Part shown: piece after piece, positions 1 through 64,000 of the stretch
Layout: the number at the start of each line of letters is the position of its first letter
Position numbering within the stretch: position 1 is the stretch's first letter
IMG/VR virus record: IMGVR_UViG_3300044591_002232
Coordinates: 124,001 to 188,000 of that record
Length of the DNA stretch: 64,000 bases
Direction: 5' to 3' (one strand)
The notes under the pieces: generated by a model
What the model was told of the DNA's origin: nothing
The model's input: the letters and a program-made list of their open reading frames with translations, nothing else
Database searches by the model: none
Translations under genes and position numbers: made by a program

Positions 1-1
1 T

Positions 2-1918
2 GATGACGACAATCTGGTTACTGCGAATGCAATTCGCAATGCTGCTGGTGTTTCTACTGCCGGAGAACCGACTCTAAAAATCAAAAACTTTGATGATTAT
101 GAACTAAATTATGATGATGATCTGGCCAACTACGTCTTTGCTGCCAAGACTCCTGGTACTTGGGCAAATGGCCTAAAAGTTTGTGTGATTGATGACAAAG
201 CTGACCAAATTCTGACTGTAAACTCTTCTACCAGATCTGCCGCATCAGTTGGTTTTGGTGTAACAGTTGCTCTTACTAATCAGGTCATTGCCGGAGCCGG
301 GTCAACTAGCCTCTTTAATGGCCACCTGAAGGGTATTATTACCGGAGTTGGGGCTTCCACTCTTGACGTAAAAATCACCTCGGTTGTTGCCTCTGGTACT
401 ACTGTAGATATCCCAGTAACTTATCAGCAAAGAAATCAGGCGGCTTCTATTCTGGCTGGCAATACCATTTCAGTTGTAAACAGCTCAGGTTCTGCTACCA
501 CTACTCATACTCTTGCTGCTAGTTCAGTAAAAGACTGGTATGATGAGCAATTCCTTGAGCTGGATAATAGCCGAATTCTATGGAGTTCTATTGCTCCTAA
601 ACCAACCACTACTCAGTTTGCCCTAGAGCGTAGTGCCAAAAATGATTCCATTCATGTTGCCATTGTTGACGATAGCGGTAGCGTAACCGGAATTCAAGGT
701 AATCTGATAGAGAAGCATCTGTTCCTCTCCAAGGCATCTGATGCAATTTCTGCAGTAAATCCTGCGCAGAAGAATTTCTGGAAGATTTACATCGCCCAGT
801 TCTCCAATTATGTTTATGCTGGCGATAACCCTTCAGACAATTCTAATCCAAATGAAGTAGTAGTACAAACTGGATTTGCCTCTGGTTTTACTGGTCTTTC
901 CACTTCACAGGGTCAATGGAATCTTCCTGCCCAAGACAAGACCTTCAGCGCCCTAGGAAACGTTACTTACAATCTCTCTGGTGGTAAGAACTACACACCA
1001 ACTGATGGCTACACCGCAACTCTGGGTGGTCTTGTTAGTGCATATCGCCTCTTCTCTAACCGAGATGAAATTGAGGTTGATTATCTAATTATGGGTCCTG
1101 GTCTTGGTAATAAATTTGAATCACAGGCAAAGGCCCAAGAACTGATTTCAATTGCGAATAATCGTAAGGATTGTATTGCAGTGATTTCTCCTCATCGGGG
1201 CGATGTAGTAGACATCAGTGACTCAAATCAGCAAACCGATGAGATTATTGAGTTCTTCTCCCCATTGAGTTCTTCTTCCTATGCTGTTTTTGATAGCGGT
1301 TATAAGTACACCTTTGATCGTTTCAATAACAAGTTCCGTTACATTCCTTGCAATGCTGACGTTGCAGGTCTAATGGTAAGAACCGCGATTGAACTTTATC
1401 CTTGGTTCTCTCCTGCTGGTCAGCAAAGAGGTATCCTAAACAATGCTATCAAACTGGCCTACAATCCAAACAAGGCCCAGAGAGATCGTTTGTATCCTCT
1501 ACGGATCAATTCCATTGTAAACCAGCCTGGTATCGGGGCTCTTCTGTTTGGTGACAGAACTGCTCTTGGATTTGCCTCAGCATTTGATCGTATCAATGTC
1601 AGAAAGCTATTCCTTACTGTTGAAAAGGCTCTTGAAAGAACTGCTCAGGCTCAACTCTTTGAGCTGAATGATGCCATTACCAGAGCAAACTTTATCAATA
1701 TTGTTGAGCCCTATCTAAGGGATGTTCAGGCAAAACGAGGTCTGATTGATTTCCGGGTGATCTGTGACGAAACTAATAACACTCCAGATGTTATTGATAA
1801 TAATGAATTTAGAGCAGACATTTTCCTAAAGCCCACCAAGTCTATCAACTATGTAACTCTTACATTCGTTGCTACTAGAACTGGGGTTAGCTTTGAAGAA
1901 GTGACTGGACGAGTTTAA
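2..1918 (+). CDS. gp18: Contractile tail sheath protein (5'-partial; frame is open from the window edge)
   Basis: C-terminal sheath motifs PWFSPAG..RG, DRINVRKLF, FRADIFLKPTKSINYVTLTF; frame 2 has no stop from nt 2 to the track start at 185. Confidence 0.95.
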   Translation, partial: DDDNLVTANAIRNAAGVSTAGEPTLKIKNFDDYELNYDDDLANYVFAAKTPGTWANGLKVCVIDDKADQILTVNSSTRSAASVGFGVTVALTNQVIAGAGSTSLFNGHLKGIITGVGASTLDVKITSVVASGTTVDIPVTYQQRNQAASILAGNTISVVNSSGSATTTHTLAASSVKDWYDEQFLELDNSRILWSSIAPKPTTTQFALERSAKNDSIHVAIVDDSGSVTGIQGNLIEKHLFLSKASDAISAVNPAQKNFWKIYIAQFSNYVYAGDNPSDNSNPNEVVVQTGFASGFTGLSTSQGQWNLPAQDKTFSALGNVTYNLSGGKNYTPTDGYTATLGGLVSAYRLFSNRDEIEVDYLIMGPGLGNKFESQAKAQELISIANNRKDCIAVISPHRGDVVDISDSNQQTDEIIEFFSPLSSSSYAVFDSGYKYTFDRFNNKFRYIPCNADVAGLMVRTAIELYPWFSPAGQQRGILNNAIKLAYNPNKAQRDRLYPLRINSIVNQPGIGALLFGDRTALGFASAFDRINVRKLFLTVEKALERTAQAQLFELNDAITRANFINIVEPYLRDVQAKRGLIDFRVICDETNNTPDVIDNNEFRADIFLKPTKSINYVTLTFVATRTGVSFEEVTGRV

Positions 1919-1953
1919 TTATAAACCCATTAACTTAAGGAGGATTTTCTAAA

Positions 1954-2574
1954 ATGTCTACTTTACGCACAATCAACGGTTTTAAATCAGCCCTAAAAGG
2001 TGGTGGTGCTCGCCCTAATCTGTTTGAGGTTGAAATTCCAAGTTTTCCAAATTCCCTTAGTGGTATTTGGGGAACAGAGGAAAAAACATCCTTTAAATTT
2101 CTTTGTGATGCAACCTCAATGCCAGCATCAAATATTGATCCAATCAATATTCCTTTCAGGGGTCGTATTATGAAAGTGGCCGGAGACCGTACTATTGATA
2201 TCTGGTCAGTAACCGTAATCAACGATGAGGACTTCAGGCTCCGTTCTGCATTTGAACTCTGGGCTAATCTAATCAACAAACTTGAAAATGCAACTGGTGC
2301 TACTTCACCAAATGCTTATATGGTTGATGCCTTGGTCCATCAACTTGGTCGGGGTTCTACTAGTTTTTCTGATACTGCTAGTACTGCCCAAAATAATAGT
2401 TCTCTTACTCCACTAAGAACCTATAAAATGTATGATATTTGGCCTTCCAATGTATCAGCAATTGATCTATCTTATGGAACCAACAATGAAATCGAGCGGT
2501 TTACTGTCGATTTCCAAGTAAACTGGTGGGAAGCCGGTAGTCCAGCAGATCAGGCAAACAGGCCAATTAAGTAA
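1954..2574 (+). CDS. gp19: Tail tube protein
   Basis: GGGARPNLFEVEI, FRGRIMKVAGDRT, WPSNVSAIDLSY motifs; follows gp18. Confidence 0.93.
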   Translation: MSTLRTINGFKSALKGGGARPNLFEVEIPSFPNSLSGIWGTEEKTSFKFLCDATSMPASNIDPINIPFRGRIMKVAGDRTIDIWSVTVINDEDFRLRSAFELWANLINKLENATGATSPNAYMVDALVHQLGRGSTSFSDTASTAQNNSSLTPLRTYKMYDIWPSNVSAIDLSYGTNNEIERFTVDFQVNWWEAGSPADQANRPIK

Positions 2575-2575
2575 C

Positions 2576-2582
2576 CTAAATA
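2576..2582 (+). promoter_or_regulatory. T4-type late promoter CTAAATA (representative; others at 4281, 10480, 11761, 16211, 25762, 29204, 36817, 38662, 47241, 50250, 59186)
   Basis: (C/A)TAAATA recurs about 20-50 nt upstream of late genes; resembles the T4 gp55-dependent TATAAATA. Confidence 0.75.
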
Positions 2583-2604
2583 GGGTGATCTTAAAATTTA
2601 AATT

Positions 2605-4284
2605 ATGGCAAAGTTATTTGGTTTCTCAATTAATGATCGCACCGAATTAACCCCAAGTACAATCTCCCCCGTTCCTCAAAATGCCGAGGACGGGGCAGAT
2701 TATTATCTAACGTCTGGGTTTTTTGGCTCTTATGTTGATATTGAGGGTGTTTATAGAAACGAATTTGAATTAATCAAACGTTATCGAGAAATGGCACTTC
2801 ACCCAGAGGTGGACGAGGCCATTGAAGATATTGTAAATGAGGCAATTGTTTCTGATACTTATGACAGTCCGGTTCAGATTGAATTGTCTAATCTAAATGC
2901 TAGTGATGGTATTAAGACAAAAATCAGAGAGGAATTTAAACACGTTCTAAAACTTCTTGATTTTGATAAAAAATGTCATGAGATTTATAGAAATTGGTAT
3001 GTTGATGGTAGACTTTATTACCATAAGGTTATTGATCTTAAAAAACCAGAACTAGGAATTCAAGAACTTCGGTATATTGACAGCCTGAAGATGAGGTATA
3101 TCCGAAAGGCCAAGCAAGATAAGAGTAATAATAGAATTCTTCAGCACGATCCTAGAAATAGTGATCCAATGACTTATAAGTTCCCCGAAATGGAGGAATA
3201 TTTTCTTTATAGTCCAAGACCATCTTATCCAAATTCTGGAACCAATATTTCTTCAGCAAGAAATGATAATGATGGTGAAATTAAACTAGCCAAAGATAGT
3301 GTAACTTTTTGTACTTCTGGTCTGATTGATCGCAATAAAAATATTACTCTTTCTTATCTCAATAAGGCAATTAAATCTCTTAATCAACTTAGAATGATTG
3401 AGGATAGTATTGTAATTTATCGAATGGTTAGAGGGACCGAGAGAAGAATTTTCTATATTGATGTGGGTAATATGCCCAAAGTCAAGGCCGAGCAGTATCT
3501 CAGAGAAACAATGATGAGATACCGAAATAAGATGAATTATAATATTGAAACCGGAGAAGTTTCAAACGACAGAAGATTCCAGAGTCTTATGGATGATTAT
3601 TGGCTTCCAAGACGAGAAGGTGGAAGAGGAACTGAGGTAACTACTCTCCCTGGATCACAGAATCTTGGAGAACTAACTGACCTTAATTATTTCCAGAGAA
3701 AACTTTATAAGTCATTGAATGTTCCGTCCTCAAGAATTGATGGTGAAAGTGGTTTTAACCTAGGTAGGTCTTCAGAAATTCTCAGAGACGAAGTTAAGTT
3801 TTCAAAGTTTGTGGGGAGACTTAGAAAACGATTCTCTAGGTTGTTTGTGGACCTCCTAAGAACTCAATTGATTCTTAAGAATATTATTACTCCAGAAGAT
3901 TGGGCCGAGATGAGTGAGCATATTCAATTTGATTTCCTTTATGATAATCATTTTGCAGAACTCAAAGAATCTGAGCTTCTCACCGAAAGACTGAATATGG
4001 TCTCAATGGCCGAGCCTTATATTGGAAGATTTTATTCCCAGGATTATGTTAGAAGGAAAGTTCTTAGACAGACTGATGAAGAAATTGTTGAACAAGATGC
4101 TCTGATTCAAAAGGAAATTGAGACCGGAGTTATCCCAGATCCTTCTATTCCTATTGATCCAGAAACCGGGCAGCCTCTCGCAGAACCACCACCAGAGGAA
4201 ATTGAAGGTGATATGGGTAAGGTTCCAACAGAACCAGAAGTCAAAACAAAGGCAGTAGAAATGCCAAAAGGTGGCGACATCTAA
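2605..4284 (+). CDS. gp20: Portal vertex protein
   Basis: YREMALHPEVDEAIEDIVNEA, NQLRMIEDSIVIYR, RRIFYIDVGNMPK, DDYWLPRREGGRGTEVTTLPG. Confidence 0.97.
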   Translation: MAKLFGFSINDRTELTPSTISPVPQNAEDGADYYLTSGFFGSYVDIEGVYRNEFELIKRYREMALHPEVDEAIEDIVNEAIVSDTYDSPVQIELSNLNASDGIKTKIREEFKHVLKLLDFDKKCHEIYRNWYVDGRLYYHKVIDLKKPELGIQELRYIDSLKMRYIRKAKQDKSNNRILQHDPRNSDPMTYKFPEMEEYFLYSPRPSYPNSGTNISSARNDNDGEIKLAKDSVTFCTSGLIDRNKNITLSYLNKAIKSLNQLRMIEDSIVIYRMVRGTERRIFYIDVGNMPKVKAEQYLRETMMRYRNKMNYNIETGEVSNDRRFQSLMDDYWLPRREGGRGTEVTTLPGSQNLGELTDLNYFQRKLYKSLNVPSSRIDGESGFNLGRSSEILRDEVKFSKFVGRLRKRFSRLFVDLLRTQLILKNIITPEDWAEMSEHIQFDFLYDNHFAELKESELLTERLNMVSMAEPYIGRFYSQDYVRRKVLRQTDEEIVEQDALIQKEIETGVIPDPSIPIDPETGQPLAEPPPEEIEGDMGKVPTEPEVKTKAVEMPKGGDI

Positions 4285-4310
4285 ATAGTAGCAGTTCATT
4301 ATAAACAACC

Positions 4311-4460
4311 ATGGAAGAACTAATTAATGCCATTATTGAGGATGAATCTCCTTCTGCTATCAGCGATGCAATCAAAAATATTCTTTCTGTCAAGGCAGTA
4401 GAAAAAATTGATGAATACCGGCCAGAAGTTGCTGCTAGTATGTTTAACGTAAATGAGTGA
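4311..4460 (+). CDS. Small conserved head-region protein (49 aa, MEELINAIIEDESPSAISDAIK...)
   Basis: Read by eye; follows late promoter at 4281; resembles the small ORF found after gp20 in cyanomyoviruses. Confidence 0.7.
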   Translation: MEELINAIIEDESPSAISDAIKNILSVKAVEKIDEYRPEVAASMFNVNE

Positions 4461-5112
4461 TCTTTCAGATTTCTTTAAACTAGTATCTGAAGAAAAAAGA
4501 AAGGCCAAGGAGGAATTGGATGAATTAATATCCAATTCCTTTGAAGAATCTTTTGTTAAACCCCTAATCGAACAGAAATCTAGACCAAAAAAGAAGAAAA
4601 AAGAAGAGACATCTTTTGGTCAACCAACTCTCATTCAAAAATCCCTGGGGCTTCTTGCGGAACCAATTAAAACAAATAATTCTGATCCGTTAACTCCTCT
4701 TAATCAAAACTTTCTTACTCTAGAAGAATTCCAAAAGCACTATAAGATCTTTATTGATCGGGTTCAACAACAGCTCTCTACCCTAGGTGGAGGTGGTGAA
4801 ACTAATCTGACTTTTATGGATGTTCCAATGACATCCGTAACTTCTTCTTTTTATCAAATAGTTCCACAAGACTATTATATTGGAGTAAATTTCTCAGGTG
4901 CAGTAACAATTGTACTTCCTAAAGCCGAAAGAGAGGGGAAGATTTTTGTTGTAAAGGACGAGTTAGGAGAAGCATCCAAAGGAACCAATCGATACATCAC
5001 TATTTTACCATCAAGTTCAGATTTAATTGATGGAAGAGATCAGGCAATTCTTGCTTATAATTTTGGATCTCTTACCTTCATTTGGAGAAATAATTCTTGG
5101 AGAGTCATCTAA
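4453..5112 (+). CDS. Hypothetical protein with C-terminal beta-rich domain (DYYIGVN...VTIVLP...FVVKDELG), possibly virion-associated
   Basis: ORF track; overlaps stop of upstream ORF. Confidence 0.6.
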   Translation: MSDLSDFFKLVSEEKRKAKEELDELISNSFEESFVKPLIEQKSRPKKKKKEETSFGQPTLIQKSLGLLAEPIKTNNSDPLTPLNQNFLTLEEFQKHYKIFIDRVQQQLSTLGGGGETNLTFMDVPMTSVTSSFYQIVPQDYYIGVNFSGAVTIVLPKAEREGKIFVVKDELGEASKGTNRYITILPSSSDLIDGRDQAILAYNFGSLTFIWRNNSWRVI

Positions 5113-6369
5113 ATGTCACACCTTTATGAACCATATAAACCTCAAGATGATGCTTTTGGTAGGGCAAGAGTTTCTGAGCCATTTACCCTAGGTGATTATA
5201 AACATCTTTATTCAATTGATCCAGATTTTATTGATGTTTATTCTGGAATCGGCGCCACATTGACTTTTAACGTCAACCAGGCAGCCGCGAATCTTCAATC
5301 TGGTATTTCTACTAATGGTTATACAATTCATCAGACAAAAAGATATCATCATTATATGCCAGGTAAATCTCAATTGATTTACTCCTCTTTTAACTTTGGA
5401 CAACCTCAACAAAATGTAATCAAGAGGACCGGTTATTTTGATGATAGGGACGGAATTTATTTTGAACAGGATCAAAATGGAAATCTTAATTTTGTAATTC
5501 GTTCTTTTGTTAATGCCGGTATTGGTAATTCGGAAAGAAGAATTCCACAATCTCAATGGAACAAAGATCAACTTGATGGAAGTGGCGTCTCTGGATTTGA
5601 TTTAGACATTACAAAAACTCAACTTTTCTTTACCGATTTTGAATGGCTTGGTGTTGGTAGAGTTCGTTGTGGATTTAGTCTTGATGGTAAGAATATTGTT
5701 GCACATGAATTTTATAATTCTAATAATGTTGATACCGTTTACATGTCAAATCCCAATCTCCCAGTAAGATGTGAAATTAGAAACACTGGAACTCAAGTTG
5801 GTGCTGGGGGGTCTTTTATCCAAATTTGCTCTACTGTGATGAGTGAGGGTGGTTATACAGAGGCTGGAAGAGAATTTTCTCATGCAACTTCTTTAAGATC
5901 TGTTGGTGTTGGATCAACAGTTCCTGTTCTGGCAATTAAACTTAAAAATTCTTTTAAAGGTTATCCAAATAGAGCTACGGTAAAATTAGAGGATATTTCA
6001 GTTTTTAGTGTTGGATCAAATATAAAGTATGAGGTAGTAAAAATTAATAGTGCCGTGGGTTTGAGTACAACCGGGACCTGGATTTCTGAACACCCCGAAT
6101 CTGTTGTTGAATACAACCAAACTGCAACCGGAGTTGGAACAACTCTATTTGAGGATTTTATGAGTGGATATGCTTCTGGTGACAGTCAAAATGTAAATAA
6201 ACCAGCCGCAACTTCTTCTAACATTCAATCTGGCCCCACATCAAAGAAAAATTTCTTGTCTCAGAATTATAATTCAACCAATTCTGAGATTTTTTCTGTA
6301 ATAGTTACCAATATTGGTTCTAATTCAACAAATGTTGGTGTTTCTTTGAGGTGGAAAGAGATTTATTGA
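5113..6369 (+). CDS. Hypothetical virion/structural protein, beta-sandwich rich
   Basis: 418 aa ORF, G/S/T rich, translationally coupled in late region. Confidence 0.6.
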   Translation: MSHLYEPYKPQDDAFGRARVSEPFTLGDYKHLYSIDPDFIDVYSGIGATLTFNVNQAAANLQSGISTNGYTIHQTKRYHHYMPGKSQLIYSSFNFGQPQQNVIKRTGYFDDRDGIYFEQDQNGNLNFVIRSFVNAGIGNSERRIPQSQWNKDQLDGSGVSGFDLDITKTQLFFTDFEWLGVGRVRCGFSLDGKNIVAHEFYNSNNVDTVYMSNPNLPVRCEIRNTGTQVGAGGSFIQICSTVMSEGGYTEAGREFSHATSLRSVGVGSTVPVLAIKLKNSFKGYPNRATVKLEDISVFSVGSNIKYEVVKINSAVGLSTTGTWISEHPESVVEYNQTATGVGTTLFEDFMSGYASGDSQNVNKPAATSSNIQSGPTSKKNFLSQNYNSTNSEIFSVIVTNIGSNSTNVGVSLRWKEIY

Positions 6370-6410
6370 CTAAATAGTTTTAATAAATAACTAAAGAAAC
6401 CCCGTTAAAA

Positions 6411-6746
6411 ATGTCGCTTCTTGATAAAAAATCCTCAGTAAAATTAAATTCTGGACAACTTGTTCAGGGAGTTGCTGTAGTTGATAGTGACGGAAATCAA
6501 GTTACTTCATTTGGGGGTAGTGGAGGTGGTTCTACAACTGTCGGGGTAGTAACAGTTTCTAATACCGTTTCTAATCCAGTTCCGGTTATTTCTGGATTAA
6601 ATATTCCAAACCACAATAGAGTATCCCTTGCATATTCGGGATCTAATTTAGTTGGTGTTGCATACAGTTTTAATAATGTCGGTGTTGCTACTTTAACTCT
6701 TTCTTATGATGGGAGTAATAACCTTATTTCGGTCGTTAGGAGCTGA
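6411..6746 (+). CDS. Hypothetical protein, G/S/V rich
   Basis: ORF track; preceded by CTAAATA near 6370. Confidence 0.55.
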   Translation: MSLLDKKSSVKLNSGQLVQGVAVVDSDGNQVTSFGGSGGGSTTVGVVTVSNTVSNPVPVISGLNIPNHNRVSLAYSGSNLVGVAYSFNNVGVATLTLSYDGSNNLISVVRS

Positions 6747-6751
6747 TTTTT

Positions 6752-7450
6752 ATGCAATATAAGTTCAACCCATTTACTGGAACCCTGGATGCGGCTGGCG
6801 GCGGCAACCCTGCTGGCAGTAGTGGCGACATTCAGCTAAACCTGGATGGCGCCTTCGGTGCTGTTTCCAGTTTTCGCTGGATTACTGGTGAATTGCAGGT
6901 TCCGGGTGACATCAAACTTGATGACGGCGGCGGCTTTACTACAACAATTCAGCAAGTAACGCCGACCAAGAACAACGTCATCTCATTCCCCGATCAGACG
7001 GGGACTGTGGCCTTGGTGGGCGGCTCTACTGGGCAGGTTCTCTACAACCTGAACGGTGCTCTTGCTGGCACTGACACTATCTTCAATGCCACGACTGGCA
7101 CCCGGTTCACGCTGCCATTCGGCTACGGGATCGGCGCTGGAGGCACGCAGACCCAGGCTACCAGCAAGAGCACTGGGGTGACGCTGGACACCCGCTGCGG
7201 GCAGGTAACGATGAATGCGGCTGAGCTGACAGCCAACACGGCGGTGTCGTTCACGCTCACCAACAGCCAGATCACGGCGACCGACCTGATCATCATCAAC
7301 CACGTTTCAGGCGGCACGACCGGGGCGTACATGTTCGGTGCCCGAGCGGCTGCTGGTTCGGCCACGATCACCGTGCGGAACGTGACTGCTGGGGCTCTGA
7401 GCGAAGCGGTTGTGATCGCTTTTGCAGTAGTAAAAGCCACTACTAACTGA
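6752..7450 (+). CDS. Tail fibre/adhesin-like protein; start of GC-rich island
   Basis: G/T/A-rich beta-structure sequence; base composition shifts to GC-rich shortly after the start codon. Confidence 0.55.
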   Translation: MQYKFNPFTGTLDAAGGGNPAGSSGDIQLNLDGAFGAVSSFRWITGELQVPGDIKLDDGGGFTTTIQQVTPTKNNVISFPDQTGTVALVGGSTGQVLYNLNGALAGTDTIFNATTGTRFTLPFGYGIGAGGTQTQATSKSTGVTLDTRCGQVTMNAAELTANTAVSFTLTNSQITATDLIIINHVSGGTTGAYMFGARAAAGSATITVRNVTAGALSEAVVIAFAVVKATTN

Positions 7451-7464
7451 GGAGATCACCACCC

Positions 7465-7869
7465 ATGGCTTCATTCACTGTCGAGATTCCCGATTATCTG
7501 CTTCCGGCCCTGGTGGCAGAGTTCAGTCTGGTGCAGGGCAAGGTGCCTGCGGCAACGCCTGAGGAGTATTTCAAGGCGAGCGTGGTGGAAATCATCCGCC
7601 AGCGTGCCGAGATCTACAAAGTTGGGCCGTACTTCGTCGGTGCGGTTGACCCGCAGTTCAATCAGGACGGGACACCGTATGGCTGGGCGCCGCCGCCTGA
7701 GCGGCCTGCGGCACTCACTGTCGGTCAGACATGGATTGATGGCAGCGGGCAGGAGTGGACGGTGGTGCAGGCCATTAACCCTGACGGCACGTTTGCTGCA
7801 GATGATCCTGAAACGCCCGAGCGCGAGTCTCTGGCCTGGGTGCAGACGGATGGAGGTGGCGACGGATGA
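7465..7869 (+). CDS. Hypothetical protein (GC-rich island)
   Basis: ORF with GAGGAG RBS upstream; overlaps next start. Confidence 0.6.
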   Translation: MASFTVEIPDYLLPALVAEFSLVQGKVPAATPEEYFKASVVEIIRQRAEIYKVGPYFVGAVDPQFNQDGTPYGWAPPPERPAALTVGQTWIDGSGQEWTVVQAINPDGTFAADDPETPERESLAWVQTDGGGDG

Positions 7870-8654
7870 CGTTGATATGGCGCCCAGGCTACATAACAAC
7901 ATTTGCTGATCCTGATGTTCAGTCGTATTTGACAAGGGTAGAGGAGGCCGATAATCAGGGATTGGAATACCCCGTGGCGGTGGCGATTGATGAGTTTATT
8001 AGGGGCTGCAAGGCTGATGGGATCTGGAGCGCTATCAAGGCGAGTTGCATCATGGCCGGCGCCCGCACGCTGGCCGGTGCGCTGGTGCCGCTGGTGGGGC
8101 CTGCGCCGACAAATATTGGTTTTGTGGCGGGGGATTACAACAGGAAGACGGGGTTGGTGGGGGGTGGCTCCGTTAAGGCGCTTAACAGCAATAGGGCTCG
8201 TAGTGCCGACCCGATCGACTCTTTCCACGCTTCCCTGTATTTAAGCACTACTGGCGGTAACGCTCTGTTTGGGTTGGCCAATGACGGCCAATTTGATCAA
8301 ATGCTTGCCGTTAATAGCAGCACGGGCACTTCTTTTAGGGGCAGAATTGTAGCTATTGACAACAGGGTAACTGGCTTTGTTGGGGCCAGCAATACTGCCG
8401 CTGCCTTAACGGCAAGAGCGAACGGCACCAATTCAACCAATACAGGCGCAATGTACGGGGCTTTTGCTAACTCAGGCAAATACTATGTATTTGCCCGAAA
8501 TACTGGAACAGGCGACGCTGATGGGGTCGTTAGTAGCGGCTCTCCTACTTTCAGCCGTCTCGCCTTCTACAGCATAGGCGAATCCCTAAACCTCGCCCTG
8601 CTGGATGCCCGCATCACCACCCTAATCAACAGATTCGCAGTCGTAATACCATGA
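7866..8654 (+). CDS. Hypothetical virion-like protein, paralog A
   Basis: Shares GCKADGIWSAIKASC..AGARTLAGALVPLVGPAPTN and RLAFYSIGESLNLALLDARITTLIN with 8651-9445. Confidence 0.7.
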   Translation: MTLIWRPGYITTFADPDVQSYLTRVEEADNQGLEYPVAVAIDEFIRGCKADGIWSAIKASCIMAGARTLAGALVPLVGPAPTNIGFVAGDYNRKTGLVGGGSVKALNSNRARSADPIDSFHASLYLSTTGGNALFGLANDGQFDQMLAVNSSTGTSFRGRIVAIDNRVTGFVGASNTAAALTARANGTNSTNTGAMYGAFANSGKYYVFARNTGTGDADGVVSSGSPTFSRLAFYSIGESLNLALLDARITTLINRFAVVIP

Positions 8655-9445
8655 GCCCAATTTACACTCCAGGAAAGTTAATACTTCGCCGGACGTATAT
8701 TGGCCTGGACGACCCTGACGCTGCGGCATACATCACAGCGGTCGAGATTGCAGATGGTCAGCCCTTGGAGATTGAGGTTCGGGTGGCAGTTCATTCGTTT
8801 GTAAAAGGCTGCAAGGCGGATGGCATCTGGAGCGCGATCAAAGCCTCCTGCATCCTTGCCGGCGCCCGCACACTGGCCGGTGCGTTGGTGCCGCTGGTGG
8901 GGCCTGCGCCGACGAATTTTAATTTCGTGGCTGGTGACTACAACCGCAAGACGGGGTTGGTGGGGAATGGGAGTACGAAGTATCTGGACAGCGGCAGGAA
9001 TAACAACGCTGATCCGCAAGATAGCAAGCATCTGGCAGTATTCAAATCAAGCAACGCAGGCAAGCTGGGGGGCCTCTTAGGCACTGCGTTGAACGCAAAT
9101 GGTACATCATGGATTTTTGAAGGTTTTAGTGGAGGCAGCGATACCTATCGAGTCAATACAAACCCTTCAATCATACTCTCCCTAGGATCTTATCCTGACA
9201 CGGGATTTATAGGCATTAACCGTTCGTCGTCGAGTAACTCAACGCGAAGGTATTCAGGGGCAACAATCTCTGATGCCAGCACCTCTCAAGCGCCATTAGC
9301 CGCAAATGCTCTGGTGTTTAGTGCCGCAGGCCAGCCAACCGACGCCCGCCTCGCCTTCTACTCCATCGGCGAATCCCTCAACCTCGCCCTGCTGGATGCC
9401 CGCATCACCACCCTAATCAACACGTTCGGAGCTGTTATCCCATGA
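8651..9445 (+). CDS. Hypothetical virion-like protein, paralog B
   Basis: Tandem paralog of 7866-8654; ATGA overlap. Confidence 0.7.
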   Translation: MSPIYTPGKLILRRTYIGLDDPDAAAYITAVEIADGQPLEIEVRVAVHSFVKGCKADGIWSAIKASCILAGARTLAGALVPLVGPAPTNFNFVAGDYNRKTGLVGNGSTKYLDSGRNNNADPQDSKHLAVFKSSNAGKLGGLLGTALNANGTSWIFEGFSGGSDTYRVNTNPSIILSLGSYPDTGFIGINRSSSSNSTRRYSGATISDASTSQAPLAANALVFSAAGQPTDARLAFYSIGESLNLALLDARITTLINTFGAVIP

Positions 9446-9515
9446 CCCATGTAATGAGCTATAGCAAACCAACCCCATTTTCCACTGCCTCTAACACTGC
9501 TGCGGAGGTAACACC

Positions 9516-10172
9516 ATGAGTTGGCTTATTACTGCCAAGCAGTACATTCCCGCCGTAATTGGCGAGCCATTCGGTGGCGGCTTCTTCGCTGGCTATATCA
9601 GCCACACTGCTGATGGCAACCCCACTCATGCGCTGATCGTGGCGCCTAGGGCTACTGGGGCGACGGGAACGGGTTATACGTTGACGACGCAGAGGCAGTG
9701 GAAGACAACAGACACAGCGACTGCAGGAGCGAACAGCGTATTTAATGGGGCAGCAAACACCGCTGCCATAGTGACGGCAGGCATCGCCGATCATCCTGCC
9801 GCGCAGTTCTGTGTTGGCTTAAGCATTGGTGGATTCACTGATTGGTACTTACCAGCAGTGGCTGAACTAAATATAGCTTATTTCAACCTCAAGCCAAACA
9901 CTAACTCAAACTTTACCGGTGCAGGATCTAACATATACGCCGTGCCAAGTCGCGGCAGTAATTTCACAGCAGGCAATCCGGCGCAAACGGCGCTAACAGC
10001 GTTTGTTAGCGGCGGGGAGCAATTCCAGTCGTCTGACCATTGGGCATCATCCGAAGCTAGTGCAACAAATGGCAATTACTATGGCTTCAACAGTGGGTTT
10101 CCAGGTAGCAGAGCAAAAACGACCTCAACCACGGCGGCGAACGTTCGCGCCTTCCGCCGCATCGCCCTCTAA
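9516..10172 (+). CDS. DUF1566/C-type-lectin-fold-like protein
   Basis: GGFTDWYLPAVAEL and C-terminal HWASSE...N...F..G....K....NVRAFRR pattern. Confidence 0.55.
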   Translation: MSWLITAKQYIPAVIGEPFGGGFFAGYISHTADGNPTHALIVAPRATGATGTGYTLTTQRQWKTTDTATAGANSVFNGAANTAAIVTAGIADHPAAQFCVGLSIGGFTDWYLPAVAELNIAYFNLKPNTNSNFTGAGSNIYAVPSRGSNFTAGNPAQTALTAFVSGGEQFQSSDHWASSEASATNGNYYGFNSGFPGSRAKTTSTTAANVRAFRRIAL

Positions 10173-10240
10173 CCCCCCCCGTAGTATCCCTCGGCCTTGA
10201 TGACCACCCTGCTTCAGATCCCCGAACGGATCAGGACCCC

Positions 10241-10372
10241 ATGCCCTACCTGATCCGCTTCACCGCCGCCGTTGCACTGGTGGCCGGCCTGCTGAGTGCC
10301 GTGCCCCTGCTGGTGGCGCTGAGCGGTGCGATCGTCTGCGGCTGGGTGGTGTTTGACCTGGTGCAGCCGTAG
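10241..10372 (+). CDS. Small hydrophobic membrane protein (43 aa)
   Basis: MPYLIRFTAAVALVAGLLSAVPLLVALSGAIVCGWVVFDLVQP read by eye. Confidence 0.4.
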   Translation: MPYLIRFTAAVALVAGLLSAVPLLVALSGAIVCGWVVFDLVQP

Positions 10373-10444
10373 GGGGCTGAGCTACAGCCCTGCGGCCATA
10401 CTCATGAATATGGCGCTGGTTGAAATGCCTGAATTATAAACGAC

Positions 10445-10465
10445 AGGCCCCTAAGGGGCCTTTTT
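10445..10465 (+). terminator. Intrinsic terminator at right edge of GC island
   Basis: AGGCCCC-TAA-GGGGCCT followed by T run. Confidence 0.75.
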
Positions 10466-10508
10466 AATGTCTATTTTTTCTAAATAGGTTTATACCCTAA
10501 ATGAAATC

Positions 10509-11075
10509 ATGGCTGCATTCAAAATAGTACAAGAAGTGAATTCACTTATTTTACCCCTGAGCGGTGTACAAACTAGTAATCCCATTTCTCTAAAAAGTGG
10601 ATATTTAAGAATCAGGGCCGAATCTGATTGTTATCTTGAAGTTGGATATACACCAGTCGGTATTAATACAATATCTAGTCTTTGGATTGATAGGGCCGAA
10701 ACCTTAGTCCTTAAAGAAAACATAGCATCACAAAGAGTGGTAGGTGTTATTACTGGAACTAATACACTAATCGACTTTCCACAAGGAACTGGTTCTCCAG
10801 TAGAGGTCAATGATTATGTGAGCCTTTCTGGGATTCAACCAGTTGGAATTAATACTAATTATGCAAGAGTATCAAATATTTATACATCATCCGGTGTTGG
10901 TGGATATTATTCTACTCGTATTGCATTGGACTGGAATACATCTTCTGTCACTGGAGTCATAACGGCTACTGATTCTGCAGAAATTAGGAAAGCCGTTAAG
11001 GTATCGGCTCTTGATGGTGGTTTTGGCCCCAACAAAGTTCATATTACAGAAATTCAAATCGCATCAGAGGCATAA
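10509..11075 (+). CDS. Conserved cyanomyovirus hypothetical upstream of gp21
   Basis: ORF after late promoter 10480; abuts gp21. Confidence 0.65.
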   Translation: MAAFKIVQEVNSLILPLSGVQTSNPISLKSGYLRIRAESDCYLEVGYTPVGINTISSLWIDRAETLVLKENIASQRVVGVITGTNTLIDFPQGTGSPVEVNDYVSLSGIQPVGINTNYARVSNIYTSSGVGGYYSTRIALDWNTSSVTGVITATDSAEIRKAVKVSALDGGFGPNKVHITEIQIASEA

Positions 11076-11077
11076 AA

Positions 11078-11728
11078 ATGAAACTAATCATCGAAGAAGC
11101 AGAATCAGTAAAATACATTACCGAAGAAATTAACGGTAAAAAGGCTCTTTGTATTGAAGGAAATTTTCTTATGGCCAATGAGCCAAATAGAAATAATCGA
11201 GTATATCCAATGAAAATTCTTAGAGATGCAGTGAATACCTATACTAAGAATTTTATTGAATCAAAAAGATCTCTAGGTGAACTTAATCATAATTCCATTC
11301 CAGGAGTAGATCTAACAAAAGTATCTCATATGATTACCTCTCTTAAAGAGAATGGTAATTATTTTTATGGTAAGGCCCGAATTCTAAACACCCCAATGGG
11401 TAAAATTGCTCAGGGTCTGATTGATGAGGGGGTAGTTCTTGGAGTTAGTTCACGGGCTCTGGGTAGTGTTAAACAAACTAACGAAGGATATTCCGTAGTT
11501 GGTCCGGATCTTGTTATTAATTGTGTGGACATTGTTCATGATCCTTCTGTTGGTGCCGCCGCATTTGTCAATGGCATTTATGAAGGAAAAGAATGGATTT
11601 ATGACTCCGCAAAGCAAGAATATGTCGCAATGAATATTAAAAACAAGATTGAACGTGACGTAGTAAGCAAAAGATTGAGTGAAGAGCGTATGATTATGCA
11701 TTTTGAGAACTACTTGAACATGCTCTGA
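11078..11728 (+). CDS. gp21: Prohead core protease
   Basis: NRNNRVYP, SLGELNH, VSHMITSL, GVSSRALGS, DIVHDPS. Confidence 0.93.
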   Translation: MKLIIEEAESVKYITEEINGKKALCIEGNFLMANEPNRNNRVYPMKILRDAVNTYTKNFIESKRSLGELNHNSIPGVDLTKVSHMITSLKENGNYFYGKARILNTPMGKIAQGLIDEGVVLGVSSRALGSVKQTNEGYSVVGPDLVINCVDIVHDPSVGAAAFVNGIYEGKEWIYDSAKQEYVAMNIKNKIERDVVSKRLSEERMIMHFENYLNML

Positions 11729-11805
11729 TGCTAAATAACTCTATTAAAGTGTCAACTTTTCTAAATAATAATAGATTAAATACAACTGTTAAGGAGACTT
11801 TTTAA

Positions 11806-12972
11806 ATGGCTCGCAAGCAACAACTAGATGAAATGGAAGCAAAGAATCCCCAGTCTAAGACTGCGGTGAATGCAAATGCCAAGCCAGGCGATCCAATGCC
11901 CAAACTCACCACTGGTATTCCTGATGGTCAAACAGGCAGCTGGGAAGATCTTGGTGGCCCAACTCCAGAAAATGCCAAGCCTGATGACGACAGCGCAAAA
12001 CTCAAGGATCCCGCTTCAAACATTAAGCGAGTTGCCGAGATTATTCGCGGTCGTAAAGGTTCACAAGAAGGTGATGTGGCAATGTCAAAAATGTCTCTTC
12101 CTGAAGAGGATGATCATGACGAAGAGGATCTCGTAACTGAGGAATCATGCGAAGATGATGAAGAAAAAGATGAAGATGAAGAAAAGCATGATAAGAAAAA
12201 GAAAAAAGAAGATGACGAAGATGAAGATGAAATGAAAGAAGACTTCGACATTGATAAAGATGTCGAGGCTCTTGTAGGTGGCGAAGATCTTTCCGAAGAA
12301 TTCAAAGAAAAGGCCAAGACCATCTTTGAGGCCGCACTTCGTTCTAAAGTCTCCGAGATCAAAGAATCTCTAGAAGAGAGCTATACCCAGGCTCTTCAAG
12401 AAGAAGTTCAGGCTATTGCCGAAGAACTACAGGAACGTGCTGATTCCTACCTAGAATATGTTGCAGACGAGTGGATGCATGAGAATCAGCTAGTAATCAC
12501 TCGCGGAATCAAGGAAGAACTCACCGAGTCATTCCTTGTCAATCTCAAGAATCTTTTTGAGCAACATTATGTGTCCATGCCTGATGAGAAATATGATGTT
12601 CTTGAGAACATGGTGACTAAACTAGATGAAATGGAAGATAAACTCAACGAGCAAATTGAGAAAAATATTCAACTTAGCAAGCGTCTCTGTGAGGCTGTTG
12701 CTGATGGAATCTTTGATGATGTTGCTGAGGGTCTAGCCGAAACTCAGAAAGAAAAGCTCGCTTCACTTGCCGAAAGTGTTGAGTTTGAAGGTGAAGATCT
12801 TTATCGTGAAAAACTAGAGACTCTACGGGAATCTTATTTCCCCGCGAATTATGTCTCTCCAATCGCTCACTCTGAAGTACTAACCGAAGATACCGAATTT
12901 GTTGCACCTGAGTCTTACTCAAATTCAATGGATCGTTATCTCAGAATGGCTTCAATGATAGCTAAAAATTGA
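11806..12972 (+). CDS. gp22: Prohead core scaffold protein
   Basis: Acidic coiled coil; EEFKEKAKTIFEAA, YLEYVADEWM; lies between gp21 and gp23. Confidence 0.92.
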   Translation: MARKQQLDEMEAKNPQSKTAVNANAKPGDPMPKLTTGIPDGQTGSWEDLGGPTPENAKPDDDSAKLKDPASNIKRVAEIIRGRKGSQEGDVAMSKMSLPEEDDHDEEDLVTEESCEDDEEKDEDEEKHDKKKKKEDDEDEDEMKEDFDIDKDVEALVGGEDLSEEFKEKAKTIFEAALRSKVSEIKESLEESYTQALQEEVQAIAEELQERADSYLEYVADEWMHENQLVITRGIKEELTESFLVNLKNLFEQHYVSMPDEKYDVLENMVTKLDEMEDKLNEQIEKNIQLSKRLCEAVADGIFDDVAEGLAETQKEKLASLAESVEFEGEDLYREKLETLRESYFPANYVSPIAHSEVLTEDTEFVAPESYSNSMDRYLRMASMIAKN

Positions 12973-13026
12973 TTTCAATATTTAAATCAAACCCAAACTT
13001 TTAAACTCTAAAGAGGTAAACGCAAA

Positions 13027-14436
13027 ATGCTTCAACTTAACGAAAGCCAATTGCAGGAAAAGTGGGCTCCGCTTCTGAACTTTGACGGCCTTGATCCCAT
13101 CAAGGATGCTCATCGCAGAAAGATCACCGCTATCCTGCTAGAAAACGCCGAACATGATCTTCGGGAAACCAATTCTTTCAACAATGGACTTCTTCTAGAA
13201 AGTCCTACTATTGCTAATGCCCCTGGTGCATCTGGTGGTTTTAGCGGCTCAGCCGATGCTGCTGGTCCAGTAGCCGGTTTTGACCCAATTCTAATCAGCA
13301 TGATTCGTCGTGCTATGCCTAATCTTGTGGCCTATGATCTGGCTGGTGTACAGCCCATGACTGGTCCTACTGGTCTAATCTTCGCCATGCGCTCTCGCTA
13401 TGAAGGCCAAAGTGGTGATGAGACCTTCTTCGATGAAGTAGACACCTCATTCTCTGCTCAAAACAGTGGTCGTAGCCTGACTGCCGGTATCACCTCTGCC
13501 ATCTCTGGTATGGGTACTACTGCTGGTCAACTTGGCACCAATCCTGGTCTACTTAACCCAACCGGTTCAGCCAATCAGGCTGCATATAACCTAGGTCAGG
13601 GTATGGTAACCGGTGATGCTGAGAATCTTGGCAATGGTGATAATAATCAGTTCAACGAAATGAGCTTCTCGATTGAGAAAGTTCTTGTTGAGGCTAAGAG
13701 CCGCGCTCTCCGGGCTCAGTACACTCTAGAAATGGCCCAGGATCTCAAGGCGATTCATGGTCTTTCTGCCGAAGCCGAGCTGGCTAACATTCTGTCTACC
13801 GAAATTCTTGCCGAAATTAACCGCGAGGTTATTCGTACCATTTATAAGGTAGCCGAACAAGGTGCAGCCGTAAACACTTCTACTCCTGGTATTTTTGACC
13901 TTGATATTGACTCCAACGGTCGTTGGTCAGTTGAGAAGTTTAAGGGTCTAATCTTCCAGATTGAGCGTGATGCAAACGCTATCGCCCAGCGTACTCGTAG
14001 AGGGAAGGGTAACGTAATCATGTGCTCTGCTGACGTAGCCTCCGCGCTAACCATGGCTGGTGTACTTGATTATACTCCTGCTCTAAATGCTAACCTAAAC
14101 GTAGACGATACTGGCAATACTTTTGCTGGCGTTCTTATGGGTAAGTACCGTGTATACATTGATCCTTATTCTGCCAACGTAAGTGCTAATCAGTATTATG
14201 TTGTTGGTTACAAGGGTTCTTCACCTTATGATGCGGGGATTTTCTATGCTCCATATTTGCCACTGCAAATGGTTCGTGCTGTAGATCCTAAGACTTTCCA
14301 GCCTGCTATCGGATTTAAGACTCGTTATGGCATGGTCGCAAACCCCTTCGCTGAGGGCTTGGATCAAGGCCTGGGCCGTCTGAAAATCAATAGCAACCGC
14401 TATTATCGTAGAGTTTCCATCCGAAACTTATCTTAA
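13027..14436 (+). CDS. gp23: Major capsid protein
   Basis: RRAMPNLVAYDLAGVQPMTGPTGLIFAMRSRY, AKSRALRAQYTLEMAQDLKAIHGL, FQPAIGFKTRYG. Confidence 0.98.
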   Translation: MLQLNESQLQEKWAPLLNFDGLDPIKDAHRRKITAILLENAEHDLRETNSFNNGLLLESPTIANAPGASGGFSGSADAAGPVAGFDPILISMIRRAMPNLVAYDLAGVQPMTGPTGLIFAMRSRYEGQSGDETFFDEVDTSFSAQNSGRSLTAGITSAISGMGTTAGQLGTNPGLLNPTGSANQAAYNLGQGMVTGDAENLGNGDNNQFNEMSFSIEKVLVEAKSRALRAQYTLEMAQDLKAIHGLSAEAELANILSTEILAEINREVIRTIYKVAEQGAAVNTSTPGIFDLDIDSNGRWSVEKFKGLIFQIERDANAIAQRTRRGKGNVIMCSADVASALTMAGVLDYTPALNANLNVDDTGNTFAGVLMGKYRVYIDPYSANVSANQYYVVGYKGSSPYDAGIFYAPYLPLQMVRAVDPKTFQPAIGFKTRYGMVANPFAEGLDQGLGRLKINSNRYYRRVSIRNLS

Positions 14437-14469
14437 TATCTAAAACCTTAGCTAAAACTAGCCAATATA

Positions 14470-14494
14470 AAGAGGTGGGAAACCACCTCTTTTT
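14470..14494 (+). terminator. Intrinsic terminator after gp23
   Basis: AAGAGGTGG-GAAA-CCACCTCTT plus T run. Confidence 0.85.
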
Positions 14495-14510
14495 CATTTG
14501 CAATAAAATT

Positions 14511-14715
14511 ATGACTAAAGTTTTTACAAAAGAAACGAGCAGAAGAAGCAAACAGTAAATGTTGGCTTATTATTGCTCCAGATGGAACTGAAGAAATTAT
14601 TGTAAATCTTTCAAAATATTGTAGAGAACGAGAATTAAATAATAGTTCTATGAGATTAGTTGCTTATGGTAAACAGGACGATTATAAAGGCTATAGAGTA
14701 AAAAAAACTAGACTA
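14511..14715 (+). pseudogene. Frameshifted remnant of a homing endonuclease C-terminal DNA-binding domain
   Basis: ATG 14511 frame stops after 15 codons; adjacent frame reads KCWLIIAPDGTEEIIVNLSKYCRERELNNSSMRLVAYGKQDDYKGYRVKK. Confidence 0.45.
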
Positions 14716-16212
14716 ATTTATAGGGCCGAAAGGTCCCAACCCATAAGTAAGACTCCCACAGTCCCAAATTTTCTCAAATCCCATTTCTCTGGCCTTCTCA
14801 TACTCTGAACAATCATACGCCCCTATCAATTTCTTTTGAAACTTCATTCGATTGTGCCGCTCTAAACAATTCTTATCGACATAAAAATAAGAAGGCCCAT
14901 TAACATGAATTAAATTGAAACCGTTTTTCTTATAAACATCACCATTAGAAATTCTTCGATCAGCATAACTTACAATAGAACCACCATAAGAATCAATAAA
15001 ATTCTTCAACATCTTAGAAAATCCACCAACAACAGTAATTCCACCGAGACAGGCAAACCTAGAAAGTTCCCACTGATAATTTCGATTAAATCTAGAATTA
15101 CAAAAAGTCATTACACAAACTAGTTTATTCTCATAAAAAAGACCCAGTTTAATTTTACTTTTGTCTTCTCTTTGAATATGATTTTGGTTTAAAAAAGAAT
15201 TCTTTAATGAAACGTCGATTTCTTTGACAATACATTTTCGTGCATAAAGTCTCTTATTTAGACCCAATTTACTTTTGATAATATTTTGAACGATTTCTTT
15301 TTTAAATTTCCACTCATCACTATAAAACTGTAATAGTTGTATTTCATTTTTACTACACTCTATTGTTTTCTGTAAATGATAAGAAGGACCTTTAATTAAA
15401 CATTCTTTTTCTTCCCAAGGACGATAAAGATGAGAGTATAACCCATTATACTCAATTGCCAGATTATCTTCTGGTAAATAAAGATCTAATTCTTTCCCAT
15501 TAAGAACAGAACGATTAGATTGTTGAATTTCTTTATTGTAGATTGTTTTCAACCAATTATAAATCTCATTTTCTTCTTTACTAATCTTTTTGATTTTTCT
15601 TTCATAAGAATTTGAACTTCTGGTTTCAATTCCATGAACCTGCATCCATCTAGAAACGGTTCCTTTTGTGGTATTTAATTGTTCGGCAACTTCTTCTACT
15701 TTAAGACCCGAACTATAAAGAGCAGATAGTTCTTCCTTGGACTGAAGAATTCGATTGGCATTTAGATTTCTTTGTCTTGCGTCAAAAAGATTATCTAGGC
15801 CATATTCTTTAAGTTTGTTTCGGATCGTGACCGGACTTGTTTTTAGATCACTTGCAATCTGGTCTACTGATTTTTGAGCAACAATTCTTTCATTATATAG
15901 AGTCTCTTTTGTAATGATTGGAGATTTTACTTTTAAAGAGTGGTCATTATTATAAAATCTTCTAAATCCTTGTTCTGGATAGGTATAGTTAAGGTTGGCT
16001 GCTAGGCCACAACCACATTCACATAAAGGAACTTTTTTGATGTCATTCAGAACAACATAGGCCCGGTGCTTGTTTTGAATCTTTTCATACTGTTTATCCA
16101 TAAAGAAAGTTTGATTTCTTAATTCAGAAACAAATTCTTTGTTCTTTACAAGCGACGCAAAGAGACTTTTATCACTCCATGAGGCTTTAACCAATTCTTT
16201 GAAATTGTCCAT
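14713..16212 (-). CDS. Hef-like putative homing endonuclease (CxCGCG, HTH, Vsr/DUF559-like nuclease) with GNAT/Mom-like C-terminus
   Basis: KELDLYLPEDNLAIEYNGLYSH nuclease motif; WELSRFA..VVGGFSK..IVSYADRRISNGDVY. Confidence 0.65.
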   Translation of the reverse strand: MDNFKELVKASWSDKSLFASLVKNKEFVSELRNQTFFMDKQYEKIQNKHRAYVVLNDIKKVPLCECGCGLAANLNYTYPEQGFRRFYNNDHSLKVKSPIITKETLYNERIVAQKSVDQIASDLKTSPVTIRNKLKEYGLDNLFDARQRNLNANRILQSKEELSALYSSGLKVEEVAEQLNTTKGTVSRWMQVHGIETRSSNSYERKIKKISKEENEIYNWLKTIYNKEIQQSNRSVLNGKELDLYLPEDNLAIEYNGLYSHLYRPWEEKECLIKGPSYHLQKTIECSKNEIQLLQFYSDEWKFKKEIVQNIIKSKLGLNKRLYARKCIVKEIDVSLKNSFLNQNHIQREDKSKIKLGLFYENKLVCVMTFCNSRFNRNYQWELSRFACLGGITVVGGFSKMLKNFIDSYGGSIVSYADRRISNGDVYKKNGFNLIHVNGPSYFYVDKNCLERHNRMKFQKKLIGAYDCSEYEKAREMGFEKIWDCGSLTYGLGPFGPIN

Positions 16213-16235
16213 AAATAGTTAAAAGAGTTTATGAA

Positions 16236-16808
16236 ATGCCTGAATTTCCTTATTTGAAGCCAGATAGACAAATAGAGAACCGAAATTTTCTTCAGCCCAC
16301 TCAGTTCTTATTTACTCTATCAAGAACTCCCAAAGTTTCTTTTTATTCTAACAGAGCAAACATCCCCTCAATGAATTTGGGAATTGCGGATTTCCCCACT
16401 CCCTTCAGAGACCTACAAGAACCTGGGGACAAGATTACCTTTGAGGACCTGAATCTTCAGTTCTTGGTGGATGAAAATCTAGAAAATTATTTAGAGATTC
16501 ATAAGTGGATTAAAGGTCTTGGATATCCAGAAGATCTTCATCAAATTTATGATTTACAAAGAGACAATGTAGAAAGTGGTTATGGAAGTATCAATCCAGG
16601 GCTAGGAATTTATTCGGACGGTACTCTTCAGGTACTAAATAGCAGTCAGAGACCTAATTTCTTGGTGAAGTATTTTAATCTCTTCCCCTATGGTCTCACC
16701 ACTTTGCTGTTTGATGCCACTCTGACTGATTCCGATCCATTTACAGCAGAAGTTAAATTCAAGTATTCACACTACATTATTACTGATAATAAAGGAAACC
16801 CCCTATGA
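16236..16808 (+). CDS. gp3: Tail tube terminator/completion protein
   Basis: NRNFLQPTQF, PGDKITFEDLNLQFLVDENLENYLEIHKWIKGLG. Confidence 0.88.
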   Translation: MPEFPYLKPDRQIENRNFLQPTQFLFTLSRTPKVSFYSNRANIPSMNLGIADFPTPFRDLQEPGDKITFEDLNLQFLVDENLENYLEIHKWIKGLGYPEDLHQIYDLQRDNVESGYGSINPGLGIYSDGTLQVLNSSQRPNFLVKYFNLFPYGLTTLLFDATLTDSDPFTAEVKFKYSHYIITDNKGNPL

Positions 16809-17230
16809 ACATAAATGAAATTGAAGAAATGTGGAAAATTGATTCTCAAATTGATCCGGATAATCTTCATGAAGAGGCCCTGAGAATTCCACAGTTACAT
16901 GGTAGGTATCATGAAATGCAGAATAAGACGTATATAAAAAAGAAACTCAAAGAGTCTGAATATAATAATCTATATGCAGAAAAGACTCATTATTACTTGG
17001 GGAAGTCCGATCCTCATGTCTACATAGAAAAACCTCTTGGTCATCGAATTATAAAGGCAGATCTTCCGATCTACTTAAACTCAGACGAAGAGCTAGTCAA
17101 ACTTAAGACTCAGGTTGAATACTTGGGTTTTGTGATGTCTTACCTAACAGACATTTTGAAAATGATTCATAATCGATCATTTCAAATTCGTGATTCAATT
17201 GAATGGAGTAAATTTATCGCAGGACAGTAA
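16805..17230 (+). CDS. uvsY: Recombination mediator UvsY
   Basis: W..DSQID...L.EEALRIPQLH, NRSFQIRDSIEW; position before uvsW. Confidence 0.85.
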   Translation: MNINEIEEMWKIDSQIDPDNLHEEALRIPQLHGRYHEMQNKTYIKKKLKESEYNNLYAEKTHYYLGKSDPHVYIEKPLGHRIIKADLPIYLNSDEELVKLKTQVEYLGFVMSYLTDILKMIHNRSFQIRDSIEWSKFIAGQ

Positions 17231-18697
17231 ATGTCAGACGTAATTATTGAAAAGAAAAATGAGGTCTATAATCGCCTCATTTGCGAACCGCATGTTCTAT
17301 ACGAATTGGCTCCCTATTTTACCTTTGAGGTTCCGGGGGCCAAGTTTTCCCCGGCATATAAAAGAGGTGGTTGGAATGGCCAGATTAGTCTTTTGTCCAA
17401 GACCAATGGAGAAATCTATTGTGGTTTAATTGATAAGATTATTGAAAAAATTAAGGCTTATGGCTATTCTTATGAATTTAAAAATAGTAAGTTCTTTGGC
17501 TGTCCTTTTGAGGTTAATGAACAAATCACCAAAGAAGGTGTGGCCGAGTTTGTTAAGGCCCTAGGAAAAAAATCAGGTCTGGATCCTTATGATTATCAGA
17601 TTGGAACTGTTTATGAATGTTTAAGATACAATAGAAAAACAATTGTTTCGGCTACTTCTTCTGGTAAATCTTTTATGATTTACTGTATCGCAAGATATTA
17701 CTTGATGAAGGGTTTGAGAATTCTTTGTGTATTTCCTACCACATCACTGATACATCAGATGTATAATGACTGGATTGAGTATGGATATGATTCCGAATCA
17801 AACATTCATATGATTTATGCTGGGCAAAATCATAAGACAGATAAATCAGTAACCTACAGTACTTGGCAGGGGATTTACGAGAATCCAAAGTCCTTTTATG
17901 ATAATTATGACGTTATCATGGTTGATGAATGTCACGGAGTAAAGTCCAAGAGTCTCATCAATATTATGAAAAACTGCCATGAGATCAAATACCGTTTTGG
18001 TTTTACTGGTACTCTCAGTAACAATGATGATGGAAAAGCCTGTAATGAATTGACAATTACTGGTCTATTTGGTCCCCCTTATCGGGCCATTAATACCAAA
18101 GAATTGATTGAAAAGGGTAGAGCCGCAAAATTAGATATTAAGTGTTTGGTATTAAAGCACAAAGAACAAAAGTTTGCGAATTATGAAGAAGAAGTTCAGT
18201 TTCTGATTACTAGTGAGAAGAGAAATAATTACTTAAAAAATCTTGCATTGAATTTAAAAGGAAACACTCTTTTGATTTTCTCAAGAGTAGAGACTCATGG
18301 GGAAGTTCTTTACAATTTAATTAAGAATGCCGCAGATGATAAAAGAAAGATATTCTTTGTTCATGGTGGAGTAGAGGCAAAAGAAAGAGAAGAAGTTCGC
18401 GGTATTGTAGAGAGAGAAAATAATGCGATTATTGTTGCATCTTATGGAGTTTTTAGCACCGGAATTTCAATTAAGAATCTTAACAACATCATCTTTGGAT
18501 TTCCAAGTAAAGGAAAGATTAGAGTATTGCAAACAATTGGTCGAGGATTAAGAAAGTCAAAAACCAAAGATAAATGTATTCTTTATGATATTGCGGATGA
18601 TTGTGGGAAGAATTATACTTTAAACCACTTTATAGAAAGAGTGAAATTATACAATGAAGAAGAGTTTGAGTATGATATTTATAATATTACTCTATGA
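17231..18697 (+). CDS. uvsW: SF2 helicase UvsW
   Basis: Walker A-like SATSSGKS, VDECH, FGFTGT, LQTIGRGLRK. Confidence 0.93.
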   Translation: MSDVIIEKKNEVYNRLICEPHVLYELAPYFTFEVPGAKFSPAYKRGGWNGQISLLSKTNGEIYCGLIDKIIEKIKAYGYSYEFKNSKFFGCPFEVNEQITKEGVAEFVKALGKKSGLDPYDYQIGTVYECLRYNRKTIVSATSSGKSFMIYCIARYYLMKGLRILCVFPTTSLIHQMYNDWIEYGYDSESNIHMIYAGQNHKTDKSVTYSTWQGIYENPKSFYDNYDVIMVDECHGVKSKSLINIMKNCHEIKYRFGFTGTLSNNDDGKACNELTITGLFGPPYRAINTKELIEKGRAAKLDIKCLVLKHKEQKFANYEEEVQFLITSEKRNNYLKNLALNLKGNTLLIFSRVETHGEVLYNLIKNAADDKRKIFFVHGGVEAKEREEVRGIVERENNAIIVASYGVFSTGISIKNLNNIIFGFPSKGKIRVLQTIGRGLRKSKTKDKCILYDIADDCGKNYTLNHFIERVKLYNEEEFEYDIYNITL

Positions 18698-19342
18698 ACC
18701 CCACTCCTCGGCTTCTTTTTTTGTCATAAAGAAATGAATTCCTGAAGTACAATCAACCCTAATGTCGTCATTAAAGGCATCGGCATAAACAACTTCTCCT
18801 TCTTTATATTCTAATTTCTTTTCAGTATGTGTCGGGGAAAATCCAGAGCCTTCAAGAACCCTAACATGAGAAGCCCGACACTTGCGAGAAACTAGCGATG
18901 AAGTCCTCTTAGCATCTTCTGGAATTAGAAGTTTGATGACTCCAGTGGTTACCTTTTTATAGGCAATAAAAGAACCTTCTTCTGGAGGGAGTTGGAAATC
19001 AGGAAGTTTTGCATTTTCAAGATCGGCGTCCTCAAGATTGGCGCCCTCAAGATCGGCGCCCCCAAGATTGGCGCCCCCAAGAATGGCACCCACAAGATAG
19101 GCACCCCGAAGATTGGCGCCCACAAGATCGGCGCCCACAAGATTGGCACCCCAAAGATTGGCGCCCCGAAGATTGGCGCACCGAAGATCGGCTCCCTCAA
19201 GATTGGCGCCCACAAGATTGGCGTACTGAAGATTGGCGTCCCGAAGATTGGCGCCCACAAGAATGGCGTCCCGAAGATTGGCGTCCCAAAGATTGGCGCC
19301 CGGTTCAATAGTGTACTCTTTTCCGTTAATGGTTTTTTTCAT
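18692..19342 (-). CDS. Pentapeptide-repeat protein with C-terminal DUF5758-like domain
   Basis: About 20 (G/D)A(N/D)Lx repeats, then IAYKK..IKLLIP..RKCRAS..CTSGIHFF. Confidence 0.85.
   Translation of the reverse strand: MKKTINGKEYTIEPGANLWDANLRDAILVGANLRDANLQYANLVGANLEGADLRCANLRGANLWGANLVGADLVGANLRGAYLVGAILGGANLGGADLEGANLEDADLENAKLPDFQLPPEEGSFIAYKKVTTGVIKLLIPEDAKRTSSLVSRKCRASHVRVLEGSGFSPTHTEKKLEYKEGEVVYADAFNDDIRVDCTSGIHFFMTKKEAEEWGS
18992..19311 (-). repeat. 15-nt tandem repeat encoding pentapeptides
   Basis: Repeated aagat(t/c)ggcgccc-like units on + strand. Confidence 0.85.
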
Positions 19343-19409
19343 AATGTTGTTTTTGAACTCACTAAGTATATCAGACTTTTGTTCTCTGGGTCTTATGAGT
19401 GGTCAGTTT

Positions 19410-19523
19410 TTAAAGTGTCTGAGACTCTAACCCGGTTACTTGAACCCCTCTATCAATCATGTTTCTCATGGCGGCCTGGGCAATTGCTAAAGAGAAATGG
19501 ACCGAAAACATTTGTTTTTCCAT
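19410..19523 (-). CDS. Small hypothetical (37 aa, MEKQMFSVHFSLAIAQAAMRNMIDRG...)
   Basis: Read by eye between co-oriented ORFs. Confidence 0.35.
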   Translation of the reverse strand: MEKQMFSVHFSLAIAQAAMRNMIDRGVQVTGLESQTL

Positions 19524-19548
19524 GTAAATATAACCAACTTTATAAAAC

Positions 19549-19848
19549 TCAAAATGTTCCATGTTCTTTTCTGTACTCAATCATTTTTAAAAAATAAAGG
19601 AGACTGTCAAGTGATTCTTGAACCGAGAAAATAGCATTGCCAATAAAATTTGTGTCTCCTGGGAAGTTTATGAGGTCCTGATGGGCATCAGCCCTGATTG
19701 CCTCGTATTTGGCTATCAGAGACGCTACAAGGGCCTCTGTGTCCTCACATTGGATCGAAATCTCATTGTAGGGCTCTTTATGAAATTCTGGAGGCCATTC
19801 GATTTCATAAGTAGATCCATCTGCTCGATTTACTGTAAATTTTGTCAC
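19549..19848 (-). CDS. Hypothetical protein
   Basis: ORF track; coupled to upstream ORF. Confidence 0.55.
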   Translation of the reverse strand: MTKFTVNRADGSTYEIEWPPEFHKEPYNEISIQCEDTEALVASLIAKYEAIRADAHQDLINFPGDTNFIGNAIFSVQESLDSLLYFLKMIEYRKEHGTF

Positions 19849-20321
19849 TTAGTTCTTCCTATAAATGCTAAATATAATCTTTTCCATAATGGAAAACGTT
19901 CAAACTTTTTAATCTCTTTTAGAAGATTAAGACTAGTATTCTTTAATTGTTTTTGTTTTTCTTTTAGTTTTTTGTTTTCTTGTTCTACTTCTGATATTGA
20001 ATAATTTAGAGAAATTATTTGTTCTCTGTAAGGTGTGTCCAACACTTTTTCAAGAAATGGATCTACTACAAAATAAAAACTATTTCCCTGAATATTGAAA
20101 TTATTTCTGTTGAAGAAATTTAAAAGAGTTTCACTATCGAAACTTAATTTCTTTATTTTTTGTGAGTAAATTTTTGATTTATTAATTTCAAGATTTGTAT
20201 CTTCGTCAAATTTTAAAAATTTTATTGGTTCTGGTCTATCAAAATAAAGAAATTGCATTTCATAATCACTATAACTATATGCAACTTCATGTGTTAGTCT
20301 GAAAATATTTACTGGTTTCAT
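19845..20321 (-). CDS. Hypothetical protein with C-terminal coiled coil
   Basis: ORF track. Confidence 0.55.
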   Translation of the reverse strand: MKPVNIFRLTHEVAYSYSDYEMQFLYFDRPEPIKFLKFDEDTNLEINKSKIYSQKIKKLSFDSETLLNFFNRNNFNIQGNSFYFVVDPFLEKVLDTPYREQIISLNYSISEVEQENKKLKEKQKQLKNTSLNLLKEIKKFERFPLWKRLYLAFIGRTK

Positions 20322-20510
20322 TTAGATTTCTACTGCATGAATTACTAAGTCTTCTTCATTAACTGAACTTATTTTCCAGGTTTCTTTATAGTCACTTGAT
20401 GGTAATTTAAACTCGTCACCAACTTTTGGAGTTTCATAAAAGTACACGATACCCTCGTCCTCTGGAAAATCATGTATGCAAATACAATAATAACCTATAA
20501 GCATCACCAA
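20322..20510 (-). CDS. Hypothetical protein
   Basis: ORF track; tight packing. Confidence 0.5.
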   Translation of the reverse strand: MVMLIGYYCICIHDFPEDEGIVYFYETPKVGDEFKLPSSDYKETWKISSVNEEDLVIHAVEI

Positions 20511-20797
20511 TCCTCCATGTAGACACCTTTTTTTTCTACCCGATCTTCTAGTTCTCCAAGATTATAAGAAGTACTTTCTAGCTGTTCTTCTAGTTCTTGT
20601 ATTCGGTTTTCCATTTTTTGGATTTTTGTTAAAAGTCTAGTGAAGAACATACAAGAATTATAAACATCCAATTCTGACAATTCTGATCTATGGTCAAAGT
20701 CGGTTAGCCTTACATCCAAGACATTAAAAGCACCTTTTTGGTCCTCATTAAGTTCAGGACCATCAAAAAACTGATCAATAAATTCTGAATCGAGCAT
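20504..20797 (-). CDS. Hypothetical coiled-coil protein (ATG 20797 preferred over TTG 20809)
   Basis: ORF track. Confidence 0.5.
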   Translation of the reverse strand: MLDSEFIDQFFDGPELNEDQKGAFNVLDVRLTDFDHRSELSELDVYNSCMFFTRLLTKIQKMENRIQELEEQLESTSYNLGELEDRVEKKGVYMEDW

Positions 20798-20799
20798 AA

Positions 20800-20902
20800 T
20801 TAAATCCAATCGGGTTTTCTAGAAGGAATTTTGAGGTAATTATTTTTTTACCCAGGGTTTTGTACTGATATACATTTTATAAGCATCGAATGTGTTGATG
20901 CG
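20800..20902 (-). pseudogene. 3' remnant of cyanophage pyrimidine-dimer-glycosylase-like gene
   Basis: Reads INTFDAYKMYISTKPWVK, then after a +1 slip in an A7 run NNYLKIPSRKPDWI*. Confidence 0.55.
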
Positions 20903-20977
20903 CTAATTTCTCCATTAAGTTTAATATGGAATCTTAGTTCTTCTAACGCGAGGGACATTCCATTAAAGTCTTCCATT

Positions 20978-21280
20978 CTACACTTCAGAGTCTTCCAGAT
21001 CCTCAGATTCTTCTACCTCCACTGGATCTTCCATTTCTTCAGGATCCTCGGAACCAACACTCATTGCGGAGGTATCAGATGCATTATTGTAGAAATTACA
21101 ATTAGAAACATTGGCCACTGGACCAGATACACTGGCCAAATCACAAATAGCCGAAATAGCCCTGGCGTTTTCTACTACTGCATTGGCTAGTGCAACTATG
21201 GCCTGGGATTCCTCATAAGAAATCCGAGTGGACTTATCGACATGGTTGCTTACATGAAAAAGGCTTTTAAGATTAGACAT
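20978..21280 (-). CDS. Hypothetical early protein with acidic tail
   Basis: ORF track; TTGACA-17-TATTAT promoter upstream on minus strand. Confidence 0.6.
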   Translation of the reverse strand: MSNLKSLFHVSNHVDKSTRISYEESQAIVALANAVVENARAISAICDLASVSGPVANVSNCNFYNNASDTSAMSVGSEDPEEMEDPVEVEESEDLEDSEV

Positions 21281-21371
21281 TATAAAAATTTATTGAACTT
21301 GCGTATAATACACCCTATATCCAAATCTGTCAACCACCCTTGTTACAATTCCTTGATTGTCACATACCCAC

Positions 21372-21400
21372 TTGACTTTCTCTCGAATCGGGCCTAGGAT
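21372..21400 (+). promoter_or_regulatory. Sigma70-type promoter TTGACT-N17-TAGGAT
   Basis: Motifs and 17-nt spacer counted directly. Confidence 0.6.
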
Positions 21401-21465
21401 CGGTTTGTCGGTTTGATAGGACTAGTATATTAATATTAAATAAACAATAAATATTTAAATAATAT

Positions 21466-21521
21466 AGAAGCAATTCCCCTTCGGGGAATAAAGTCCGAAG
21501 GACTTTCAATTGCTTCTTTTT
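21466..21521 (+). ncRNA. Candidate structured RNA/terminator (three-way junction)
   Basis: Outer stem agaagca/tgcttct enclosing attcccc-ttc-ggggaat and aaagtcc-gaa-ggacttt, then T run. Confidence 0.4.
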
Positions 21522-21564
21522 AATGCTTTGTATTATGACAGTCTAGAGATTGTCACATAGGCAC

Positions 21565-21593
21565 TTGACTTTTATTTGGACTTCTAGTAGAGT
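21565..21593 (+). promoter_or_regulatory. Sigma70-type promoter TTGACT-N17-TAGAGT
   Basis: Second copy of the unit at 21372. Confidence 0.55.
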
Positions 21594-21651
21594 TGGTTTG
21601 TTCCGAAGATGCGGGAGCTATATTCTATATTAATTAATAAATAATAAAGAT

Positions 21652-22041
21652 TTAAAGAAGTTTCTCTAGTTTCTCTCTCATCTCTTTTACTGTATCAACA
21701 TAACCCTGTTCTTTTCCTAATTTCTCTTCATAAGGATTAGAATAACTCAATTTGTTCTTTTGTCTAATGAATTTTTCATGATAAGAAATTAGATCTTGAT
21801 CTCTACATTCACTTATTGTAATAATACGATCTTTTTGGATAATAAACATATCATCATCAGCAGTTTTTAGCCAGGGTTCAATTTTGTATCCATAACCATT
21901 GACTGTATTAATTGTACTGATAATTACCGGCTCATAAAGAAGAAGAAGATCTTTGTTGTCCTCTTCACATGGAGTTACTTTAGCAAAAATCTCTTCTCCG
22001 GAAATTAGCTTAATAGTTGCTGAAAACTCCATCTGTCCCAT
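21652..22041 (-). CDS. Conserved cyanomyovirus Sm-like hypothetical
   Basis: F.ATIKLISGEEIFAKV, PWLKTADDDMFII; minus-strand CTAAATA at 22053-22059. Confidence 0.7.
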   Translation of the reverse strand: MGQMEFSATIKLISGEEIFAKVTPCEEDNKDLLLLYEPVIISTINTVNGYGYKIEPWLKTADDDMFIIQKDRIITISECRDQDLISYHEKFIRQKNKLSYSNPYEEKLGKEQGYVDTVKEMREKLEKLL

Positions 22042-22064
22042 GCATCTTGTCTTATTTAGGGGGC

Positions 22065-22093
22065 TTGACAGAAGTTGCTTTTCATGCTACAAT
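22065..22093 (+). promoter_or_regulatory. Sigma70-type promoter TTGACA-N17-TACAAT for gp55 (similar ones at 26882, 30395, 42010)
   Basis: Near-consensus hexamers with TGn extension upstream of replication genes. Confidence 0.7.
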
Positions 22094-22120
22094 TTGGATA
22101 AATATCAGTTAAGAGCTAAT

Positions 22121-22615
22121 ATGATTACAACATCAGTAATGACAAAAAAGAAAAGACCAGTTCATTATGTAAATAATAAAGAGTTTCTAGATGCTTTGGT
22201 TCAGTATAAATTAGACTGTGCAACTGCCAAAGAAAAAGGAGAACCAAGACCACAAATTCCCAGATATATCGGAGAATGTTTTTTACAAATAGCCACCCGA
22301 TTTGGTTTTCAAGGAAATTATGCAAATTATTCTTACAAAGAAGAACTAATTTCTGATGCTGTTGAAAATATGTCTAGATATATTCTCAACTTTGATCCAG
22401 AAAAATCAACCAACCCCTTTGCTTATTTTACTCAAATTACTTACTATGCTTTCTTAAGAAGAATTAAAATTGAAAAAAGAGAATCGGAGAAAAAGTCTCT
22501 CATCATTGAAAGACTGAACTTCAGCGAAGTGATGGTAGATGATGGAGACTACATGGATAATTATTCAGATTATTCTTCTATTCGTGATAATGTACACTTT
22601 AAGAATCGACTCTGA
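22121..22615 (+). CDS. gp55: Late sigma factor (start ATG 22121 or 22139)
   Basis: HYVNNKEFL, YIGECFLQIA, NFDPEKSTNPFAYFTQITYYAFLRRI. Confidence 0.93.
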   Translation: MITTSVMTKKKRPVHYVNNKEFLDALVQYKLDCATAKEKGEPRPQIPRYIGECFLQIATRFGFQGNYANYSYKEELISDAVENMSRYILNFDPEKSTNPFAYFTQITYYAFLRRIKIEKRESEKKSLIIERLNFSEVMVDDGDYMDNYSDYSSIRDNVHFKNRL

Positions 22616-22764
22616 TGGGATTTAGTGAATCTAAACAATTTAAGGTGAGAAAAGACAAAAGAAAAGTAATGATGGAAAAATTGTTTGAAAAGCTAGAAAA
22701 GTCTGAGGATCGGGCACTGCTATTACTATTGGTGCAGTCTTTTGAGGATGAGATCAATGGCTAA
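22615..22764 (+). CDS. Small hypothetical (49 aa)
   Basis: TGATG-coupled ORF MGFSESKQFKVRKDKRK..., read by eye. Confidence 0.4.
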   Translation: MGFSESKQFKVRKDKRKVMMEKLFEKLEKSEDRALLLLLVQSFEDEING

Positions 22765-23791
22765 GGTGGCTTGTATTACCGACACACATTACTGCGCGAG
22801 GAAGTCGTCTAAACTCTTCCAGGATTATTTTGAGCTGTTTTATAAAAATGTCTTTTTTCCCACTTTAGAGGAAGAAGGAATTAAAACGGTTCTTCATTTG
22901 GGTGATGCCTTTGACAATCGAAGAATTATTGAATATGATGGTCTTGATTGGACTCAAAGAGTTGTTCTAGATCCACTAAAAAATTATGAGACTCACATGA
23001 TCGTGGGAAATCATGATATTTTTCTAAGAAATTCTAATCGTATTAATTCTCCTTCTCTTCTTTTACAAGGATACCCGAATATTCATGTTTATTCAGAACC
23101 AGTAGAGGTTAATATTGAGGGCCTGGATGTTCTCTTTATTCCCTGGATCACAAGTGAAAATGAAGAGATTGTTTATCGGACGATTGAGAAGTCCAAATGT
23201 AGACTAACTGTAGGACATCTAGAACTCAATGGCTTTGTGGCCCATAGAGGACATGTCATGGAAGATTCTAGGGATGCTGATCCGTTCTTTAAATTTGAAA
23301 AGGTTTTTTCAGGACATTATCACACCCGGTCTGATAATGGAAAGATCTTTTACCTGGGAAATCCTTATGAAATATATTTCAATGATGTGGACGATGTTAG
23401 AGGCTTCACGATTCTTGACACGGAAACCCTAGAGCATTATCACGTTGATAATCCTTATAAACTTCATTACCAGATTGTTTATGATGAGGATCGAATTCGG
23501 GTCCCTAAAGACCTAGAAGGAAAGCTGGTTCGGGTTGTGGTCAGAAATAAAAAGTCAGTCAAGCTCTTTGAGCGATTTATTCAAAAGATCAATGATCAAG
23601 GACCATTTGAACTGAAGATTATTGAAAGTCTGGAGAATATTATTGATTCTTCGGCTATTGAGCAAATCGAATCAGAAGATACTATGAGTATTCTTCATTC
23701 TTATGTTGATGAATGCGATATCACTCTGGATAAATCTAAGATTAAAAATATTATTAATCAATTGTACGTTTCTTCAATGGATGCTGTCTGA
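22757..23791 (+). CDS. gp47: Mre11/SbcD-like recombination nuclease subunit
   Basis: ITDTH, HLGDAFD, VGNHD, GHLEL, FSGHYH. Confidence 0.93.
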   Translation: MAKVACITDTHYCARKSSKLFQDYFELFYKNVFFPTLEEEGIKTVLHLGDAFDNRRIIEYDGLDWTQRVVLDPLKNYETHMIVGNHDIFLRNSNRINSPSLLLQGYPNIHVYSEPVEVNIEGLDVLFIPWITSENEEIVYRTIEKSKCRLTVGHLELNGFVAHRGHVMEDSRDADPFFKFEKVFSGHYHTRSDNGKIFYLGNPYEIYFNDVDDVRGFTILDTETLEHYHVDNPYKLHYQIVYDEDRIRVPKDLEGKLVRVVVRNKKSVKLFERFIQKINDQGPFELKIIESLENIIDSSAIEQIESEDTMSILHSYVDECDITLDKSKIKNIINQLYVSSMDAV

Positions 23792-24063
23792 TGTACGTTA
23801 TCGTTTCTACTGAGGGTCGAGAAAAAGGAGCCTTTTCGGTTATTAATGAATTGGACGAAAAGGTTATTTTATTCTTTGAGGATTTTGATGATGCTCATCG
23901 TTACATGATGATGCTTGAAGAAATGGATGTGGATAATCTAGGAATCGCAGAATATGAAGAGGAACTTCTTATAAAAACCTGTAAACTAGTCGGATTTAAG
24001 TATACTAAAATTAGTCGAAATGATTTTGTAGTGCCACCAGGATATAGTAATGCTGATCTTTAA
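23791..24063 (+). CDS. Conserved cyanophage hypothetical (DUF3110-like)
   Basis: LFFEDFDDAHRYMMMLEE; usual position between gp47 and gp46. Confidence 0.65.
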   Translation: MYVIVSTEGREKGAFSVINELDEKVILFFEDFDDAHRYMMMLEEMDVDNLGIAEYEEELLIKTCKLVGFKYTKISRNDFVVPPGYSNADL

Positions 24064-25765
24064 AAAAGCCAGAGCCAAGAATTTTCTTTCTATTGGAAAT
24101 TCTTTTCTTGAATATGATTTAAATGCTGATCATTTAACTCTCATAAGGGGAGCTAATGGTGCATCAAAATCAACCATAGCAGACATATTAACTTTTTGCT
24201 TATTTAAAAAGGCCTATAGACAAGTAAATCTCCCGCAACTAATTAATAATATAAACAAAAAAGATTGTGTTGCAGAACTGGAATTTCAAATCAATAAAAC
24301 CGAATGGAAAGTTGTAAGAGGTCTGGCCCCGGCTGTGTTTGAGATTTATAAAAATGGCGAACTGCTTGATCAACATTCTTCTGTGATTGAGCAACAGAAG
24401 TGGTTTGAGCAAAATGTCCTAAGGATGAACTTTAAGACGTTTACCCAGATCATTGTTCTTGGTACTGCAAACTTTATTCCTTTCATGCAATTAAGCCCCT
24501 CTGATCGTCGGGAAATTATAGAAGAACTTCTTGACATTAAAGTATTTTCTTCAATGAGTACGTTGGTTAAAGACAACATAAAGGCCTCTAGAGATGCCAT
24601 CAAGCTACTTCGAGTTAAGGAAGTTGGGCTTGAAGAAAAGCTAGAGCTTCAACAAGAATTCATTGAACAAATTAAACAAAAAGACTCTGCAAACCTTCAA
24701 GATAAAAAGGACAAGATCAAGAAATATCAAGAGTTTATTACTGAACTTTATAATGAAAACAAGGCCCATACAGATGAGGTTAATTCTCTTAACGAGGAAT
24801 TGAAACAATACCTAAAGGCCTCTACCCAATTGAAGAAGATGGGATCTTTAAAAGGAAAACTATCTCAGAAGATAGAGTCCTTAAAGGAGAACCATTCTTT
24901 CTTTGAGCACAATGACGTTTGCCCTACTTGTTCACAGGATATTTCTCCTGAGGTCAAAGAGCAAAAGTTAAAGGAATCTGAAGAAAAGATTGAAGAGGTG
25001 TCTAAGGGTTATTCAGATCTTATTCAGACCATAAAGGCCGAACAAAAGAAAGAAAAGAAATTCCTGGAATTATCAAACAAGATTTCTGTACTAAATCAAA
25101 AGATTTCTGAAAACCAGGCGACCATGAATCAATACACTAAATTGGTTGTCGAGATCCAGGGTGAAATTAAGTCTATGAGTAAGGTTGATGATCTTCAAGA
25201 AGAAAATGCAAAGTTAGAATATTTTTATGAAGAACTCCATAAGATAAAGAACGAGATTATTGGTAATATAGACCAGTCTCAGTATTATGATTTTGTTAGT
25301 AACTTGTTAAAAGATGGTGGTGTCAAGACGGTTATTATTAATAAATATCTTCCTTTGATCAATCAGAAGGTTAATGAATACCTGAGGATGATGGACCTGT
25401 ACATTAATTTTACCTTGGACGGAGAGTTTAATGAGACAATCCTGACAAATACTTTTGAGAACTTTACTTATGGTAACTTCTCAGAAGGTCAAAAGCAGAG
25501 GATCAATCTGGCCCTTACTTTCGCCCTTATGTCGGTTGCCGCAATGAAGAATTCGGTTAATACGAATTTAATGATTCTTGATGAGATTCTTGATGGGTCG
25601 ATGGATTCTGAAGGAATTTCCTTGTTTTTGAATATCATCAGACAAGAGATGAAGGATAAGAATATCTTTATGATTTCACATAGGGATAACTTGGACAGTA
25701 AGTTCGATGTCGTGGTTAATTTTGAGAAGAAAGGACATTTTACGTTTAAAACTAGAATTAGCTAA
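24050..25765 (+). CDS. gp46: Rad50/SbcC-like recombination ATPase subunit
   Basis: KNFLSIGN, GANGASKST, CPTC zinc hook, FSEGQKQRINLAL, LILDEILDGSMD. Confidence 0.95.
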   Translation: MLIFKKARAKNFLSIGNSFLEYDLNADHLTLIRGANGASKSTIADILTFCLFKKAYRQVNLPQLINNINKKDCVAELEFQINKTEWKVVRGLAPAVFEIYKNGELLDQHSSVIEQQKWFEQNVLRMNFKTFTQIIVLGTANFIPFMQLSPSDRREIIEELLDIKVFSSMSTLVKDNIKASRDAIKLLRVKEVGLEEKLELQQEFIEQIKQKDSANLQDKKDKIKKYQEFITELYNENKAHTDEVNSLNEELKQYLKASTQLKKMGSLKGKLSQKIESLKENHSFFEHNDVCPTCSQDISPEVKEQKLKESEEKIEEVSKGYSDLIQTIKAEQKKEKKFLELSNKISVLNQKISENQATMNQYTKLVVEIQGEIKSMSKVDDLQEENAKLEYFYEELHKIKNEIIGNIDQSQYYDFVSNLLKDGGVKTVIINKYLPLINQKVNEYLRMMDLYINFTLDGEFNETILTNTFENFTYGNFSEGQKQRINLALTFALMSVAAMKNSVNTNLMILDEILDGSMDSEGISLFLNIIRQEMKDKNIFMISHRDNLDSKFDVVVNFEKKGHFTFKTRIS

Positions 25766-25793
25766 ATACTTAATAGTTTTAGTAATTTAAAAA

Positions 25794-26627
25794 ATGGATT
25801 TCACTATACTCGCGCAACTGAACGAATCATATCGCCACGGTGTTTATGCCGAAGAAACCCTTTCTCAAGAAGAACTAGTTAGTATTGAAGAGTGGGTCGA
25901 GGCTCTTATCGAAGAAGGCTATGACCTTGATCAATATAGTGACGAAGAACTTTATGGGGCTTATTTGGAAACTCTTTCTGAGGCAAAAGCTGATGAAGGT
26001 CTAACTCCTCTTCAGAAAATTAGAAAAAGAAATAAAGAAGGAAATTTAGTAATGCCTGTTGGCGATCAAACTAGTGAACGTAGATCGTATCATAAAGCCG
26101 GAAGGGGAGAGAAAAAAGAAAGAGGTGATAAATATGATGTTGGATCTACTGTAGGAAAAGATAAATGGGCCAGAGAAGCCGAAGTTAAAAAGCGTTATGG
26201 TTCTCATTATGATGAAACTGGAAGACGCGAAGGAAATGTAAGAGCAATTAAAAGTCAAAAAAAAGTTGGTGGCCCTAAAGGCCTTCCAGAAGAACTAGAC
26301 CTCTACGACATGGTTTCTGAATATCTTGTATCAGAAGGTTTCTGTGATTCTTATGAGGGCGCAGACGTTATTATGGCCAACATGTCAGAAGAGTGGCGGG
26401 AGAGCATCGTCAACACTCTTATTGAAGAGGGTTTTGTGAGTCCTTATAAGGCACCTCATGCTCACGGTAGATCCATGGATAATACTGGTAGACTATCTCC
26501 AGCAATGAAGGCCATGAAAAAGAGTGATGATCTTCAAAAGACTGAGCCTGGTTCAGAAAGACAAAAAATGCAAACCAGAAGGTCTGGTCAGCTCAACAGA
26601 ATGTTCTCGGCTGCAAGAAACGCCTGA
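25794..26627 (+). CDS. Late modular acidic/basic hypothetical protein
   Basis: EWVEALIEEGYDL and YLVSEGFCDSYE.A.VIMANMSEEWR modules; late promoter 25762. Confidence 0.7.
   Translation: MDFTILAQLNESYRHGVYAEETLSQEELVSIEEWVEALIEEGYDLDQYSDEELYGAYLETLSEAKADEGLTPLQKIRKRNKEGNLVMPVGDQTSERRSYHKAGRGEKKERGDKYDVGSTVGKDKWAREAEVKKRYGSHYDETGRREGNVRAIKSQKKVGGPKGLPEELDLYDMVSEYLVSEGFCDSYEGADVIMANMSEEWRESIVNTLIEEGFVSPYKAPHAHGRSMDNTGRLSPAMKAMKKSDDLQKTEPGSERQKMQTRRSGQLNRMFSAARNA
25967..26121 (+). repeat. 155-bp exact direct repeat, copy 1 (copy 2 at 29292-29446)
   Basis: Compared base by base; offset 3325 nt. Confidence 0.9.
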
Positions 26628-26631
26628 GTTA

Positions 26632-26877
26632 ATGGACTCGGTAAACTTCCTTATAGAGAATAACTACACAGATTCTGAAAAGGCGGCCTCTAAAATCCTA
26701 GAGGCCGCTTCTGATGAGTTTAAAGAATATATTCTTCAAGAAGTAAATAAACAATGGCTTAAAAAACAGGCAATTAATTTAACAAAAAAGGCCGCTAAAA
26801 CTGCTGCAAAATCAAAACCAGCGAAAGCAATAACAACTTTTGTAAAAAACACGGCCCTAGGTGCCCTGATCTCCTGA
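26632..26877 (+). CDS. Small modular acidic/basic protein (81 aa)
   Basis: MDSVNFLIENNYTDSEKAASKILEAASDEFKEYILQE plus K/A-rich tail. Confidence 0.6.
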   Translation: MDSVNFLIENNYTDSEKAASKILEAASDEFKEYILQEVNKQWLKKQAINLTKKAAKTAAKSKPAKAITTFVKNTALGALIS

Positions 26878-26953
26878 CTACTTGACAAATTCCCCATTAA
26901 CGTGCTAAAATCGGTTCTCTCCCACAAGAGAGCCGATTTTTTATTGTAATATT

Positions 26954-27241
26954 ATGAGTAACGAACACTTTTGGAAATATAATGAGGACAGGATTCTCAA
27001 ACAACTAGAAGAATATCTGAAAACTACATATAATCAACATTATGTTGATAGGTCTTCTGGGAGTAATGATCAAACAATAGATAAAATTAAGTATTCCCGA
27101 AGAGAAGGATTCTGCGCTGGAAATGTCACAAAATATATCGACAGATATGATTGCAAGGGAACTCCCCGAGCAGATCTCTTTAAGGTTCTACATTATACTA
27201 TGCTTCTTATTAATCATCTTGACCTAATTGAAAATAAATGA
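26954..27241 (+). CDS. Conserved cyanophage hypothetical (DUF3310-like)
   Basis: YNEDRIL...Y...HY, GFCAGNVTKYIDRY, DLFKVLHY. Confidence 0.7.
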   Translation: MSNEHFWKYNEDRILKQLEEYLKTTYNQHYVDRSSGSNDQTIDKIKYSRREGFCAGNVTKYIDRYDCKGTPRADLFKVLHYTMLLINHLDLIENK

Positions 27242-27903
27242 AACTTTCACCAGAAACTCTTGCTCTTCTAAAGAACTTCGCATCAATCAGTCAATCAATT
27301 CATATTAAACCCGGAAATTCTCTAAAAACAGTCAAAGGATCCAGGGCCGTTTATGGAGAAGCAACCATCCCAGAGAAATTTGAAAAGGAATTTGGAATTT
27401 ACAATCTCAATCAATTTCTCAATAGCTTTAATCTCTTAGATGATCCAGATCTAGATTTTTCTAGTGATAAGTACGTCGTTCTAAGTGAAGGAAAAAGAAA
27501 GATCAAGTATTTTTATGCAAGTCTTTCAACAATTCCAAATCTTCCAGACAAGCAAATCAAAATGCCTTCTCAGGACATTTGCTTCATTATGGAACAGGCC
27601 TTTCTTGATAAGATTGTAAAGGCCAGGCAGATTTATTCCTTGGATGACCTCTCGGTGGTTGGTGATGGAGAGACTATTCAATTGATCGTTCACGATAAAA
27701 AGAACGACACCTCAAATGAATATTCTATTGAAGTTGGATCAACCACCGAAAAGTTCTGTATGCACATCAAAAATGAGAATCTGCAGTTCTATCCAGGGTC
27801 TTATGATGTGGTGATTTCAAGGAAGGGTATTTCCAAGTTTACAAACAAAAAAATTCCATTGACATATTGGGTTGCAATGGAGCCTGATTCCACCTTTGAA
27901 TAA
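27238..27903 (+). CDS. gp45: Sliding clamp
   Basis: MKLSPETLALLKNFASISQSI, FGIYNLNQFL, YWVAMEPDS. Confidence 0.93.
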   Translation: MKLSPETLALLKNFASISQSIHIKPGNSLKTVKGSRAVYGEATIPEKFEKEFGIYNLNQFLNSFNLLDDPDLDFSSDKYVVLSEGKRKIKYFYASLSTIPNLPDKQIKMPSQDICFIMEQAFLDKIVKARQIYSLDDLSVVGDGETIQLIVHDKKNDTSNEYSIEVGSTTEKFCMHIKNENLQFYPGSYDVVISRKGISKFTNKKIPLTYWVAMEPDSTFE

Positions 27904-27909
27904 TTTATT

Positions 27910-28842
27910 ATGAGTAATTTCCTTTTTGTCGAAAAATACGCTTCTAAAAATGTGGAGGAATGTGTTCTTCCACAATCTATTAAAAAAGTCTTTCTTGAGA
28001 TCGAACAATCAGGAAATGTTCCGAACATGATTCTTTCTGGTCCGCCAGGAATTGGAAAAACAAATGTAATTAAGGCTCTTGCAAAAAGTCTTGACCGAGA
28101 CTTTTTGATTATTAATGGCTCTGATGAAAGATCCATTGATGTGATTCGTAATAAGGTCAAGAATTACGCCTCTACGGTTTCACTCTGTTCTTCTGGAAAG
28201 AAGATTCTTCTGATTGACGAGGGAGATAATCTGACCAATGATTCTCAACTGGCTCTCAGGGCCATTATTGAGGATCTACAGTCTAATTGTTCCTTTGTGT
28301 TTACCTGTAATTATAAAAACCGAATTGACCCGGCCCTGCAATCAAGATGCCCGGTAATTGATTTCACAATTCCTTCAAAAGAAAGGCCTGCTCTAGCCAA
28401 GCAGTTTAATGATCGAATTCTTTATATCCTAGATCAAGAAGGAATTAAATGTGAAGATGATAAGATTATTGTCAAACTTCTGATTAAACATTTTCCAGAT
28501 TTTAGACGAGTTCTGAATGTCCTTCAGAAATATTCTAATTCTGGTGTGATTGATTCTTCTGTTCTGGCCCAGTCTTCTGATGTCAAGATTTCTGATCTTT
28601 ATAAGTATCTTAAAGAGAAAAACTTTACAGAAACTCGAAAGTGGGTGATTAATAACCTAGACAGTGATCCAAATGTTATCCTAAGAAAGGTCTTTGATGG
28701 TCTAGAGAATGTTATGCCCAAGCCTTCAATTCCACAGGCCATTTTGATTATTCATGATCATATGAGTAAGAATGTTGTGGATAATGAAATTAATCTGATT
28801 GCCTGTTTTATTAAATTGATGGTCGAGTGTGAATGGAATTAA
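27910..28842 (+). CDS. gp44: Clamp loader large subunit
   Basis: GPPGIGKT, INGSDE, LIDEGD, ALQSRC, FPDFRRVLN. Confidence 0.93.
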   Translation: MSNFLFVEKYASKNVEECVLPQSIKKVFLEIEQSGNVPNMILSGPPGIGKTNVIKALAKSLDRDFLIINGSDERSIDVIRNKVKNYASTVSLCSSGKKILLIDEGDNLTNDSQLALRAIIEDLQSNCSFVFTCNYKNRIDPALQSRCPVIDFTIPSKERPALAKQFNDRILYILDQEGIKCEDDKIIVKLLIKHFPDFRRVLNVLQKYSNSGVIDSSVLAQSSDVKISDLYKYLKEKNFTETRKWVINNLDSDPNVILRKVFDGLENVMPKPSIPQAILIIHDHMSKNVVDNEINLIACFIKLMVECEWN

Positions 28843-29207
28843 AAGACTGGCTGAATTCAATTTATTTTAGCAAGAAAAACTTATTAGAAGAGGTTGATAA
28901 TCCCAATCAATATCCAGCCTTTATTGTCAATCGAATGTTATCAGGAAATATCGATACGGCTCTTTTTGCAAGTGAGCTGAATGAAAGGTTCACGATGGAC
29001 AAGGAAATGCAATACAAGTTTCTTCTTTATGCAGTTCCTAAAAGAAAAAGATTTTCTAATTATTTAAAAAAGAATTCATTAGAAGATCTAGAATTAGTTA
29101 AGTCTTATTATGGTTATAATAATGAAAAGGCAATCGAGGCATTGAAACTATTATCCAAAGAACAGATTGATTATATCAAAGAGAAGTTAAATGTTGGTGG
29201 GATCTAA
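28833..29207 (+). CDS. gp62: Clamp loader small subunit
   Basis: MELKDWLNSI, YPAFIVNR, LVKSYYGYNNEKAIEAL. Confidence 0.9.
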   Translation: MELKDWLNSIYFSKKNLLEEVDNPNQYPAFIVNRMLSGNIDTALFASELNERFTMDKEMQYKFLLYAVPKRKRFSNYLKKNSLEDLELVKSYYGYNNEKAIEALKLLSKEQIDYIKEKLNVGGI

Positions 29208-29232
29208 ATAGTTAATAATTTACTATTTAAAA

Positions 29233-29643
29233 ATGGACCCCAAAATTTTAATGCAGATAAACGAAATTTATCGCAACGAGGTTTATGCCGAGGAAACTCT
29301 TTCTGAGGCAAAAGCTGATGAAGGTCTAACTCCTCTTCAGAAAATTAGAAAAAGAAATAAAGAAGGAAATTTAGTAATGCCTGTTGGCGATCAAACTAGT
29401 GAACGTAGATCGTATCATAAAGCCGGAAGGGGAGAGAAAAAAGAAAAGGGTGCTAAAAGTGCTTTTGGTACTATGAGACATGTTGGTGGCCCCTATAATG
29501 AAGAATTAGACCTCTACGACATCGTTTCCGAGTATCTTGTCTCTGAAGGGTTCTGTGATTCTTATGAGGACGCTGGTGTAATTATGGCAAACATGTCGGA
29601 AGAATGGCGCGATGGTATTTTAGATGAGGTGACTGGTAGTTGA
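29233..29643 (+). CDS. Late modular acidic/basic protein, paralog of 25794-26627
   Basis: Shares 155 identical nt and the SEGFCDSYE..VIMANMSEEWR module. Confidence 0.7.
   Translation: MDPKILMQINEIYRNEVYAEETLSEAKADEGLTPLQKIRKRNKEGNLVMPVGDQTSERRSYHKAGRGEKKEKGAKSAFGTMRHVGGPYNEELDLYDIVSEYLVSEGFCDSYEDAGVIMANMSEEWRDGILDEVTGS
29292..29446 (+). repeat. 155-bp exact direct repeat, copy 2
   Basis: Identical to 25967-26121. Confidence 0.9.
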
Positions 29644-29844
29644 CAAATAAGATTTCGTAAAGGTCAATCCGGCAGATCTCCAAAAAATCTGGAATGGTGA
29701 TGACTCCACAAAAAAAAGCGGCCCTTAAGCCGGGAAGAATGGATGTAGATTCGACAACTGATCCGGAACGGAGAGCAAGACAGGCGAGAGTTGCATTACG
29801 TTAAAACTAAATAATTGATAATTACTTTATTTTGAGGAATTTTT

Positions 29845-30288
29845 ATGGCTAATTATGAAATGGATGGACAATATGTGCGTTGGAGTCCAGACCTTATGGT
29901 AGAAGTAGAACTGGAAACTCCAGATTCTTTTCTACTTGCAAAAGAAACACTAACCCGAATTGGGGTGGCTTCTAGGTATAAGAAAGAGCTTTTTCAGACG
30001 GCACATATTTTATATAAATCTGCGAAATATTATATTATTCATTATAAATTTGGGTTTGCACTGGATAATCGTCAGGCCACAATCACTGTAAACGATTTGG
30101 AAAGGCTTCACACGATTTCGGCGCTTTTGGAGCAGTGGGGTCTTGTAAAAATCAAAAACCCTGCACAGGTGGAGGATCGAGCGCCATTAAACCAGATAAA
30201 AATTATTTCTTTTGCGGATAAAACGAACTGGAATTTGGTTGAAAAATATTCTTTGGGTAAAAAAAAGGAGACTCCTCAAGTACGGTAA
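29845..30288 (+). CDS. regA: Translational repressor RegA
   Basis: PDSFLLAKETLTRIGVAS, HILYK..KYYIIH.K. Confidence 0.9.
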   Translation: MANYEMDGQYVRWSPDLMVEVELETPDSFLLAKETLTRIGVASRYKKELFQTAHILYKSAKYYIIHYKFGFALDNRQATITVNDLERLHTISALLEQWGLVKIKNPAQVEDRAPLNQIKIISFADKTNWNLVEKYSLGKKKETPQVR

Positions 30289-30450
30289 TCACCACTTATT
30301 ACATAATAAACTGGATCCCTCTTGTAGTAATTTAATACATTAGATATAAATACTTCTGGCTACCCACCCCATAACGTCGGCGCAACAAGACCTCTTGACA
30401 AAAGCCCAAGAGGTGCTATAATACGAGGGTCCACAGAGGCCCTCTTTTTC

Positions 30451-30702
30451 ATGAACATTAAACTAATTTTATTTCCAAATTCTCTGATTCTTATTTCTCA
30501 GATTATGGAAGTTGTCCCAGAAGATATTGGACAACCAGACTGTAAGATCATTGAACCTTTTGAGATTAAAGGTGACTTTTTAGAACCCTGGTTGATAAAT
30601 TACTCTACACAAAATACTTTTATGATGCATTCGGATAAATTCCTGACTATTGCTGATCCAAATTCTCCACTACTTGAAAAATATCAAGAACTTATTAAGT
30701 AA
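30451..30702 (+). CDS. Conserved hypothetical upstream of gp43
   Basis: LISQIMEV..DIGQPDCKIIEPF, FLEPWL; coupled to gp43. Confidence 0.65.
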   Translation: MNIKLILFPNSLILISQIMEVVPEDIGQPDCKIIEPFEIKGDFLEPWLINYSTQNTFMMHSDKFLTIADPNSPLLEKYQELIK

Positions 30703-33200
30703 TGTTTTATACAAGTGTTAAACAAATTGGAAGCTATGTTTATGAACGAGGTTATGATAATGAAGGAGTACCCTTTCAAGACAAGGTAGCCTTCAGACCC
30801 ACTTTTTATATTTCCTCTAACAAAGAATCCAATTGGAAAACATTGGATGGAAAAAACGTTGCCGCGATCAACCCCGGATCAATGTATGAATGTAGGGAAT
30901 GGCTTGAAAAGTACAAAGACGTTGACGGAATTTCTGTCTATGGTCATGAAACTGCGATTTATCAGTACCTTTCCGAAAAGTATCCAGAAGAGATTGAAGA
31001 TTTTAATATCAATAAAATCAGGCTTTATACACTTGATATTGAAACTGCCGCCGAACTTGGAGGATTTCCTGAACCAGATATCGCCCAGGAAGAAATTCTC
31101 CTGATTACTATTCAGGATTATTCAACCAAGAAAATTTATACCTGGGGAAGTCGGCCTTTTTCTGAGGTAATGGATAATTATGTTTATCAAGAATGTGCCA
31201 ATGAGGTCGATCTTCTTAATAAGTTCTTGACCTTCTGGGAGTCTAATTACCCGGATGTTGTGACTAGCTGGAACGGGAGTGGCTTCGATATTCCATACAT
31301 AATCAACCGAATCAAAAGAGTTCTTGGAACTGCCGATGCAAAAAGACTTTCTCCTTGGAAGTTTATCAGGGATCGTCAGGTCCAAAAAAACAACAGAACG
31401 GAAACACAATACGAAATTTATGGAGTAAGTCTTCTTGACTACATGGAGCTTTATAAAAAGTATTCATTCAAAAACCCAGAAAATTACAGACTGGATACTA
31501 TTGCCTATAATGAACTAGGCCAGAATAAACTGGATCACTCTCAGTATGAGACCTTTAAGGACTTTTATACTTACGGATGGGATACCTACGTCAAATATAA
31601 CAAGATTGACGTAGAACTGGTTGATCGGCTAGAAGAAAAACTTCAACTGATTAACATGGCGATTGATCTTGCTTATCAATCTAGGTCTAATTACGAAGAC
31701 GTTTTTTATCAGGTGCGAATGTGGGACAACATTATCTTCAATTACCTCAATAAAAAGAAGATTGCCATTCCACTTAAAAAGCAATCAAATAAGTCAGAAA
31801 AGTTTGCGGGTGCTTATGTAAAGGAGCCAATTCCAGGTCTTTATGGTTGGACAGTGACTCTTGACCTTACGTCACTCTACCCACATATTATGATGCAACA
31901 CAACGTGAGCCCTGAGACTCTTATAGACCAACCATTTCCTTCAATATCTGTTGATAAGATTGTTAAAAAACAAGTAGATACATCAATCTATCCAGAGTAT
32001 TCAATTTGCCCTAATGGTTCAATGTATTCAAAAGAACGTCAGGGTTTTATTCCGGCCATTCTTGAGGACATGTATGAAAAAAGAAAGCAATACAAGAATC
32101 TCCAGATCGCCGCCGAAAAGGAATACGAAAAATCTAAAGACAATTCCTTAAGATATAAAATCTCTAATTATAAGGTAAAGCAATTGAGTCTTAAGGTCTG
32201 TCTAAACAGTGGTTACGGGGCTCTTGGATCTCCATATTTTAGGTTTTATGAACTAAGAAATGCCGAGGCCATTACCTCATCAGGTCAACTTGCCCTCAAA
32301 TGGATCGAGAATAAACTAAACATTTATTTCAATAAACTCCTTAAGACTGAAAAAGTTGACTACTGCATTTATGGTGATACTGATTCAGTGATGCTCAATG
32401 TTGATCCACTAGTCAATAAAATATTTGAAGGAAAAGACGCCTCAAAAGAAAAGATTGTTAATTTTATTAACACCATATTTTCAACCAAGATTCAAGAATA
32501 CATCAATGAGTCTTATACTGAACTAGCCAATTATCTTCATGCTTATAAAAACAAGCTACACATGAAGAGAGAAAAAATTGCCGATAAGTTTCTTATTACA
32601 GGCAAAAAGCATTACATTATCAATGTATGGGATAATGAAGGAGTAAGGTATTCTGAGCCAAAGATTTCTGTTACTGGGATTGAGGCGGTCAAGTCTTCTA
32701 CTCCGGCCTTTTGCCGTGATAAACTTAATGCGGCCTTTAAGGTTTTAATGAATTATACCGAAGAGGACATGATTAAATTTGTTGAAGAATCTAAAAAAGA
32801 GTTCTTCAAACTTGATCCTGAAGAAGTGGCATTTCCAAAAGGTGTATCAGACGTGACCAAATTTTCGTCAACAACCTCCCTATATAAAAAGGGAACACCT
32901 ATCCATGTACGAGGTTCCATCCTATACAACAACAGCCTCAAAAAACATGGCCTGGAGAACAAATACAACTTTATATCCAACGGCGAAAAGATAAAATATT
33001 GCTACTTGAAGATGCCCAATCCGATCATGGAAAATGTGATTGGATTTATACAGACTCTACCAAAAGAATTCGGTCTACATGCTTACGTGGATTATGAGAC
33101 CCAGTTCGATAAAACTTTTGTGCAACCGTTAAAGGCAATATTGGATATTATTGGTTGGAAAACAGAAGAAACAATTACACTCGATCAATTTTTCATTTAA
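30702..33200 (+). CDS. gp43: Family B DNA polymerase, uninterrupted
   Basis: LDIET exonuclease motif, DLTSLYPH, KVCLNSGYG, YGDTDS. Confidence 0.97.
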   Translation: MFYTSVKQIGSYVYERGYDNEGVPFQDKVAFRPTFYISSNKESNWKTLDGKNVAAINPGSMYECREWLEKYKDVDGISVYGHETAIYQYLSEKYPEEIEDFNINKIRLYTLDIETAAELGGFPEPDIAQEEILLITIQDYSTKKIYTWGSRPFSEVMDNYVYQECANEVDLLNKFLTFWESNYPDVVTSWNGSGFDIPYIINRIKRVLGTADAKRLSPWKFIRDRQVQKNNRTETQYEIYGVSLLDYMELYKKYSFKNPENYRLDTIAYNELGQNKLDHSQYETFKDFYTYGWDTYVKYNKIDVELVDRLEEKLQLINMAIDLAYQSRSNYEDVFYQVRMWDNIIFNYLNKKKIAIPLKKQSNKSEKFAGAYVKEPIPGLYGWTVTLDLTSLYPHIMMQHNVSPETLIDQPFPSISVDKIVKKQVDTSIYPEYSICPNGSMYSKERQGFIPAILEDMYEKRKQYKNLQIAAEKEYEKSKDNSLRYKISNYKVKQLSLKVCLNSGYGALGSPYFRFYELRNAEAITSSGQLALKWIENKLNIYFNKLLKTEKVDYCIYGDTDSVMLNVDPLVNKIFEGKDASKEKIVNFINTIFSTKIQEYINESYTELANYLHAYKNKLHMKREKIADKFLITGKKHYIINVWDNEGVRYSEPKISVTGIEAVKSSTPAFCRDKLNAAFKVLMNYTEEDMIKFVEESKKEFFKLDPEEVAFPKGVSDVTKFSSTTSLYKKGTPIHVRGSILYNNSLKKHGLENKYNFISNGEKIKYCYLKMPNPIMENVIGFIQTLPKEFGLHAYVDYETQFDKTFVQPLKAILDIIGWKTEETITLDQFFI

Positions 33201-33205
33201 AACTT

Positions 33206-34261
33206 ATGGAATTTTTAGAAAATCTTATTAAGGAAGTCGGCTCAGAATATGCTCAACTAGCCGAAGATATTAGTGAAGACGAAATTTATGTAGATACTGG
33301 GTCATTTATGCTTAATGCCCTTGTCAGTGGTTCTCTTTTCGGGGGAGTTTCTGGTAATAAAATTACTACATTTTCTGGGGCGAACGCATCGGGAAAAACT
33401 TTCTTCTCTCTTGCTGTAGTCAAGAATTACTTAGAAATGAATCCAGAAGGATATTGTCTTTATTTTGACACTGAGGCTGCCGTTACTAGAAAAATGCTAT
33501 CGGAAAAGGGAATTGACCTTTCAAGGGTAGTAGTTTTAAACGTGGTTACTGTGGAAGAATTTAGAACTAAGGCTCTTAAGGCGGTTGACATTTATATGAA
33601 GAAGCCAGAGGAAGAAAGAAGACCATGTATGTTTGTTCTTGATTCTCTTGGGATGCTTTCGACTAATAAGGAGATTAATGATACCCTTGCTGGTGAAGAA
33701 AAACGTGATATGACAAGAGCCCAACTTACAAAGGCGGCGTTTAGAATGCTTACACTTAAACTTGGTAAGGCAAACATTCCAATGATTGTGACCAATCACA
33801 TTTATGCAAATGTGGGAGGTTATGGTCCGGCATTTGTTCAAAGTTCTGGTTCTGGAATGCAATATTCGGCTTCTACAATTGTTGAATTAACCAAATCTAA
33901 AGAAAAAGACGGAACCGAAATCGTTGGTAGTATTATTAAGGCCAAAACATTTAAGTCTCGTTTAAGTAGAGAGAATCAAGAAGTATCAGTACGTTTATAC
34001 TATGATCATCGCGGACTCGACCGTTACTACGGACTTTTGGACATCGGTGAGGAATCTGGTATAATTCCCAGGGTCGGCAACCGTTATGAGATCAACGGTA
34101 AAAAGATTGGCAAAAACGTCATTTATGCAAATCCAGAAGAATATTTTACTCCTGAACTTCTTGAGAAATTAGATGCTTATGCCCAGAAGAAATTCAAGTA
34201 TGGCTCTTCTTTAACCGAAGATCCGGTAGTTGAACAAGAACCGGAACCAATTGATGATTGA
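33206..34261 (+). CDS. uvsX: RecA-like recombinase
   Basis: GANASGKT, FDTEAA, VLDSLG, RGLDRYYGLL. Confidence 0.92.
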   Translation: MEFLENLIKEVGSEYAQLAEDISEDEIYVDTGSFMLNALVSGSLFGGVSGNKITTFSGANASGKTFFSLAVVKNYLEMNPEGYCLYFDTEAAVTRKMLSEKGIDLSRVVVLNVVTVEEFRTKALKAVDIYMKKPEEERRPCMFVLDSLGMLSTNKEINDTLAGEEKRDMTRAQLTKAAFRMLTLKLGKANIPMIVTNHIYANVGGYGPAFVQSSGSGMQYSASTIVELTKSKEKDGTEIVGSIIKAKTFKSRLSRENQEVSVRLYYDHRGLDRYYGLLDIGEESGIIPRVGNRYEINGKKIGKNVIYANPEEYFTPELLEKLDAYAQKKFKYGSSLTEDPVVEQEPEPIDD

Positions 34262-34811
34262 ACTAAATGATCTAATTCAGCTATATCCCAATGCAATTGA
34301 GGATAATGTTTGTGATTTCTTAATTAACTTTTTTGAGTCCCAGTACCATCTTCAAGAAAAAATTGAAAATGATGGGACTCCAAATTTCACTCAAGTTAAT
34401 CTTACAGAAAATTGCAAAATCACCGATGAAGTCAATACTGTTCATAATTACATAATCTCAAAAACTTTTGAGTATAAAAATAAGTATTATGAATATGTTG
34501 ATGATCGGTGCTTTCCTGAAAAACACAATTTTGAGCAGTTTAGAATTAAAAGATATAAAAATAATGGAGATGAATTCTTTAATACGCATGTAGACGTTCT
34601 CGATTATAATTCTGCTAGAAGATTTTTATCTTTTACTTATTATCTTAACACTGTGGAGCTTGGTGGAGAGACATCTTTTACCAATTTTAGAGTCAATCCC
34701 ACCAAGGGTTCTCTACTAATATTTCCTCCCATGTGGATGTTCCCCCATAAAGGAGAAGTCCCAGTGACCAATGACAAATACATCCTAACAGGATACTTAC
34801 ATTATAAATGA
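34254..34811 (+). CDS. 2OG-Fe(II) oxygenase
   Basis: HVD (HxD), YLNTVELGGETSF, FPPMWMFPHKG, KY. Confidence 0.85.
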   Translation: MIELNDLIQLYPNAIEDNVCDFLINFFESQYHLQEKIENDGTPNFTQVNLTENCKITDEVNTVHNYIISKTFEYKNKYYEYVDDRCFPEKHNFEQFRIKRYKNNGDEFFNTHVDVLDYNSARRFLSFTYYLNTVELGGETSFTNFRVNPTKGSLLIFPPMWMFPHKGEVPVTNDKYILTGYLHYK

Positions 34812-36178
34812 TGGATAAAGTCGAACTACTGATTTTAAAAAACTTAATATATAATGAAGAATTTGTACGAAAAATTCTACCTTACCTAAAATCTGAATAT
34901 TTTCAGAATTATTCAGAAAAAGTGATTTTTGAAGAAATTCAAGAATTCTTTTCTTCTTATAATCAACTACCAACCAAAGAAGCAATTGAGATTGAAATTG
35001 AGAACAGGACTGATTTAACTGAACAGTCCTTTAAGGATTGTATGGAGATTACTTCTGGGCTTGATTACAATCCAGTAGAAAGTGAATGGCTTTTTGCGAC
35101 CACCGAAAAGTGGTGTAAAGATCGGGCGATTTATCTGGCCCTTATGGAATCTATCCATATTGCGGATGGCGGTGACTCGAAAAGAAATCGAGATGCTATT
35201 CCTTCTATCTTACAAGAGGCACTTTCTGTTTCATTTGATATATCAATTGGGCATGACTATATCGAAGACGTTGAGGCTCGTTATGAGTTTTATCATAAAA
35301 AAGATCTTAAAATTCCTTTTGATGTTGATTATCTTAACAGAATTACAGATGGTGGTTTATCACCCAAAACTTTAAATCTTTTTGTGGCACCGCCTGGTGT
35401 TGGTAAAAGTCTTTTTCTTTGCCATTTTTCAGCGGCAACTCTTCTTCAAGGAAAGAATGTCTTATACATCACTCTTGAAATGGCCGAGGAGAGAATTGCA
35501 GAACGAATTGATGCCAATCTTCTTGATGTACCGGTTCAAGATATTTCAAAATTATCAAAAGAGCAGTTTTTAAGTAAGACAACTCAATTGAGTAAAAAGA
35601 CTCAAGGTAAACTTATCATTAAGGAGTATCCACCCGGAACTGCAAGTGCAAATCATTTTAAAGTATTATTGAAAGAACTTGAAATGAAAAAGAATTTTAT
35701 TCCTGATGCAATTGTAATTGATTATTTAAATCTCTGTTCTTCATCTAGATATAAAACAAGCACTTCCAATTCTTACACTTATGTAAAATCTATTGCAGAA
35801 GAATTGAGGGGATTGGGCGTGGAATATAATATACCAACAGTCTCGGCGGCACAATTTAATCGTGAAGGTAGCTCCACAAGCGATTCTTCCATGGAAAATG
35901 TATCAGATTCTTATGGTATTGCATTTACTGCTGATTTATTGTTGGCTCTTATTTCAACAGAAGAACTAGAACAGATGAATCAACTTCTTGTCAAACAATT
36001 AAAAAATCGTTATGCTCCTTTGGATCGGTATCGTAAATTTGTGGTGGGGGTTGACAGATCCAAGATGAGGGTGTATGATGTGGATCAGTCGGCCCAAGAG
36101 GAACTGATTGAAAATAGAATATCAAATAATGATTCACCAGATTTAAAATCCAAATTTAAAACTATTAACTTTGATTAA
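34808..36178 (+). CDS. gp41: Replicative DnaB-like helicase
   Basis: APPGVGKS, YITLEMAEERIAERID, IDYLN, KQLKNRY. Confidence 0.95.
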   Translation: MMDKVELLILKNLIYNEEFVRKILPYLKSEYFQNYSEKVIFEEIQEFFSSYNQLPTKEAIEIEIENRTDLTEQSFKDCMEITSGLDYNPVESEWLFATTEKWCKDRAIYLALMESIHIADGGDSKRNRDAIPSILQEALSVSFDISIGHDYIEDVEARYEFYHKKDLKIPFDVDYLNRITDGGLSPKTLNLFVAPPGVGKSLFLCHFSAATLLQGKNVLYITLEMAEERIAERIDANLLDVPVQDISKLSKEQFLSKTTQLSKKTQGKLIIKEYPPGTASANHFKVLLKELEMKKNFIPDAIVIDYLNLCSSSRYKTSTSNSYTYVKSIAEELRGLGVEYNIPTVSAAQFNREGSSTSDSSMENVSDSYGIAFTADLLLALISTEELEQMNQLLVKQLKNRYAPLDRYRKFVVGVDRSKMRVYDVDQSAQEELIENRISNNDSPDLKSKFKTINFD

Positions 36179-36183
36179 TTATT

Positions 36184-36597
36184 ATGACTAACCAAAAAAT
36201 TAACAGCACAGAATATATTGAGTTTGTAAAGAAAACAACGAGTCCTGCAAGTTCGGATGTTGATGTTCTTATTGATCGAATTCGTGAACTTGATGGTGAG
36301 GGTGTTAAGCTGACTCATCTACTTACATTTGCTTTAGGAGCATCTGCTGAACTAGGAGAAGCGGTTGAAATTATTAAAAAATGTCTCTTACAAGGTAAAA
36401 AATTCGATAAAGAGGCTCAAATCCATTGTTTAAAAGAAATTTCTGACTGCCACTGGTATTTTGCTCAGTTTTGCATTGCAATGGGTGTAGATTTTGAGGA
36501 TATTATGCAGATAAATTTCGATAAACTTTCCGCACGATATCCAGAAGGCCATTTTACTGTCGAACGCTCCGAAAACCGACGAGAAGGAGATATTTGA
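36184..36597 (+). CDS. mazG: MazG-like NTP pyrophosphohydrolase
   Basis: AELGEAVEIIKK, KEISD..WY, KLSARYPEG. Confidence 0.85.
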   Translation: MTNQKINSTEYIEFVKKTTSPASSDVDVLIDRIRELDGEGVKLTHLLTFALGASAELGEAVEIIKKCLLQGKKFDKEAQIHCLKEISDCHWYFAQFCIAMGVDFEDIMQINFDKLSARYPEGHFTVERSENRREGDI

Positions 36598-36598
36598 A

Positions 36599-36754
36599 AT
36601 GGTTGAATTAAAAAACACTCTTAAATCTCTTAGAAGTGAGTTAGAAAAAGTAAACGAAAGACAAAAAGAATTACACCATGAAATTTATAATATCCAAAAA
36701 AAACTTGGTTATTATGCTAAAAATGAAATTCTTTATGGTGTAGAGTATGATTAA
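36599..36754 (+). CDS. Small coiled-coil hypothetical (51 aa)
   Basis: Read by eye directly after mazG. Confidence 0.4.
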   Translation: MVELKNTLKSLRSELEKVNERQKELHHEIYNIQKKLGYYAKNEILYGVEYD

Positions 36755-36789
36755 TTATGACTCTAAAAGGTAAATAGTCTATCAATTTT

Positions 36790-36812
36790 AAGCGCCATCT
36801 AGGCGCTTTTTT
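36790..36812 (+). terminator. Intrinsic terminator
   Basis: AGCGCC-ATCTA-GGCGCT plus T run. Confidence 0.75.
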
Positions 36813-36843
36813 GTTACTAAATAACTAAAACAATTGTAGTAAA

Positions 36844-37458
36844 ATGCAAGAACTAGTAGACTTTCTTATCGAAGAAAGATATTGTAACAGTGAATTAGAG
36901 GCCGTAAAGATTCTAGAATCAGTAAGTGATAGTTTTTATGAGTATCTTATTGAGGCTCAAATATCTGCTATTAATGCAACTGCCAAGGCAAGAAAAGAGA
37001 TGGATGCTGAAATGCGAAGAGCAGCATCCCCCACCTTTAATCCAAAAAAAGTAAGTCATCTTAGAAAAAAAATAACCGGACTAAAGGGACCTGTTGCTAC
37101 AGAATTGGCTCAAAGAAGTGGAAGTAAAAGTTCCCAAAAAACTCCAACTGGTCCAAGAGGAGAAAGAGCCCAAACTAGTGATATTGCAACAACCAGAACC
37201 GCCGCATCTAGAACTGATCGTCCCATGACAGGATCAAGACTTAATGATCCTCGTTTTGCTGCAGCAGCAGAGAGAGAAGTATCTAGGCAAACAAATACTT
37301 CACCAGAAGTAGATAGAGCCGGATTTGCATCTAGACAATCTACCGGTGTGAGAAGAACAGGTAAATATACAAGCATGTCAGCAAGTGGAGCAACCTCCGC
37401 ACTACCGAATCTTGGTCAATCTAGAACTGGAGCCAGATTCCCTAGGCAACGTGGATAA
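36844..37458 (+). CDS. Late protein: acidic N-module plus R/S/A-rich basic region
   Basis: MQELVDFLIEERYCNSELEAVKILESVSDSFYEYLIE; late promoter 36817. Confidence 0.65.
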   Translation: MQELVDFLIEERYCNSELEAVKILESVSDSFYEYLIEAQISAINATAKARKEMDAEMRRAASPTFNPKKVSHLRKKITGLKGPVATELAQRSGSKSSQKTPTGPRGERAQTSDIATTRTAASRTDRPMTGSRLNDPRFAAAAEREVSRQTNTSPEVDRAGFASRQSTGVRRTGKYTSMSASGATSALPNLGQSRTGARFPRQRG

Positions 37459-37460
37459 TT

Positions 37461-38669
37461 ATGAAAAAGTACTTTGAATTTCTATATGAGGCCAGAGGTT
37501 CCCAAGCCTCAGAAAAGGCCCTAAATCTAGGTCTTGCATCTGACGGTCACGGATATTGGGTAGATAGATCCGGTCGTAAGGTTGCAAAAACCGAAGGTGG
37601 TCAATTGGTTTTTATAAAAGGAAAATCCCCAGCAGCCGAAAAGGCCGCCCCACCTTCTGCATCAATGAAACCTTCCGCAAGAACCGCCACACCTCTTGCA
37701 AAAAGGCAACCACCCGAAAGACAAGTCTCGCCACCAAAAGAACAAGAAAAGGCCCCAGAACCAGAAACTCAAGAAGTTCTCACAGTTGTTTTTGGGAGAT
37801 TTAATCCACCAACAATTGGTCATGAAAAGCTATTAAAGAAGGCTAAAGAAATAGCCCAATCGGGTGATCTAAAGATCTATCCTTCAAGGTCATATGGAGA
37901 TCCTTCCAACCCTTTAAGTCCTTCTGATAAGATTTATTATATGAGAAAGGCCTTTCCAAAATTTGCTGATAATATCATCAATGATGATGATATGAAAACA
38001 ATTTTTGATGTTCTTAAATTGGCCGATGAAGAAGGCTATGAAACTGTTAATCTTGTAACCGGTGCAAAGAGAAGATCGGAATTTGATCGTCTAGCAAATC
38101 AATACAATGGAGAAATTTATAATCTTGCAGATATTAATGTAATTGCCCTTCCTAGTGAGGATCCAGATCTAGAAAATAGCCCTAATCCATCTTCTTCTGC
38201 AAGACTCAGAAAGGCAGCCCTAGAAGATGATTTCTTTGCATTCCAAAGAGGTCTCCCAAAAACATTAAATGCAAAGCAACAGCAGGCCCTATTTTTTGCT
38301 GTTCAGAGGGCTCTTTCAGGTGAGAAAAAGGAATCCTGGAAAATAGATCCATCCTCAAATTATGAGATTCTTAAAGAAGAATATTATAAAGAAAATATTT
38401 ATAAAACCGGGGACCTTATTGAAAATCTCAATACTGGGCTAACTGGTAAAATTATAAGAAGAGGTCCTAACTACGTCATTTGTGTAAATGAGGATTTGAA
38501 TATTATGTTTAAGTCTTGGATCGAGGATATTAAAGAATGGACCGATGTTTCTGGTGTTCCTGCCGAACAGAGAGAGGTGGGTACTGACGCTTACAGGGAA
38601 TATGCTATGAAGATGACTGGAATGAAAGTAATTCAAAATTTCATTAAGAAGAGAAAAAGTTCTAAATAG
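37461..38669 (+). CDS. Cytidyltransferase-like (HIGH-family) protein of cyanomyoviruses
   Basis: FGRFNPPTIGHEKLL, NPLSPSDKI, SSSARLRKAA. Confidence 0.85.
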   Translation: MKKYFEFLYEARGSQASEKALNLGLASDGHGYWVDRSGRKVAKTEGGQLVFIKGKSPAAEKAAPPSASMKPSARTATPLAKRQPPERQVSPPKEQEKAPEPETQEVLTVVFGRFNPPTIGHEKLLKKAKEIAQSGDLKIYPSRSYGDPSNPLSPSDKIYYMRKAFPKFADNIINDDDMKTIFDVLKLADEEGYETVNLVTGAKRRSEFDRLANQYNGEIYNLADINVIALPSEDPDLENSPNPSSSARLRKAALEDDFFAFQRGLPKTLNAKQQQALFFAVQRALSGEKKESWKIDPSSNYEILKEEYYKENIYKTGDLIENLNTGLTGKIIRRGPNYVICVNEDLNIMFKSWIEDIKEWTDVSGVPAEQREVGTDAYREYAMKMTGMKVIQNFIKKRKSSK

Positions 38670-38692
38670 TAATAAATCGCAAATAATTTCTT

Positions 38693-40012
38693 ATGTCTGA
38701 AAGAATTGTAGGTGCTCTTGCCAAGATGAAAGAGCTTTATGTTGAGCAGGTTCGTGACAATGATCCTCAACAAAGAGTTCTAGAAGAAAAAATGCAACAG
38801 GTTACTGAATATAAAAAAAATAAACTAGATCCAGTTGGGCAAGAAGATAGTGACATTGATAATGATGGTGATACTGATAAAACTGATAGATATCTTCTAA
38901 AACGAAGAGCCGTAAGAACTAGGCAAATAAATAAGAATATTAAACCACCAGTAGCTGAAAATATTTTTTATAGCTGGAGAGACACTGTAGAAGAATCTCT
39001 TCTTCATGAAATCAATGACGTTTCGGACAATAAGATTGTAAAAGAAAAGAAAGTTGATAATTATTCAGGTAAAACCCCTGTGGTTACCATAAATCCTGAA
39101 ATGAAAACTGAATCAGTTCTGATTGATTCTGAAGAACTCAATGAAGATTTTATTGAAGAATCCATTGACATTGCAACCGAATATCTTTGTGAAGAAGGTC
39201 TTTCTGTTGAGGATGTTGAGGATCTTATTGATGAACTTGGGGCTGAAGAATTTAGTGAGTGGGTTATGCAACTTGGTTATGAGACACTTCTTGATGAAGA
39301 AAGAACAGCCAAAAGGGCAAAACCAAAAAAAACAGTAGAGCAAATTAAGGCCGAAATCGATTCTAGAGAAAAGGCAGCAGCCGCTAAAAAAGCCGTCTCT
39401 AAAAAACCAACAACTGTTTCTTCAAAAGCAGCAACACCAGCGCCCAAATCTTCTCGCCCCCCTGGTCAAGAACGAATTATTAAAGGTGCTAAAAGTATTG
39501 CACAATCGGCAGGTTCTCCTGAAAATATTAGGACTACAGTGAGAGGTGCTCTTGATACTGTTTCCAGAGGAGCCCTTTCTGCTGCCAAAGGTCATCAAAG
39601 AGCAATGGAAATTAAAAAGAAAGGTGGTTCTCTTGCCCAACAACTTGGTGGTGGAGCTGGGGCTGCTCTCGGGAGTTTCTTTAAAAAAGGAACTGCTCAA
39701 TTTAGAGAATGGGTAGACAGCCTTCTAGAAGAAGGTTATGATCTTTCCGAATACACCTGGGACGAACTGTATGAAGAGTATAAACTTCAAGAAAAAGCGG
39801 TTTCTGAACAACAACAAAAACTCTTTGGGTTGGCTCTTTCTGTAAAAAGGGGTGAAACCTCAAGAGATAAAGTGAGTCCAGAAGTTCTAAAAATTGTGAA
39901 TACCATGAGCGAGGCAGAAATTCGCAAATATGCCGCAACTCAACATGAGGATGTTCCCGAAAAGAAAGAGCTTGCAGAGAAAGTTATTCAATTTGTTAGA
40001 CAAAACAGCTAA
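38693..40012 (+). CDS. Late modular acidic/basic protein
   Basis: DSDIDNDGDTDKTD motif, EWVDSLLEEGYDL module, K/A-rich centre. Confidence 0.7.
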   Translation: MSERIVGALAKMKELYVEQVRDNDPQQRVLEEKMQQVTEYKKNKLDPVGQEDSDIDNDGDTDKTDRYLLKRRAVRTRQINKNIKPPVAENIFYSWRDTVEESLLHEINDVSDNKIVKEKKVDNYSGKTPVVTINPEMKTESVLIDSEELNEDFIEESIDIATEYLCEEGLSVEDVEDLIDELGAEEFSEWVMQLGYETLLDEERTAKRAKPKKTVEQIKAEIDSREKAAAAKKAVSKKPTTVSSKAATPAPKSSRPPGQERIIKGAKSIAQSAGSPENIRTTVRGALDTVSRGALSAAKGHQRAMEIKKKGGSLAQQLGGGAGAALGSFFKKGTAQFREWVDSLLEEGYDLSEYTWDELYEEYKLQEKAVSEQQQKLFGLALSVKRGETSRDKVSPEVLKIVNTMSEAEIRKYAATQHEDVPEKKELAEKVIQFVRQNS

Positions 40013-40050
40013 TTTCTAAATAGTTATGTCCCCCATTAAAGGATAAAACA

Positions 40051-40227
40051 ATGTCATTTAGCTGGAATCTAATTCTTGTTGCTGCAGAAAAAGTAGTTGA
40101 TTTTTTCTGGCAATCCCGTGAGGTCAAGGAATTTGTTGTACATCTTCTAGAGCGTTATGCAAAGTCTACTGATACCGATATTGACAATATGGTAGTGGAT
40201 CTTGTTCGTACAAAACTTCTAGGTTGA
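40051..40227 (+). CDS. Small conserved hypothetical (58 aa, STDTDID motif)
   Basis: Read by eye; AGGA RBS. Confidence 0.6.
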   Translation: MSFSWNLILVAAEKVVDFFWQSREVKEFVVHLLERYAKSTDTDIDNMVVDLVRTKLLG

Positions 40228-40367
40228 TGAGAACATTGTCGTTGCTGGTGGGACTTCCTCCTGGTCTTATTTGGCTATCAGGAATTGTCCCACTACCGAC
40301 AATTTTGTTTGCACTTTTAATTACACCATTTTTGTGGATTTTTATAGATTTTGTTGCTGATGAATAA
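40227..40367 (+). CDS. Small hydrophobic protein (46 aa)
   Basis: TGATG-coupled; MRTLSLLVGLPPGLIWLSGIVPLPTILFALL... Confidence 0.4.
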   Translation: MRTLSLLVGLPPGLIWLSGIVPLPTILFALLITPFLWIFIDFVADE

Positions 40368-40410
40368 AATTACTAAATAGTATCATAAAGTTAAATTAGG
40401 AAAGATAACC

Positions 40411-40935
40411 ATGTCTCTTTGGGGCGTAAAAGACAATGTTGGTTCTGGTGGTCTAGTATCACTTAATTATTCAACTCTAGTTGTCACAGGAACCGGAACT
40501 ACTTTTGGACGAACAGGAGCCGCGTCTACTGGAGATGTGATTCGCTTCGGTAGTCGCTCTGGAACCTATTTTGGTGATGCTGTAATTGTTGGTATTGCAA
40601 GCACTACTCAACTATCCATCGCAAGTACTTCTGGTCTAAGTGGGGTGGGTATTGCAAGTACGGCATTTGAAGTAAGCCAACTACCAAAATACACTATTCA
40701 CGATCCCCACTATACTAAGAGGACTGGTATTAATACTACTTATGATGCTCTTGTTTATGGTGTTGCTCAGCAAGGAGCAAATGCCGCTGAAAATACCCGA
40801 TATGATCTGACTCATGCTGGTTGGGTTGGTGTTACTACTTATATGTGTGATGGTCAACTCAGGGTAAAGACCGAAACTCTGGTTGCAATGTCTGGAATTG
40901 AAACGGGTAATGTACCTGTTTATCCTCCCGCCTGA
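40411..40935 (+). CDS. Putative structural protein
   Basis: MSLWG start, HAGWVGV, RVKTETLVAMS; late promoter upstream. Confidence 0.65.
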   Translation: MSLWGVKDNVGSGGLVSLNYSTLVVTGTGTTFGRTGAASTGDVIRFGSRSGTYFGDAVIVGIASTTQLSIASTSGLSGVGIASTAFEVSQLPKYTIHDPHYTKRTGINTTYDALVYGVAQQGANAAENTRYDLTHAGWVGVTTYMCDGQLRVKTETLVAMSGIETGNVPVYPPA

Positions 40936-40945
40936 ATAATTTAAT

Positions 40946-41332
40946 ATGTTTTTTGATGAACTGAACGAAGATAATTTTCTTCTCTTTGCAATAAAAAATT
41001 ATAATAACCCACAAGGGCTAACCGAAAAGGATTTTTATAAAGATCTGACTCATTTTAGATATGTCAAAAGACATCTAAACAAATATGCCACTTGTGGGGA
41101 ATTAAAAATTAATCTTTTATTAAAGCATTTGATTATTATCTATAATATTTTTGGTGATGCAGCAACCCCAATGCTCTTCTTTAAAATGCCCCAAGAGCTT
41201 TGGAGTTTAATTAAAACTTTTATTGTTTTTTTGAATCGTCTTCCCGAATATCCTATTTGTTATATTCATCAGATTGAGATGGATGAATATTGTATGCAGA
41301 AACTCAAGGATCTCTCAAATGAAAAAAATTGA
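40946..41332 (+). CDS. Conserved T4-like hypothetical
   Basis: ELNEDNFLLFAIKNYNNP, LLLKHLIIIYNIFG. Confidence 0.75.
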   Translation: MFFDELNEDNFLLFAIKNYNNPQGLTEKDFYKDLTHFRYVKRHLNKYATCGELKINLLLKHLIIIYNIFGDAATPMLFFKMPQELWSLIKTFIVFLNRLPEYPICYIHQIEMDEYCMQKLKDLSNEKN

Positions 41333-41546
41333 CGAAATCATTCAGATGGTAAGAGAGGAAATGACAGTGGCAAATGCCCCTGGTCAGTCTGGTGGTTTCG
41401 GGGAAAATTCACCTAAAGAAGGACCGACTGCGGGATATTCACAGCCAATGTTTGGTCTAAGAAGAAATAAAAGTGGCAAATTAGACAAGAGAAATCCGTT
41501 TATTAAGAAGTATAAGATGCTTCTCCAGTCATTAGGACTTGCATAA
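41319..41546 (+). CDS. Small conserved hypothetical
   Basis: MKKIDEIIQMVREEMTVANAPG. Confidence 0.6.
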   Translation: MKKIDEIIQMVREEMTVANAPGQSGGFGENSPKEGPTAGYSQPMFGLRRNKSGKLDKRNPFIKKYKMLLQSLGLA

Positions 41547-41601
41547 ATAGTTATAATCTTAATGTTTTAGGTGAAAATACAACCATTCTCACTTAAAGCC
41601 C

Positions 41602-42057
41602 ATGTCAGAAGATTTAATCAAAGTTGCTGTTCTAGAGCAACGAGTTCAAGACCTTAAAGAATTTGTTCTTAAGGTTGATGAAGCAATCGAAAAAATAAGC
41701 CAGGTAAATGTCAGCCTGACAAAAATGATTGCGGTTCATGAAGAAAAAATTGACACTAGAGAAAGAGCCGAAAAGAGTCTTAATGAAAAAATAGACACAA
41801 TCTATACACAAATGCAGGAAGATCATAAAAATGTTCTTACTGAAATAAAGACACTAAGTACTAATATTGATAAGCGTCTAACTGATGTAGAAAAAGGTCA
41901 AAATAAAATTAATCTAAAAATCGCTGTGGTTCTAGGCATCGGTGCATTTCTTGGATTTGTCATTCAGAACTCTGGGTTCTTTGTTAAGATCCTGGCACAT
42001 CCACAGCACTTGACAACTCCTGTTCCTCATGCTACAATGGCCCCAGTCCAGAAGTGA
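41602..42057 (+). CDS. Coiled-coil protein with C-terminal hydrophobic segment
   Basis: VAVLEQ..KIDEAIEKI..MIAVHEEKI; IAVVLGIGAFLGFVI. Confidence 0.65.
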   Translation: MSEDLIKVAVLEQRVQDLKEFVLKVDEAIEKISQVNVSLTKMIAVHEEKIDTRERAEKSLNEKIDTIYTQMQEDHKNVLTEIKTLSTNIDKRLTDVEKGQNKINLKIAVVLGIGAFLGFVIQNSGFFVKILAHPQHLTTPVPHATMAPVQK

Positions 42058-42063
42058 TGTGAA

Positions 42064-43065
42064 TTGGATTTTATTGATGAAACCTTTATTGAACGTGTTG
42101 CACCTAGACTACAAAACTTCAAGAAAGTAAAACCTAAACTTTATAATTTTCGATGTCCCTATTGTGGCGACTCTTCTAGATCTAAAAAAAAGGCCAGAGG
42201 ATATCTCTATCCGGTAGATAATAACACGAATTATAAGTGCCATAACTGCGGAATCAGTATTTCTCTTAATAACTTTTTAAAAGAAATAGACCCACCTCTT
42301 TATAAAGAGTTTACAATTGAAAAATATAAGGCTGGCTTTACTGGAAAGAATTTTGTTGTTGAGGCTCCTAAATTTGAAATATCAAAACCAAATTTTAGAG
42401 AAAGAGTTGGGCTTCCGGCTGCATCTAAAAATGATGTTGCAAGACAATATCTCTTAAAAAGAAAAATTGATCCGGATAAGTTTTATTATACCGAAAACTT
42501 CAAACAATGGATCAATGAAATTACTTATGAGCCAAATCTTTTAGAAGAGCCTAGAATAGTAATACCTTTGTACTATAATAAGAAATTAATAGGAGTACAA
42601 GGCCGAGCCCTTAATTCTTCTTCGGTAAAATACATCACAATCATGTTTGATGAACATTCTCCGAAGATTTATAATTATGATAATGTTAATAAAAAAGAAT
42701 TTGTTTATGTCCTAGAAGGACCTTTTGATTCTTACTTTATTAAAAATTCGGTCGCCATGTGCGGGGCCGATTTAGATCTAAAAAGTCTAAATATCTATTA
42801 CCCGGTATATGTTTATGACAACGAACCTCGCAACCAAGAAATACATTCTAGAATGTCAAAGGTAATCAAAGAGGGTTATTCAATAGTCATATGGCCAGAT
42901 ACAATAAAACAAAAAGACGTTAATGATGCAGTTCTTGCGGGAATTGATGTTGAGGACGTTTTGTCCAAAAATATTTACAAAGACCTAGAAGCACAACTTA
43001 AATTCAACTATTGGAAGAAAAATGAGCGAAGAAATCAAAGTCAAAAAACGCAATGGCACTATTGA
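42064..43065 (+). CDS. gp61: DNA primase
   Basis: FRCPYCGDS..KCHNCG zinc finger, VLEGPFDS, YDNEPRN, KDVND. Confidence 0.93.
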   Translation: MDFIDETFIERVAPRLQNFKKVKPKLYNFRCPYCGDSSRSKKKARGYLYPVDNNTNYKCHNCGISISLNNFLKEIDPPLYKEFTIEKYKAGFTGKNFVVEAPKFEISKPNFRERVGLPAASKNDVARQYLLKRKIDPDKFYYTENFKQWINEITYEPNLLEEPRIVIPLYYNKKLIGVQGRALNSSSVKYITIMFDEHSPKIYNYDNVNKKEFVYVLEGPFDSYFIKNSVAMCGADLDLKSLNIYYPVYVYDNEPRNQEIHSRMSKVIKEGYSIVIWPDTIKQKDVNDAVLAGIDVEDVLSKNIYKDLEAQLKFNYWKKNERRNQSQKTQWHY

Positions 43066-44074
43066 GCCATTGCAACTTTCTAAACTCCATGAAATGGTCG
43101 CCTGCGCCTGTGAGGGCCTTTCTGGAGTTTCAGTATCTCAGGTAGAAATGGCATCTGGGATTCAATTTTATGATGGTATTTCAACCAATGAAATTCAAGA
43201 AATCTTGATCAAGGCCGCATCTGATCTTATTTCTCTAGATAATCCTAATTATCAATACGTGGCCGCAAGACTTCTTCTGTTTTCAATTCGGAAGAAGATC
43301 TATGGTGGTCGAATTGATCTACCTCATCTGAGTGAGCACATTAAAAAGTGTGTAGACCTTGGTGTTTATGATGCCTCCATTTATGAGAACTATTCTGAAG
43401 AAGAACTAGATCTGGTCAATTCTTTTATTGACCATGACCGGGATCTTTTGTTTACTTATGCTGGCCTTCGGCAGGTAGTTGATAAGTATCTTGTGCAAGA
43501 CCGAGTGGATAATGTTCTTTATGAGACTCCTCAGTTTATGTACTTGGTGATTGCACTTACTGGTTTTGCAAAGTATCCTAAAGACAAAAGGATGTCTTAT
43601 GTAAAGCGTTATTATGATGCAATTAGCAAGCATAAAATTAATATTCCTACACCAATTCTTGCAGGAGTCAGAACCAAACTGAGGCAATATAGTAGTTGTG
43701 TTCTTGTTGATGTAGGAGATAGTCTTTCTAGTATCGAGGCTAGTGACGCTGCGGTTTTTAGATATGTTGCACAGCGAGCCGGTCTAGGTATTAATGCTGG
43801 GCGTATTAGGGGGATAAACAGTAAAATTCGTGGCGGTGAAGTTGTCCACACTGGAGTTATTCCTTATCTGAAAAAGTTTGAGGCCACTGTAAAAAGTTGT
43901 ACGCAAAATGGAATTCGCGGGGGTTGTTTTGATTCTGATTCTGAAGTTTTATTAATTGATAGTGTAGAAATTGATGGTAAAATTTATACACTCGATGATG
44001 AAATTGATGGGGTTAAAGTGTCTGAAATTATAAATAGTCATAACGGAAATAAAACCGTTATGTTATTGGAGTAA
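43022..44074 (+). CDS. nrdA: NrdA fragment 1 (301-aa extein with ATP cone plus 49-aa split-intein N-half)
   Basis: VKKRNG ATP cone, PTPILAG, SSCVL, TQNGIRGG then CFDSDSEV. Confidence 0.93.
   Translation: MSEEIKVKKRNGTIEPLQLSKLHEMVACACEGLSGVSVSQVEMASGIQFYDGISTNEIQEILIKAASDLISLDNPNYQYVAARLLLFSIRKKIYGGRIDLPHLSEHIKKCVDLGVYDASIYENYSEEELDLVNSFIDHDRDLLFTYAGLRQVVDKYLVQDRVDNVLYETPQFMYLVIALTGFAKYPKDKRMSYVKRYYDAISKHKINIPTPILAGVRTKLRQYSSCVLVDVGDSLSSIEASDAAVFRYVAQRAGLGINAGRIRGINSKIRGGEVVHTGVIPYLKKFEATVKSCTQNGIRGGCFDSDSEVLLIDSVEIDGKIYTLDDEIDGVKVSEIINSHNGNKTVMLLE
43925..44071 (+). mobile_element. Split intein 1, N-half (49 aa, atypically short)
   Basis: Begins with Cys (CFDSDSEVLL) exactly where NrdA homology stops. 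Confidence 0.75.
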
Positions 44075-44077
44075 AAA

Positions 44078-45073
44078 ATGGAAGACTTAATTTGGAACGA
44101 AGAAACGATTAGAAAAAGTAGATCTCCTTTTAGTATCTACTTTTATCTTAAAAAAACCAATGGAAATCAAGAGGAAGCTCAGAAACTTTACAGGGAATTT
44201 TTGGATAAAAATGTACCATTTAAAGAAAAACATAATAGACCCAATGCAAAAGAGTATTGGATGACCCGAGGATTTAGCGAAGAAGAAGCCATAATAAAGG
44301 TTAGGGAATTTCAATCTAAGCCTTTAGATTTGGAAATTTATATTGAGAAGTACGGAGAGGAGGAGGGTCTAGCTAAGTTTAATAAAAGAAAAGAAAATCT
44401 TCAAAATAGATTTGATGTTGAGATTAAAAATGTTCAACAAAAATTAAATTGCAGTTATGATGAGGCATATGAATATTGTTGCCAAAGAAGGAGAAGTTGT
44501 TCTCCTAGAACAGTAGATTATTGGTTAAATAGGGGCCATTCATTGGAGGATGCAAAAAAATTAGTATCAAAATTTTCAAAAGAAAGTAGTCCAAGAAGCA
44601 TATATTATTGGATCAGAATTGGTTATACCGAAGAAGAAGCAAAATTAAAAGTTTCTGAATATCAAGATAACAATTCTATAAGTGCCATAATGAAACGATA
44701 TGGGTGCGATAAATTTGAGGCTCTTGATATACAAGAATCTATACTTGAAAAAACCAAAAAAACTAATATTCAAAATAAAAAGAGTGTCGAAATTGGTGAT
44801 GAATATGCTTTTTTCGTTTATAAAAAGGAGGTTCAACGCGAAACAAAAAAAACTCTAAGATTGTATAAAGATACTTTTGTCAAAACTGATAAAAGTCAAA
44901 CTCTAGATCATATGTATAGCGTTTTTTGGGGTTTTTATAATGATGTTCCTCCAAAAATAATTGGATCTATTTATAATCTTAGATATGTTTCTCAATCAGA
45001 AAACTCAAAAAAACAATCTAATTGCTCAATAACACTCGAAACCTTATTAGAAAAGTACGAAAATGGAAATTAA
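44078..45073 (+). CDS. Free-standing HNH-like homing endonuclease inside fractured nrdA
   Basis: YW..RG.S.EEA repeats; LDHMYS..GF.N.VPP.IIGS..NL...N..K...CSIT. Confidence 0.7.
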   Translation: MEDLIWNEETIRKSRSPFSIYFYLKKTNGNQEEAQKLYREFLDKNVPFKEKHNRPNAKEYWMTRGFSEEEAIIKVREFQSKPLDLEIYIEKYGEEEGLAKFNKRKENLQNRFDVEIKNVQQKLNCSYDEAYEYCCQRRRSCSPRTVDYWLNRGHSLEDAKKLVSKFSKESSPRSIYYWIRIGYTEEEAKLKVSEYQDNNSISAIMKRYGCDKFEALDIQESILEKTKKTNIQNKKSVEIGDEYAFFVYKKEVQRETKKTLRLYKDTFVKTDKSQTLDHMYSVFWGFYNDVPPKIIGSIYNLRYVSQSENSKKQSNCSITLETLLEKYENGN

Positions 45074-45464
45074 AATTAATCTGGCAAAGAAAAGAATTTC
45101 AGATGTCTCCGTTGGAGATAGAGTCTATTGTTATAACGAATTTGATGATAAATTTTGTGTTGGAAATGTAACAAATTTATTTACTCCAACAATAAAAAAA
45201 GAATATCAGGAAGAAATTCTTATTGGTGGGGAGGCTGTTTATACTTCTAGTATTCATCCTTTTTATGATGGTCTTAATAAGAAATGGGTGGACTCACGGG
45301 AAATCGACAACATTTTTGGATTAGGGGTTTATGGTGATTATATTGACATTTTAAATGATCATAATTATAAATCTAATTGTGATAAAACTTTTTATGATTT
45401 TACTGTTGATAAATATCACAACTATTTTGTCGGCAAAAATGGAAAATTTACTTTAACTCATAAT
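45063..45464 (+). mobile_element. Split intein 1, C-half (134 aa)
   Basis: ISDVSVGDRV, block B TSSIHPF, block F YDFTVDKYHNYF, block G THN followed by Ser. Confidence 0.8.
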
Positions 45465-47219
45465 TCATCCACAGTATTTTTTCCTGTGTGGCACCAAGAA
45501 ATCGAGGATATTATTGTATTAAAAAATAATAAAGGCTCAGAAGATAATCGTGTTCGCAACCTTGATTATGCCATTCAGCTGAGTAAAATTTTTTATGAGC
45601 GATTTATTCAGGATGGAGAAATTACTCTGTTTTCACCTCATAATGTTCCAGGTCTTTATGAAAAATTTGGTTTAGATGGATTTGATGAACTTTATGTAAA
45701 GTATGAAAATGATCCTTCTATTCCAAAGAAAAAAGTAAAGGCCCAAGAGCTTATTATTGATATCTTGAAAGAGCGTGCAGAGACTGGTCGGATTTATCTT
45801 ATGAATATCGATCATTGTAATTCACATGGTCCTTTTAAGGATCAGATTACAATGAGTAACCTTTGTGTTGCTGGTGATACTAAAATTGAAATTGAAATTT
45901 TTGTTAAAGATATTAATGATTACAGGTGGGCAACAATTGACATAAAAAATTTAAATGATTTTATTAACAATCCAGAGTATGGGAATCTGAGAGTTCTTTC
46001 TTACGACCTTAATACTAGAACGAATGTAACCCAATCTATTACTGCATTTGCCGAAACTTTACCAAAAGCCCAGGTAATGAAACTTAGGCTCAGTAATAAT
46101 GTCGAAATCGTTGTTACCCCAGATCATAAGGTTTATACCAAAAATCGAAGCTATGTTATGGCCAAGGATCTGACTGCTTATGATGAATTAGTTTCACCAA
46201 AATTGAATGAATCTCTAAAAGTTGTTTCAACCGAATATCTTGAGGAAGAAATTCCTGTTTATGATATTACTGTAGAAGGAACTCATAATTTCTTTGCAAA
46301 TGGAGTTCTTGTTTCCAATTGTATGGAAATCCTTCTAAAAACTACCCCGATTGAACATATTGATGATGTAGATGGATCTATTGCTCTTTGTATTCTTTCT
46401 TGTGTTAATGTAGGTACAATTAAGTCTGATAAAGAGCTTGAAGAATGTTGTGATCTTTCTGTTAGATTCTTAGATGAGCTAATTGACCATCAGGAATATC
46501 CTGTTAAGGCCGCCGAATTAACAACCAAGGCTAGTCGTTCTCTAGGTATTGGTTATATTGGTCTGGCTCATTATCTTGCTAAATTGGGATTTAAATATTC
46601 TGATCCTGGTGCATGGGGAGCTGTCCATAAACTAACTGAAAGTTTTCAGTATTATCTTCTAAAATCATCCAATAATCTAGCAAAAGAAAAGGGTGCATGT
46701 GACAACTTTAAACACACTAAGTATTCTGATGGAATTCTTCCAATTGATACTTATAAGAAAGAAGTTGATGAAATTTGTGATGTAGAATATACTCATGACT
46801 GGGAACAACTTCGTCAGGATATTTTAGAACATGGTCTTCGCCATACTACACTCTCCTCTCAACCCCCAACGGAGAGTTGCCTTTTTTGGGAACATAAGAT
46901 TAAAACTTCTACCGGGGAAATGGACTTCCATCAAATTGCCGAATATGGTGGACTTGATTGGAGAGGGATTGAGGAAAATGATGCAATCGGCTGGTATGAC
47001 CTGAACAAGACTATTACAGTTGAAACTCAAGATGGATACAAAGAAGTTGATAAACTTTATTTCAATGGAAATAAAGAAGTTGCGACTATTACCTTTGAAA
47101 ATGGTAAAGTGATTAAGTGTACACCCAATCATAAGTTTTTGGTTCGACTAGAAAATGGTTCCACTATCTGGAAGCGAGTTTATGAATTGAATGAAGATGA
47201 CGAAGTAGTTGAGATTTAA
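45063..47219 (+). CDS. nrdA: NrdA fragment 2 (IntC1 - extein - cis intein - extein - IntN2)
   Basis: LTHN|SSTVFFPVWHQEIEDI; ERAETGRIY; SNL|C...SN|CMEIL; RSLGIGYIGLA; QPPTES|CLF. Confidence 0.93.
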   Translation: MEIKINLAKKRISDVSVGDRVYCYNEFDDKFCVGNVTNLFTPTIKKEYQEEILIGGEAVYTSSIHPFYDGLNKKWVDSREIDNIFGLGVYGDYIDILNDHNYKSNCDKTFYDFTVDKYHNYFVGKNGKFTLTHNSSTVFFPVWHQEIEDIIVLKNNKGSEDNRVRNLDYAIQLSKIFYERFIQDGEITLFSPHNVPGLYEKFGLDGFDELYVKYENDPSIPKKKVKAQELIIDILKERAETGRIYLMNIDHCNSHGPFKDQITMSNLCVAGDTKIEIEIFVKDINDYRWATIDIKNLNDFINNPEYGNLRVLSYDLNTRTNVTQSITAFAETLPKAQVMKLRLSNNVEIVVTPDHKVYTKNRSYVMAKDLTAYDELVSPKLNESLKVVSTEYLEEEIPVYDITVEGTHNFFANGVLVSNCMEILLKTTPIEHIDDVDGSIALCILSCVNVGTIKSDKELEECCDLSVRFLDELIDHQEYPVKAAELTTKASRSLGIGYIGLAHYLAKLGFKYSDPGAWGAVHKLTESFQYYLLKSSNNLAKEKGACDNFKHTKYSDGILPIDTYKKEVDEICDVEYTHDWEQLRQDILEHGLRHTTLSSQPPTESCLFWEHKIKTSTGEMDFHQIAEYGGLDWRGIEENDAIGWYDLNKTITVETQDGYKEVDKLYFNGNKEVATITFENGKVIKCTPNHKFLVRLENGSTIWKRVYELNEDDEVVEI
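45864..46319 (+). mobile_element. Cis mini-intein (152 aa) at the NrdA active-site SNL|CxE
   Basis: CVAGDT, VTPDHKVY, YDITVEGTHNFFANGVLVSN followed by Cys. Confidence 0.9.
46878..47216 (+). mobile_element. Split intein 2, N-half (113 aa)
   Basis: CLFWEHKI, CTPNHKF, ELNEDDEV then stop. Confidence 0.88.
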
Positions 47220-47270
47220 TGCGTTGATGCCTTCACTTTACTAAATAATAATAGTTTAGTAAAGGCATCA

Positions 47271-48347
47271 ATGAAGACAAAACTAGTTACTTTAATGAAA
47301 ACCAGATTTAACATTTTAACCCCGCACGAACTCTTAACAGAATTGAAACAAATCGGAAAAATTGACTATAGGTCATTAAGAAAGCCATTTGAAGAAACCC
47401 CGCCAGAGAGATTTGATCTTGAGGTTATTAAAAAATATGTTAGTTATGTTTTTCTATACCCAAATAAAAGAAAACTTCAATATGAACCAGAATATTGGAT
47501 GTACAGAAGGAACCTTTCTTATAATGAAGCTGTTGAGCTTATTAAACAAAATAAAATAGATAATGGTCAAACAAAAGAGGCTTTTATAAAAAGATATGGA
47601 GAAGAAAAAGGATTAGAAATGTATGAAAAATTTAGATTAACCAGCGCATATCCGTCTTCCGATGAATGGTTCAAAGAAAAATATGGGGAAACATGGGAAG
47701 AAGAAAAAGCATATGCTATGAAAAGAAAATCTAAACGAACTGTAGAATATTGGACCCATCGTGGATATAGTTTAGAAGAAGCTAAAATTGAAGTTAGTAA
47801 ATATCAAAGATCAACCTCTGGTGTTCATAGAGAATATTATAGACAAAGAGGATATAGTGAAGATGAAATTGCTGTTATTTTTAATGAAATAGATAAGAAA
47901 AAACCCAATCATAAAAGAAACACCAATTATCTCCGTGAAAAATACCCCGATACTTGGCAAGAGATTTATCTTGAAGTATCTGAAAAATATAGAAAAAGAA
48001 TGGAGGAGTTAGGAGTATGGATTGAAAATGACATTGCTGACGACTTTAAAAAATATAAAACGCTTGTAATTAGATATACTAATCAGAGTTTATTATTTTA
48101 TGGAGAATTGATTGAGAATTTAGAATTGAGATCTAAAGACTTTCAATTAGATCACAAATATTCAATTAAAATGGGATTTATAAATAATATTCCAGCTGAA
48201 ATAATTGGATCAATAGTAAATTTAGAGATACTTCCAGCGAGTATTAATGGCTCAAAACAACATAAATGTTCTATTACTAAAACCCACCTTTTAACCGAGT
48301 ACAAAAAATTTAAGGAGACACATGAAAGTAAAAACGATTCAATTTGA
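47271..48347 (+). CDS. Second free-standing HNH-like homing endonuclease inside nrdA
   Basis: YW..RGYSLEEA repeats; LDHKYS..GF.NNIPAEIIGS..NL...N.SK..KCSIT; late promoter 47241. Confidence 0.72.
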   Translation: MKTKLVTLMKTRFNILTPHELLTELKQIGKIDYRSLRKPFEETPPERFDLEVIKKYVSYVFLYPNKRKLQYEPEYWMYRRNLSYNEAVELIKQNKIDNGQTKEAFIKRYGEEKGLEMYEKFRLTSAYPSSDEWFKEKYGETWEEEKAYAMKRKSKRTVEYWTHRGYSLEEAKIEVSKYQRSTSGVHREYYRQRGYSEDEIAVIFNEIDKKKPNHKRNTNYLREKYPDTWQEIYLEVSEKYRKRMEELGVWIENDIADDFKKYKTLVIRYTNQSLLFYGELIENLELRSKDFQLDHKYSIKMGFINNIPAEIIGSIVNLEILPASINGSKQHKCSITKTHLLTEYKKFKETHESKNDSI

Positions 48348-48426
48348 AGGAGAAATTCTTCCAACTTACGACATTGAAGTTCCAGAAGTTCATCATTACA
48401 ACTGTGAAGGGCTAGTATCTCACAAC
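48322..48426 (+). mobile_element. Split intein 2, C-half (35 aa)
   Basis: Blocks F and G ending SHN with +1 Ser. Confidence 0.88.
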
Positions 48427-48861
48427 AGTTCGGTTTCGTGTAATGCAACAAACGGAGTAGAACCTCCTAGAGATTATCTTTCCATTAAACAATCTAAAAA
48501 GGGAACTCTCAAACAAATTGTACCCCAGTATAATAAACTAAAGAACAATTATACACTTCTTTGGGACATGCCTTCAAATGAAGGATATATTAATTGTGTT
48601 TCTGTTATGCAAAAGTTCTTTGACCAGGGAATTAGTGTAAATGGTAGCTATAATCCCCAGAATTATCCAAATAATGAAGTGCCAATCAGTGTTATAGTCA
48701 ATGACGTTCTTTCACTATACAAATATGGTGCAAAGACTGCATATTATCATAACACATATGATGGCAAAACTGATGATGTTTCTGCCGAAGAAATTAAAAA
48801 TAATGATTTAATTTCCGAAATCTTATCATCAGAAGAAGAATGTATCGCATGTAACGTTTAA
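48322..48861 (+). CDS. nrdA: NrdA fragment 3 (35-aa IntC2 plus 144-aa C-terminal extein)
   Basis: YDIEVPEVHHYNCEGLVSHN|SSVSCNATNGVEPPR, DQGIS, KTAYY, C-terminal CIAC redox pair. Confidence 0.92.
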   Translation: MKVKTIQFEGEILPTYDIEVPEVHHYNCEGLVSHNSSVSCNATNGVEPPRDYLSIKQSKKGTLKQIVPQYNKLKNNYTLLWDMPSNEGYINCVSVMQKFFDQGISVNGSYNPQNYPNNEVPISVIVNDVLSLYKYGAKTAYYHNTYDGKTDDVSAEEIKNNDLISEILSSEEECIACNV

Positions 48862-48873
48862 TCTAGGAAATTT

Positions 48874-50022
48874 ATGTCTAAAGTAAAAGGAATGACAGTT
48901 TTTAATACAGAAGAAATTAACACTAAAAAGCAAAAAATGTTTTTTAGTGCTCCATTGGGGATCCAACGATATGATGAGTATAAATACCCAATTTTTGAAA
49001 AACTCACACAACAGCAGCTCAGTTTCTTTTGGCGTCCAGAAGAAATAAATCTTCAAAAAGATAGGGCAGATTATCAGACTCTTCGCTCAGAGCAAAAACA
49101 CATTTATACTTCTAATTTAAAGTATCAGATTATGCTTGATTCTGTTCAGGGTCGAGGAACTTCAATTGCTTTTCTGCCATATTGTTCTTTACCAGAACTT
49201 GAATCATGTATAGAAGCCTGGGGATTCATGGAAATGATCCATAGTCGATCATATACTTATATTATAAAAAATATCTATGCTAACCCATCTGAAATATTTG
49301 ATACTATTATTGGTGATGAGAGAATTTTAGAAAGAGCCAAGAGTATTACTGATAATTACGATGAATATATTCAACATGCTCAACAATACTCTTCTTCAAA
49401 TCTTTGGCAATTTAATAATGAGGGTGTAGATTTAGGTAAAAATGAGCTTTATGAGGTAAAGAGAAAACTTTATCGAGCCATAATGGCAGTGAATATCCTA
49501 GAAGGAATTCGCTTTTATGTTTCCTTTGCTTGTTCTTTTGCCTTTGGTGAGCTGAAGTTAATGGAAGGAAGTGCGAAGATTATTTCGCTAATTAGCCGCG
49601 ATGAAGCGTGTCATTTAAATATAACCCAGAATATTCTTTCAAAATGGAAATCAGGCGACGATCCTGATATGATTAAAATTGCAAAAGAAGAAGAGCAATG
49701 GGTTTATAAGACATTTGAAGAAGCAGTTAATCAAGAAAAAAGATGGGCCGAATATATTTTTAAAGACGGCTCACTTATAGGGTTAAACTCCGCTCTTCTT
49801 TGTCAATATGTTGAGTGGGTTTGTAATAGACGTATGAAGGCTATTGGTTTTAAACCTCTTTATGATATTCCGGCCAATAATAATCCTCTTCCATGGACGG
49901 ATAACTGGCTCAGTTCAAAGGGGGTGCAGGTTGCACCTCAAGAGGTCCAGATTACTTCTTATCTAGTAGGGGGTCTTAATCAGGACATTAAACCAGATAG
50001 TTTCGCCAACTTCAAACTTTGA
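48874..50022 (+). CDS. nrdB: Ribonucleotide reductase class Ia beta subunit
   Basis: FFWRPEEI, DSVQGRG, EMIHSRSY, LEGIRFYVSF, RDEACH. Confidence 0.96.
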   Translation: MSKVKGMTVFNTEEINTKKQKMFFSAPLGIQRYDEYKYPIFEKLTQQQLSFFWRPEEINLQKDRADYQTLRSEQKHIYTSNLKYQIMLDSVQGRGTSIAFLPYCSLPELESCIEAWGFMEMIHSRSYTYIIKNIYANPSEIFDTIIGDERILERAKSITDNYDEYIQHAQQYSSSNLWQFNNEGVDLGKNELYEVKRKLYRAIMAVNILEGIRFYVSFACSFAFGELKLMEGSAKIISLISRDEACHLNITQNILSKWKSGDDPDMIKIAKEEEQWVYKTFEEAVNQEKRWAEYIFKDGSLIGLNSALLCQYVEWVCNRRMKAIGFKPLYDIPANNNPLPWTDNWLSSKGVQVAPQEVQITSYLVGGLNQDIKPDSFANFKL

Positions 50023-50036
50023 CTAAATATATTAGT

Positions 50037-50120
50037 CTGTTAGTACGACAATACTCCACAGACAGGATTAGGTGCTCATATGAGCACCTTTTTTTATAAA
50101 TATTAATGTCGTACTAACAG
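50037..50120 (+). promoter_or_regulatory. Nested inverted-repeat/terminator/late-promoter cassette
   Basis: ctgttagtacgaca (50037-50050) and tgtcgtactaacag (50107-50120) flank palindrome aggtgctcatatgagcacct and TATAAATA. Confidence 0.65.
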
Positions 50121-50127
50121 AATATAA

Positions 50128-50223
50128 ATGACTAAATTAAATCCGAGAATTTATACATATAAAATTACTTTATATCAGAGAAATAGAGGAATAGATAAAT
50201 CAAATCGAATAAGAATTAAATAA
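50128..50223 (+). pseudogene. Truncated GIY-YIG-type endonuclease N-terminus
   Basis: MTKLNPRIYTYKIT then unrelated sequence; same upstream cassette as the intact gene at 52963. Confidence 0.55.
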
Positions 50224-50283
50224 CCCCGGCCCCTTTAAGGGTCTTTTTACTAAATACTAAAAGAAAACCTATTTCTAAAAAAT

Positions 50284-51561
50284 ATGTCACTTTATAGTCT
50301 AACAGAAGCCTATTCGGAAATCTACGATCACCGAAAGGTCGAAGATCTGTTTGATAATCTTCGATTTGTTGATTACATGCAAGATGGAGATATTGAACAA
50401 GTAGTCGAAGAACTCGTTTGGGAATTCCGTGATTATGGTAATACCTTAGACGAATCATTTGAAATGCTCTCATTTGCCTCGACCGATGAGGTAATTTGTG
50501 AGTCTTACGATGAGCTTATTGAAGATATTCTCACCGAGGCAACTGTTACCAAAGGATCCCAGCGTTCTCAATATGCTGGCTCTGCTCAGGATAGAGTGAC
50601 TTCTGGTCGTGGTGATATTATGGCCCAACAATCTGCTGCTAAAAAACTAGCCAGAAAGTCTGGTAAGGCGGTTGCGGCTGGCCTGGATGCAGAATCAAAG
50701 CAAAGAATGTCAGCTCGCGCCGCACGAGTTGGTAATGCTATTTCTAAGGTTAAATCCAAACTCAGTGGTCCTATTTCTTCTGTAAAACAGTCTATCTCAG
50801 GTTCTGCTGGTGGTCTAGGCCGTGCCACTAAGGCTATGGGTGGTAAAGTAGTAGAAAAAGGTAAGGCCATGTTAAAATCGATTCTTCGTCGTGGTGGTAA
50901 GGCCATCTATGGTGCTGGAAAGGCAATTGAGGGTAGTGGTAGAGCGGCATCCGCTGCTCCAGCAACCACTAGAACCGCCAAGGTTGGTCGCACCACTGTT
51001 ACCACTACCACAGAGCCTGGTGGTAGTAAAAGGCAGGCTGTTGGTCGGGCTGTTCGTAAAGTAGGTGTTGCGCTTCAAAGAAAGGCGGGTAAGAAAGATG
51101 AGCCCAAAATGAGTCGGGCTGATTATGAGTCTCGTAAGTCCGAAAGAACTACATCTGCCAAGAAAGAAGTGGGTGATGCATTTGCAAAGCCAAAACCAAT
51201 GCTTGCTCTTCCAGCAAAAACCTCTGGCCAGCCTGCTGTCCAAAGAACAGTTTCGGCTCGTAAACAAGAGGCCGCCAAGAAAATTGCCAAGGCCGCAGAA
51301 GGTTCAACTGCTAGGGGAACTCGATTTTCTGGTCCAGGGGCTCGTCTTTCTAGCCAAAGAACCAAGACTGGTTATAAAGAGCGTCTTGCCAAGTTTGCAT
51401 CTCAACTATCCGAGCAAGATTATAACACTCTAGTTGATTATATTCTTGAGGACATGATTTCAGAAGGTTATGCTTCTGATGTACTAGAAGCTCTTGATCT
51501 ATTTGAATCATTGACCGAAGATAGTGTAATTGATATTGCACTTGATTATTTTAACGACTGA
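50284..51561 (+). CDS. Late protein: acidic termini with long K/A/R/G-rich basic core
   Basis: ORF track; C-terminal YILEDMISEGYA module; late promoter 50250. Confidence 0.7.
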   Translation: MSLYSLTEAYSEIYDHRKVEDLFDNLRFVDYMQDGDIEQVVEELVWEFRDYGNTLDESFEMLSFASTDEVICESYDELIEDILTEATVTKGSQRSQYAGSAQDRVTSGRGDIMAQQSAAKKLARKSGKAVAAGLDAESKQRMSARAARVGNAISKVKSKLSGPISSVKQSISGSAGGLGRATKAMGGKVVEKGKAMLKSILRRGGKAIYGAGKAIEGSGRAASAAPATTRTAKVGRTTVTTTTEPGGSKRQAVGRAVRKVGVALQRKAGKKDEPKMSRADYESRKSERTTSAKKEVGDAFAKPKPMLALPAKTSGQPAVQRTVSARKQEAAKKIAKAAEGSTARGTRFSGPGARLSSQRTKTGYKERLAKFASQLSEQDYNTLVDYILEDMISEGYASDVLEALDLFESLTEDSVIDIALDYFND

Positions 51562-51713
51562 TGATCCACTCTACTGATGTTTATGCTCTTAAGGCCAAAT
51601 TAAACGGCCTTAAAAATAAACTCCAAAGAGAACAAAATCCACAAAACGAAAAGAACCTCGCTGATGATTACCTCAATGAGGTTCTTTTCCTTGTGGATTC
51701 TCTCCTGAAATAA
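51561..51713 (+). CDS. Small conserved hypothetical (50 aa)
   Basis: MIHSTDVYALKAKLNGLKNKL...LADDYLNEVLFLV; TGATG-coupled. Confidence 0.5.
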   Translation: MIHSTDVYALKAKLNGLKNKLQREQNPQNEKNLADDYLNEVLFLVDSLLK

Positions 51714-52110
51714 CCAGCCCATAAATTCTTTCTACTTCGCTAGAATAAAATTTTCCTTCAATATTAGTATTATAATAGGCCTCATCTAATAAAACATTTC
51801 TTTTAAACTGCTCGTATGTCTCATAATAGGACATACTTTTTTTATGAGGGCATAAATACAAAATTTCTCTTTTGAACTTGTTTTCACCTAAAGATTTAAC
51901 GTCTTCTTTTAGTTGGTCACAACTACCGAAATATTTTCTCCAATCGCTTTCTTTGGTTTGCCGTCTTCCAGTCTTTGCGTTTTTTCTTCTTTCCCAGAAA
52001 TGTTTTTTACCAATGTACTTCATCCCGTTTTCTATGTTTGTTATTAAGTAAACAAATCCCTCATACTTTTTATCGACCTCATCAAATTCTTGACCGTTAA
52101 AATACCACAC
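51673..52110 (-). CDS. GIY-YIG family nuclease, conserved in T4-like phages
   Basis: GFVYLITN..NGMKYIGKK, WRKYFGS, FKREIL. Confidence 0.8.
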   Translation of the reverse strand: MWYFNGQEFDEVDKKYEGFVYLITNIENGMKYIGKKHFWERRKNAKTGRRQTKESDWRKYFGSCDQLKEDVKSLGENKFKREILYLCPHKKSMSYYETYEQFKRNVLLDEAYYNTNIEGKFYSSEVERIYGLVISGENPQGKEPH

Positions 52111-52139
52111 AAAAACTAAATAGTAATATAGCAGTATTT

Positions 52140-52853
52140 ATGGTCATGAAAATAGAACTTCAGAATTTCTTTAGGTATTATAATCATAATCTATCAAAGC
52201 ACCGTGCGGCGGTTGATGATTTAGCCAGAGTTTTAGAGCAGAAGGCCCCTGAACTTCTTGAGGACAATGCAAATTGGGTAAGAATTTATAGGGCACCAGA
52301 AGAAACCGCAAAACCATCTGGTATCTTATTAAATGTCCCCTGGTACCCGCAAACGGATAATTTCACTTTGCCTGATTCCACTTGTAATTCCTCTGCTTGT
52401 GCAATGTGTCTAGAGTTTCTAAAACCCGGATCACTTCCACCTGGACCAAGAGGAGACGACGCTTATTTGAGAAAAGTATTGGCCATTGGTAGCTCTACTG
52501 ATCATGGTGTTCAGACTAGAGTTTTGAGGAGTTATGGTCTTGAGTCGGTTTTTAGATATGACATGACATTTGCAGATCTTGATAGAGAACTAGAGGCCGG
52601 AAGACCAGTTGCGATTGGCATTCTTCATAGAGGACCTGAAAGTGCTCCTACAGGTTCAGGGCATATTATTGTGGTGATTGGAAAAACTGATAAGGGAGAC
52701 TACGTGGCGAATGATCCATACGGGGATCTTGCGGATGGCTACACTGGAGCCGTATCTAAAGGGAGAGGGGTTGTTTATTCAAGAATAACATTAGAAAAAA
52801 GGTGGACCATAAAACATCCTGCTGACGGGTGGGGTAGAGTATTTCTATCATAA
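52140..52853 (+). CDS. Peptidase C39-like putative cell-wall hydrolase
   Basis: Q..N....C.SSACAM, GHIIVVIG, NDPYG (Cys-His-Asp pattern). Confidence 0.75.
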   Translation: MVMKIELQNFFRYYNHNLSKHRAAVDDLARVLEQKAPELLEDNANWVRIYRAPEETAKPSGILLNVPWYPQTDNFTLPDSTCNSSACAMCLEFLKPGSLPPGPRGDDAYLRKVLAIGSSTDHGVQTRVLRSYGLESVFRYDMTFADLDRELEAGRPVAIGILHRGPESAPTGSGHIIVVIGKTDKGDYVANDPYGDLADGYTGAVSKGRGVVYSRITLEKRWTIKHPADGWGRVFLS

Positions 52854-52867
52854 ATAGAAGTGCCTGT

Positions 52868-52952
52868 AATTGACTTGCATCTTTCCAGGTTGGGAGGTAT
52901 TTTTACCTCCCTTTCAAGTATAAACTTTTATAAATAGTAGTGCAAGTCAATT
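52868..52952 (+). promoter_or_regulatory. Nested inverted-repeat/terminator/late-promoter cassette, second copy
   Basis: aattgacttgca and tgcaagtcaatt flank gggaggta-tttt-tacctccc and TATAAATA. Confidence 0.65.
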
Positions 52953-52962
52953 TATAAAGCAA

Positions 52963-53736
52963 ATGATTACTTATATTGCCAGAAATACTATGAATGGAAA
53001 ATTTTATATTGGAAGTACTATTAATTTCAATAGAAGAAAAAATGAACATCTAAAATCTAATTCTAATTATCCTTTTCATATAGCATTAAGAAAAACCCCA
53101 GATTGTTTTGAATGGGAAGTAATAGAAGACGATAGTGAAGAAAGAATTCTTGAACAATCTTTATTAGATATGTGGTATGGTAAAGAAATGTGTTATAATT
53201 TGAGTCCTACTGCCAACTGTCCTTCAACAAATTTTGAGGCAAATTATAAAATTGGAATGAGAGTTAAAGAATTAAAACTTGGATTTCATAATCCAGAATA
53301 TATAAATTCTTTTGACCATAAAAAAATGCTACATGAAACTGGAAAAAAATGTTTTGAAAATGAAATTGGAATTCATAGTAAAGAATATAAAAAATCAGAT
53401 AAACCGAAAATGGTCGGTAGAATGGTAGGTTTAGTAATTGGAAAACAAAATTATGAGAATAAAATTGGAATCTTTAGCCCAGAGTACAGAAATTCTCAAA
53501 AATTTATAGATGATAATAAAAAAAGAATAGAAAGATCAAAAGAAGTTTGTAGTAAATCAATAATTATTATTAGTCCTAATGGAGACAAATTTATTTTTTA
53601 TTCTATGCAGGAAGCCGAACGAAAACTAGGTATTAAAAATCAAACAGTTTCTAGACTTGCTAAAAGAGGAACTCCAGCCACAAGAGGAAAATGGAAAGGG
53701 TGGAGAGTAATGTATAATACGGAGAACGATAAATGA
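52963..53736 (+). CDS. GIY-YIG homing endonuclease with C-terminal HTH/NUMOD-like domain
   Basis: ITYIARN..NGKFYIGST.NF..RK..H; FYSMQEAERKLGI. Confidence 0.8.
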   Translation: MITYIARNTMNGKFYIGSTINFNRRKNEHLKSNSNYPFHIALRKTPDCFEWEVIEDDSEERILEQSLLDMWYGKEMCYNLSPTANCPSTNFEANYKIGMRVKELKLGFHNPEYINSFDHKKMLHETGKKCFENEIGIHSKEYKKSDKPKMVGRMVGLVIGKQNYENKIGIFSPEYRNSQKFIDDNKKRIERSKEVCSKSIIIISPNGDKFIFYSMQEAERKLGIKNQTVSRLAKRGTPATRGKWKGWRVMYNTENDK

Positions 53737-54353
53737 ATATTAAATTCACTGATGCTGCCAAGTTTTATAAAGAACTCCCACATCAAGTAGATGCATGGAA
53801 TTTTCTCCAGGCATCTATTCATAAAGAGATTTTAGACGAGTTTTCAAGACGTTTTAGAAATGAAAAAGTAGAACCGACACTTGAAGGACTACCAGAACCT
53901 GGAATTAAACTTATCAAGGAATTTGAGGGGTGTCATCTCAAAGCATATTATGATCCCCTCACAAATTCTCTCCCAATTACAATCGGATGGGGCAGCACTC
54001 GTAGAAAAGACGGAACTCGTTTTATGATCGGGAACACTATCACCCAAGATGAGGCAGATGATCTTCTATACTTCCAGCTTCGCCGTGAGTTTTTACCTTC
54101 TCTACAGAAAATTCCTTATTGGAATGAAATGAGTGAGAATCAGCAAGGAGCACTTTTATCTTTCGCTTATAATTTAGGTGCTAATTTTTATGGCTCTTCT
54201 GGTTTTAATACAATTTCTAAAAACCTGAGAGAAAAAGATTGGAAAGCAATTCCTAAAACTTTAGAACTTTATAGGAATCCAGGTAGTTCTGTTGAAGCAG
54301 GATTGTTGCGCAGAAGAATTGCCGAAGGAAAATTGTGGATGGAAGGTCTCTAA
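53733..54353 (+). CDS. Endolysin, GH24 lysozyme
   Basis: LIKEFEG..L.AY.D...TIGWGST, ALLSFAYNLG, GLLRRRIAE. Confidence 0.9.
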   Translation: MNIKFTDAAKFYKELPHQVDAWNFLQASIHKEILDEFSRRFRNEKVEPTLEGLPEPGIKLIKEFEGCHLKAYYDPLTNSLPITIGWGSTRRKDGTRFMIGNTITQDEADDLLYFQLRREFLPSLQKIPYWNEMSENQQGALLSFAYNLGANFYGSSGFNTISKNLREKDWKAIPKTLELYRNPGSSVEAGLLRRRIAEGKLWMEGL

Positions 54354-54700
54354 TGTCCGTTTCAGAAGTAGTCAGATTTAGGATTTTTAAGGGAACGGAT
54401 TTTGATGAACCCTTTCAATTATTTCAAAAATCTCAAATAAAAACTCCTATTAACCTCACGGGTTGTACTGTTATTGCAAGGATAAAGAAATTCCCGACTT
54501 CTCCTACTTTTGAAACGTTCAGTATCGTTTATGTTAATAGGGCACAAGGTCAAATAAAATTAACCATGGATAACCTAGTAACTTCTGACCTAATAGAGGG
54601 CCGGAATTATTTTGATATTTTTGTTGTTTATCCAGATGAGTCTGTAAAATTAGAAACAAAAGGAACTTGTCTAGTAGAAGAAACTTCTTATGTTAATTAG
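54353..54700 (+). CDS. BppU-like small virion protein
   Basis: GTDF...F, INLTGCTVIARIKK, GRNYFDI. Confidence 0.55.
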   Translation: MSVSEVVRFRIFKGTDFDEPFQLFQKSQIKTPINLTGCTVIARIKKFPTSPTFETFSIVYVNRAQGQIKLTMDNLVTSDLIEGRNYFDIFVVYPDESVKLETKGTCLVEETSYVN

Positions 54701-54884
54701 ACTCATTCTTCTTAATCCACTCCTTTAATTCACAAACATAAGACCTTAACTGATTCGCTTTTTCCAGGTGCCATAAATCGCCACTTTTAAAATACTCTCT
54801 ATTGTGGTTGTCGATGGCCTTCAGCAAATTATGAATCGGGGTGTTCCAGTCTTTTCTAGAATCAGTGTCAAATTCTCTTGGCAT
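54693..54884 (-). CDS. Small conserved cyanophage hypothetical
   Basis: WNTPIHNLLKAIDNH..WHLEKA. Confidence 0.6.
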   Translation of the reverse strand: MPREFDTDSRKDWNTPIHNLLKAIDNHNREYFKSGDLWHLEKANQLRSYVCELKEWIKKNESN

Positions 54885-54887
54885 TAT

Positions 54888-55139
54888 TTACCTTTCATCT
54901 ATTTTTGTTTTTAAGGCGATAATAGTGGTCAGAAGTGTGAGCAAGACCTCATAACCCCTTCTTTCTGATTCTTTGCAATCTAGAGGTGGTGGATTTTTAA
55001 GCCCGCCCATTACGTTGGCCCTATTAATGGAACCAGGCACCAGGAAATTACATGAAACAAAATTAATTCCAATAAATCCTATTAATGATAAACAAATTAC
55101 GAAAATTAAATTTGTTAATGTCTTTTTTTTGTTATCCAT
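54888..55139 (-). CDS. Small membrane protein
   Basis: N- and C-terminal hydrophobic segments. Confidence 0.55.
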   Translation of the reverse strand: MDNKKKTLTNLIFVICLSLIGFIGINFVSCNFLVPGSINRANVMGGLKNPPPLDCKESERRGYEVLLTLLTTIIALKTKIDER

Positions 55140-55202
55140 TATAGGAAACTTCTTTTAAGTATTTAGATTTTTCACTAAATAATCAAGGTCTGTTAATTTT
55201 AA

Positions 55203-55529
55203 ATGCGACTGTACCAAACGTCTCAAGATTTATTGTTTAACCTGGAAGCAACAACAAGTTCAGAAGCAAGGAAAAAATGGAGAGAGTCAATAAAAGAAGA
55301 ATGGAATTACGAATGCGCCTATTGTGGTTCCTCTGAAAACTTGACATTAGACCACATAACACCTAGAATTAAAGGTGGATCTGATCGAATTACCAATATT
55401 GTTTGTGCCTGCAACAAATGTAATCATTCTAAAGGCCATCAATTTTGGTCTGATTGGTATTTACAGCAAGACTTTTTCACAACAGACAGACTGTCTGAAA
55501 TTATTAACTGGCAAAATGGAAGACGATAG
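55203..55529 (+). CDS. HNH endonuclease
   Basis: CAYCG..LTLDHITPRIKGG..N...AC.KCN.SKG. Confidence 0.88.
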   Translation: MRLYQTSQDLLFNLEATTSSEARKKWRESIKEEWNYECAYCGSSENLTLDHITPRIKGGSDRITNIVCACNKCNHSKGHQFWSDWYLQQDFFTTDRLSEIINWQNGRR

Positions 55530-55694
55530 TACAATGCTCCAGGCACTAAATGAGGTGTCTGGAGCGATTATTGGTTATTTGGCAATCATTATACCGCTAC
55601 TCGCACTGCTCTAATGGACAAAAAGCAAACTGACCACTCATTGCACAATTGTTTGTTTTTTGTGTTATTATTTGGTTTCGTTGCATTATGTACC

Positions 55695-55820
55695 ATGTCC
55701 GAATTACGTTACCAGATTTCTCGTCTTTGGCTACCTTTCCAATATTGGGGTCAGCTCATGTATTCTTATGATATTAGTACCAGGGAATATTTTTATTCAT
55801 TGATTAATGGTAAATCGTGA
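55695..55820 (+). CDS. Small hypothetical (ATG 55695 preferred because a promoter lies in 55614-55690)
   Basis: ORF track plus promoter motif. Confidence 0.4.
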   Translation: MSELRYQISRLWLPFQYWGQLMYSYDISTREYFYSLINGKS

Positions 55821-56242
55821 TTCAAAAAAGTCATCTAAAAAAAAGTATTCTTGATCAGGCCATTGCCGTTGCCATGGCCTCGGATGCCCCTAAGAAAATG
55901 GGAGCCATTCTTCTTAAGAGAAATAAAATCATTTCGGCTGCGGTTAATGATTATGAAAAGACCCATCCGGTTCAGTATTGGGCCGCTCAAAATGCTGCCA
56001 AGATCTTCAATGATGATTCTCTTGCAAAAAAGGTATTTTGTCATTGTGAGATAAATTGTCTAATTAAGGCAAAAGAGACCGCTGATACTATTGTTGTTTG
56101 CCGTGTTGGTGGTCATGGCAAGAAATACATAAGAAATGCCAGACCCTGTAAATTGTGTTCGGTTTTTCTTATAAAGAATAAAATTTATAATATCCATTAT
56201 TCCACCGATAATGGATTCGTTTATGAAAACTGGGAGGATTAA
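55817..56242 (+). CDS. Cytidine/dCMP deaminase-fold zinc protein
   Basis: HCEINC (HxE) and ARPCKLC (PCxxC). Confidence 0.75.
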   Translation: MIQKSHLKKSILDQAIAVAMASDAPKKMGAILLKRNKIISAAVNDYEKTHPVQYWAAQNAAKIFNDDSLAKKVFCHCEINCLIKAKETADTIVVCRVGGHGKKYIRNARPCKLCSVFLIKNKIYNIHYSTDNGFVYENWED

Positions 56243-56243
56243 A

Positions 56244-56396
56244 ATGTCACTTATTTCACAAAAAGATCGAAAACTTGCTATTGAGGCCTTGGAGTCTTAT
56301 GCATATAAGTTCGATCTATCACAAGAAAAACGGATGGAGCTAAATGCCTTGATCAATTGGATTAAGTTAGAAATTTATAAGAACGAGCCGGTTTAA
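56244..56396 (+). CDS. Small conserved hypothetical
   Basis: MSLISQKDRKLAIEALE..LINWIKLE; GGAGG RBS. Confidence 0.55.
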   Translation: MSLISQKDRKLAIEALESYAYKFDLSQEKRMELNALINWIKLEIYKNEPV

Positions 56397-56495
56397 GAAC
56401 TGGCACATACGCCTTACTTTAGGATTTATCTGTGCTATATACTATGGATGTGGGATAGACCACGCCAAACTTAAAATTCTAAGGAGTTTAGAATC

Positions 56496-57542
56496 ATGAA
56501 AAAATACGACGCAATTGTTTTTATTGGAAGATTTCAGCCTTTTCATAATGCTCATCTAGAAATTGTAAAAAGAGCATATGAACTGACTGATAATCTCATT
56601 ATGATTATTGGTTCTCAGTATAAACCAGTAACCTACAAAAATCCATTTCAAATTTCTCTTGAGCACCTGAATACTCATAGTTACTGGTCTGCCTTGAGGC
56701 AATCCATTTTAGAAGTGACTTCAGAAGAAGCTCCACTAGAAATTGAAATTCAAGAAGATATTTATGGTGATACCAAGTGGTGTAATGAAGTTCAAGAAAA
56801 GGTAAAATATTGTCTTGAGACTATTTCACCATCTGCTAATGTTGGTATCATCGGTTGTGAAAAAGACGAGACTTCTTATTACCTGAAGATGTTTCCACAA
56901 TGGGAACTAATTGAGGTTCCTCTTGAGCAAAATCTAAGTGCAACTCAGATCAGGGAACTCTACTTTGTAGAAGAACCGAATATGGACTTTGTGAAAAGTG
57001 TTGTTCCAGAACAAATCTTCAACTATCTTGATAGTATGAAGAGTTCTGAATGGCATAATCATATCGTAAATGAGCGTAGATTTGTCGAGAAATATAAGTC
57101 TCAGTATGCTTCCTTGCCCTGGCCACCAATTTTTGTTACAGTAGATTCTGTAGTGTTTCAATCTGGTCATGTCTTGATGGTCCGTAGAAATGCCTATCCT
57201 GGAAAGGGCCTGATTGCCTTGCCAGGCGGTTTTCTAGACGCAAACACCGATTCCTCCCTAGAAGATGCTATGATTCGAGAACTCCGAGAGGAAACCGGAC
57301 TTAAGGTTCCTTCTCCGGTTCTTCGTGGATGTATTAAAAATACTCATGTATTTGATGATATTTATAGAAGCAGCCGAGGGCGAACAATTACTCATGCCTT
57401 TAATATTGTTCTTCCTGATGGAGAACTTCCAAGAGTAAAAGGTGGTTCTGATGCTGATAAGGCATTCTGGATTCCTTTCTCTGAACTTGACCCAAGAGAG
57501 TGCTTTGAAGACCATTATCAAATTATTCGATATTTTATATGA
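56496..57542 (+). CDS. nadM: Bifunctional NMN adenylyltransferase / ADP-ribose pyrophosphatase (NadM-Nudix)
   Basis: IGRFQPFHNAH, KNPF, LSATQIR, ALPGGF..DAMIRELREETGL Nudix box. Confidence 0.93.
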   Translation: MKKYDAIVFIGRFQPFHNAHLEIVKRAYELTDNLIMIIGSQYKPVTYKNPFQISLEHLNTHSYWSALRQSILEVTSEEAPLEIEIQEDIYGDTKWCNEVQEKVKYCLETISPSANVGIIGCEKDETSYYLKMFPQWELIEVPLEQNLSATQIRELYFVEEPNMDFVKSVVPEQIFNYLDSMKSSEWHNHIVNERRFVEKYKSQYASLPWPPIFVTVDSVVFQSGHVLMVRRNAYPGKGLIALPGGFLDANTDSSLEDAMIRELREETGLKVPSPVLRGCIKNTHVFDDIYRSSRGRTITHAFNIVLPDGELPRVKGGSDADKAFWIPFSELDPRECFEDHYQIIRYFI

Positions 57543-58030
57543 AAACTATCAAAGGAGATCTAATTAAACTTGCCGAAAAAGGTAATTTTGATATTATTAT
57601 TCAAGGTTGTAACTGCTATAATGTTATGGGTGGGGGGTTGGCAAAACAACTTGCAGACCGATATCCCAAAGTAAAACAAGCGGATATGTGTACAACTAGG
57701 GGGGATAAATTAAAGTTGGGTAGGTTTACTACGGCTCAAATAAACACAGGAAAAACAATTTTTACTGTGATAAATGCCTACACTCAGTATGAAATGAGTA
57801 ATACTAAAGATGTATTTGAATATGGTGCCTTTGAAAAATTCTTAGAGTTATTTTCTAAATGTGTCCCTGATTATACACGGGGACCACATAGAAAAGTAAG
57901 CATTGGATTCCCTCAAATTGGCGCTGGACTTGCTGGTGGTGATTGGAGTAGAATTTCCAAAATGATTGAAAAGTTTTCAGAAGACGTTTCTGATTATGCT
58001 GATGTCACAGTAGTAGAATATCAACCTTGA
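57539..58030 (+). CDS. Macrodomain (Appr-1-p processing) protein
   Basis: IKGDLI, GCNC..MGGGLA, NAYTQ, FPQIGAGLAGGDW. Confidence 0.85.
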   Translation: MKTIKGDLIKLAEKGNFDIIIQGCNCYNVMGGGLAKQLADRYPKVKQADMCTTRGDKLKLGRFTTAQINTGKTIFTVINAYTQYEMSNTKDVFEYGAFEKFLELFSKCVPDYTRGPHRKVSIGFPQIGAGLAGGDWSRISKMIEKFSEDVSDYADVTVVEYQP

Positions 58031-58041
58031 GGTAAAAAATT

Positions 58042-58350
58042 ATGCCATGCTTTACACCGGAACCTACGCAAGAAGAAATTAAACTCGAACAAAAAAGTAA
58101 TAACAATAAAAAATATGGAATTAATAAAACTAATTCTGAATTAATTACATATTTGTTGAATATGTGTTGTGAAATGGGGGAAGTAATTTTTGAGCTTCAT
58201 ATGCAACATAGACTATCTAATGATACTTTGGCATGGTATCAGCAACATAGAGATAGAGATGATAAGGTAAAGGAAATTCAAACTGAATTATCTAAATTAG
58301 CCTTAAAAAAAGAAAGTCTTGAGCGAGAACTTAAGGCATTGAATGCTTGA
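58042..58350 (+). CDS. Hypothetical protein
   Basis: ORF track. Confidence 0.55.
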   Translation: MPCFTPEPTQEEIKLEQKSNNNKKYGINKTNSELITYLLNMCCEMGEVIFELHMQHRLSNDTLAWYQQHRDRDDKVKEIQTELSKLALKKESLERELKALNA

Positions 58351-58421
58351 CAGGTGTTAAAGTCATAAAAACACAATCAGGCGATAGACGCCGAAATTAA
58401 ACCTATTTTAAGGAGTTTAAA

Positions 58422-58955
58422 ATGGACCTAAACAAAAATTTACTGCTCAATTCGGATTCTTACAAGTATTCGCAGTTTAATCAATATCCCCCACAGACGG
58501 AAGGTGTATTTTCTTACATTGAAAGTCGTGGTGGTCATCACGATGAAACTCTCTTCTTTGGTCTTCAGATGTTTCTAAAAGACTATCTGATGAAGCCAAT
58601 TAGAATGGAAGATATTGATATTGCCGAGGCAATTATTCAGGCTCACGGTGAACCATTCTACCGTGGTGGTTGGGAATACATCGTCAAAAAGCACGGTGGA
58701 CATCTCCCCGTAAGAATCAAGGCTGTCCCTGAAGGAATGGTAATTCCTGTCAAGAATGTTTTGCTTACAATTGAAAATACCGACCCAAATTGCTACTGGT
58801 TGACTAGTTTCTTAGAGACTGCTCTACTTCGCTCGATTTGGTATCCGACGACAGTTGCGAGTAATTCTTATAATTCTAAGAAACTTATTCTCAATTATCT
58901 TATCCGCAATGGAGACCCAAATCTTATTGATTTTAAACTTCATGATTTTGGTGCT
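58422..58955 (+). CDS. nadV: Nicotinamide phosphoribosyltransferase exon 1
   Basis: NSDSYKYSQ, YIESRGG, LETALLRSIWYPTTVAS, ends LHDFGA. Confidence 0.93.
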
Positions 58956-59873
58956 TAACTCGGGCACCTAACTTTGTGAATTGCTGGAACCCCTAAGTTG
59001 TTTATACAATATGGAAATCAGCAGCCAAGACTACTATTAGTAGTAAGGTTCAGAGGCCATCGAAAGGGTTATTATTAATAACACTAAGTAGAGTACACTC
59101 AAGCGAGTGGAAGCGCAAAGACAGTAAAAAATACTGTAAGATATGGTCCAATCTTTATCGAAAGATAAAGCAGTTCGTATTCAACATAAATACTTCTAGA
59201 CCAAAATCATAAAATATTTATGTTAAAATTATTAGAAACCGTACCTAGTTTAGAAACATTTAGAGGCTATTCAATTTCTGATGATGGAAGAATTTTTTCT
59301 CATAAGACTAATAAATTTTTAAAACCATCCATAAGAATGGGAAATGGGTGTGCTTATGAAAGAATTGGTTTGACAGATTCAAATAGAGTCCGTAAAACAT
59401 TTTCAATTCATAGACTCGTTTGCATAGCTTTTAAATACAATCCCAATCATTTAAATTTAACTGTAAATCATATAGATGAAAATACTTTTAATAATCGTAT
59501 TGAAAATCTAGAATGGTTAACAATTGGAGAAAATATTAGATACTCTAAAGCAAATAAAACTTATGTTGGGGATCCTGATAAACTTACAACAGAGTTTAAT
59601 GAGGGTGACTACACAGTAAAAGAATTTGCCGAAAAGTATAATACTCCTTTAAATACTATGTGGGATATTTTAAATAAACTAAGTTCAACACAAAACAACA
59701 GAAAAAGAAGAGTATTTAATAAAGAGCTACGACTAGAAATTGCTTTAATGAGAAAATCAGGAAAGTCATTGAAAGAAGTTGCCAAATACTTTAATTGTTC
59801 TGAATCTATGGTTTCTAAGGTGTTTGATGAATACGAACGGGGTGTGTTTAGCGACCACACTTGAATAACTCCG
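58956..59873 (+). mobile_element. Group I intron (IA2-like) carrying an HNH ORF
   Basis: P1 ggtgct/gggcacc with U-G at splice site; P aattgctggaa, Q aatcagcag, R gttcagaggcca, S aagatatggtcc; P3 ctttgtg/cgcaaag; terminal G at 59873; P10 ctcg/cgag. Confidence 0.9.
59220..59864 (+). CDS. Intron-encoded HNH (NUMOD4-HNH type) homing endonuclease
   Basis: YSISDDGRIFS, IHRLVCIAF, VNHIDENTFNNRIENLEWLT. Confidence 0.88.
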   Translation: MLKLLETVPSLETFRGYSISDDGRIFSHKTNKFLKPSIRMGNGCAYERIGLTDSNRVRKTFSIHRLVCIAFKYNPNHLNLTVNHIDENTFNNRIENLEWLTIGENIRYSKANKTYVGDPDKLTTEFNEGDYTVKEFAEKYNTPLNTMWDILNKLSSTQNNRKRRVFNKELRLEIALMRKSGKSLKEVAKYFNCSESMVSKVFDEYERGVFSDHT

Positions 59874-60770
59874 CGAGGAGTATCTTCTTTAGAATCCGCA
59901 GGAATTGGTGGACTAGCTCACCTAGTCAACTTTAAAGGAACTGATACTGTTGCGGCACTTCTTTATGGTAAAGAATTTTATCACGAAGATATTGCCGGAT
60001 TTAGTATCCCAGCATCCGAACATAGTGTTGCGTGCTCGTATAATGCAATTCCAACTGTAGAAATAATTGATGAAAAAAATGAATTATCTTACATTCGTAG
60101 AATGTTAGAATTTTTATACACCCATCAAATGGTATCTATTGTTGGTGATGCATACGACATTTATAATTTTATAAATTTAATGGGTAGTATAAAAGATGAA
60201 ATTATTGAAAAAACAAAAGATAACAAATTTGTAATTCTTCGCCCAGACAGTGGAAACCCAGTGGAGGTTGTTTTAAAGTGCGCCCAACTTTTGGATAATC
60301 ACTTTGGAAGTACTATGAACTCTAAGGGTTATAAGGTTCTAAATCACGTCAGACTCATTCAAGGGGACGGTGTGAATTATGAAACTATTGACCGGGTTCT
60401 TCACGTTCTAGAAGCAAATGGATACAGTTCGGATAACATTGCCTTCGGTCAAGGTGGCGGATTGCTTCAACACGTAAATCGTGATGATTTTAAATTCGCA
60501 ATGAAGTGCAGTTCGGTAAATGTAAACGGAACCTGGCGTGACGTTTATAAAGACCCTGTAACCGACCCAGGCAAAACATCTAAAAAAGGTAGACTTCAGC
60601 TCATCAAAAATGAACAAGGAGAATATCAGACTGTTCCAGAAAGACCCTGGAATAAAGACGAGTTAGTAACTATTTATGAGAATGGTCAACTTTTGGTTGA
60701 TTATACTCTTGAGCATGTAAGAATTAATGCAAGCCAATGCTTGCACAATTTCTTCGCTAAAGCAGAGTGA
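59874..60770 (+). CDS. nadV: Nicotinamide phosphoribosyltransferase exon 2
   Basis: Starts RGVSS; SIPASEHS, VGDAYD, RPDSG, IQGDG, AFGQGGGLLQ, KTSKKG; in frame with track ORF 60102. Confidence 0.92.
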   Translation, partial: RGVSSLESAGIGGLAHLVNFKGTDTVAALLYGKEFYHEDIAGFSIPASEHSVACSYNAIPTVEIIDEKNELSYIRRMLEFLYTHQMVSIVGDAYDIYNFINLMGSIKDEIIEKTKDNKFVILRPDSGNPVEVVLKCAQLLDNHFGSTMNSKGYKVLNHVRLIQGDGVNYETIDRVLHVLEANGYSSDNIAFGQGGGLLQHVNRDDFKFAMKCSSVNVNGTWRDVYKDPVTDPGKTSKKGRLQLIKNEQGEYQTVPERPWNKDELVTIYENGQLLVDYTLEHVRINASQCLHNFFAKAE

Positions 60771-60800
60771 TATAAATACCTCAGGTTTAAATAACTTGAG

Positions 60801-61046
60801 GTGTTTTTTATGCTTAAAATTAGATGTAGAATGTGTGGAAATGAGGTACATGGTTTTGGAACCTGCGGGTGTCCAAATATGGCATCTATCCGCAACGATA
60901 AAATCACGGCCCTGGATCTGTCTCAGGTGGTTATGCTTGAGACTTATGAAAAGGCCTCAAATAAGCATCTGACCAATTCGGATCTTATGTGGCAAGAGGA
61001 AAGGAAACAACGTGGAGTAAAAAGGCTGGACTTTGAAGTTCGATAA
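60801..61046 (+). CDS. Small Cys-rich conserved hypothetical
   Basis: CRMC..CGCPN..DLSQV. Confidence 0.6.
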   Translation: MFFMLKIRCRMCGNEVHGFGTCGCPNMASIRNDKITALDLSQVVMLETYEKASNKHLTNSDLMWQEERKQRGVKRLDFEVR

Positions 61047-61058
61047 ATAGAATTAAAA

Positions 61059-61430
61059 ATGTTATACAAACAATTTCTTGTAGAGTCTAGAGAAAAACAG
61101 ATTCAGTCCTTTACTAGTTTTGTAAAGGACTATCTTGGCCTAGATGATCTACCAGAGATTGTTATTATTAATGATCCAAAGTTTTCTATTGAAAACAAAA
61201 CCTTTGGATGTTTTGATCTTATGAATGATATTATTAAAATTCAAATAGCTAACAGACATCCGTTGGACGTGATGAGAACTTTGGCTCATGAGATGGTGCA
61301 TTACAAGCAGAAAATTTCAGGGGCAGAATTAGATCCAACATCTGGATCAGATTGTGAAAATGAGGCAAACTCTGTTGCTGGAGAAATTATGCGTCATTAT
61401 ACAAAAACCATCGAAAATCACGGGTACTAA
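61059..61430 (+). CDS. HExxH metallopeptidase-like protein
   Basis: MRTLAHEMVHYKQ, ENEAN. Confidence 0.7.
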   Translation: MLYKQFLVESREKQIQSFTSFVKDYLGLDDLPEIVIINDPKFSIENKTFGCFDLMNDIIKIQIANRHPLDVMRTLAHEMVHYKQKISGAELDPTSGSDCENEANSVAGEIMRHYTKTIENHGY

Positions 61431-61433
61431 ACA

Positions 61434-61580
61434 TTGGACGAAACAACTAGAGAAAATTGGAAAAAAGTCAAAGAAGCCATGGAGGCATCAGGAAATACAA
61501 ACAATATGTATTATAAAAGAGCCTGTCAAATCTTAAAAGGCGGTGGTGATCCATTAGAAAAATTATTGAACGATGATTAA
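61434..61580 (+). CDS. Small conserved hypothetical (TTG start)
   Basis: ENWKKVKEAMEASGNTNNMYYKRA read by eye. Confidence 0.5.
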   Translation: MDETTRENWKKVKEAMEASGNTNNMYYKRACQILKGGGDPLEKLLNDD

Positions 61581-61713
61581 AGAAGAAGATTATAGAGATT
61601 TGTTTGAGAGAGTCTGGCATTTAAAAGTCCAAGAACTCATGCATGAACCATATGATGATGACATGATTAACGACGATTTCTGGACTCATGAAAACCAAAC
61701 GAACTATCTTTGA
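61573..61713 (+). CDS. Small hypothetical (46 aa)
   Basis: MIKEEDYRDLFERVWHLKVQELMHEP read by eye. Confidence 0.45.
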   Translation: MIKEEDYRDLFERVWHLKVQELMHEPYDDDMINDDFWTHENQTNYL

Positions 61714-62134
61714 TTGGGCCAAGATTAGCCTGATTATTGAGGCGATTATTGAATTTATTTCTAGGGTGTTTAAGATTCCCAAGGATAAATTATGGCCCCT
61801 GGTTGATGAAATTCAAAGAGAATTTCATAAAAGAGGCTGGATCGATAATACCCTAAATGAGTACATTATAAAAACCCCAGAACTTCTTGATCAAAGGGTC
61901 GAGAGGGATGTTGATAAGGCAATAGAAAATTATGAGAAATTAGAAGAACCTGAACCGGTTAATATGGTCAATGAGACTATTTTAAAAGAAATAGAAACTG
62001 GTGATTATACCGAAGAGCAAAAAAAGATTATTAAAGATGCCGTTTTTTATGAAAAAGAGCCTGATGGAAGTACTGCTCAGAGTCTTTTAGGTGGGGAAAT
62101 TGGCATAAAGGCCCCGTGGGTTCACAAAGATTGA
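61688..62134 (+). CDS. Hypothetical protein
   Basis: ORF track. Confidence 0.55.
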   Translation: MKTKRTIFDWAKISLIIEAIIEFISRVFKIPKDKLWPLVDEIQREFHKRGWIDNTLNEYIIKTPELLDQRVERDVDKAIENYEKLEEPEPVNMVNETILKEIETGDYTEEQKKIIKDAVFYEKEPDGSTAQSLLGGEIGIKAPWVHKD

Positions 62135-62157
62135 AAGGTGTGCTATATAGATTATAA

Positions 62158-62232
62158 CCGGTTATCGCCTAACTTGGTATGGCACCTCCTTTGGGAGGAG
62201 GAAAAATTTAAGTTCAAATCTTAATAACCGGA
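62158..62232 (+). tRNA. trnP: tRNA-Pro(UGG), CCA not encoded
   Basis: Acceptor CCGGTTA/TAACCGG, anticodon stem CCTCC/GGAGG with TGG, T arm TTAAG-TTCAAAT-CTTAA, discriminator A. Confidence 0.88.
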
Positions 62233-62274
62233 TTGGCCCTAGTGCCAAACACACACAAACACAGGAGAAAACAA

Positions 62275-62448
62275 ATGACACCTTATGAATTACGCTTTCA
62301 AATTTTTCAGGAAGCCAGACTAATTGCTACCGAAGATTTTGCAAATAAAAGAGAAGCTGCCAGGGAAGGCACGTACACTCCATTCCCTACAGTAGAACAG
62401 ATCGAAGTCCTGGCTGATCAGATCAAGGATTTTGTCGAAGAGAAGTAG
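62275..62448 (+). CDS. Small conserved hypothetical
   Basis: MTPYELRFQIFQEA; AGGAG RBS. Confidence 0.65.
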   Translation: MTPYELRFQIFQEARLIATEDFANKREAAREGTYTPFPTVEQIEVLADQIKDFVEEK

Positions 62449-62509
62449 ACAATTTTTGAACTGTCCATGAAATTGGATTTCCAATCAAATCTGTCTTATA
62501 CTCATTCAA

Positions 62510-63283
62510 GTGAGACAAATTTTTATGGACAGTTTAGGAGATCTTCTAAAATCCCAAGAACAAATAGAGGCCGGAAGAAAAGCCGATCCCTTTTTGCCTC
62601 TTATGGCAAGAATTGATGGTAAATGTTTTAGCAAATTTACCAAAGGACTCAAAAGACCTTTTGATGCGAAATTTGTAGAGTTAATGGTTGAAACCACCAA
62701 CCATTTGGTAAATGAAAGTGAGTCTCTTTTGGGTTATTGTCAATCAGACGAGATTACTCTGTATTGGTATCTCGATAAGGGAAATTATTCTAATAGGGAA
62801 TTCTGGTTTTCAGGTAAGTTCCAAAAGTTAACTTCTGTTCTTGCATCAACCGCGACCTCATTTTTTGTTGCAAATCTTCAAAAATTTCTTCCTGAAAAAG
62901 TGGGTCAATATCCGACTTTCGATGCAAGGGTTTGGTCTGTTCCTGATTTAGAGCATGTTTATAAAAACTTTCTTTGGCGGTTTAAGGATGCCCAAAAGAA
63001 CTCCGTTTCAATGTATGCAAGACATTTCTTTTCTCATAAAAATTTACAGAATAAAACTGGAAACGAAATGAAAGAAATGTTAAAAGAAATTGGAAATCCT
63101 TGGGAAGATCTACCAGATTTCTTTAAATCTGGAACCTATATAAAAAGAAAACGGATCTTGCTTGATCCATCCCAATGCTTAGATGTTCCAGAAAAATACA
63201 GACCACTTGAGCCTATTATTAGAACTACTGTTTCTGTCTGGAACCCACCCGAAACAATTTCACCTGAATGGTTTAACTTATGA
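62510..63283 (+). CDS. Thg1-like 3'-5' nucleotidyltransferase (tRNA-His guanylyltransferase family)
   Basis: ARIDGKCFSKFT, YCQSDEITL, FDARVW, NFLWR..DAQKNS. Confidence 0.85.
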   Translation: MRQIFMDSLGDLLKSQEQIEAGRKADPFLPLMARIDGKCFSKFTKGLKRPFDAKFVELMVETTNHLVNESESLLGYCQSDEITLYWYLDKGNYSNREFWFSGKFQKLTSVLASTATSFFVANLQKFLPEKVGQYPTFDARVWSVPDLEHVYKNFLWRFKDAQKNSVSMYARHFFSHKNLQNKTGNEMKEMLKEIGNPWEDLPDFFKSGTYIKRKRILLDPSQCLDVPEKYRPLEPIIRTTVSVWNPPETISPEWFNL

Positions 63284-63495
63284 AATCAACTGAATTTTGC
63301 TATTGGCTACAAGGTTATTTTGAACTTCGTCGCGGCGAGGCTCAATCTGGTATGTCTCTTACTCATGAGCAGGTAGAGATTATTGAGAGGCATCTTGCCC
63401 TGGTTTTTAAACATGAAATTGACCCGTCTTATGGTCCTCCTTCTCACCAGAATCAGTTAAATCAGATTCATGGCGGCGAACTTATGAGGTGCTGA
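63280..63495 (+). CDS. Hypothetical protein
   Basis: FCYWLQGYFE..IERHLALVF. Confidence 0.6.
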   Translation: MKSTEFCYWLQGYFELRRGEAQSGMSLTHEQVEIIERHLALVFKHEIDPSYGPPSHQNQLNQIHGGELMRC

Positions 63496-63770
63496 TTATG
63501 AAAGACATTTCTTCAGATACTCAGGTGGTGCTGACCGCCCTAACACAAAGCGAATATGGACTTGATCCCGCCGACATCCCAAATGAGGCGGCTCGTATGG
63601 CTCACATTGCCGCCACCACCCTCCGCGCCACCGTGGATCAGCTGGTCCCAGATGAACCAGACCCAGGATTGAGTCAGTTCTGGGACGATGAAGCTGATCG
63701 TGAGTGGCAAAACAATCAACATTTTCGCCGCAAATTCCTCGCCCTTGTCAATGAACTAGAGAATATCTAA
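63489..63770 (+). CDS. Hypothetical protein
   Basis: ORF track; locally GC-richer. Confidence 0.5.
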   Translation: MLIMKDISSDTQVVLTALTQSEYGLDPADIPNEAARMAHIAATTLRATVDQLVPDEPDPGLSQFWDDEADREWQNNQHFRRKFLALVNELENI

Positions 63771-64000
63771 TGACCGACGAACAATTGTTTAATCGCTTTA
63801 AGACCCTGACTTCTGAAATTATGGACACTGCCGCCGTTGTTCAGAATGATTATGATTGGCTGATTCTTAATCGGGCAATTACCTTTGAAGAAGTAAGAGA
63901 AGAATATTGGCGGTTTTTAAAGCGGATCGAGGACCATAAATGCGAGTTAGAGTCTTTATCTACTGACGTTTGTGGGAGACTTTCGGAGGTTATGCAGAAT
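63770..64000 (+). CDS. Hypothetical protein (3'-partial)
   Basis: TAATG-coupled start MTDEQLFNRF, open to window end. Confidence 0.5.
   Translation, partial: MTDEQLFNRFKTLTSEIMDTAAVVQNDYDWLILNRAITFEEVREEYWRFLKRIEDHKCELESLSTDVCGRLSEVMQN

Follow-up and report, generated by a model that had tools for sequence, protein, structure and literature searches.

How a class Ia nrdA gene came to be carried in three pieces, with an endonuclease gene at each of its two breaks, is the question raised by the window, a 64,000-nucleotide stretch of DNA from a lake-water T4-like myovirus whose closest cultured relatives are Synechococcus phages B3 and B23. The gene has three inteins at three sites, two split and one contiguous, and it is in three pieces because two related endonuclease genes sit inside the two different split inteins. 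Two of the three nrdA inteins are thus selfish composites in which a free-standing endonuclease gene lies between IntN and IntC; we consider it rather probable that these are two separately arisen homing units combined with trans-splicing in nrdA.

All features discussed lie on the plus strand. Extein 1 (43022..43924), which comprises the ATP-cone, the all-alpha domain and the start of the barrel and ends in ...IRGG, matches Pfam ATP-cone, Ribonuc_red_lgN and Ribonuc_red_lgC, and is followed by IntN1 (43925..44074, including its TAA stop), a short N half of 49 residues with Cys1 and block A only, assigned from sequence, the three-intein alignment and a predicted complex with IntC1. ORF-A (44078..45073) encodes a free-standing HNH-like homing endonuclease of 331 residues and precedes IntC1 (45063..45464), a long C half of 134 residues with block B (TSSIHPF), blocks F and G (...THN) and then Ser+1, recognised by Pfam PT-HINT (residues 10-126), our own intein-C profile, alignment and predicted complex. 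Extein 2a (45465..45863; Ribonuc_red_lgC, NCBIfam class Ia NrdA) leads into the contiguous, endonuclease-free mini-intein of 152 residues (45864..46319; TIGR01445, TIGR01443), inserted at ...MSNL^C(MEI), the thiyl-radical cysteine site, and extein 2b (46320..46877; Pfam and NCBIfam matches), ending in ...PTES, leads into IntN2 (46878..47219 with stop), a canonical N half of 113 residues with Cys1 and block B TPNHKF (Pfam Intein_splicing, residues 660-716; own profile, E 5e-49). The second free-standing HNH-like homing endonuclease gene, ORF-B (47271..48347, 358 residues), is followed by IntC2 (48322..48426), a canonical 35-residue C half (...VSHN, then Ser+1; Pfam and own intein-C profile), by extein 3 (48427..48861 with stop), the C-terminal part of NrdA, matching Ribonuc_red_lgC profile positions 392-523, and by the partner subunit gene nrdB (48874..50022; PHROG 86, E 2.6e-158).

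ORF-A and ORF-B are paralogues of one nuclease family. They share 33% identity over 281 residues (BLASTP, E 1e-28), and each matches only the other in a tblastn search of the 64-kb window. Three copies of a YW..RG(Y/F/H)S.EEA..V..(F/Y)Q-type repeat are present in each protein, starting at residues 60, 148 and 176 of ORF-A and 75, 160 and 189 of ORF-B, and both also contain a second repeat type, ..FI.KYGEE.G...F.KF, and a C-terminal LDH.YS..GF...IIGS..NL...N..K..CSIT block. The original prediction, which had described the two ORFs as kin with several such repeats and a common C-terminal block, ORF-A as in frame with IntN1 across TAA AAA only and both ORFs as overlapping the downstream IntC start, is borne out in all these respects. 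Indeed, the first nrdA ORF stops at TAA 44072-44074, AAA comes next and the ATG of ORF-A lies at 44078 in the same frame, while the overlaps amount to 11 nt for ORF-A and the IntC1 ORF (start 45063) and 26 nt for ORF-B and the IntC2 ORF (start 48322).

ORF-B is also in the frame of the IntN2 ORF, 17 codons downstream, and such shared frames would be in line with the decay of classical inteins, in which a former in-frame HNH domain was left when stops and frameshifts cut a single ORF into three; known inteins with an HNH domain in frame are cited in bioRxiv 10.1101/2025.01.02.630785. However, the two genes are out of frame in orthologous loci L024, L088 and L089, and since the relation is not conserved we read it as a coincidence. 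Both IntC ORFs of the window are, besides, in the +1 frame relative to their own endonuclease, with a strong AAGGAG ribosome-binding site for IntC2 inside the 3' end of ORF-B and none evident before IntC1. Considering also that nested endonuclease domains are not found at the break position of intein 1 (PMC2677866), that the nuclease's relatives are mostly encoded by free-standing genes and that ORF-B has a hairpin-regulated start of its own, conserved with changed stems, we see only a very slim chance that the locus arose by decay.

This hairpin (47222..47273, loop CTAAATAATA), obtained by folding, pairs through its 3' arm both the AAGG Shine-Dalgarno-like bases and the ATG of ORF-B; at -24.1 kcal/mol (z -6.7) it was matched in stability by 0 of 200 shuffles, it is kept in most folded orthologues with different stem sequences, and it agrees with the description in PMC2677866. 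Loci L010 and L021 have the exact TATAAATA in the hairpin loop. The start-codon hairpin of ORF-A is less clear than that of ORF-B: pattern search and folding give, at 44029..44067, the T4-type late-promoter consensus TATAAATA (44029-44036) and a modest hairpin (44033-44067, -12.1 kcal/mol, z -2.8), with GGAG then preceding the start codon. Across the window the T4-type late-promoter pattern is matched 12 times, where 5.4 matches are expected, and the regulatory role of these elements before ORF-A is putative. RNA structure over the ribosome-binding site and start codon would restrain translation of the endonuclease, which would probably be released on late transcripts, by analogy to mobE of phage Aeh1, for which such release has been shown. 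Translation of IntC would use a ribosome-binding site within the 3' end of the endonuclease gene, which would be the reason for the overlaps.

The nuclease domains cover approximately residues 243-331 of ORF-A (nt 44804-45070) and 254-349 of ORF-B (nt 48030-48317). In alignments of 41 full-length and 43 domain-only relatives, D294, H295, S298, G302, N326 and K329 (ORF-B numbering) are invariant, and N317 is invariant in the former and at least 90% conserved in the latter. The predicted core is strand-strand-helix, in which strand 1 ends with the His and the helix carries the last Asn (pLDDT 89.7 for the full-length model, 93.5 for the domain), and its best solved-structure matches are HNH enzymes, with best Z of 4.5-5.3: the full-length model matches 4h9d (Z 5.3, rmsd 3.2 Å, 65 aligned) and 5h0o (Z 4.8), the latter also being matched by the domain model (Z 4.5, rmsd 3.8 Å, 75 aligned). 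The Foldseek list contains no significant row, those below significance being mostly HNH nucleases (I-HmuI, ColE7, Cas9 HNH, ScoMcrA), and the Pfam and NCBIfam HNH models match neither ORF; in Atlas neighbours the domain is joined to NUMOD3, HTH or DUF7487 modules. The motif, the predicted fold and these weak Z scores make a divergent HNH (beta-beta-alpha-metal) nuclease the best reading of the C-terminal domain.

As for the inteins, the break in intein 1 comes after 49 residues and ahead of block B, that in intein 2 after 113 residues at the canonical site, and the two have about 22% identity, not significant by BLAST. Because they are not detectably related, at least two separate unions of the endonuclease lineage with inteins are needed. 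The splicing residues (Cys1, T..H of block B, terminal Asn and Ser or Cys at +1) are intact in all three inteins. The predicted IntN1-IntC1 complex scored 0.89 against 0.01 for the best control, a pass which may reflect likeness to known complexes alone, since split inteins have solved complexes; of solved complexes, 51 of 78 attain that mark, as do 2 of 108 mismatched pairs, and for IntN1-IntC1 the runs agree in at least 86% of contacts, with partner pLDDT of at least 81. The intact nucleophiles and blocks speak against immobile relics, that is, endonucleases that are inactive or recruited to, for example, regulation, with NrdA pieces held non-covalently and intein halves serving as docking tails, as do the catalytic D-H, N and N of the endonuclease, invariant in relatives down to about 25% identity. 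NrdA-a and NrdA-b of Aeh1 do assemble via tails with no splicing (PMC3045599), and between phages the endonuclease, the intein halves and the exteins show roughly parallel divergence, a pattern that long vertical residence fits as well as frequent homing; yet lake-water runs contain empty as well as occupied alleles, in two cases with both in a single run, and we give immobility very little credence.

These empty alleles indicate what moves. Contigs from lake runs join 43925 to 45489, 46878 to 48433 and 45862 to 46319, yielding in-frame intein-free alleles; the end of extein 1 (43924) is the exact junction of one of these, and the mini-intein-free contig of run X19 skips exactly 456 nt. The contigs represent related strains with flanks 95-98% identical, not the same genome, and just 3' of the empty sites 6 of 24 and 4 of 6 positions differ, against 2-5% in the flanks. 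Since an exact intein-free allele exists for each of the three sites, what is gained and lost as a unit is the intein together with its endonuclease. Contigs of four lake runs display whole-unit absences only, with none of the endonuclease alone; alleles of the latter kind may exist unseen, contigs being blind to rare variants.

A distinct scenario, put forward in PMC2677866, would make the intein the target and not the companion, with endonucleases recognising intein-coding DNA and splitting contiguous mini-inteins resident in nrdA. It is favoured by break points that differ within the fold of two unrelated inteins, by an intein-resident subclade covering three intein sites, and by a split uvsX intein whose resident Vsr-like endonuclease shares the YW..RG.S.EEA repeats. 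Nevertheless, for neither intein 1 nor intein 2 did IMG/VR yield a relative that is contiguous and free of an endonuclease; the sole close relative without the endonuclease, L087, still has a split intein and L090-L092 keep a remnant of only about 26 codons, all being loss states and not pre-invasion states. With the whole-unit absences, and with the closest non-intein relatives lying between sbcD and sbcC, we find this scenario unlikely. Because no such contiguous relative was found, variation removes the whole unit and L087 is still split, an origin by invasion and conversion to split form is something we infer from the model of Dassa et al. (2009); regarding the earlier claim that inteins were invaded and split twice at different positions, the different fold positions and unrelated inteins stand, and the invasion step itself has this inferred status.

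The same claim had one family specialising in invading inteins, which is only partly supported because the family is mostly free-standing and not an intein specialist as a whole: a count of IMG/VR loci with the C-terminal domain places 22 of 80 between IntN and IntC. The other 58 include 6 between sbcD and sbcC, intein-free, and 8 fused in frame into long ORFs, the rest being free-standing; in cultured T4-like phages the domain is located between the tail sheath and tail tube genes. Specialisation does hold for one subclade, as a single group in the 68-member family tree (SH-aLRT 96) comprises all residents of split inteins at nrdA site 1, nrdA site 2 and gp41. Site fidelity is shown: the ORF-A lineage keeps to nrdA site 1 (L020, L024, L124, L125, L126; identity down to 32%) and the ORF-B lineage to site 2 (17 IMG/VR loci, Klebsiella phage phiKp_21, Campylobacter phage WX1 and L127; identity down to about 28%), either site being occupied without the other in diverse phages.

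In the favoured reading of two homing units, each endonuclease would combine a DNA-binding part made of helical repeats with a nuclease of the HNH type (beta-beta-alpha-metal) at the C terminus. Where a co-infecting relative has an intein-free nrdA allele, the endonuclease would cleave that allele close to the endonuclease's own insertion site, and repair from the occupied allele would move the whole IntN-endonuclease-IntC unit into the empty site. The three NrdA pieces would be made separately, IntN1 pairing with IntC1 and IntN2 with IntC2, so that two trans-splicing and one cis-splicing reactions would give a single NrdA chain at little cost to the host. The two elements would have separate origins: a free-standing member of the lineage probably landed in one intein at the canonical endonuclease-insertion point and, in a separate event, in another intein close to its N terminus.

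The fractured gene arrangement is already known (Dassa et al. 2009), and the locus adds a new example to it, with an unnamed HNH-like endonuclease family. Gene order is identical, the host is likewise a phage DNA-metabolism gene (nrdA among them), a hairpin, often with TATAAATA, covers the endonuclease start, and the endonuclease 3' end and IntC ORF overlap there too, by 6-69 bp; that set also includes one atypically split case with a long IntC, like intein 1, and one locus without endonuclease, a further likeness. The endonucleases found were GIY-YIG and Vsr-like only, HNH enzymes being said to be such that they 'could' fracture genes (PMC2677866). Whereas all seven nrdA loci of that set are fractured at the thiyl-radical cysteine, here this site holds the contiguous mini-intein and two other sites of one gene are fractured, by two HNH-like paralogues.

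Intein 1 itself has parallels among atypically split inteins. The AceL-TerL type, named in PMC11766414, and the terminase locus of Dassa 2009 combine a short IntN that lacks block B with a long IntC carrying blocks B, F and G, as in intein 1, but their IntN has about 16-25 residues against 49, and intein 1 differs in its host, nrdA, and in the endonuclease gene still present at the break. The mobE-split nrdA of Aeromonas phage Aeh1 also has an HNH-type free-standing endonuclease inside nrdA (Friedrich 2007; Gibb and Edgell 2007, 2009; Crona 2011, PMC3045599), with a ribosome-binding site sequestered in a hairpin and an overlap with the downstream nrdA piece, as here; unlike the window's gene, it is intein-free, its pieces joining non-covalently via short tails. 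HNH homing endonucleases of the I-HmuI kind (PDB 1u3e) and the phage HNH enzymes GVE2 5h0o and Geobacter 4h9d resemble the window's nucleases in the D-H that ends strand 1, in the central Asn, in a further Asn placed in the next helix, and in a separate DNA-binding part of small repeated modules; in contrast to these, the window's nucleases have no Pfam HNH match, about 22 residues and two short helices between His and central Asn, no zinc-binding cysteine pairs, and DNA-binding repeats (YW..RG.S.EEA and KYG types) that are not NUMODs. Finally, F-CphI of cyanophage S-PM2, a DHHRN (Endo VII motif) enzyme, is also a free-standing beta-beta-alpha-metal endonuclease of a cyanophage and, in collaborative homing, mobilises an adjacent splicing element without an endonuclease of its own (PMC6083498). 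DHHRN enzymes have D-H-x-H and a conserved Arg without a central Asn, whereas here Tyr or Phe stands two after the His and the central Asn is conserved, and the partner splicing element is a group I intron for F-CphI and an intein in the window.

Window positions 43022-48861 carry five consecutive plus-strand ORFs, and ORFs 1, 3 and 5 match positions 1-79, 79-392 and 392-523 of the Ribonuc_red_lgC profile, so that successive ORFs of one strand encode successive parts of one conserved enzyme, a class Ia NrdA, as is the case in the fractured genes of Dassa et al. 2009 (PMC2677866). Upstream pieces end in an IntN, downstream pieces begin with an IntC, and the splicing residues are present in all three inteins of the gene (Cys1, block B T..H, a terminal (H/S)N and Ser/Cys at +1). 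IntN1, at the end of ORF 1, comprises 49 residues with block A only, its initial Cys following ...IRGG, and its partner IntC1 opens ORF 3 with 134 residues that include the block B TSSIHPF and end in ...THN, followed by Ser. Further along ORF 3 a contiguous mini-intein of 152 residues sits directly before the thiyl-radical cysteine (...MSNL^C), and the ORF closes with the canonical IntN2 (113 residues, after ...PTES), which is complemented at the start of ORF 5 by the 35 residues of IntC2, ending in ...SHN and followed by Ser. These assignments are backed by Pfam and TIGRFAM matches and by intein-half profiles which we have built. Intein 2 has its break in the usual position, and intein 1 is atypically split between blocks A and B, IntC1 holding B, F and G. 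In an alignment of joined IntN and IntC sequences, intein 1 shares about 22% identity with the other two, which is not significant, and intein 2 is distantly related to the mini-intein (E 5e-8). The predicted IntN1-IntC1 complex scores 0.89, against 0.01 for the best control, a mark that 51 of 78 solved complexes attain, compared with 2 of 108 mismatched pairs; contact agreement between runs is at least 86% and partner pLDDT at least 81. As split-intein complexes have already been solved, this score denotes likeness rather than proof, and it is this predicted complex on which the suggestion is based that trans-splicing would restore NrdA.

The ORFs lodged in the two split inteins, ORF-A (44078-45073, 331 aa) in intein 1 and ORF-B (47271-48347, 358 aa) in intein 2, are homologous (E 1e-28, 33% identity over 281 residues), as the original prediction had proposed, and all the details that it listed, namely the repeats, the C-terminal domain and the junctions, are indeed present. 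Their 3' ends overlap the downstream IntC ORF, by 11 nt for ORF-A and by 26 nt for ORF-B. An arrangement as classical inteins with a nested in-frame endonuclease was discarded, given the separate start codons of both ORFs and the location of IntC in the +1 frame; the stop codons ending the IntN ORFs lie at 44072-44074 and 47217-47219. Likewise, the in-frame TAA AAA junction between IntN1 and ORF-A might be seen as indicating read-through or an earlier fusion, a reading which we have rejected because the orthologues are out of frame.

Assignment of the two proteins to a nuclease class relies on motif and predicted fold. In Pfam and NCBIfam searches with E up to 0.1 there was no HNH match and neither ORF fell within any listed family, the PHROG matches (5104 and 23051) are both of 'unknown function', and sequence and profile searches against PDB sequences also gave no HNH match. 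The AlphaFold model of ORF-B (pLDDT 89.7) consists of successive helical hairpins that lead into a core of two strands and a helix (strands 291-295 and 318-322, helix 323-329). In this model strand 1 closes with D294 and H295, strand 2 opens with N317, and the helix contains N326 and K329. Alignments of relatives show no variation at D294, H295 or N326 and at least 90% conservation at N317; thus the residues expected of an HNH nuclease, namely a general-base His closing the first strand, a central Asn and a metal-binding Asn or His in the helix, all have counterparts here. Since the whole model yielded only helical-repeat noise in a Foldseek search against the PDB, the nuclease domain was folded alone (pLDDT 93.5), and with it Foldseek returned no significant row (E 1.5 or worse), most rows being HNH nucleases, among them I-HmuI, colicin E7, Cas9 HNH domains and ScoMcrA. 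Against 48,161 solved chains, the full-length model has 4h9d as top match (Z 5.3, rmsd 3.2 Å over 65 residues), with 5h0o at Z 4.8, and the domain model has 5h0o as best match (Z 4.5, rmsd 3.8 Å over 75 residues), so that the top structural matches (VIA) are HNH enzymes, at Z scores of only 4.5-5.3, which are weak. In the searches against PDB sequences, a match to Influenza B PA (E 0.017-0.1 over 37 residues) was considered a chance one because of the different fold class and the near-threshold scores. The domain is not that of a Vsr-like or EDxHD enzyme of the I-Bth0305I family: neither ORF has a DUF559 or Vsr match, and the model core of ORF-B, with its two strands and helix, differs from the restriction-enzyme fold of that class (PD-(D/E)xK type with an E-D-x-H-D motif). 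Enzymes of the DHHRN family have D-H-x-H with conserved Arg and Asn and no central Asn (PMC6083498), whereas here the motif is D-H-K-Y/F and the central Asn317 is conserved; the domain is not of the DHHRN or Endo VII (F-CphI) type. We thus read the domain as a putative divergent HNH nuclease of the H-N-N, beta-beta-alpha-metal type, as modelled and with weak structural scores.

The junctions also carry signals for translation. Between IntN2 and ORF-B, 51 nt fold into a hairpin of -24.1 kcal/mol (z -6.7) in which AAGG and the ATG of ORF-B are paired, and a similar hairpin, with other stem sequences around a common ATGCC...GGCAT core, is retained in the majority of the orthologues folded. A conserved hairpin at the endonuclease start is therefore found at ORF-B, and ORF-A has a weaker one upstream (z -2.8), its GGAG standing 6 nt before the ATG and TATAAATA 42 nt upstream, followed by this hairpin. 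The exact TATAAATA recurs in the hairpin loop of two relatives (loci L010 and L021); within the window it has 12 matches versus 5.4 expected, which is too weak on its own and serves as a lead only. IntC2 has a strong AAGGAG, located within the 3' end of ORF-B. By analogy with known systems, expression of the endonucleases may be timed to late infection.

The family was followed, along the lines suggested in the original prediction, by scanning IMG/VR with its alignment, which resulted in 80 loci (numbered L), whose neighbours were classed by BLAST to the NrdA pieces of the window, by Pfam and by our intein-half profiles. The original prediction held that one endonuclease family specialises in invading inteins and converting them to split form, and the scan supports this in part: in a sample biased towards ORF-B relatives, 22 of the 80 loci, corresponding to 16 of 65 distinct full-length proteins, lie between intein halves, and the remaining 58 are elsewhere. 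The residents occupy nrdA site 2 (17 loci), nrdA site 1 (2), a gp41-type helicase (1) and the large subunit of topoisomerase II (2, one endonuclease being frameshifted); the other loci are in the sbcD/sbcC interval with no intein (6), fused in frame inside long ORFs (8) or in other contexts in which intein halves are not adjacent (44). More distant relatives, examined individually, conform to this: three with 35-40% identity to ORF-A (P0082, P0085 and P0087) are at site 1 and one with 33% identity to ORF-B (P0057) is at site 2, on a 311-kb contig. Occupancy of the two sites is independent, with L020 and L024 holding site 1 only and L012 site 2 only, and L013 and L017 combine an occupied site 2 with the mini-intein. 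Among cultured phages, the Klebsiella jumbo phage phiKp_21 has a homologue at site 2, flanked by nrdA-IntN and IntC-nrdA, the nrdA of Campylobacter phage vB_CjeM_WX1 is annotated as three pieces with a homologue before the last one, and in Jiaodavirus and Gelderlandvirus phages the domain stands between the tail sheath and tail tube genes. In Campylobacter phage CP21 (L123, 43283-50591) the family member CP21_075 is found among several annotated tail sheath gene pieces, adjoining three other annotated homing endonucleases. A maximum-likelihood tree, obtained by a quick search and with several long branches, places the residents of nrdA site 1, nrdA site 2 and gp41 in one group (SH-aLRT 96), adjoined by the sbcD/sbcC group, with the topoisomerase case elsewhere.

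Seven long ORFs of 840-1646 aa contain the nuclease domain in frame (L037:2330-5617, L042:572-5512, L046:1278-4826, L048:2681-5395, L049:2420-5617, L053:2864-5386 and L031:12-3248), most of them with a ROS/MucR-type zinc finger before it. In five of the seven a cytidylyltransferase-like N part precedes the domain and a ligase-like (KxDG) C part follows it; L031 is devoid of the former and ends inside an intein cut into the ligase-like part, and L048 displays the zinc finger only. No intein blocks were seen at the borders of the domain, and these ORFs could represent either a multi-domain enzyme or a host protein into which an endonuclease has been fused with no splicing element involved. Other elements noted at the loci of relatives were a large intein in nrdB (L087:3406-5334), a LAGLIDADG match in a dUTPase gene (L125:178-1545) and a canonical HNH_3/NUMOD4 endonuclease at a further nrdA break (L127:1021-1506).

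Within the nuclease family the YW..RG.S.EEA repeat is confined to the nrdA and sbcD/sbcC groups. Unexpectedly, several copies also occur in P0111 (L128:1775-2791), a Vsr-like (DUF559/MTES_1575) endonuclease which lies between the halves of a split uvsX/recA intein (L128:847-3284), and the putative DNA-binding module is therefore common to two nuclease classes, both in split inteins. The module is a candidate for a new modular DNA-binding unit, comparable to the NUMODs. That an endonuclease lineage defined by these repeats, and not by its nuclease, has adapted to inteins and has repeatedly created split ones at canonical and atypical breaks is an unlikely generalisation in our estimate; such a lineage would be a main source of split inteins in nature, and also of pairs that are naturally orthogonal within a single protein.

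The source of the window is a freshwater T4-like myovirus, as judged from its T4-type genes (portal, major head protein, gp43 polymerase, gp41 helicase, gp61 primase, a gp46-like SbcC subunit and NrdB), from a polymerase with 66% identity to those of Synechococcus phages B3 and B23, and from the occurrence of its DNA in at least 16 lake-water metagenome runs of different studies; the phage is probably a cyanophage. The DNA is also found on IMG/VR contigs of up to 161 kb, and a near-identity megablast of the locus against phage nucleotide records gave no match. About 1.6 kb downstream of nrdB, a minus-strand ORF (51673-52110) encodes a SegE-type GIY-YIG free-standing endonuclease (Pfam PF19835, E 2e-38), a second kind of mobile endonuclease near the nrdA locus. 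Elsewhere in the window, positions 7001-10000 form a GC-rich island (GC 0.53-0.60 versus about 0.36 elsewhere) with four ORFs, three with no Pfam match and the fourth with a weak sub-threshold Lcl_C match, which may be acquired DNA or unusual structural genes, and a minus-strand pentapeptide-repeat protein with a DUF5758 domain (18692-19342) lies within the replication module of the phage.

Logan contigs from four lake runs were mapped on positions 43000-48900 (5,901 bases), and joints were observed from 43925 to 45489 in two runs (one on a 4.3-kb contig of depth 15), from 46878 to 48433 in two runs and from 45862 to 46319 in one run. When translated, these joints are exact in-frame intein-free alleles (...IRGG/SSTIFFQIWHQ..., ...PTES/SSVSCNATNG... 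and ...MSNL/CMEILL..., respectively), and therefore each intein is wholly present or absent, together with its endonuclease, in related lake phages with 95-98% flank identity. No joint removing an endonuclease alone was seen in the four runs, the contigs being unable to exclude rare variants. Just 3' of the empty sites 1 and 2, 6 of 24 and 4 of 6 bases differ from the occupied allele, against 2-5% in the flanks, and those at site 2 are synonymous changes of serine codons; from this single comparison, such differences would be expected if the endonuclease target were there and occupied alleles were immune. Two further joints, one skipping 210 nt inside extein 2b (46505-46716, run X5) and one connecting the mini-intein with the interior of ORF-B through 9 other letters (45920-47539, run X14, depth 2.6), may be due to divergent strains or assembly artefacts.

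Relatives also document the loss of the endonuclease. Loci L090-L092 keep only the last ~26 endonuclease codons, which carry the ribosome-binding site of IntC (L090:2780-2990), and L087 (2780-2920) has a 33-nt spacer, no endonuclease and an intein that is still split; these are natural decay stages of the site-2 element. Between phages, the divergence of the endonuclease is roughly matched by that of the intein halves and of the exteins, so that much of the history is vertical, and no close contiguous relatives of intein 1 or intein 2 were found in IMG/VR, where distant contiguous inteins occur in other contexts. Taken together, the locus is in our judgement probably best explained by two independent composite homing elements, each made of a split intein and an HNH-like endonuclease and each keeping to its own site in nrdA. 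Mobility of the element would come from the endonuclease, and trans-splicing would render the element harmless to the host. Empty site, full element, endonuclease remnant and bare split intein in a single system document the proposed route to split inteins, with an atypical break point still accompanied by its endonuclease. Two trans-splicing events and one cis-splicing event in one protein would imply that the three inteins, one of which has a short N half, are orthogonal to one another, and such inteins are parts sought by protein engineers.

The arrangement itself is already known. Dassa et al. 2009 (PMC2677866) described 26 fractured-gene loci with hairpins and overlaps, including one atypically split terminase intein and one endonuclease-free locus, and proposed the invasion model; their nrdA loci are all at the thiyl-radical site and their enzymes only GIY-YIG and Vsr-like, it being stated that LAGLIDADG and HNH enzymes 'could' fracture genes. 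In the later surveys consulted, HNH enzymes appear solely as in-frame domains of inteins and the split-intein type is Vsr-like, and a survey of 2013 noted that a Campylobacter phage nrdA is 'interrupted by two putative inteins', leaving the intervening ORFs unanalysed. What is new is the endonuclease family, the double fracture of a gene that holds a third intein as well, the atypical break at which the endonuclease persists, the shared repeat module and the population evidence for empty sites. A family of putative HNH type, unnamed in Pfam and 'uncharacterized' in UniProt and BFVD, thus also fractures genes via split inteins, which fills the gap of 2009, and in its hairpins, its overlaps and its IntC ribosome-binding site the locus matches the fractured genes of Dassa et al. 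and the findings of Gibb and Edgell on mobE.

Follow-up and report, generated by a model that had tools for sequence, protein, structure and literature searches.

In the autogenous translational operators of phages (the T4/RB69 gene 43 DNA polymerase operator and the MS2/PP7 coat-protein hairpin on the replicase start), a hairpin with a sequence-specific loop and a free stem is placed at or just upstream of the Shine-Dalgarno (SD) sequence and AUG, and a phage protein binds it to repress translation. The guanidine-II riboswitch (mini-ykkC) consists of two small hairpins with conserved ACGR loops, variable stems, and a variable linker, and controls translation start. NAD metabolism genes carry two riboswitches, NAD+-I (nadA motif) and NAD+-II (pnuC motif), the second of which acts by hiding the SD. 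CsrA/RsmA sites present GGA in the loop of a short hairpin overlapping the SD, with a second site 10-20 nt upstream, which is the geometry expected for a dimeric binder. In the eukaryotic iron-responsive element, a 5′-proximal hairpin with a fixed loop (CAGUGN), a bulged C, and a free stem is found on several mRNAs of one pathway and is read by IRP1 (aconitase), a metabolic enzyme that moonlights as an RNA binder. NrtR operators, which are DNA palindromes with conserved half-sites, lie upstream of bacterial nadV and nadM.

Here, we describe a leader RNA of two hairpins, found in front of the NAD-salvage genes nadM and nadV in many unrelated phages and bacteria. The first hairpin (P1) has a variable stem and a loop (R)AUAGA, and is followed by a G-poor linker of 3-15 nt; the second (P2) holds the SD GGAG at its tip, and its 3′ arm reaches the AUG. 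The placement of a fixed loop on a free stem near the SD and AUG is shared with the phage operators, but this element has two hairpins, sits on two or more genes of one metabolic pathway, is also found in bacterial chromosomes, has loops (ANAGA and others) unrelated to those of the operators, and has no known binding protein. In contrast to guanidine-II, the two loops (ANAGA, 5-6 nt, and G-GAG-Y) differ from each other, the P1 loop changes by lineage, the SD is in the P2 tip rather than after it, and the downstream genes are nadM, nadV, and small nad-locus ORFs rather than guanidine detoxification genes; no ligand is known. NAD+-I (tandem bulged stems with a conserved ACANCCCC-type core) and NAD+-II (stem, internal loop, and SD-containing pseudoknot) have many conserved bases and sit on nadA or pnuC. 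No match to either model, to guanidine-II, or to any other Rfam family was found for the leaders, either in the window at gathering thresholds or on four phage and eight bacterial loci at E up to 1-5, and no pseudoknot partner for the P1 loop was found by inspection. With respect to CsrA/RsmA, P2 has GGA at its tip, but the P1 loop has AGA, or UGA/GUA in other loop classes; in addition, the loop class follows the nad cassette and not the host, and the motif occurs in cyanobacterial contigs and in cyanophage B3, in a lineage that probably lacks CsrA. The iron-responsive element provides the logic proposed below, although the enzyme-RNA link is only inferred here. NrtR shares the target genes and the purpose, but in the present element the arms vary freely and only the center is fixed, on one strand.

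Structure of the nadM and nadV leaders

The window analyzed is a 64,000-nt stretch of DNA (IMG/VR record IMGVR_UViG_3300044591_002232, positions 124,001 to 188,000) from a phage genome of 249,820 bp. Its NAD-salvage locus contains the following features, all on the + strand:

56445..56467 (+), P1 hairpin of the nadM leader; core stem 56449-53 paired with 56460-64, loop GAUAGA at 56454-56459
56468..56475 (+), G-poor single-stranded linker of the nadM leader
56476..56494 (+), P2 hairpin of the nadM leader, AUUCUAA-GGAGU-UUAGAAU; SD GGAG at 56483-86, stem ending 1 nt before the ATG
56496..57542 (+), nadM, encoding a bifunctional NMN adenylyltransferase / Nudix ADP-ribose pyrophosphatase
57539..58030 (+), macro-domain protein; its start overlaps the nadM stop, and it has no motif of its own
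58042..58350 (+), 102-aa ORF (MPC...) of unknown function between the macro gene and nadV
58380..58392 (+), P1 hairpin of the nadV leader, GGCG-AUAGA-CGCC; loop at 58384-58388
58403..58425 (+), P2 hairpin of the nadV leader, 9 bp with GGAGU at the tip (58412-16); the 3′ arm contains the ATG at 58422-24
58422..58955 (+), nadV exon 1 (NAMPT N-terminal domain)
58956..59873 (+), group I intron carrying an HNH/NUMOD4 homing-endonuclease ORF at 59220-59864
59874..60770 (+), nadV exon 2 (NAPRTase-family catalytic part)
60779..60809 (+), terminator-like hairpin (CCUCAGG...CUUGAGG) followed by UGUUUUUU, read from the sequence downstream of nadV

Gene assignments were based on Pfam matches (CTP_transf_like and NUDIX for nadM, NAMPT_N and NAPRTase for nadV, NUMOD4 and HNH_3 for the intron ORF) and, for nadM, on annotated homologues in phages. 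The Pfam Macro match was weak (20.2 bits against a cut-off of 22), but BLAST matched phage genes annotated as macro domain, and the family was present in 16 related loci. The 102-aa ORF had no Pfam hit; a similar MPC... ORF at another locus (L021:6758-7117) carries its own motif copy. The intron matched Rfam RF00028 at 58931-59170 (75.9 bits against gathering 50); the exon ends in U and the intron ends in G. Exon 1 ends at ...HDFGA, where intact homologues continue RGVSS, and the frame continues RGVSSLESAG from 59874.

The first-pass annotation had noted a hairpin with a shared GATAGAC core upstream of both genes, and both hairpins were confirmed at the positions given there (GTGG-GATAGA-CCAC at 56450-56463, which extends to 56445-67 with a bulge, and GGCG-ATAGA-CGCC at 58380-58392). 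They lie 33-36 nt before the ATGs at 56496 and 58422. GATAGAC alone was not unusual (7 hits in the window against 5.7 expected), whereas the extended pattern GATAGAC-N0-4-GCCRAANTTAAA occurred only at these two places, with 0 hits in 100 shuffles. Two corrections were required. The CGCC.AA.TTAAA stretch described as following each hairpin is shared only within this phage and its close kin, and is not part of the conserved motif. The second hairpin had been missed: TAAGGAGTTTA is the tip of a stem-loop of 7-9 bp (56476-56494 and 58403-58425) that holds the SD and reaches the start codon. Both leaders folded into P1 and P2 as the minimum-energy structure (z = -3.5 and -3.2; 0 of 200 shuffles folded as well).

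The design was not a general one in this phage. No other gene start in the whole genome had an ATAGA-loop hairpin in this context, and the ATAGA-loop hairpins found elsewhere sat inside genes at chance frequency. SD hairpins of 7 bp or more occurred at only 3 of 404 SD-bearing starts in the genome.

Conservation and covariation

Dozens of nadM and nadV leaders from viral contigs keep both stems through compensatory changes. Alignment of whole leaders with MAFFT broke the 3′ arms, and fixed windows and model-guided alignment were used instead. A gapless P1 alignment of 43 leaders was 84% paired against 47% in shuffles, and the covariation score was 0.90 against 0.20 (reached by 0 of 500 shuffles). 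In the model-fitted alignment of 48 leaders, P1 was 86% and P2 was 99% paired, with double-sided changes at 15 of 16 pairs. It should be noted that the model-fitted alignment leans toward the structure of the model, and that P1 sequences were selected for having at least 4 inner pairs, so only the outer pairs of the gapless alignment are unbiased. Across 53 leaders, the linker was 3-15 nt long and not conserved in sequence, and the loop-to-AUG distance was 30-39 nt. Within P1, only A1, A3, G4, A5, and the closing G-C pair were fixed.

A -10-like or TATAAATA box was read by eye a few nucleotides before P1 in many leaders; a simple sigma-70 scan found no promoter directly before either leader of this phage.

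Association with NAD-salvage genes in phages and bacteria

All 68 covariance-model hits in the viral loci were on the gene strand: 34 at nadM, 25 at nadV, 7 at small ORFs inside nad loci, and 2 that are likely false. In this genome, the nadM leader was hit at 56445/6-56495 (E 6e-7), and the best hit was the nadV leader at 58375-58424 (E 8e-10). When nine whole phage genomes (146-379 kb) were searched, only nadM, nadV, and small ORFs in nad loci were found, including nadV genes located 315 kb and 38 kb from nadM. P2-type SD hairpins of 7 bp or more were found at 40 of 67 nad starts against 15 of 620 other starts.

The motif also precedes chromosomal nadM and nadV in bacteria, where 58 hits were obtained, all on the gene strand, at nadM, nadV, and two SPFH genes. 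Model searches of whole bacterial genomes scored only 150 of about 650 candidates and missed known sites, and say nothing about the bacterial regulon. Loop classes followed lineage (ANAGA, GUUGA, GGAGA, and G(N)NGUA), whereas P2 stayed constant. Whole lineages used a different loop for both genes at once: Comamonadaceae use GUUGA, and Eneladus-like jumbo phages use G(N)NGUA. Taken together, the covariation of both stems, the genome-wide searches, and the recurrence in bacteria support the inference of the first-pass annotation that this is a pathway-specific RNA element shared by nadM and nadV; that it coordinates their expression is inferred from its position.

A putative translational operator

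In the absence of functional or binding data, we tentatively read the element as a translational operator. In this reading, P2 is a metastable stem that limits 30S binding by holding the SD at its tip, with its 3′ arm reaching or including the AUG. P1, a stable hairpin at or near the mRNA 5′ end, would be the recognition site of a sequence-specific trans-acting factor that sets how often P2 opens. The small number of fixed P1 positions, and the replacement of the loop for both genes of a lineage while P2 does not change, point to a trans factor rather than to a ligand pocket.

Leader and gene travel together between unrelated phages and bacteria. Among the ORFs of at least 60 aa in this phage, only NadM, NadV, and PhoH had BLASTP homologues in all four other, very different motif-bearing phages compared, although such a search would miss a small or fast-evolving regulator encoded elsewhere in the genome. 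PhoH was rejected as the trans factor because it is present in the motif-less KP15, XZ1, phiN3, Yen9-04, and XaC1 and absent from a complete motif-bearing phage. No ORF family beyond nadM, nadV, and the macro gene was common in the flanks of viral loci, and none was common in bacterial flanks. The most economical candidate for the factor is therefore one of the encoded enzymes, NadM or NadV, although neither is a known RNA-binding protein. That would be autogenous repression, possibly modulated by NAD+, NMN, ADP-ribose, or ATP. Some phages (KP15, BUCT608, and Vibrio XZ1) keep a P2-like hairpin without P1; P2 can therefore work without the proposed recognition hairpin.

Alternative explanations

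An unlikely but surviving alternative is a constitutive, self-insulating ribosome-binding module with no sensor, in which P1 is a 5′-terminal hairpin that protects the mRNA from 5′-end-dependent decay and keeps the linker single-stranded as a ribosome standby site, and P2 sets a low, context-independent translation rate for enzymes that consume PRPP and ATP. The module would be kept because the cassette moves between genomes. The start of P1 a few nucleotides after -10-like or TATAAATA boxes, the G-poor and variable linkers, the persistence of P2 alone in some phages, and the clear horizontal movement of the cassette between genomes that share almost nothing else agree with this view. However, a purely thermodynamic role does not explain why A1, A3, G4, and A5 stay fixed across phages and bacteria whose stems share no sequence, why both genes of a genome always use the same loop class, or why no other gene in phage genomes of 146-379 kb uses the design.

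Somewhat less likely, P1 and P2 together could form a new, very small riboswitch that senses NAD+, NMN, ADP-ribose, or nicotinamide without any protein. Ligand binding would fix P2 and hide the SD, so that salvage enzymes are made when NAD+ falls, and phages and bacteria would switch on NAD reconstitution exactly when NAD-depleting defense systems strike. The motif is a portable unit in unrelated phages and several bacterial phyla with no shared protein found besides the regulated enzymes, which is typical of riboswitches, and it is tied to one cofactor pathway; an SD-sequestering stem is a usual expression platform, and guanidine-II offers a precedent for a riboswitch made of two plain hairpins with conserved loops. 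Against this, only about 5-7 nucleotides are conserved outside the SD, and there is no junction, internal loop, or conserved linker. The wholesale replacement of the P1 loop in some lineages (GUUGA, G(N)NGUA, GGAGA) is unlike ligand-contacting cores, and loop position 2 varies within a single genome. By inspection, only scattered matches of 3-5 bp, and no consistent complementarity, were found between the P1 loop and P2, the linker, or the early coding region.

The least likely possibility is that P1 acts during transcription, as a boxB-like antitermination or processivity site or a pause or attenuation hairpin, or that the repeat is a DNA operator for a regulator such as NrtR: although P1 is promoter-proximal, with a short stem and a purine-rich pentaloop as in boxB, and bacterial nadV and nadM may often be under NrtR, the fixed distance to the AUG and the constant pairing of P1 with an SD hairpin point to translation, no terminator-like site was found in 56150-58500 (P1 being followed by A/C-rich linkers), the first loop base in the main class is A and not the G needed for the GNRA-like boxB fold, and the freely varying arms with compensatory changes including G-U pairs and the gene-strand-only model hits fit RNA and not a dimeric DNA-binding site with conserved half-sites.

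Implications for NAD salvage

NadV and NadM form the NARP2 pathway, by which phages rebuild NAD+ after bacterial defense systems destroy it (bioRxiv 10.1101/2024.02.11.579819). No paper describing the motif, or how these genes are controlled, was found. The leader adds a widespread motif without a match in Rfam, and provides a concrete 50-nt RNA on which to test whether an NAD enzyme moonlights as an RNA-binding repressor or whether a further NAD-related riboswitch exists. It also makes available a simple sequence marker for finding NAD-salvage cassettes and their unannotated companions, such as the small ORFs and SPFH genes that carry the same leader. A dedicated, strongly covarying leader RNA that travels with the genes between unrelated phages and bacteria would imply that expression of this counter-defense is regulated after transcription.

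Genomic context of the leaders

The window spans bases 124001-188000 of a complete 249,820-bp virus record with terminal repeats, whose nearest named relatives are the T4-like Synechococcus phages B3 and B23. The genome has approximately 36% G+C, apart from a stretch at window positions 6001-10000 with 50-54% G+C. The NAD-salvage locus and its surroundings have the following layout.

55817-56242, dCMP/cytidine deaminase gene just upstream of the nad locus
56496-57542, nadM (NMN adenylyltransferase + Nudix), preceded by a leader
57539-58030, macro-domain gene overlapping the nadM stop codon (ATGA)
58042-58350, 102-aa ORF of unknown function
58422-58955, nadV exon 1, preceded by a leader
58956-59873, group I intron within nadV
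59220-59864, HNH/NUMOD4 homing-endonuclease ORF carried by the intron
59874-60770, nadV exon 2
60771-60778, TATAAATA, the T4 late-promoter consensus
up to 60809, terminator-like hairpin and U run after nadV, immediately following TATAAATA
60811, start of the next ORF
62158-62232, tRNA gene (Rfam RF00005, 54.7 bits) downstream of the nad locus

The intron matched Rfam RF00028 (75.9 bits), although it was missed by the whole-window scan at gathering thresholds. The exon ends in U and the intron ends in G, and related phages such as B3 have an uninterrupted nadV. Phage B3 also has a tRNA cluster after nadV, and dCMP deaminase also lies near nadM in the jumbo phages XaC1, Yen9-04, Munch and Hallingskeid. 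The macro-domain family recurs in 16 related loci; an ADP-ribose-binding or -processing domain inside an NAD-salvage operon fits handling of NAD breakdown products. NadV and NadM together constitute the phage NAD+ reconstitution pathway NARP2, which has been described previously.

Two hairpins precede nadM and nadV

The first-pass annotation reported a hairpin with a shared GATAGAC core upstream of each gene (56450-56463 and 58380-58392), and both hairpins (P1) were confirmed. The heptamer GATAGAC alone occurred at chance frequency, whereas the extended shared pattern occurred only at these two places and in none of 100 shuffles. No other such site was found at a gene start in the 250-kb genome. 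A second hairpin, P2, had been missed by the first-pass annotation; it occupies 56476-56494 before nadM and 58403-58425 before nadV, carries the Shine-Dalgarno (SD) GGAG at its tip, and ends at, or includes, the start codon. Both leaders folded as P1+P2 at minimum free energy (z = -3.5 and -3.2). Among 404 SD-bearing candidate starts in this genome, only three had such a hairpin of 7 bp or more, and two of those were nadM and nadV.

Conservation in phages

A search of IMG/VR with NadM returned 55 loci. In most of them, and in phage B3, the nadM and nadV leaders showed the same architecture. P1 has 4-11 bp of unrelated sequence around a loop AUAGA (sometimes RAUAGA and rarely ACAGA or AAAGA), with a closing pair that is almost always G-C. 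The linker is 3-15 nt and G-poor, P2 has 5-9 bp closing on G[GAG]Y, and the loop-to-AUG distance is 30-39 nt. A gapless alignment of 43 P1 hairpins was 84% paired, against 47% in shuffles, with all four Watson-Crick pair types at most positions and a covariation score of 0.90 against 0.20. Because the four inner pairs were a selection criterion, only the five outer pairs are unbiased, and these were 50-86% paired.

A covariance model built from five seeds gave 68 hits in 55 sources, all on the gene strand: 34 preceded nadM, 25 preceded nadV, 7 preceded small ORFs inside nad loci, and 2 looked false. In the 48 best hits, P1 was 86% and P2 was 99% paired, 15 of 16 pairs showed double-sided changes, and no shuffle reached the observed values, although that alignment is fitted to the model. 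P2-type hairpins of 7 bp or more occurred at 40 of 67 nad starts, against 15 of 620 other starts in the same loci, and several of those 15 were the small ORFs just upstream of nadM.

In several viral contigs, a family of 124-137 aa proteins (..GIWxVxGEDPNCDxGG..GFWxWGxGG.. plus a coiled-coil tail, no Pfam hit) sits directly upstream of nadM and carries the leader motif in place of nadM (contig positions L019:3621-3992, L047:3454-3837, L048:3592-3999 and L050:3589-3999). It may be an unrecognized companion of the NAD-salvage pathway. The 102-aa ORF between the macro gene and nadV (58042-58350) starts MPC..., has no Pfam hit, and resembles by eye a 120-aa ORF in another locus (L021:6758-7117) that has its own motif copy.

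Pathway specificity

The refined model was run over nine whole phage records of 146-379 kb and gave 1-4 hits each at the E-value cut-offs used (1 in one set of searches, 0.1 in another); a tenth record of 608 kb gave no hit. The hits with E below 0.002 were all nadM, nadV or nad-locus ORFs, and four weaker hits were checked and set aside. In three of these genomes nadV is not next to nadM, lying 315 kb away in one and 38 kb away in two, and the model still found it as the only other strong hit. Roseobacter phage DSS3P8 had exactly two hits, its nadM and nadV leaders.

Occurrence in bacteria and variation of the P1 loop

We retrieved 80 bacterial and archaeal contigs encoding close NadV relatives. 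They gave 58 model hits, again all on the gene strand, lying directly before nadV and before the nadM that usually sits upstream; in two genomes, a hit also lay before an SPFH/Band 7 gene. This flotillin-like gene, downstream of nadV in two gammaproteobacteria, carries its own copy of the motif, and Brevundimonas phage Bambus has a flotillin gene beside nadM and nadV (contig positions L216:3082-4110, L189 2942-2992; L236:579-1967). Hosts included Gammaproteobacteria with finished chromosomes (Hahella, Halioxenophilus, Neptuniibacter) and cyanobacteria. A few metagenome bins labeled Bacillaceae or archaea may be viral. Contigs binned as Nitrosarchaeum and Heimdallarchaeota (L158, L203) encode NadV at 57-65% identity to the phage protein, with the full bacterial/phage-type leader and SD, and are probably viral or misbinned sequence. 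In these bacteria, P2 is longer and pairs both the SD and the AUG.

Leaders that the model missed carried the same architecture with another P1 loop. Comamonadaceae use GUUGA on both nadM (16 loci) and nadV (14 loci), with covarying stems, and four cyanobacterial nadM leaders use GGAGA. Eneladus-like jumbo phages (Yersinia fHe-Yen9-04, Xanthomonas XaC1, Erwinia pEa_SNUABM_49 and Hallingskeid, Salmonella Munch) use G(N)NGUA. P2 was the same in all classes. Klebsiella phage KP15, Stenotrophomonas phage BUCT608 and Vibrio phage XZ1 showed a P2-like SD hairpin without a recognizable P1.

Comparison with known RNA families

No matching family was found in Rfam 15, either at gathering thresholds or at permissive E-values on phage and bacterial leaders. 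Full-text searches found no description of an RNA element on nadV or nadM, although subscription journals were not covered and a prior description cannot be fully excluded. In its proposed action the element works like phage translational operators and like IRE/IRP logic, and it resembles guanidine-II in outline, but it failed at least one defining feature of every named family tested. The structure, covariation, gene association and distribution of the motif are shown; the finding is real, is far more general than could be seen in the first-pass annotation, and appears to be undescribed.

Possible mode of action

We compared all ORFs of at least 60 aa of this phage with those of DSS3P8 and three other motif-bearing phages whose genomes were retrieved whole. 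Only NadM, NadV and a PhoH-like ATPase had BLASTP homologs in all four, and PhoH was present in motif-less phages and absent from a complete motif-bearing one. No further gene family was common in the flanks of viral or bacterial loci. The leader therefore moves with its gene as a self-contained unit, and its partner must be one of the two enzymes, a factor too small or too divergent for this comparison, a universal cell component, or a metabolite.

In many leaders, -10-like boxes or T4-late-type TATAAATA boxes lie a few nt upstream of P1, which would put P1 at the 5′ end of the mRNA, although a simple sigma-70 scan did not call a promoter before either window leader. This position also fits the rival view of a stabilizing, insulating hairpin. 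A metabolite pocket is hard to reconcile with the tiny conserved core, with the free second loop base within single genomes, and with the wholesale change of the P1 loop in some lineages while P2 stays fixed. A host factor is unlikely, because the loop class follows the cassette and not the host.

Both genes of a genome always use the same loop class, as a shared, co-evolving protein partner predicts. We therefore tentatively favor a translational operator. Translational control is a strong inference from the anatomy, whereas the binding of a protein to P1, with autogenous control by NadM or NadV as the most economical guess, is inference only. In this reading, P2 would limit 30S access to nadM and nadV, and P1 would be the site bound by the protein.

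What the first reader, a model, noticed from the sequence alone, without database searches (positions are those of the whole stretch)
56496..60770. Complete NAD+ salvage module with an embedded macrodomain gene
Seen: NMNAT-Nudix, macrodomain, a hypothetical ORF and NAMPT are co-oriented behind early-type promoters. Established: NAMPT plus NMNAT rebuild NAD+ from nicotinamide and have been shown in other phages to counter NAD-depleting defences (SIR2/TIR types). Nudix yields ribose-5-phosphate from ADP-ribose, and macrodomains bind or remove ADP-ribose. Inference: this is an extended anti-defence unit that recycles ADP-ribose and reverses host ADP-ribosylation in a cyanobacterial host.
Basis: partly seen in the sequence, partly recalled or inferred. 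Interest (0 to 1): 0.6.

Follow-up and report, generated by a model that had tools for sequence, protein, structure and literature searches.

The report
Intron-split NAD salvage operon with macrodomain

Summary
The gene order is real: NMNAT-Nudix (56496-57542), macrodomain (57539-58030), an ORFan (58042-58350) and NAMPT, all on the + strand. This is the known phage NARP2 pathway.

NAMPT is not one ORF. It is two exons (58422-58955 and 59874-60770) split by a 918-nt group I intron (58956-59873). The intron scores 75.9 bits against Rfam (cut-off 50) and carries an HNH homing endonuclease gene (59220-59864).

The splice junction is fixed in four ways:
- P1 and P10 pairings, with a terminal G.
- Intron-less alleles in relatives, including a natural 476-aa protein 97-98% identical to exon 1 plus exon 2.
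- A solved NAMPT whose residues 193|194 match the junction.
- An RNA-library contig joining the intron's last base to its first.

Sister phages carry the intron, an intein-like insert at the RPD|SG motif, both, or neither. One lake sample holds intron-plus and intron-less alleles at equal depth.

The macrodomain fold is confirmed (pLDDT 90.8; nearest DarG, Poa1p, TARG1). It keeps its position next to NAMPT in every related locus examined. Relatives and Synechococcus phage B3 place a NADAR hydrolase in the same slot.

"Early-type promoters" are not supported. The anti-defence role and the macrodomain's substrate remain inferences.

The parts
56496..57542 (+). Bifunctional NMN adenylyltransferase / Nudix ADP-ribose pyrophosphatase (NadM/NatV type), 348 aa
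   Evidence: PF01467 plus PF00293. NCBIfam NF003786 gives 376 bits over residues 2-347. PHROG 395 gives 221 bits. The translation shows the nucleotidyltransferase His motif near residue 17 and a Nudix box around residues 253-275.
57539..58030 (+). Macrodomain protein, 163 aa. Its ATG overlaps the stop codon of the upstream gene by 4 nt (ATGA).
   Evidence: PHROG 335 at 165 bits. The only NCBIfam hit is DarG, at 39.7 bits. Profile A1 against PDB hits Poa1p 6lfu at E 4e-11, then BT1257, SCO6735, DarG and TARG1. The AF2 model has pLDDT 90.8. Foldseek top hits are DarG 5m31, Poa1p 6lfr and TARG1 4j5r, TM about 0.7. The overlap follows from the ORF coordinates.
58042..58350 (+). ORFan of 102 aa, a present/absent cassette among relatives
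   Evidence: No Pfam, PHROG or NCBIfam family. Only 4 homologous clusters in 5.8 billion proteins. No lead from the Atlas. It is 99% identical in L004, L005 and L009 and absent from L003 and L006-L008.
58422..58955 (+). NAMPT exon 1 (178 codons, ends ...HDFGA)
   Evidence: PF18127 NAMPT_N. NF006629 profile positions 3-180. Matches residues 19-193 of PDB 7yqo. 97% identical to residues 1-177 of the uninterrupted protein P0126.
58956..59873 (+). Group I intron, 918 nt. It starts with an in-frame TAA and ends in G.
   Evidence: Rfam RF00028 gives 75.9 bits, E 3e-19, over 58931-59170. The boundaries come from P1/P10, intron-less alleles and an RNA contig that joins 59873 to 58956. A variant intron in L017 has 5 compensatory pairs.
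58950..58968 (+). P1: the last 6 nt of the 5' exon (58950-58955) pair with the internal guide (58963-58968), with a U.G pair at the splice site
   Evidence: Read from the window file. The same helix appears in the minimum-free-energy fold.
58959..58962 (+). P10 guide: 4 nt complementary to the first 4 nt of exon 2 (59874-59877)
   Evidence: Read from the window file.
59220..59864 (+). Intron-encoded HNH homing endonuclease, 214 aa, lying 3' of the catalytic core
   Evidence: NUMOD4, HNH_3 and HTH_23. PHROG 59 at 129 bits. 99% identical in L003 and L020, 80% in L017/L018.
59874..60770 (+). NAMPT exon 2 (298 codons, starts RGVSS...)
   Evidence: PF04095. NF006629 positions 181-462. Matches residues 194-478 of PDB 7yqo. 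98% identical to residues 179-476 of P0126.
60774..60806 (+). Terminator-like hairpin followed by a T run, 4 nt after the NAMPT stop codon
   Evidence: Consensus scan only.

Best explanation
The region is a NARP2-type NAD+ reconstitution operon of a 250-kb T4-like, cyanophage-related lake virus. NAMPT makes NMN from nicotinamide and host PRPP. The NMNAT domain makes NAD+ from NMN. The fused Nudix domain cleaves free ADP-ribose.

A macrodomain gene is translationally coupled to the Nudix gene and most likely releases free ADP-ribose from a conjugate. My split on its role is:
- about 0.45: ADP-ribosylated nucleic acid or protein made by a host ADP-ribosyltransferase defence, in the manner of an orphan DarG-like antitoxin;
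- about 0.40: a small ADP-ribose derivative;
- about 0.15: binding only.

NAMPT is interrupted, two codons after the nicotinamide-specifying Asp of the HDFG motif (residue role from my own knowledge of NAMPT), by a mobile group I intron carrying an HNH homing endonuclease. A 476-aa enzyme can be made only after RNA self-splicing at 58955|59874. The intron spreads laterally among related phages, and an intein-like element competes for the same gene.

Shown here: anatomy, junction, fold, synteny, population polymorphism, and an RNA junction that fits excision.
Inferred: enzyme activities, the anti-defence role and the macrodomain substrate.
For: Operon and families.

NARP2 rather than NARP1: NMNAT is adjacent, and the complete genome has no Prs/Adps-like gene.

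Intron:
- Rfam gives 75.9 bits against a cut-off of 50.
- P1 with a U.G pair, P10, and a terminal G.
- The core fold has z = -2.9.
- Five compensatory pairs in the L017 variant.

Junction:
- Exons 1 and 2 map to abutting positions of NF006629 (3-180 and 181-462), of PHROG 448 and of PDB 7yqo (19-193 and 194-478).
- Intron-less genes in L004-L006 and L021 are contiguous exactly there.
- P0126 (476 aa = 178 + 298) is 97% and 98% identical to the two exons.
- A DNA contig in run X9 leaves the window right after 58955 and continues with an RGVSS-coding exon.

Exons are under purifying selection: 47 synonymous against 13 non-synonymous codon differences from the intron-less allele.

RNA evidence: metatranscriptome contigs at 90% identity or more lie only on the intron, apart from 30 bases of exon 2 at the end of one contig and two short pieces on the ORFan (58348-58378). 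One contig carries the intron's last 11 nt joined directly to its first base.

Mobility:
- The L003 intron is 99.7% identical, while neighbouring genes are 55-90% identical.
- L009 is about 100% identical to the window except 58700-60300.
- Run X3 holds intron-plus (depth 18.2) and intron-less (19.2) alleles between flanks at about 39.

Macrodomain. Its synteny. NADAR in the same slot.

Published phage orphan NADAR and DarG-like anti-DarT factors: PMC11825919 and PMC13309987.
Against: - No splicing assay was done, and no ligated-exon read from this phage was seen.
- The RNA evidence is assembled contigs from two libraries labelled marine. It comes from a relative whose copy lacks 506 nt of the endonuclease gene, and it rests on an 11-nt junction. 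DNA contamination of RNA libraries cannot be excluded for the non-junction part.
- The Rfam scan of the whole window at gathering threshold missed the intron, so detection depends on the filters.
- The window's macrodomain scores below the Pfam gathering score and far below the DarG cut-off.
- The positions of Poa1p H23, S30 and F152 are Q22, V29 and A132, so a Poa1p-like phosphatase mechanism is doubtful.
- The DarG/TARG1 catalytic lysine could not be aligned.
- No promoter evidence.
- In phage B3 the macro homologue lies 24 kb from NAMPT, so the linkage is not universal.
Confidence: 0.8

Rival explanations
1. NAMPT is a dead gene. The insertion no longer splices, so the phage has lost NARP2 and only NMNAT-Nudix and the macrodomain still work.
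For: There is no continuous ORF. No ligated-exon RNA was seen for this phage. The endonuclease-deleted copy in an RNA library shows the element does decay.
Against: The catalytic core scores well above the Rfam cut-off, and P1, P10 and the terminal G are intact. Helices are kept by compensatory changes. Both exons are free of stops and show 47 synonymous against 13 non-synonymous codon differences from an intact allele. The intron-bearing allele is held at 0.91-1.00 of sampled words in 8 lake runs dated 2020-2024. The RNA junction fits precise excision.
Confidence: 0.07
2. The operon is a metabolic booster rather than a counter-defence. It raises NAD+ for phage DNA and nucleotide synthesis in a nutrient-limited host. 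The macrodomain merely clears by-products such as ADP-ribose-1''-phosphate or O-acetyl-ADP-ribose into the Nudix step.
For: The best sequence match of the macrodomain is the yeast ADP-ribose-1''-phosphate phosphatase Poa1p, and PHROG 335 is labelled phosphatase. The macro gene is translationally coupled to the Nudix gene. Neighbours are nucleotide and tRNA genes: dCMP deaminase, tRNA-Pro and a Thg1-like gene. NARP2 over-produces NAD+ even without a defence system. Iyer et al. 2022 propose soluble ADP-ribose derivatives as substrates of viral Macro and NADAR domains.
Against: NARP2 from KVP40 was shown to overcome Thoeris and other NADase defences. The genome has no Tpt1, the enzyme family I know to be the source of ADP-ribose-1''-phosphate precursors. 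The residues probed by mutation in Poa1p are not conserved here. The two readings are not mutually exclusive.
Confidence: 0.3
3. The macrodomain is a binder (sponge) or degrader of ADP-ribose-derived immune signals such as Thoeris gcADPR-type molecules. On this reading it is not a de-ADP-ribosylase.
For: One family member carries the ThsA_Macro family PF20016 in precomputed annotation. The residues probed by mutation in Poa1p are absent. It is placed inside an operon that counters TIR/SIR2 systems.
Against: There is no direct evidence. The nearest structures are hydrolases. The family keeps invariant polar residues around the predicted pocket, which suits catalysis as well as binding.
Confidence: 0.12

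Closest known systems
NARP2 (Nampt + Nmnat/NatV of Vibrio phage KVP40; bioRxiv 10.1101/2024.02.11.579819)
   Same: The same two enzymes: a NAMPT-clade phosphoribosyltransferase and an NMNAT-Nudix fusion, adjacent and co-oriented. No Adps/Prs gene is present in the genome. Exon 2 is 45% identical to KVP40 NadV.
   Different: A macrodomain gene and an ORFan sit between the two enzymes. NAMPT is split by a group I intron. The term search of that paper found no mention of a macrodomain or an intron.
Phage group I introns with HNH or GIY-YIG homing endonucleases (T4 td and nrdB, cyanophage psbA, FelixO1-like and Campylobacter phage introns)
   Same: Compact catalytic core, P1/P10 guide, terminal G, an endonuclease ORF outside the core, insertion in a codon block for a conserved active-site motif, and patchy presence among close relatives. 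The core is 70-77% identical over 120-175 nt to introns in Campylobacter phage CP21 and in FelixO1-like DNA polymerase genes.
   Different: The host gene is NAMPT. I found no report of this in the paper library. The HNH protein is at most 35% identical to any in cultured phages. The same gene also hosts an intein-like element in relatives.
DarG macrodomain, TARG1 and Poa1p clade of macrodomains
   Same: The same fold, with TM 0.63-0.77. The N-terminal Gly-rich loop and the C-terminal Gly-rich loop align with Mtb DarG and with Poa1p.
   Different: It is a 163-aa stand-alone protein with no DarT-binding C-terminal domain. It scores 39.7 bits against a 250-bit cut-off. The Poa1p H23, S30 and F152 equivalents are Q, V and A. 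The catalytic lysine was not assessable.
Phage NADAR genes next to NadM/NadV (Iyer et al. 2022, PMC9503650) and phage orphan anti-DarT factors (AdfN NADAR, PMC11825919; chimallivirus DarG2-like macro, PMC13309987)
   Same: An ADP-ribose hydrolase gene placed inside or beside the phage NAD+ salvage genes. Relatives L003, L006 and L013-L015 and Synechococcus phage B3 have NADAR in exactly this slot.
   Different: This genome has no NADAR at all and carries a macrodomain instead. No DarT-neutralising activity has been tested for this family.

Membership tests
NARP2 NAD+ reconstitution pathway | A NAMPT-clade enzyme (nicotinamide + PRPP), not a NARP1 Namat | tested here: met
   NAMPT_N plus NAPRTase domains. 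The exons cover NF006629 positions 3-462 and residues 19-478 of a solved NAMPT. The complete genome has no Prs/Adps-like gene. It is met only if the intron is spliced.
NARP2 NAD+ reconstitution pathway | An NMN adenylyltransferase encoded with it | tested here: met
   Adjacent NMNAT-Nudix fusion. NF003786 gives 376 bits, just under the 397 equivalog cut-off. PF01467 and PF00293 are above their cut-offs.
NARP2 NAD+ reconstitution pathway | Restores NAD+ and rescues the phage from NADase defences | not testable with these tools
   Needs expression and plating assays.
Group I intron (Rfam RF00028) | Covariance-model score above the gathering score | tested here: met
   75.9 bits against 50, E 3e-19. 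The hit was missed in the whole-window gathering scan.
Group I intron (Rfam RF00028) | 5' exon ends in U paired with G in P1; P10 pairs with the 3' exon; the intron ends in G | tested here: met
   58950-58955 pairs with 58963-58968, 58959-58962 pairs with 59874-59877, and G is at 59873.
Group I intron (Rfam RF00028) | Removal restores an uninterrupted, conserved reading frame | tested here: met
   Intron-less alleles L004-L006, L021 and L022/P0126. Residues 193|194 of PDB 7yqo.
Group I intron (Rfam RF00028) | Self-splicing with guanosine | tested here: inconclusive
   Only indirect evidence: an RNA-library contig joins the intron's last base to its first base, and the RNA contigs laid at 90% or more cover no NAMPT exon apart from the first 30 bases of exon 2. 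These are contigs, not reads, and come from a relative.
Macrodomain (PF01661) | Family score above cut-off and a macro fold | tested here: met
   The sequence score is 20.2 against 22, so that part is not met on its own. Several homologues carry PF01661. The family profile hits four solved macrodomain families. The AF2 model (pLDDT 90.8) matches macrodomains with probability 1.00.
DarG antitoxin (NF048014) | Equivalog score, a C-terminal DarT-binding domain and a catalytic lysine | tested here: not met
   39.7 bits against a 250 cut-off, and 163 aa against a 338-position model. The lysine region did not align. The protein may still work like the DarG macrodomain.
Poa1p-type ADP-ribose-1''-phosphate phosphatase | The residues probed by mutation in the Poa1p structures (H23, S30, F152) | tested here: not met
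   They align to Q22, V29 and A132 in the window protein. The family consensus has H at position 22.
HNH homing endonuclease (I-HmuI-like, NUMOD4 + HNH_3) | Domains present, and the ORF sits inside a mobile intron with patchy distribution | tested here: met
   Cleavage of the intron-less allele was not tested.

The most novel reading that the evidence does not exclude
The slot between NMNAT-Nudix and NAMPT is a dedicated position for orphan-antitoxin-type ADP-ribosyl hydrolases (macrodomain here; NADAR, or NADAR plus macrodomain, in relatives). The operon would then be a dual counter-defence unit: it rebuilds NAD+ after NADase attack, strips ADP-ribose from phage DNA or RNA after DarT-type attack, and feeds the released ADP-ribose to the coupled Nudix. 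Its output is in addition gated by two competing selfish elements, an RNA intron and a protein intein, in the rate-limiting gene.
Probability: 0.25. Interest if true: 0.7.

Novelty: new variant of a known kind. Interest (0 to 1): 0.5.

Why it matters
- NARP2 is a recently recognised, broad-spectrum way for phages to beat NAD+-depleting immunity. Here its rate-limiting gene depends on RNA self-splicing. In sister phages it depends on an in-frame intein-like insert, presumably removed by protein splicing, or on both.
- Automated gene calls split or truncate NAMPT. Many database entries are exon-2-only fragments of 226-259 aa, so surveys of NARP2 prevalence will under-count such phages.
- Near-isogenic intron-plus and intein-plus genomes co-exist in one lake sample. 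This gives a natural system for studying homing-element competition in an anti-defence gene.
- A macrodomain or NADAR hydrolase recurs in the same slot. That yields a concrete, testable hypothesis linking NAD+ salvage to reversal of ADP-ribosylation.

Tried and rejected
- The whole-window Rfam scan at gathering threshold gave only tRNA-Pro. A multi-locus scan also missed the nearly identical intron in L003. Only short-range scans with lax filters find it.
- I first took the 900-bp insertion in L007-L009 for a second intron. Rfam found nothing there, and the frame is open through it. It is an in-frame, intein-like insert: it starts with Cys and ends in Asn followed by Ser, with a weak Intein_splicing hit of 17.8 bits.
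- I suspected that the divergent stretch of exon 2 (residues about 52-122, at most 66% identical to close relatives) was decay or unique. Rejected: the same variant occurs in uninterrupted 458-476-aa NAMPTs.
- Searches of the own genome for psbA, Tpt1, Prs and NADAR were all negative.
- ARAGORN does not call the intron-split tRNA-like gene in L002.
- The ORFan gave nothing in Pfam, PHROG, NCBIfam, the word search or the Atlas.
- An exact 25-mer of the intron core finds only two IMG/VR contigs.
- The catalytic lysine of DarG/TARG1 could not be placed, because the PDB alignments skip that region.
- The paper library gave no report of an intron in phage NAMPT.
- Not used: the large representative-protein search, complex prediction and the second fold job. 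No claim needed them.

Full report
**Setting**

The window is bases 124001-188000 of a complete 249,820-bp virus record with direct terminal repeats. Its DNA polymerase (30702-33200) is 66% identical to that of the freshwater Synechococcus phages B3 and B23 (Kyanoviridae). It is 52-54% identical to marine cyanomyoviruses. The DNA occurs in 22 DNA metagenome runs, 18 of them labelled lake water, from 20 studies. A cyanobacterial host is therefore plausible, but the genome has no psbA.

**Observation**

On the + strand lie four genes:
- an NMNAT-Nudix fusion (56496-57542);
- a 163-aa protein (57539-58030) whose ATG overlaps the preceding stop codon;
- a 102-aa ORF (58042-58350);
- NAMPT sequence.

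NAMPT is not continuous. An ORF with the NAMPT_N domain ends at a TAA at 58956-58958. A 214-aa NUMOD4/HNH_3/HTH endonuclease ORF follows at 59220-59864. The NAPRTase-domain frame is open only from 59865 to 60770. Sigma-70-like sites are no more frequent than in shuffles, at 24 against 29.8 +/- 5.3. A terminator-like hairpin does follow the NAMPT stop codon.

**The intron**

A short-range Rfam scan finds a group I intron core at 58931-59170 (75.9 bits, cut-off 50, E 3e-19). The whole-window scan at gathering threshold had missed it.

The sequence itself gives the splice sites:
- The last six exon bases (58950-58955) pair with an internal guide at 58963-58968, ending in a U.G pair. This is P1.
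- Bases 58959-58962 pair with the first four bases of exon 2. This is P10.
- The intron ends in G at 59873.

The intron is thus 58956-59873, 918 nt, with the endonuclease ORF 3' of the core. The core folds better than all 200 shuffles, z = -2.9. A diverged copy in L017 keeps three hairpins through five compensatory changes.

**Junction check without joining exons**

The exons were searched separately by reference, and natural intron-less genes served as the contiguous comparators.
- Exon 1 and exon 2 match abutting positions of NCBIfam NF006629 (3-180 and 181-462) and of PHROG 448 (11-199 and 200-495).
- They match abutting residues of the solved NAMPT 7yqo (19-193 and 194-478).
- Relatives L004-L006 and L021 have uninterrupted genes that are contiguous exactly there.
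- The word search returned P0126, a natural 476-aa protein (178 + 298 = 476). It is 97% identical to exon 1 and 98% identical to exon 2.
- Against its gene (L022) the exons show 47 synonymous and 13 non-synonymous codon differences. The differences crowd into the last 19 nt of exon 1 and the first 84 nt of exon 2. This intron-linked flank signature also supplies the P1 and P10 complements.

**Reads**

Only contigs were available.
- In lake DNA run X3, an intron-bearing contig (58907-59987, no mismatch, depth 18.2) co-exists with an intron-less contig (depth 19.2) between flanks at about 39. This is a presence/absence polymorphism within one sample.
- In run X9, a contig leaves the window exactly after 58955 and continues with an RGVSS-coding exon.
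- In two metatranscriptome libraries labelled marine, contigs at 90% identity or more lie on the intron and on no NAMPT exon except the first 30 bases of exon 2 at the end of one contig. Two short pieces also lie on the ORFan (58348-58378).
- One of those RNA contigs carries the intron's last 11 bases joined directly to its first base, then continues through the core. It skips 59188-59693 (an endonuclease-deleted variant) and ends 30 bases into exon 2.
- The 59873-to-58956 junction is what a full-length intron circle would give, or template switching on precisely excised linear intron. The chance of an 11-of-11 match is about 2e-7.
- This supports excision at the predicted ends in a close relative. 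It is not proof for this phage, and DNA carry-over cannot be excluded for the non-junction parts.

**Mobility and the second element**

The L003 intron differs at 3 of 918 bases, while neighbouring genes are 55-90% identical. L009 is about 100% identical to the window over 55800-58700 and 60300-62100. In between it lacks the intron and carries a 312-aa in-frame insert at the RPD|SG motif. That insert begins with Cys and ends in Asn followed by Ser, so it is intein-like.

All four states occur among the loci:

| State | Loci |
|---|---|
| Neither element | L004-L006, L021, L022 |
| Intron only | window, L003, L020 |
| Intein-like insert only | L007-L009, L013-L016 |
| Both | L017, L018 |

Both elements sit in codons of conserved active-site motifs, as homing elements usually do.

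**The macrodomain**

The Pfam score is just below threshold (20.2 against 22). Against that:
- PHROG 335 gives 165 bits.
- A 40-sequence profile hits Poa1p (E 4e-11), BT1257, SCO6735, DarG and TARG1.
- The AF2 model (pLDDT 90.8) aligns best with the DarG, Poa1p and TARG1 macrodomains.

The positions of Poa1p H23, S30 and F152 are Q22, V29 and A132. The DarG/TARG1 lysine could not be aligned. From my memory of TARG1, not tested here, the invariant Thr-Gln at 82-83 would stand where TARG1 has Thr-Lys.

The gene keeps its place between NMNAT-Nudix and NAMPT in all related loci, at 55-99% identity. Relatives L003, L006 and L013-L015 add a NADAR gene in the same slot. Phage B3 has NADAR there, with its macro homologue 24 kb away. 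This genome has no NADAR.

Published work bears on this:
- NADAR has been noted beside NadM and NadV in phages, and soluble ADP-ribose derivatives have been proposed as substrates (PMC9503650).
- Phage orphan NADAR and DarG-like macro proteins neutralise DarTG systems (PMC11825919 and PMC13309987).

**Mechanism proposed**

Host NADases give nicotinamide and ADP-ribose. After RNA splicing, NAMPT converts nicotinamide and host PRPP to NMN, and NMNAT makes NAD+. Nudix removes free ADP-ribose. The phage has no Prs, so any return of ribose-5-phosphate to PRPP is the host's work. The macrodomain, co-translated with Nudix, most likely liberates ADP-ribose from a conjugate. Its substrate is open.

**Verdict**

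This is a known pathway (NARP2) in a new arrangement, with an embedded macrodomain and a previously unreported intron, or intein-like insert, in NAMPT.

Noticed in passing
L002 about 1463-1766 (own genome C1, about 188864-189167, roughly 0.9 kb beyond the window end): A second group I intron (Rfam 53.6 bits) sits in the anticodon loop of a tRNA-like gene with a long variable arm. It resembles the cyanobacterial tRNA-Leu(UAA) intron arrangement. ARAGORN does not call the gene.
   Followed up: partly
L007 5098-6033 (also L008, L009, L013-L018): A 312-aa in-frame intein-like insert in NAMPT between RPD and SG. It starts with Cys and ends in Asn followed by Ser, and has a LAGLIDADG-like stretch. 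It is absent from the window's gene, which reads RPDSG uninterrupted at about 60240-60254.
   Followed up: partly
window 58042-58350: The 102-aa ORFan is 99% identical in L004, L005 and L009, although the adjacent macro gene is only 64% identical in L004/L005. It is absent from L003 and L006-L008. This is the pattern of a recently moved cassette.
   Followed up: partly
window 60027-60240 (exon 2 residues about 52-122): This NAMPT segment, lying between the intron site and the intein site, is at most 66% identical to that of close relatives. It changes motifs conserved in the other NAMPTs compared (the HSTITSWG and VSDSYD blocks). The same variant exists in uninterrupted 458-476-aa NAMPTs, so it is a distinct allelic class and not decay.
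   Followed up: partly
window 59188-59693: An RNA-library contig (run X24) carries the intron with this 506-nt stretch missing. The stretch covers most of the HNH gene, so this is an endonuclease-less mini-intron variant.
   Followed up: no
L013 3280-4978 (also L014, L015); L003 3133-3663; L019 3715-4245: Relatives carry a NADAR gene between NMNAT-Nudix and macro or NAMPT. So does Synechococcus phage B3 gp47, which is annotated as hypothetical. In L013-L015 a 351-aa DUF723 protein also sits there.
   Followed up: partly
window 55817-56242, 62158-62232, 62510-63283: The flanks hold a dCMP-deaminase-like gene upstream, and tRNA-Pro(UGG) and a Thg1-like (tRNA-His guanylyltransferase family) gene downstream. 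This suggests a nucleotide and tRNA maintenance neighbourhood.
   Followed up: no
window 6001-10000: G+C rises to 50-54% against about 36% for the rest of the window. This may be a recently acquired gene block.
   Followed up: no
window 59868-59881: A small hairpin (5 pairs, loop of 4) spans the 3' splice site. It could belong to the P9/P10 region or could sequester the splice site.
   Followed up: no
whole window (method): The Rfam gathering-threshold scans of 64 kb and of 37 kb of loci missed a 75.9-bit group I intron that a 1.1-kb scan found. Long-range scans under-report such introns.
   Followed up: yes
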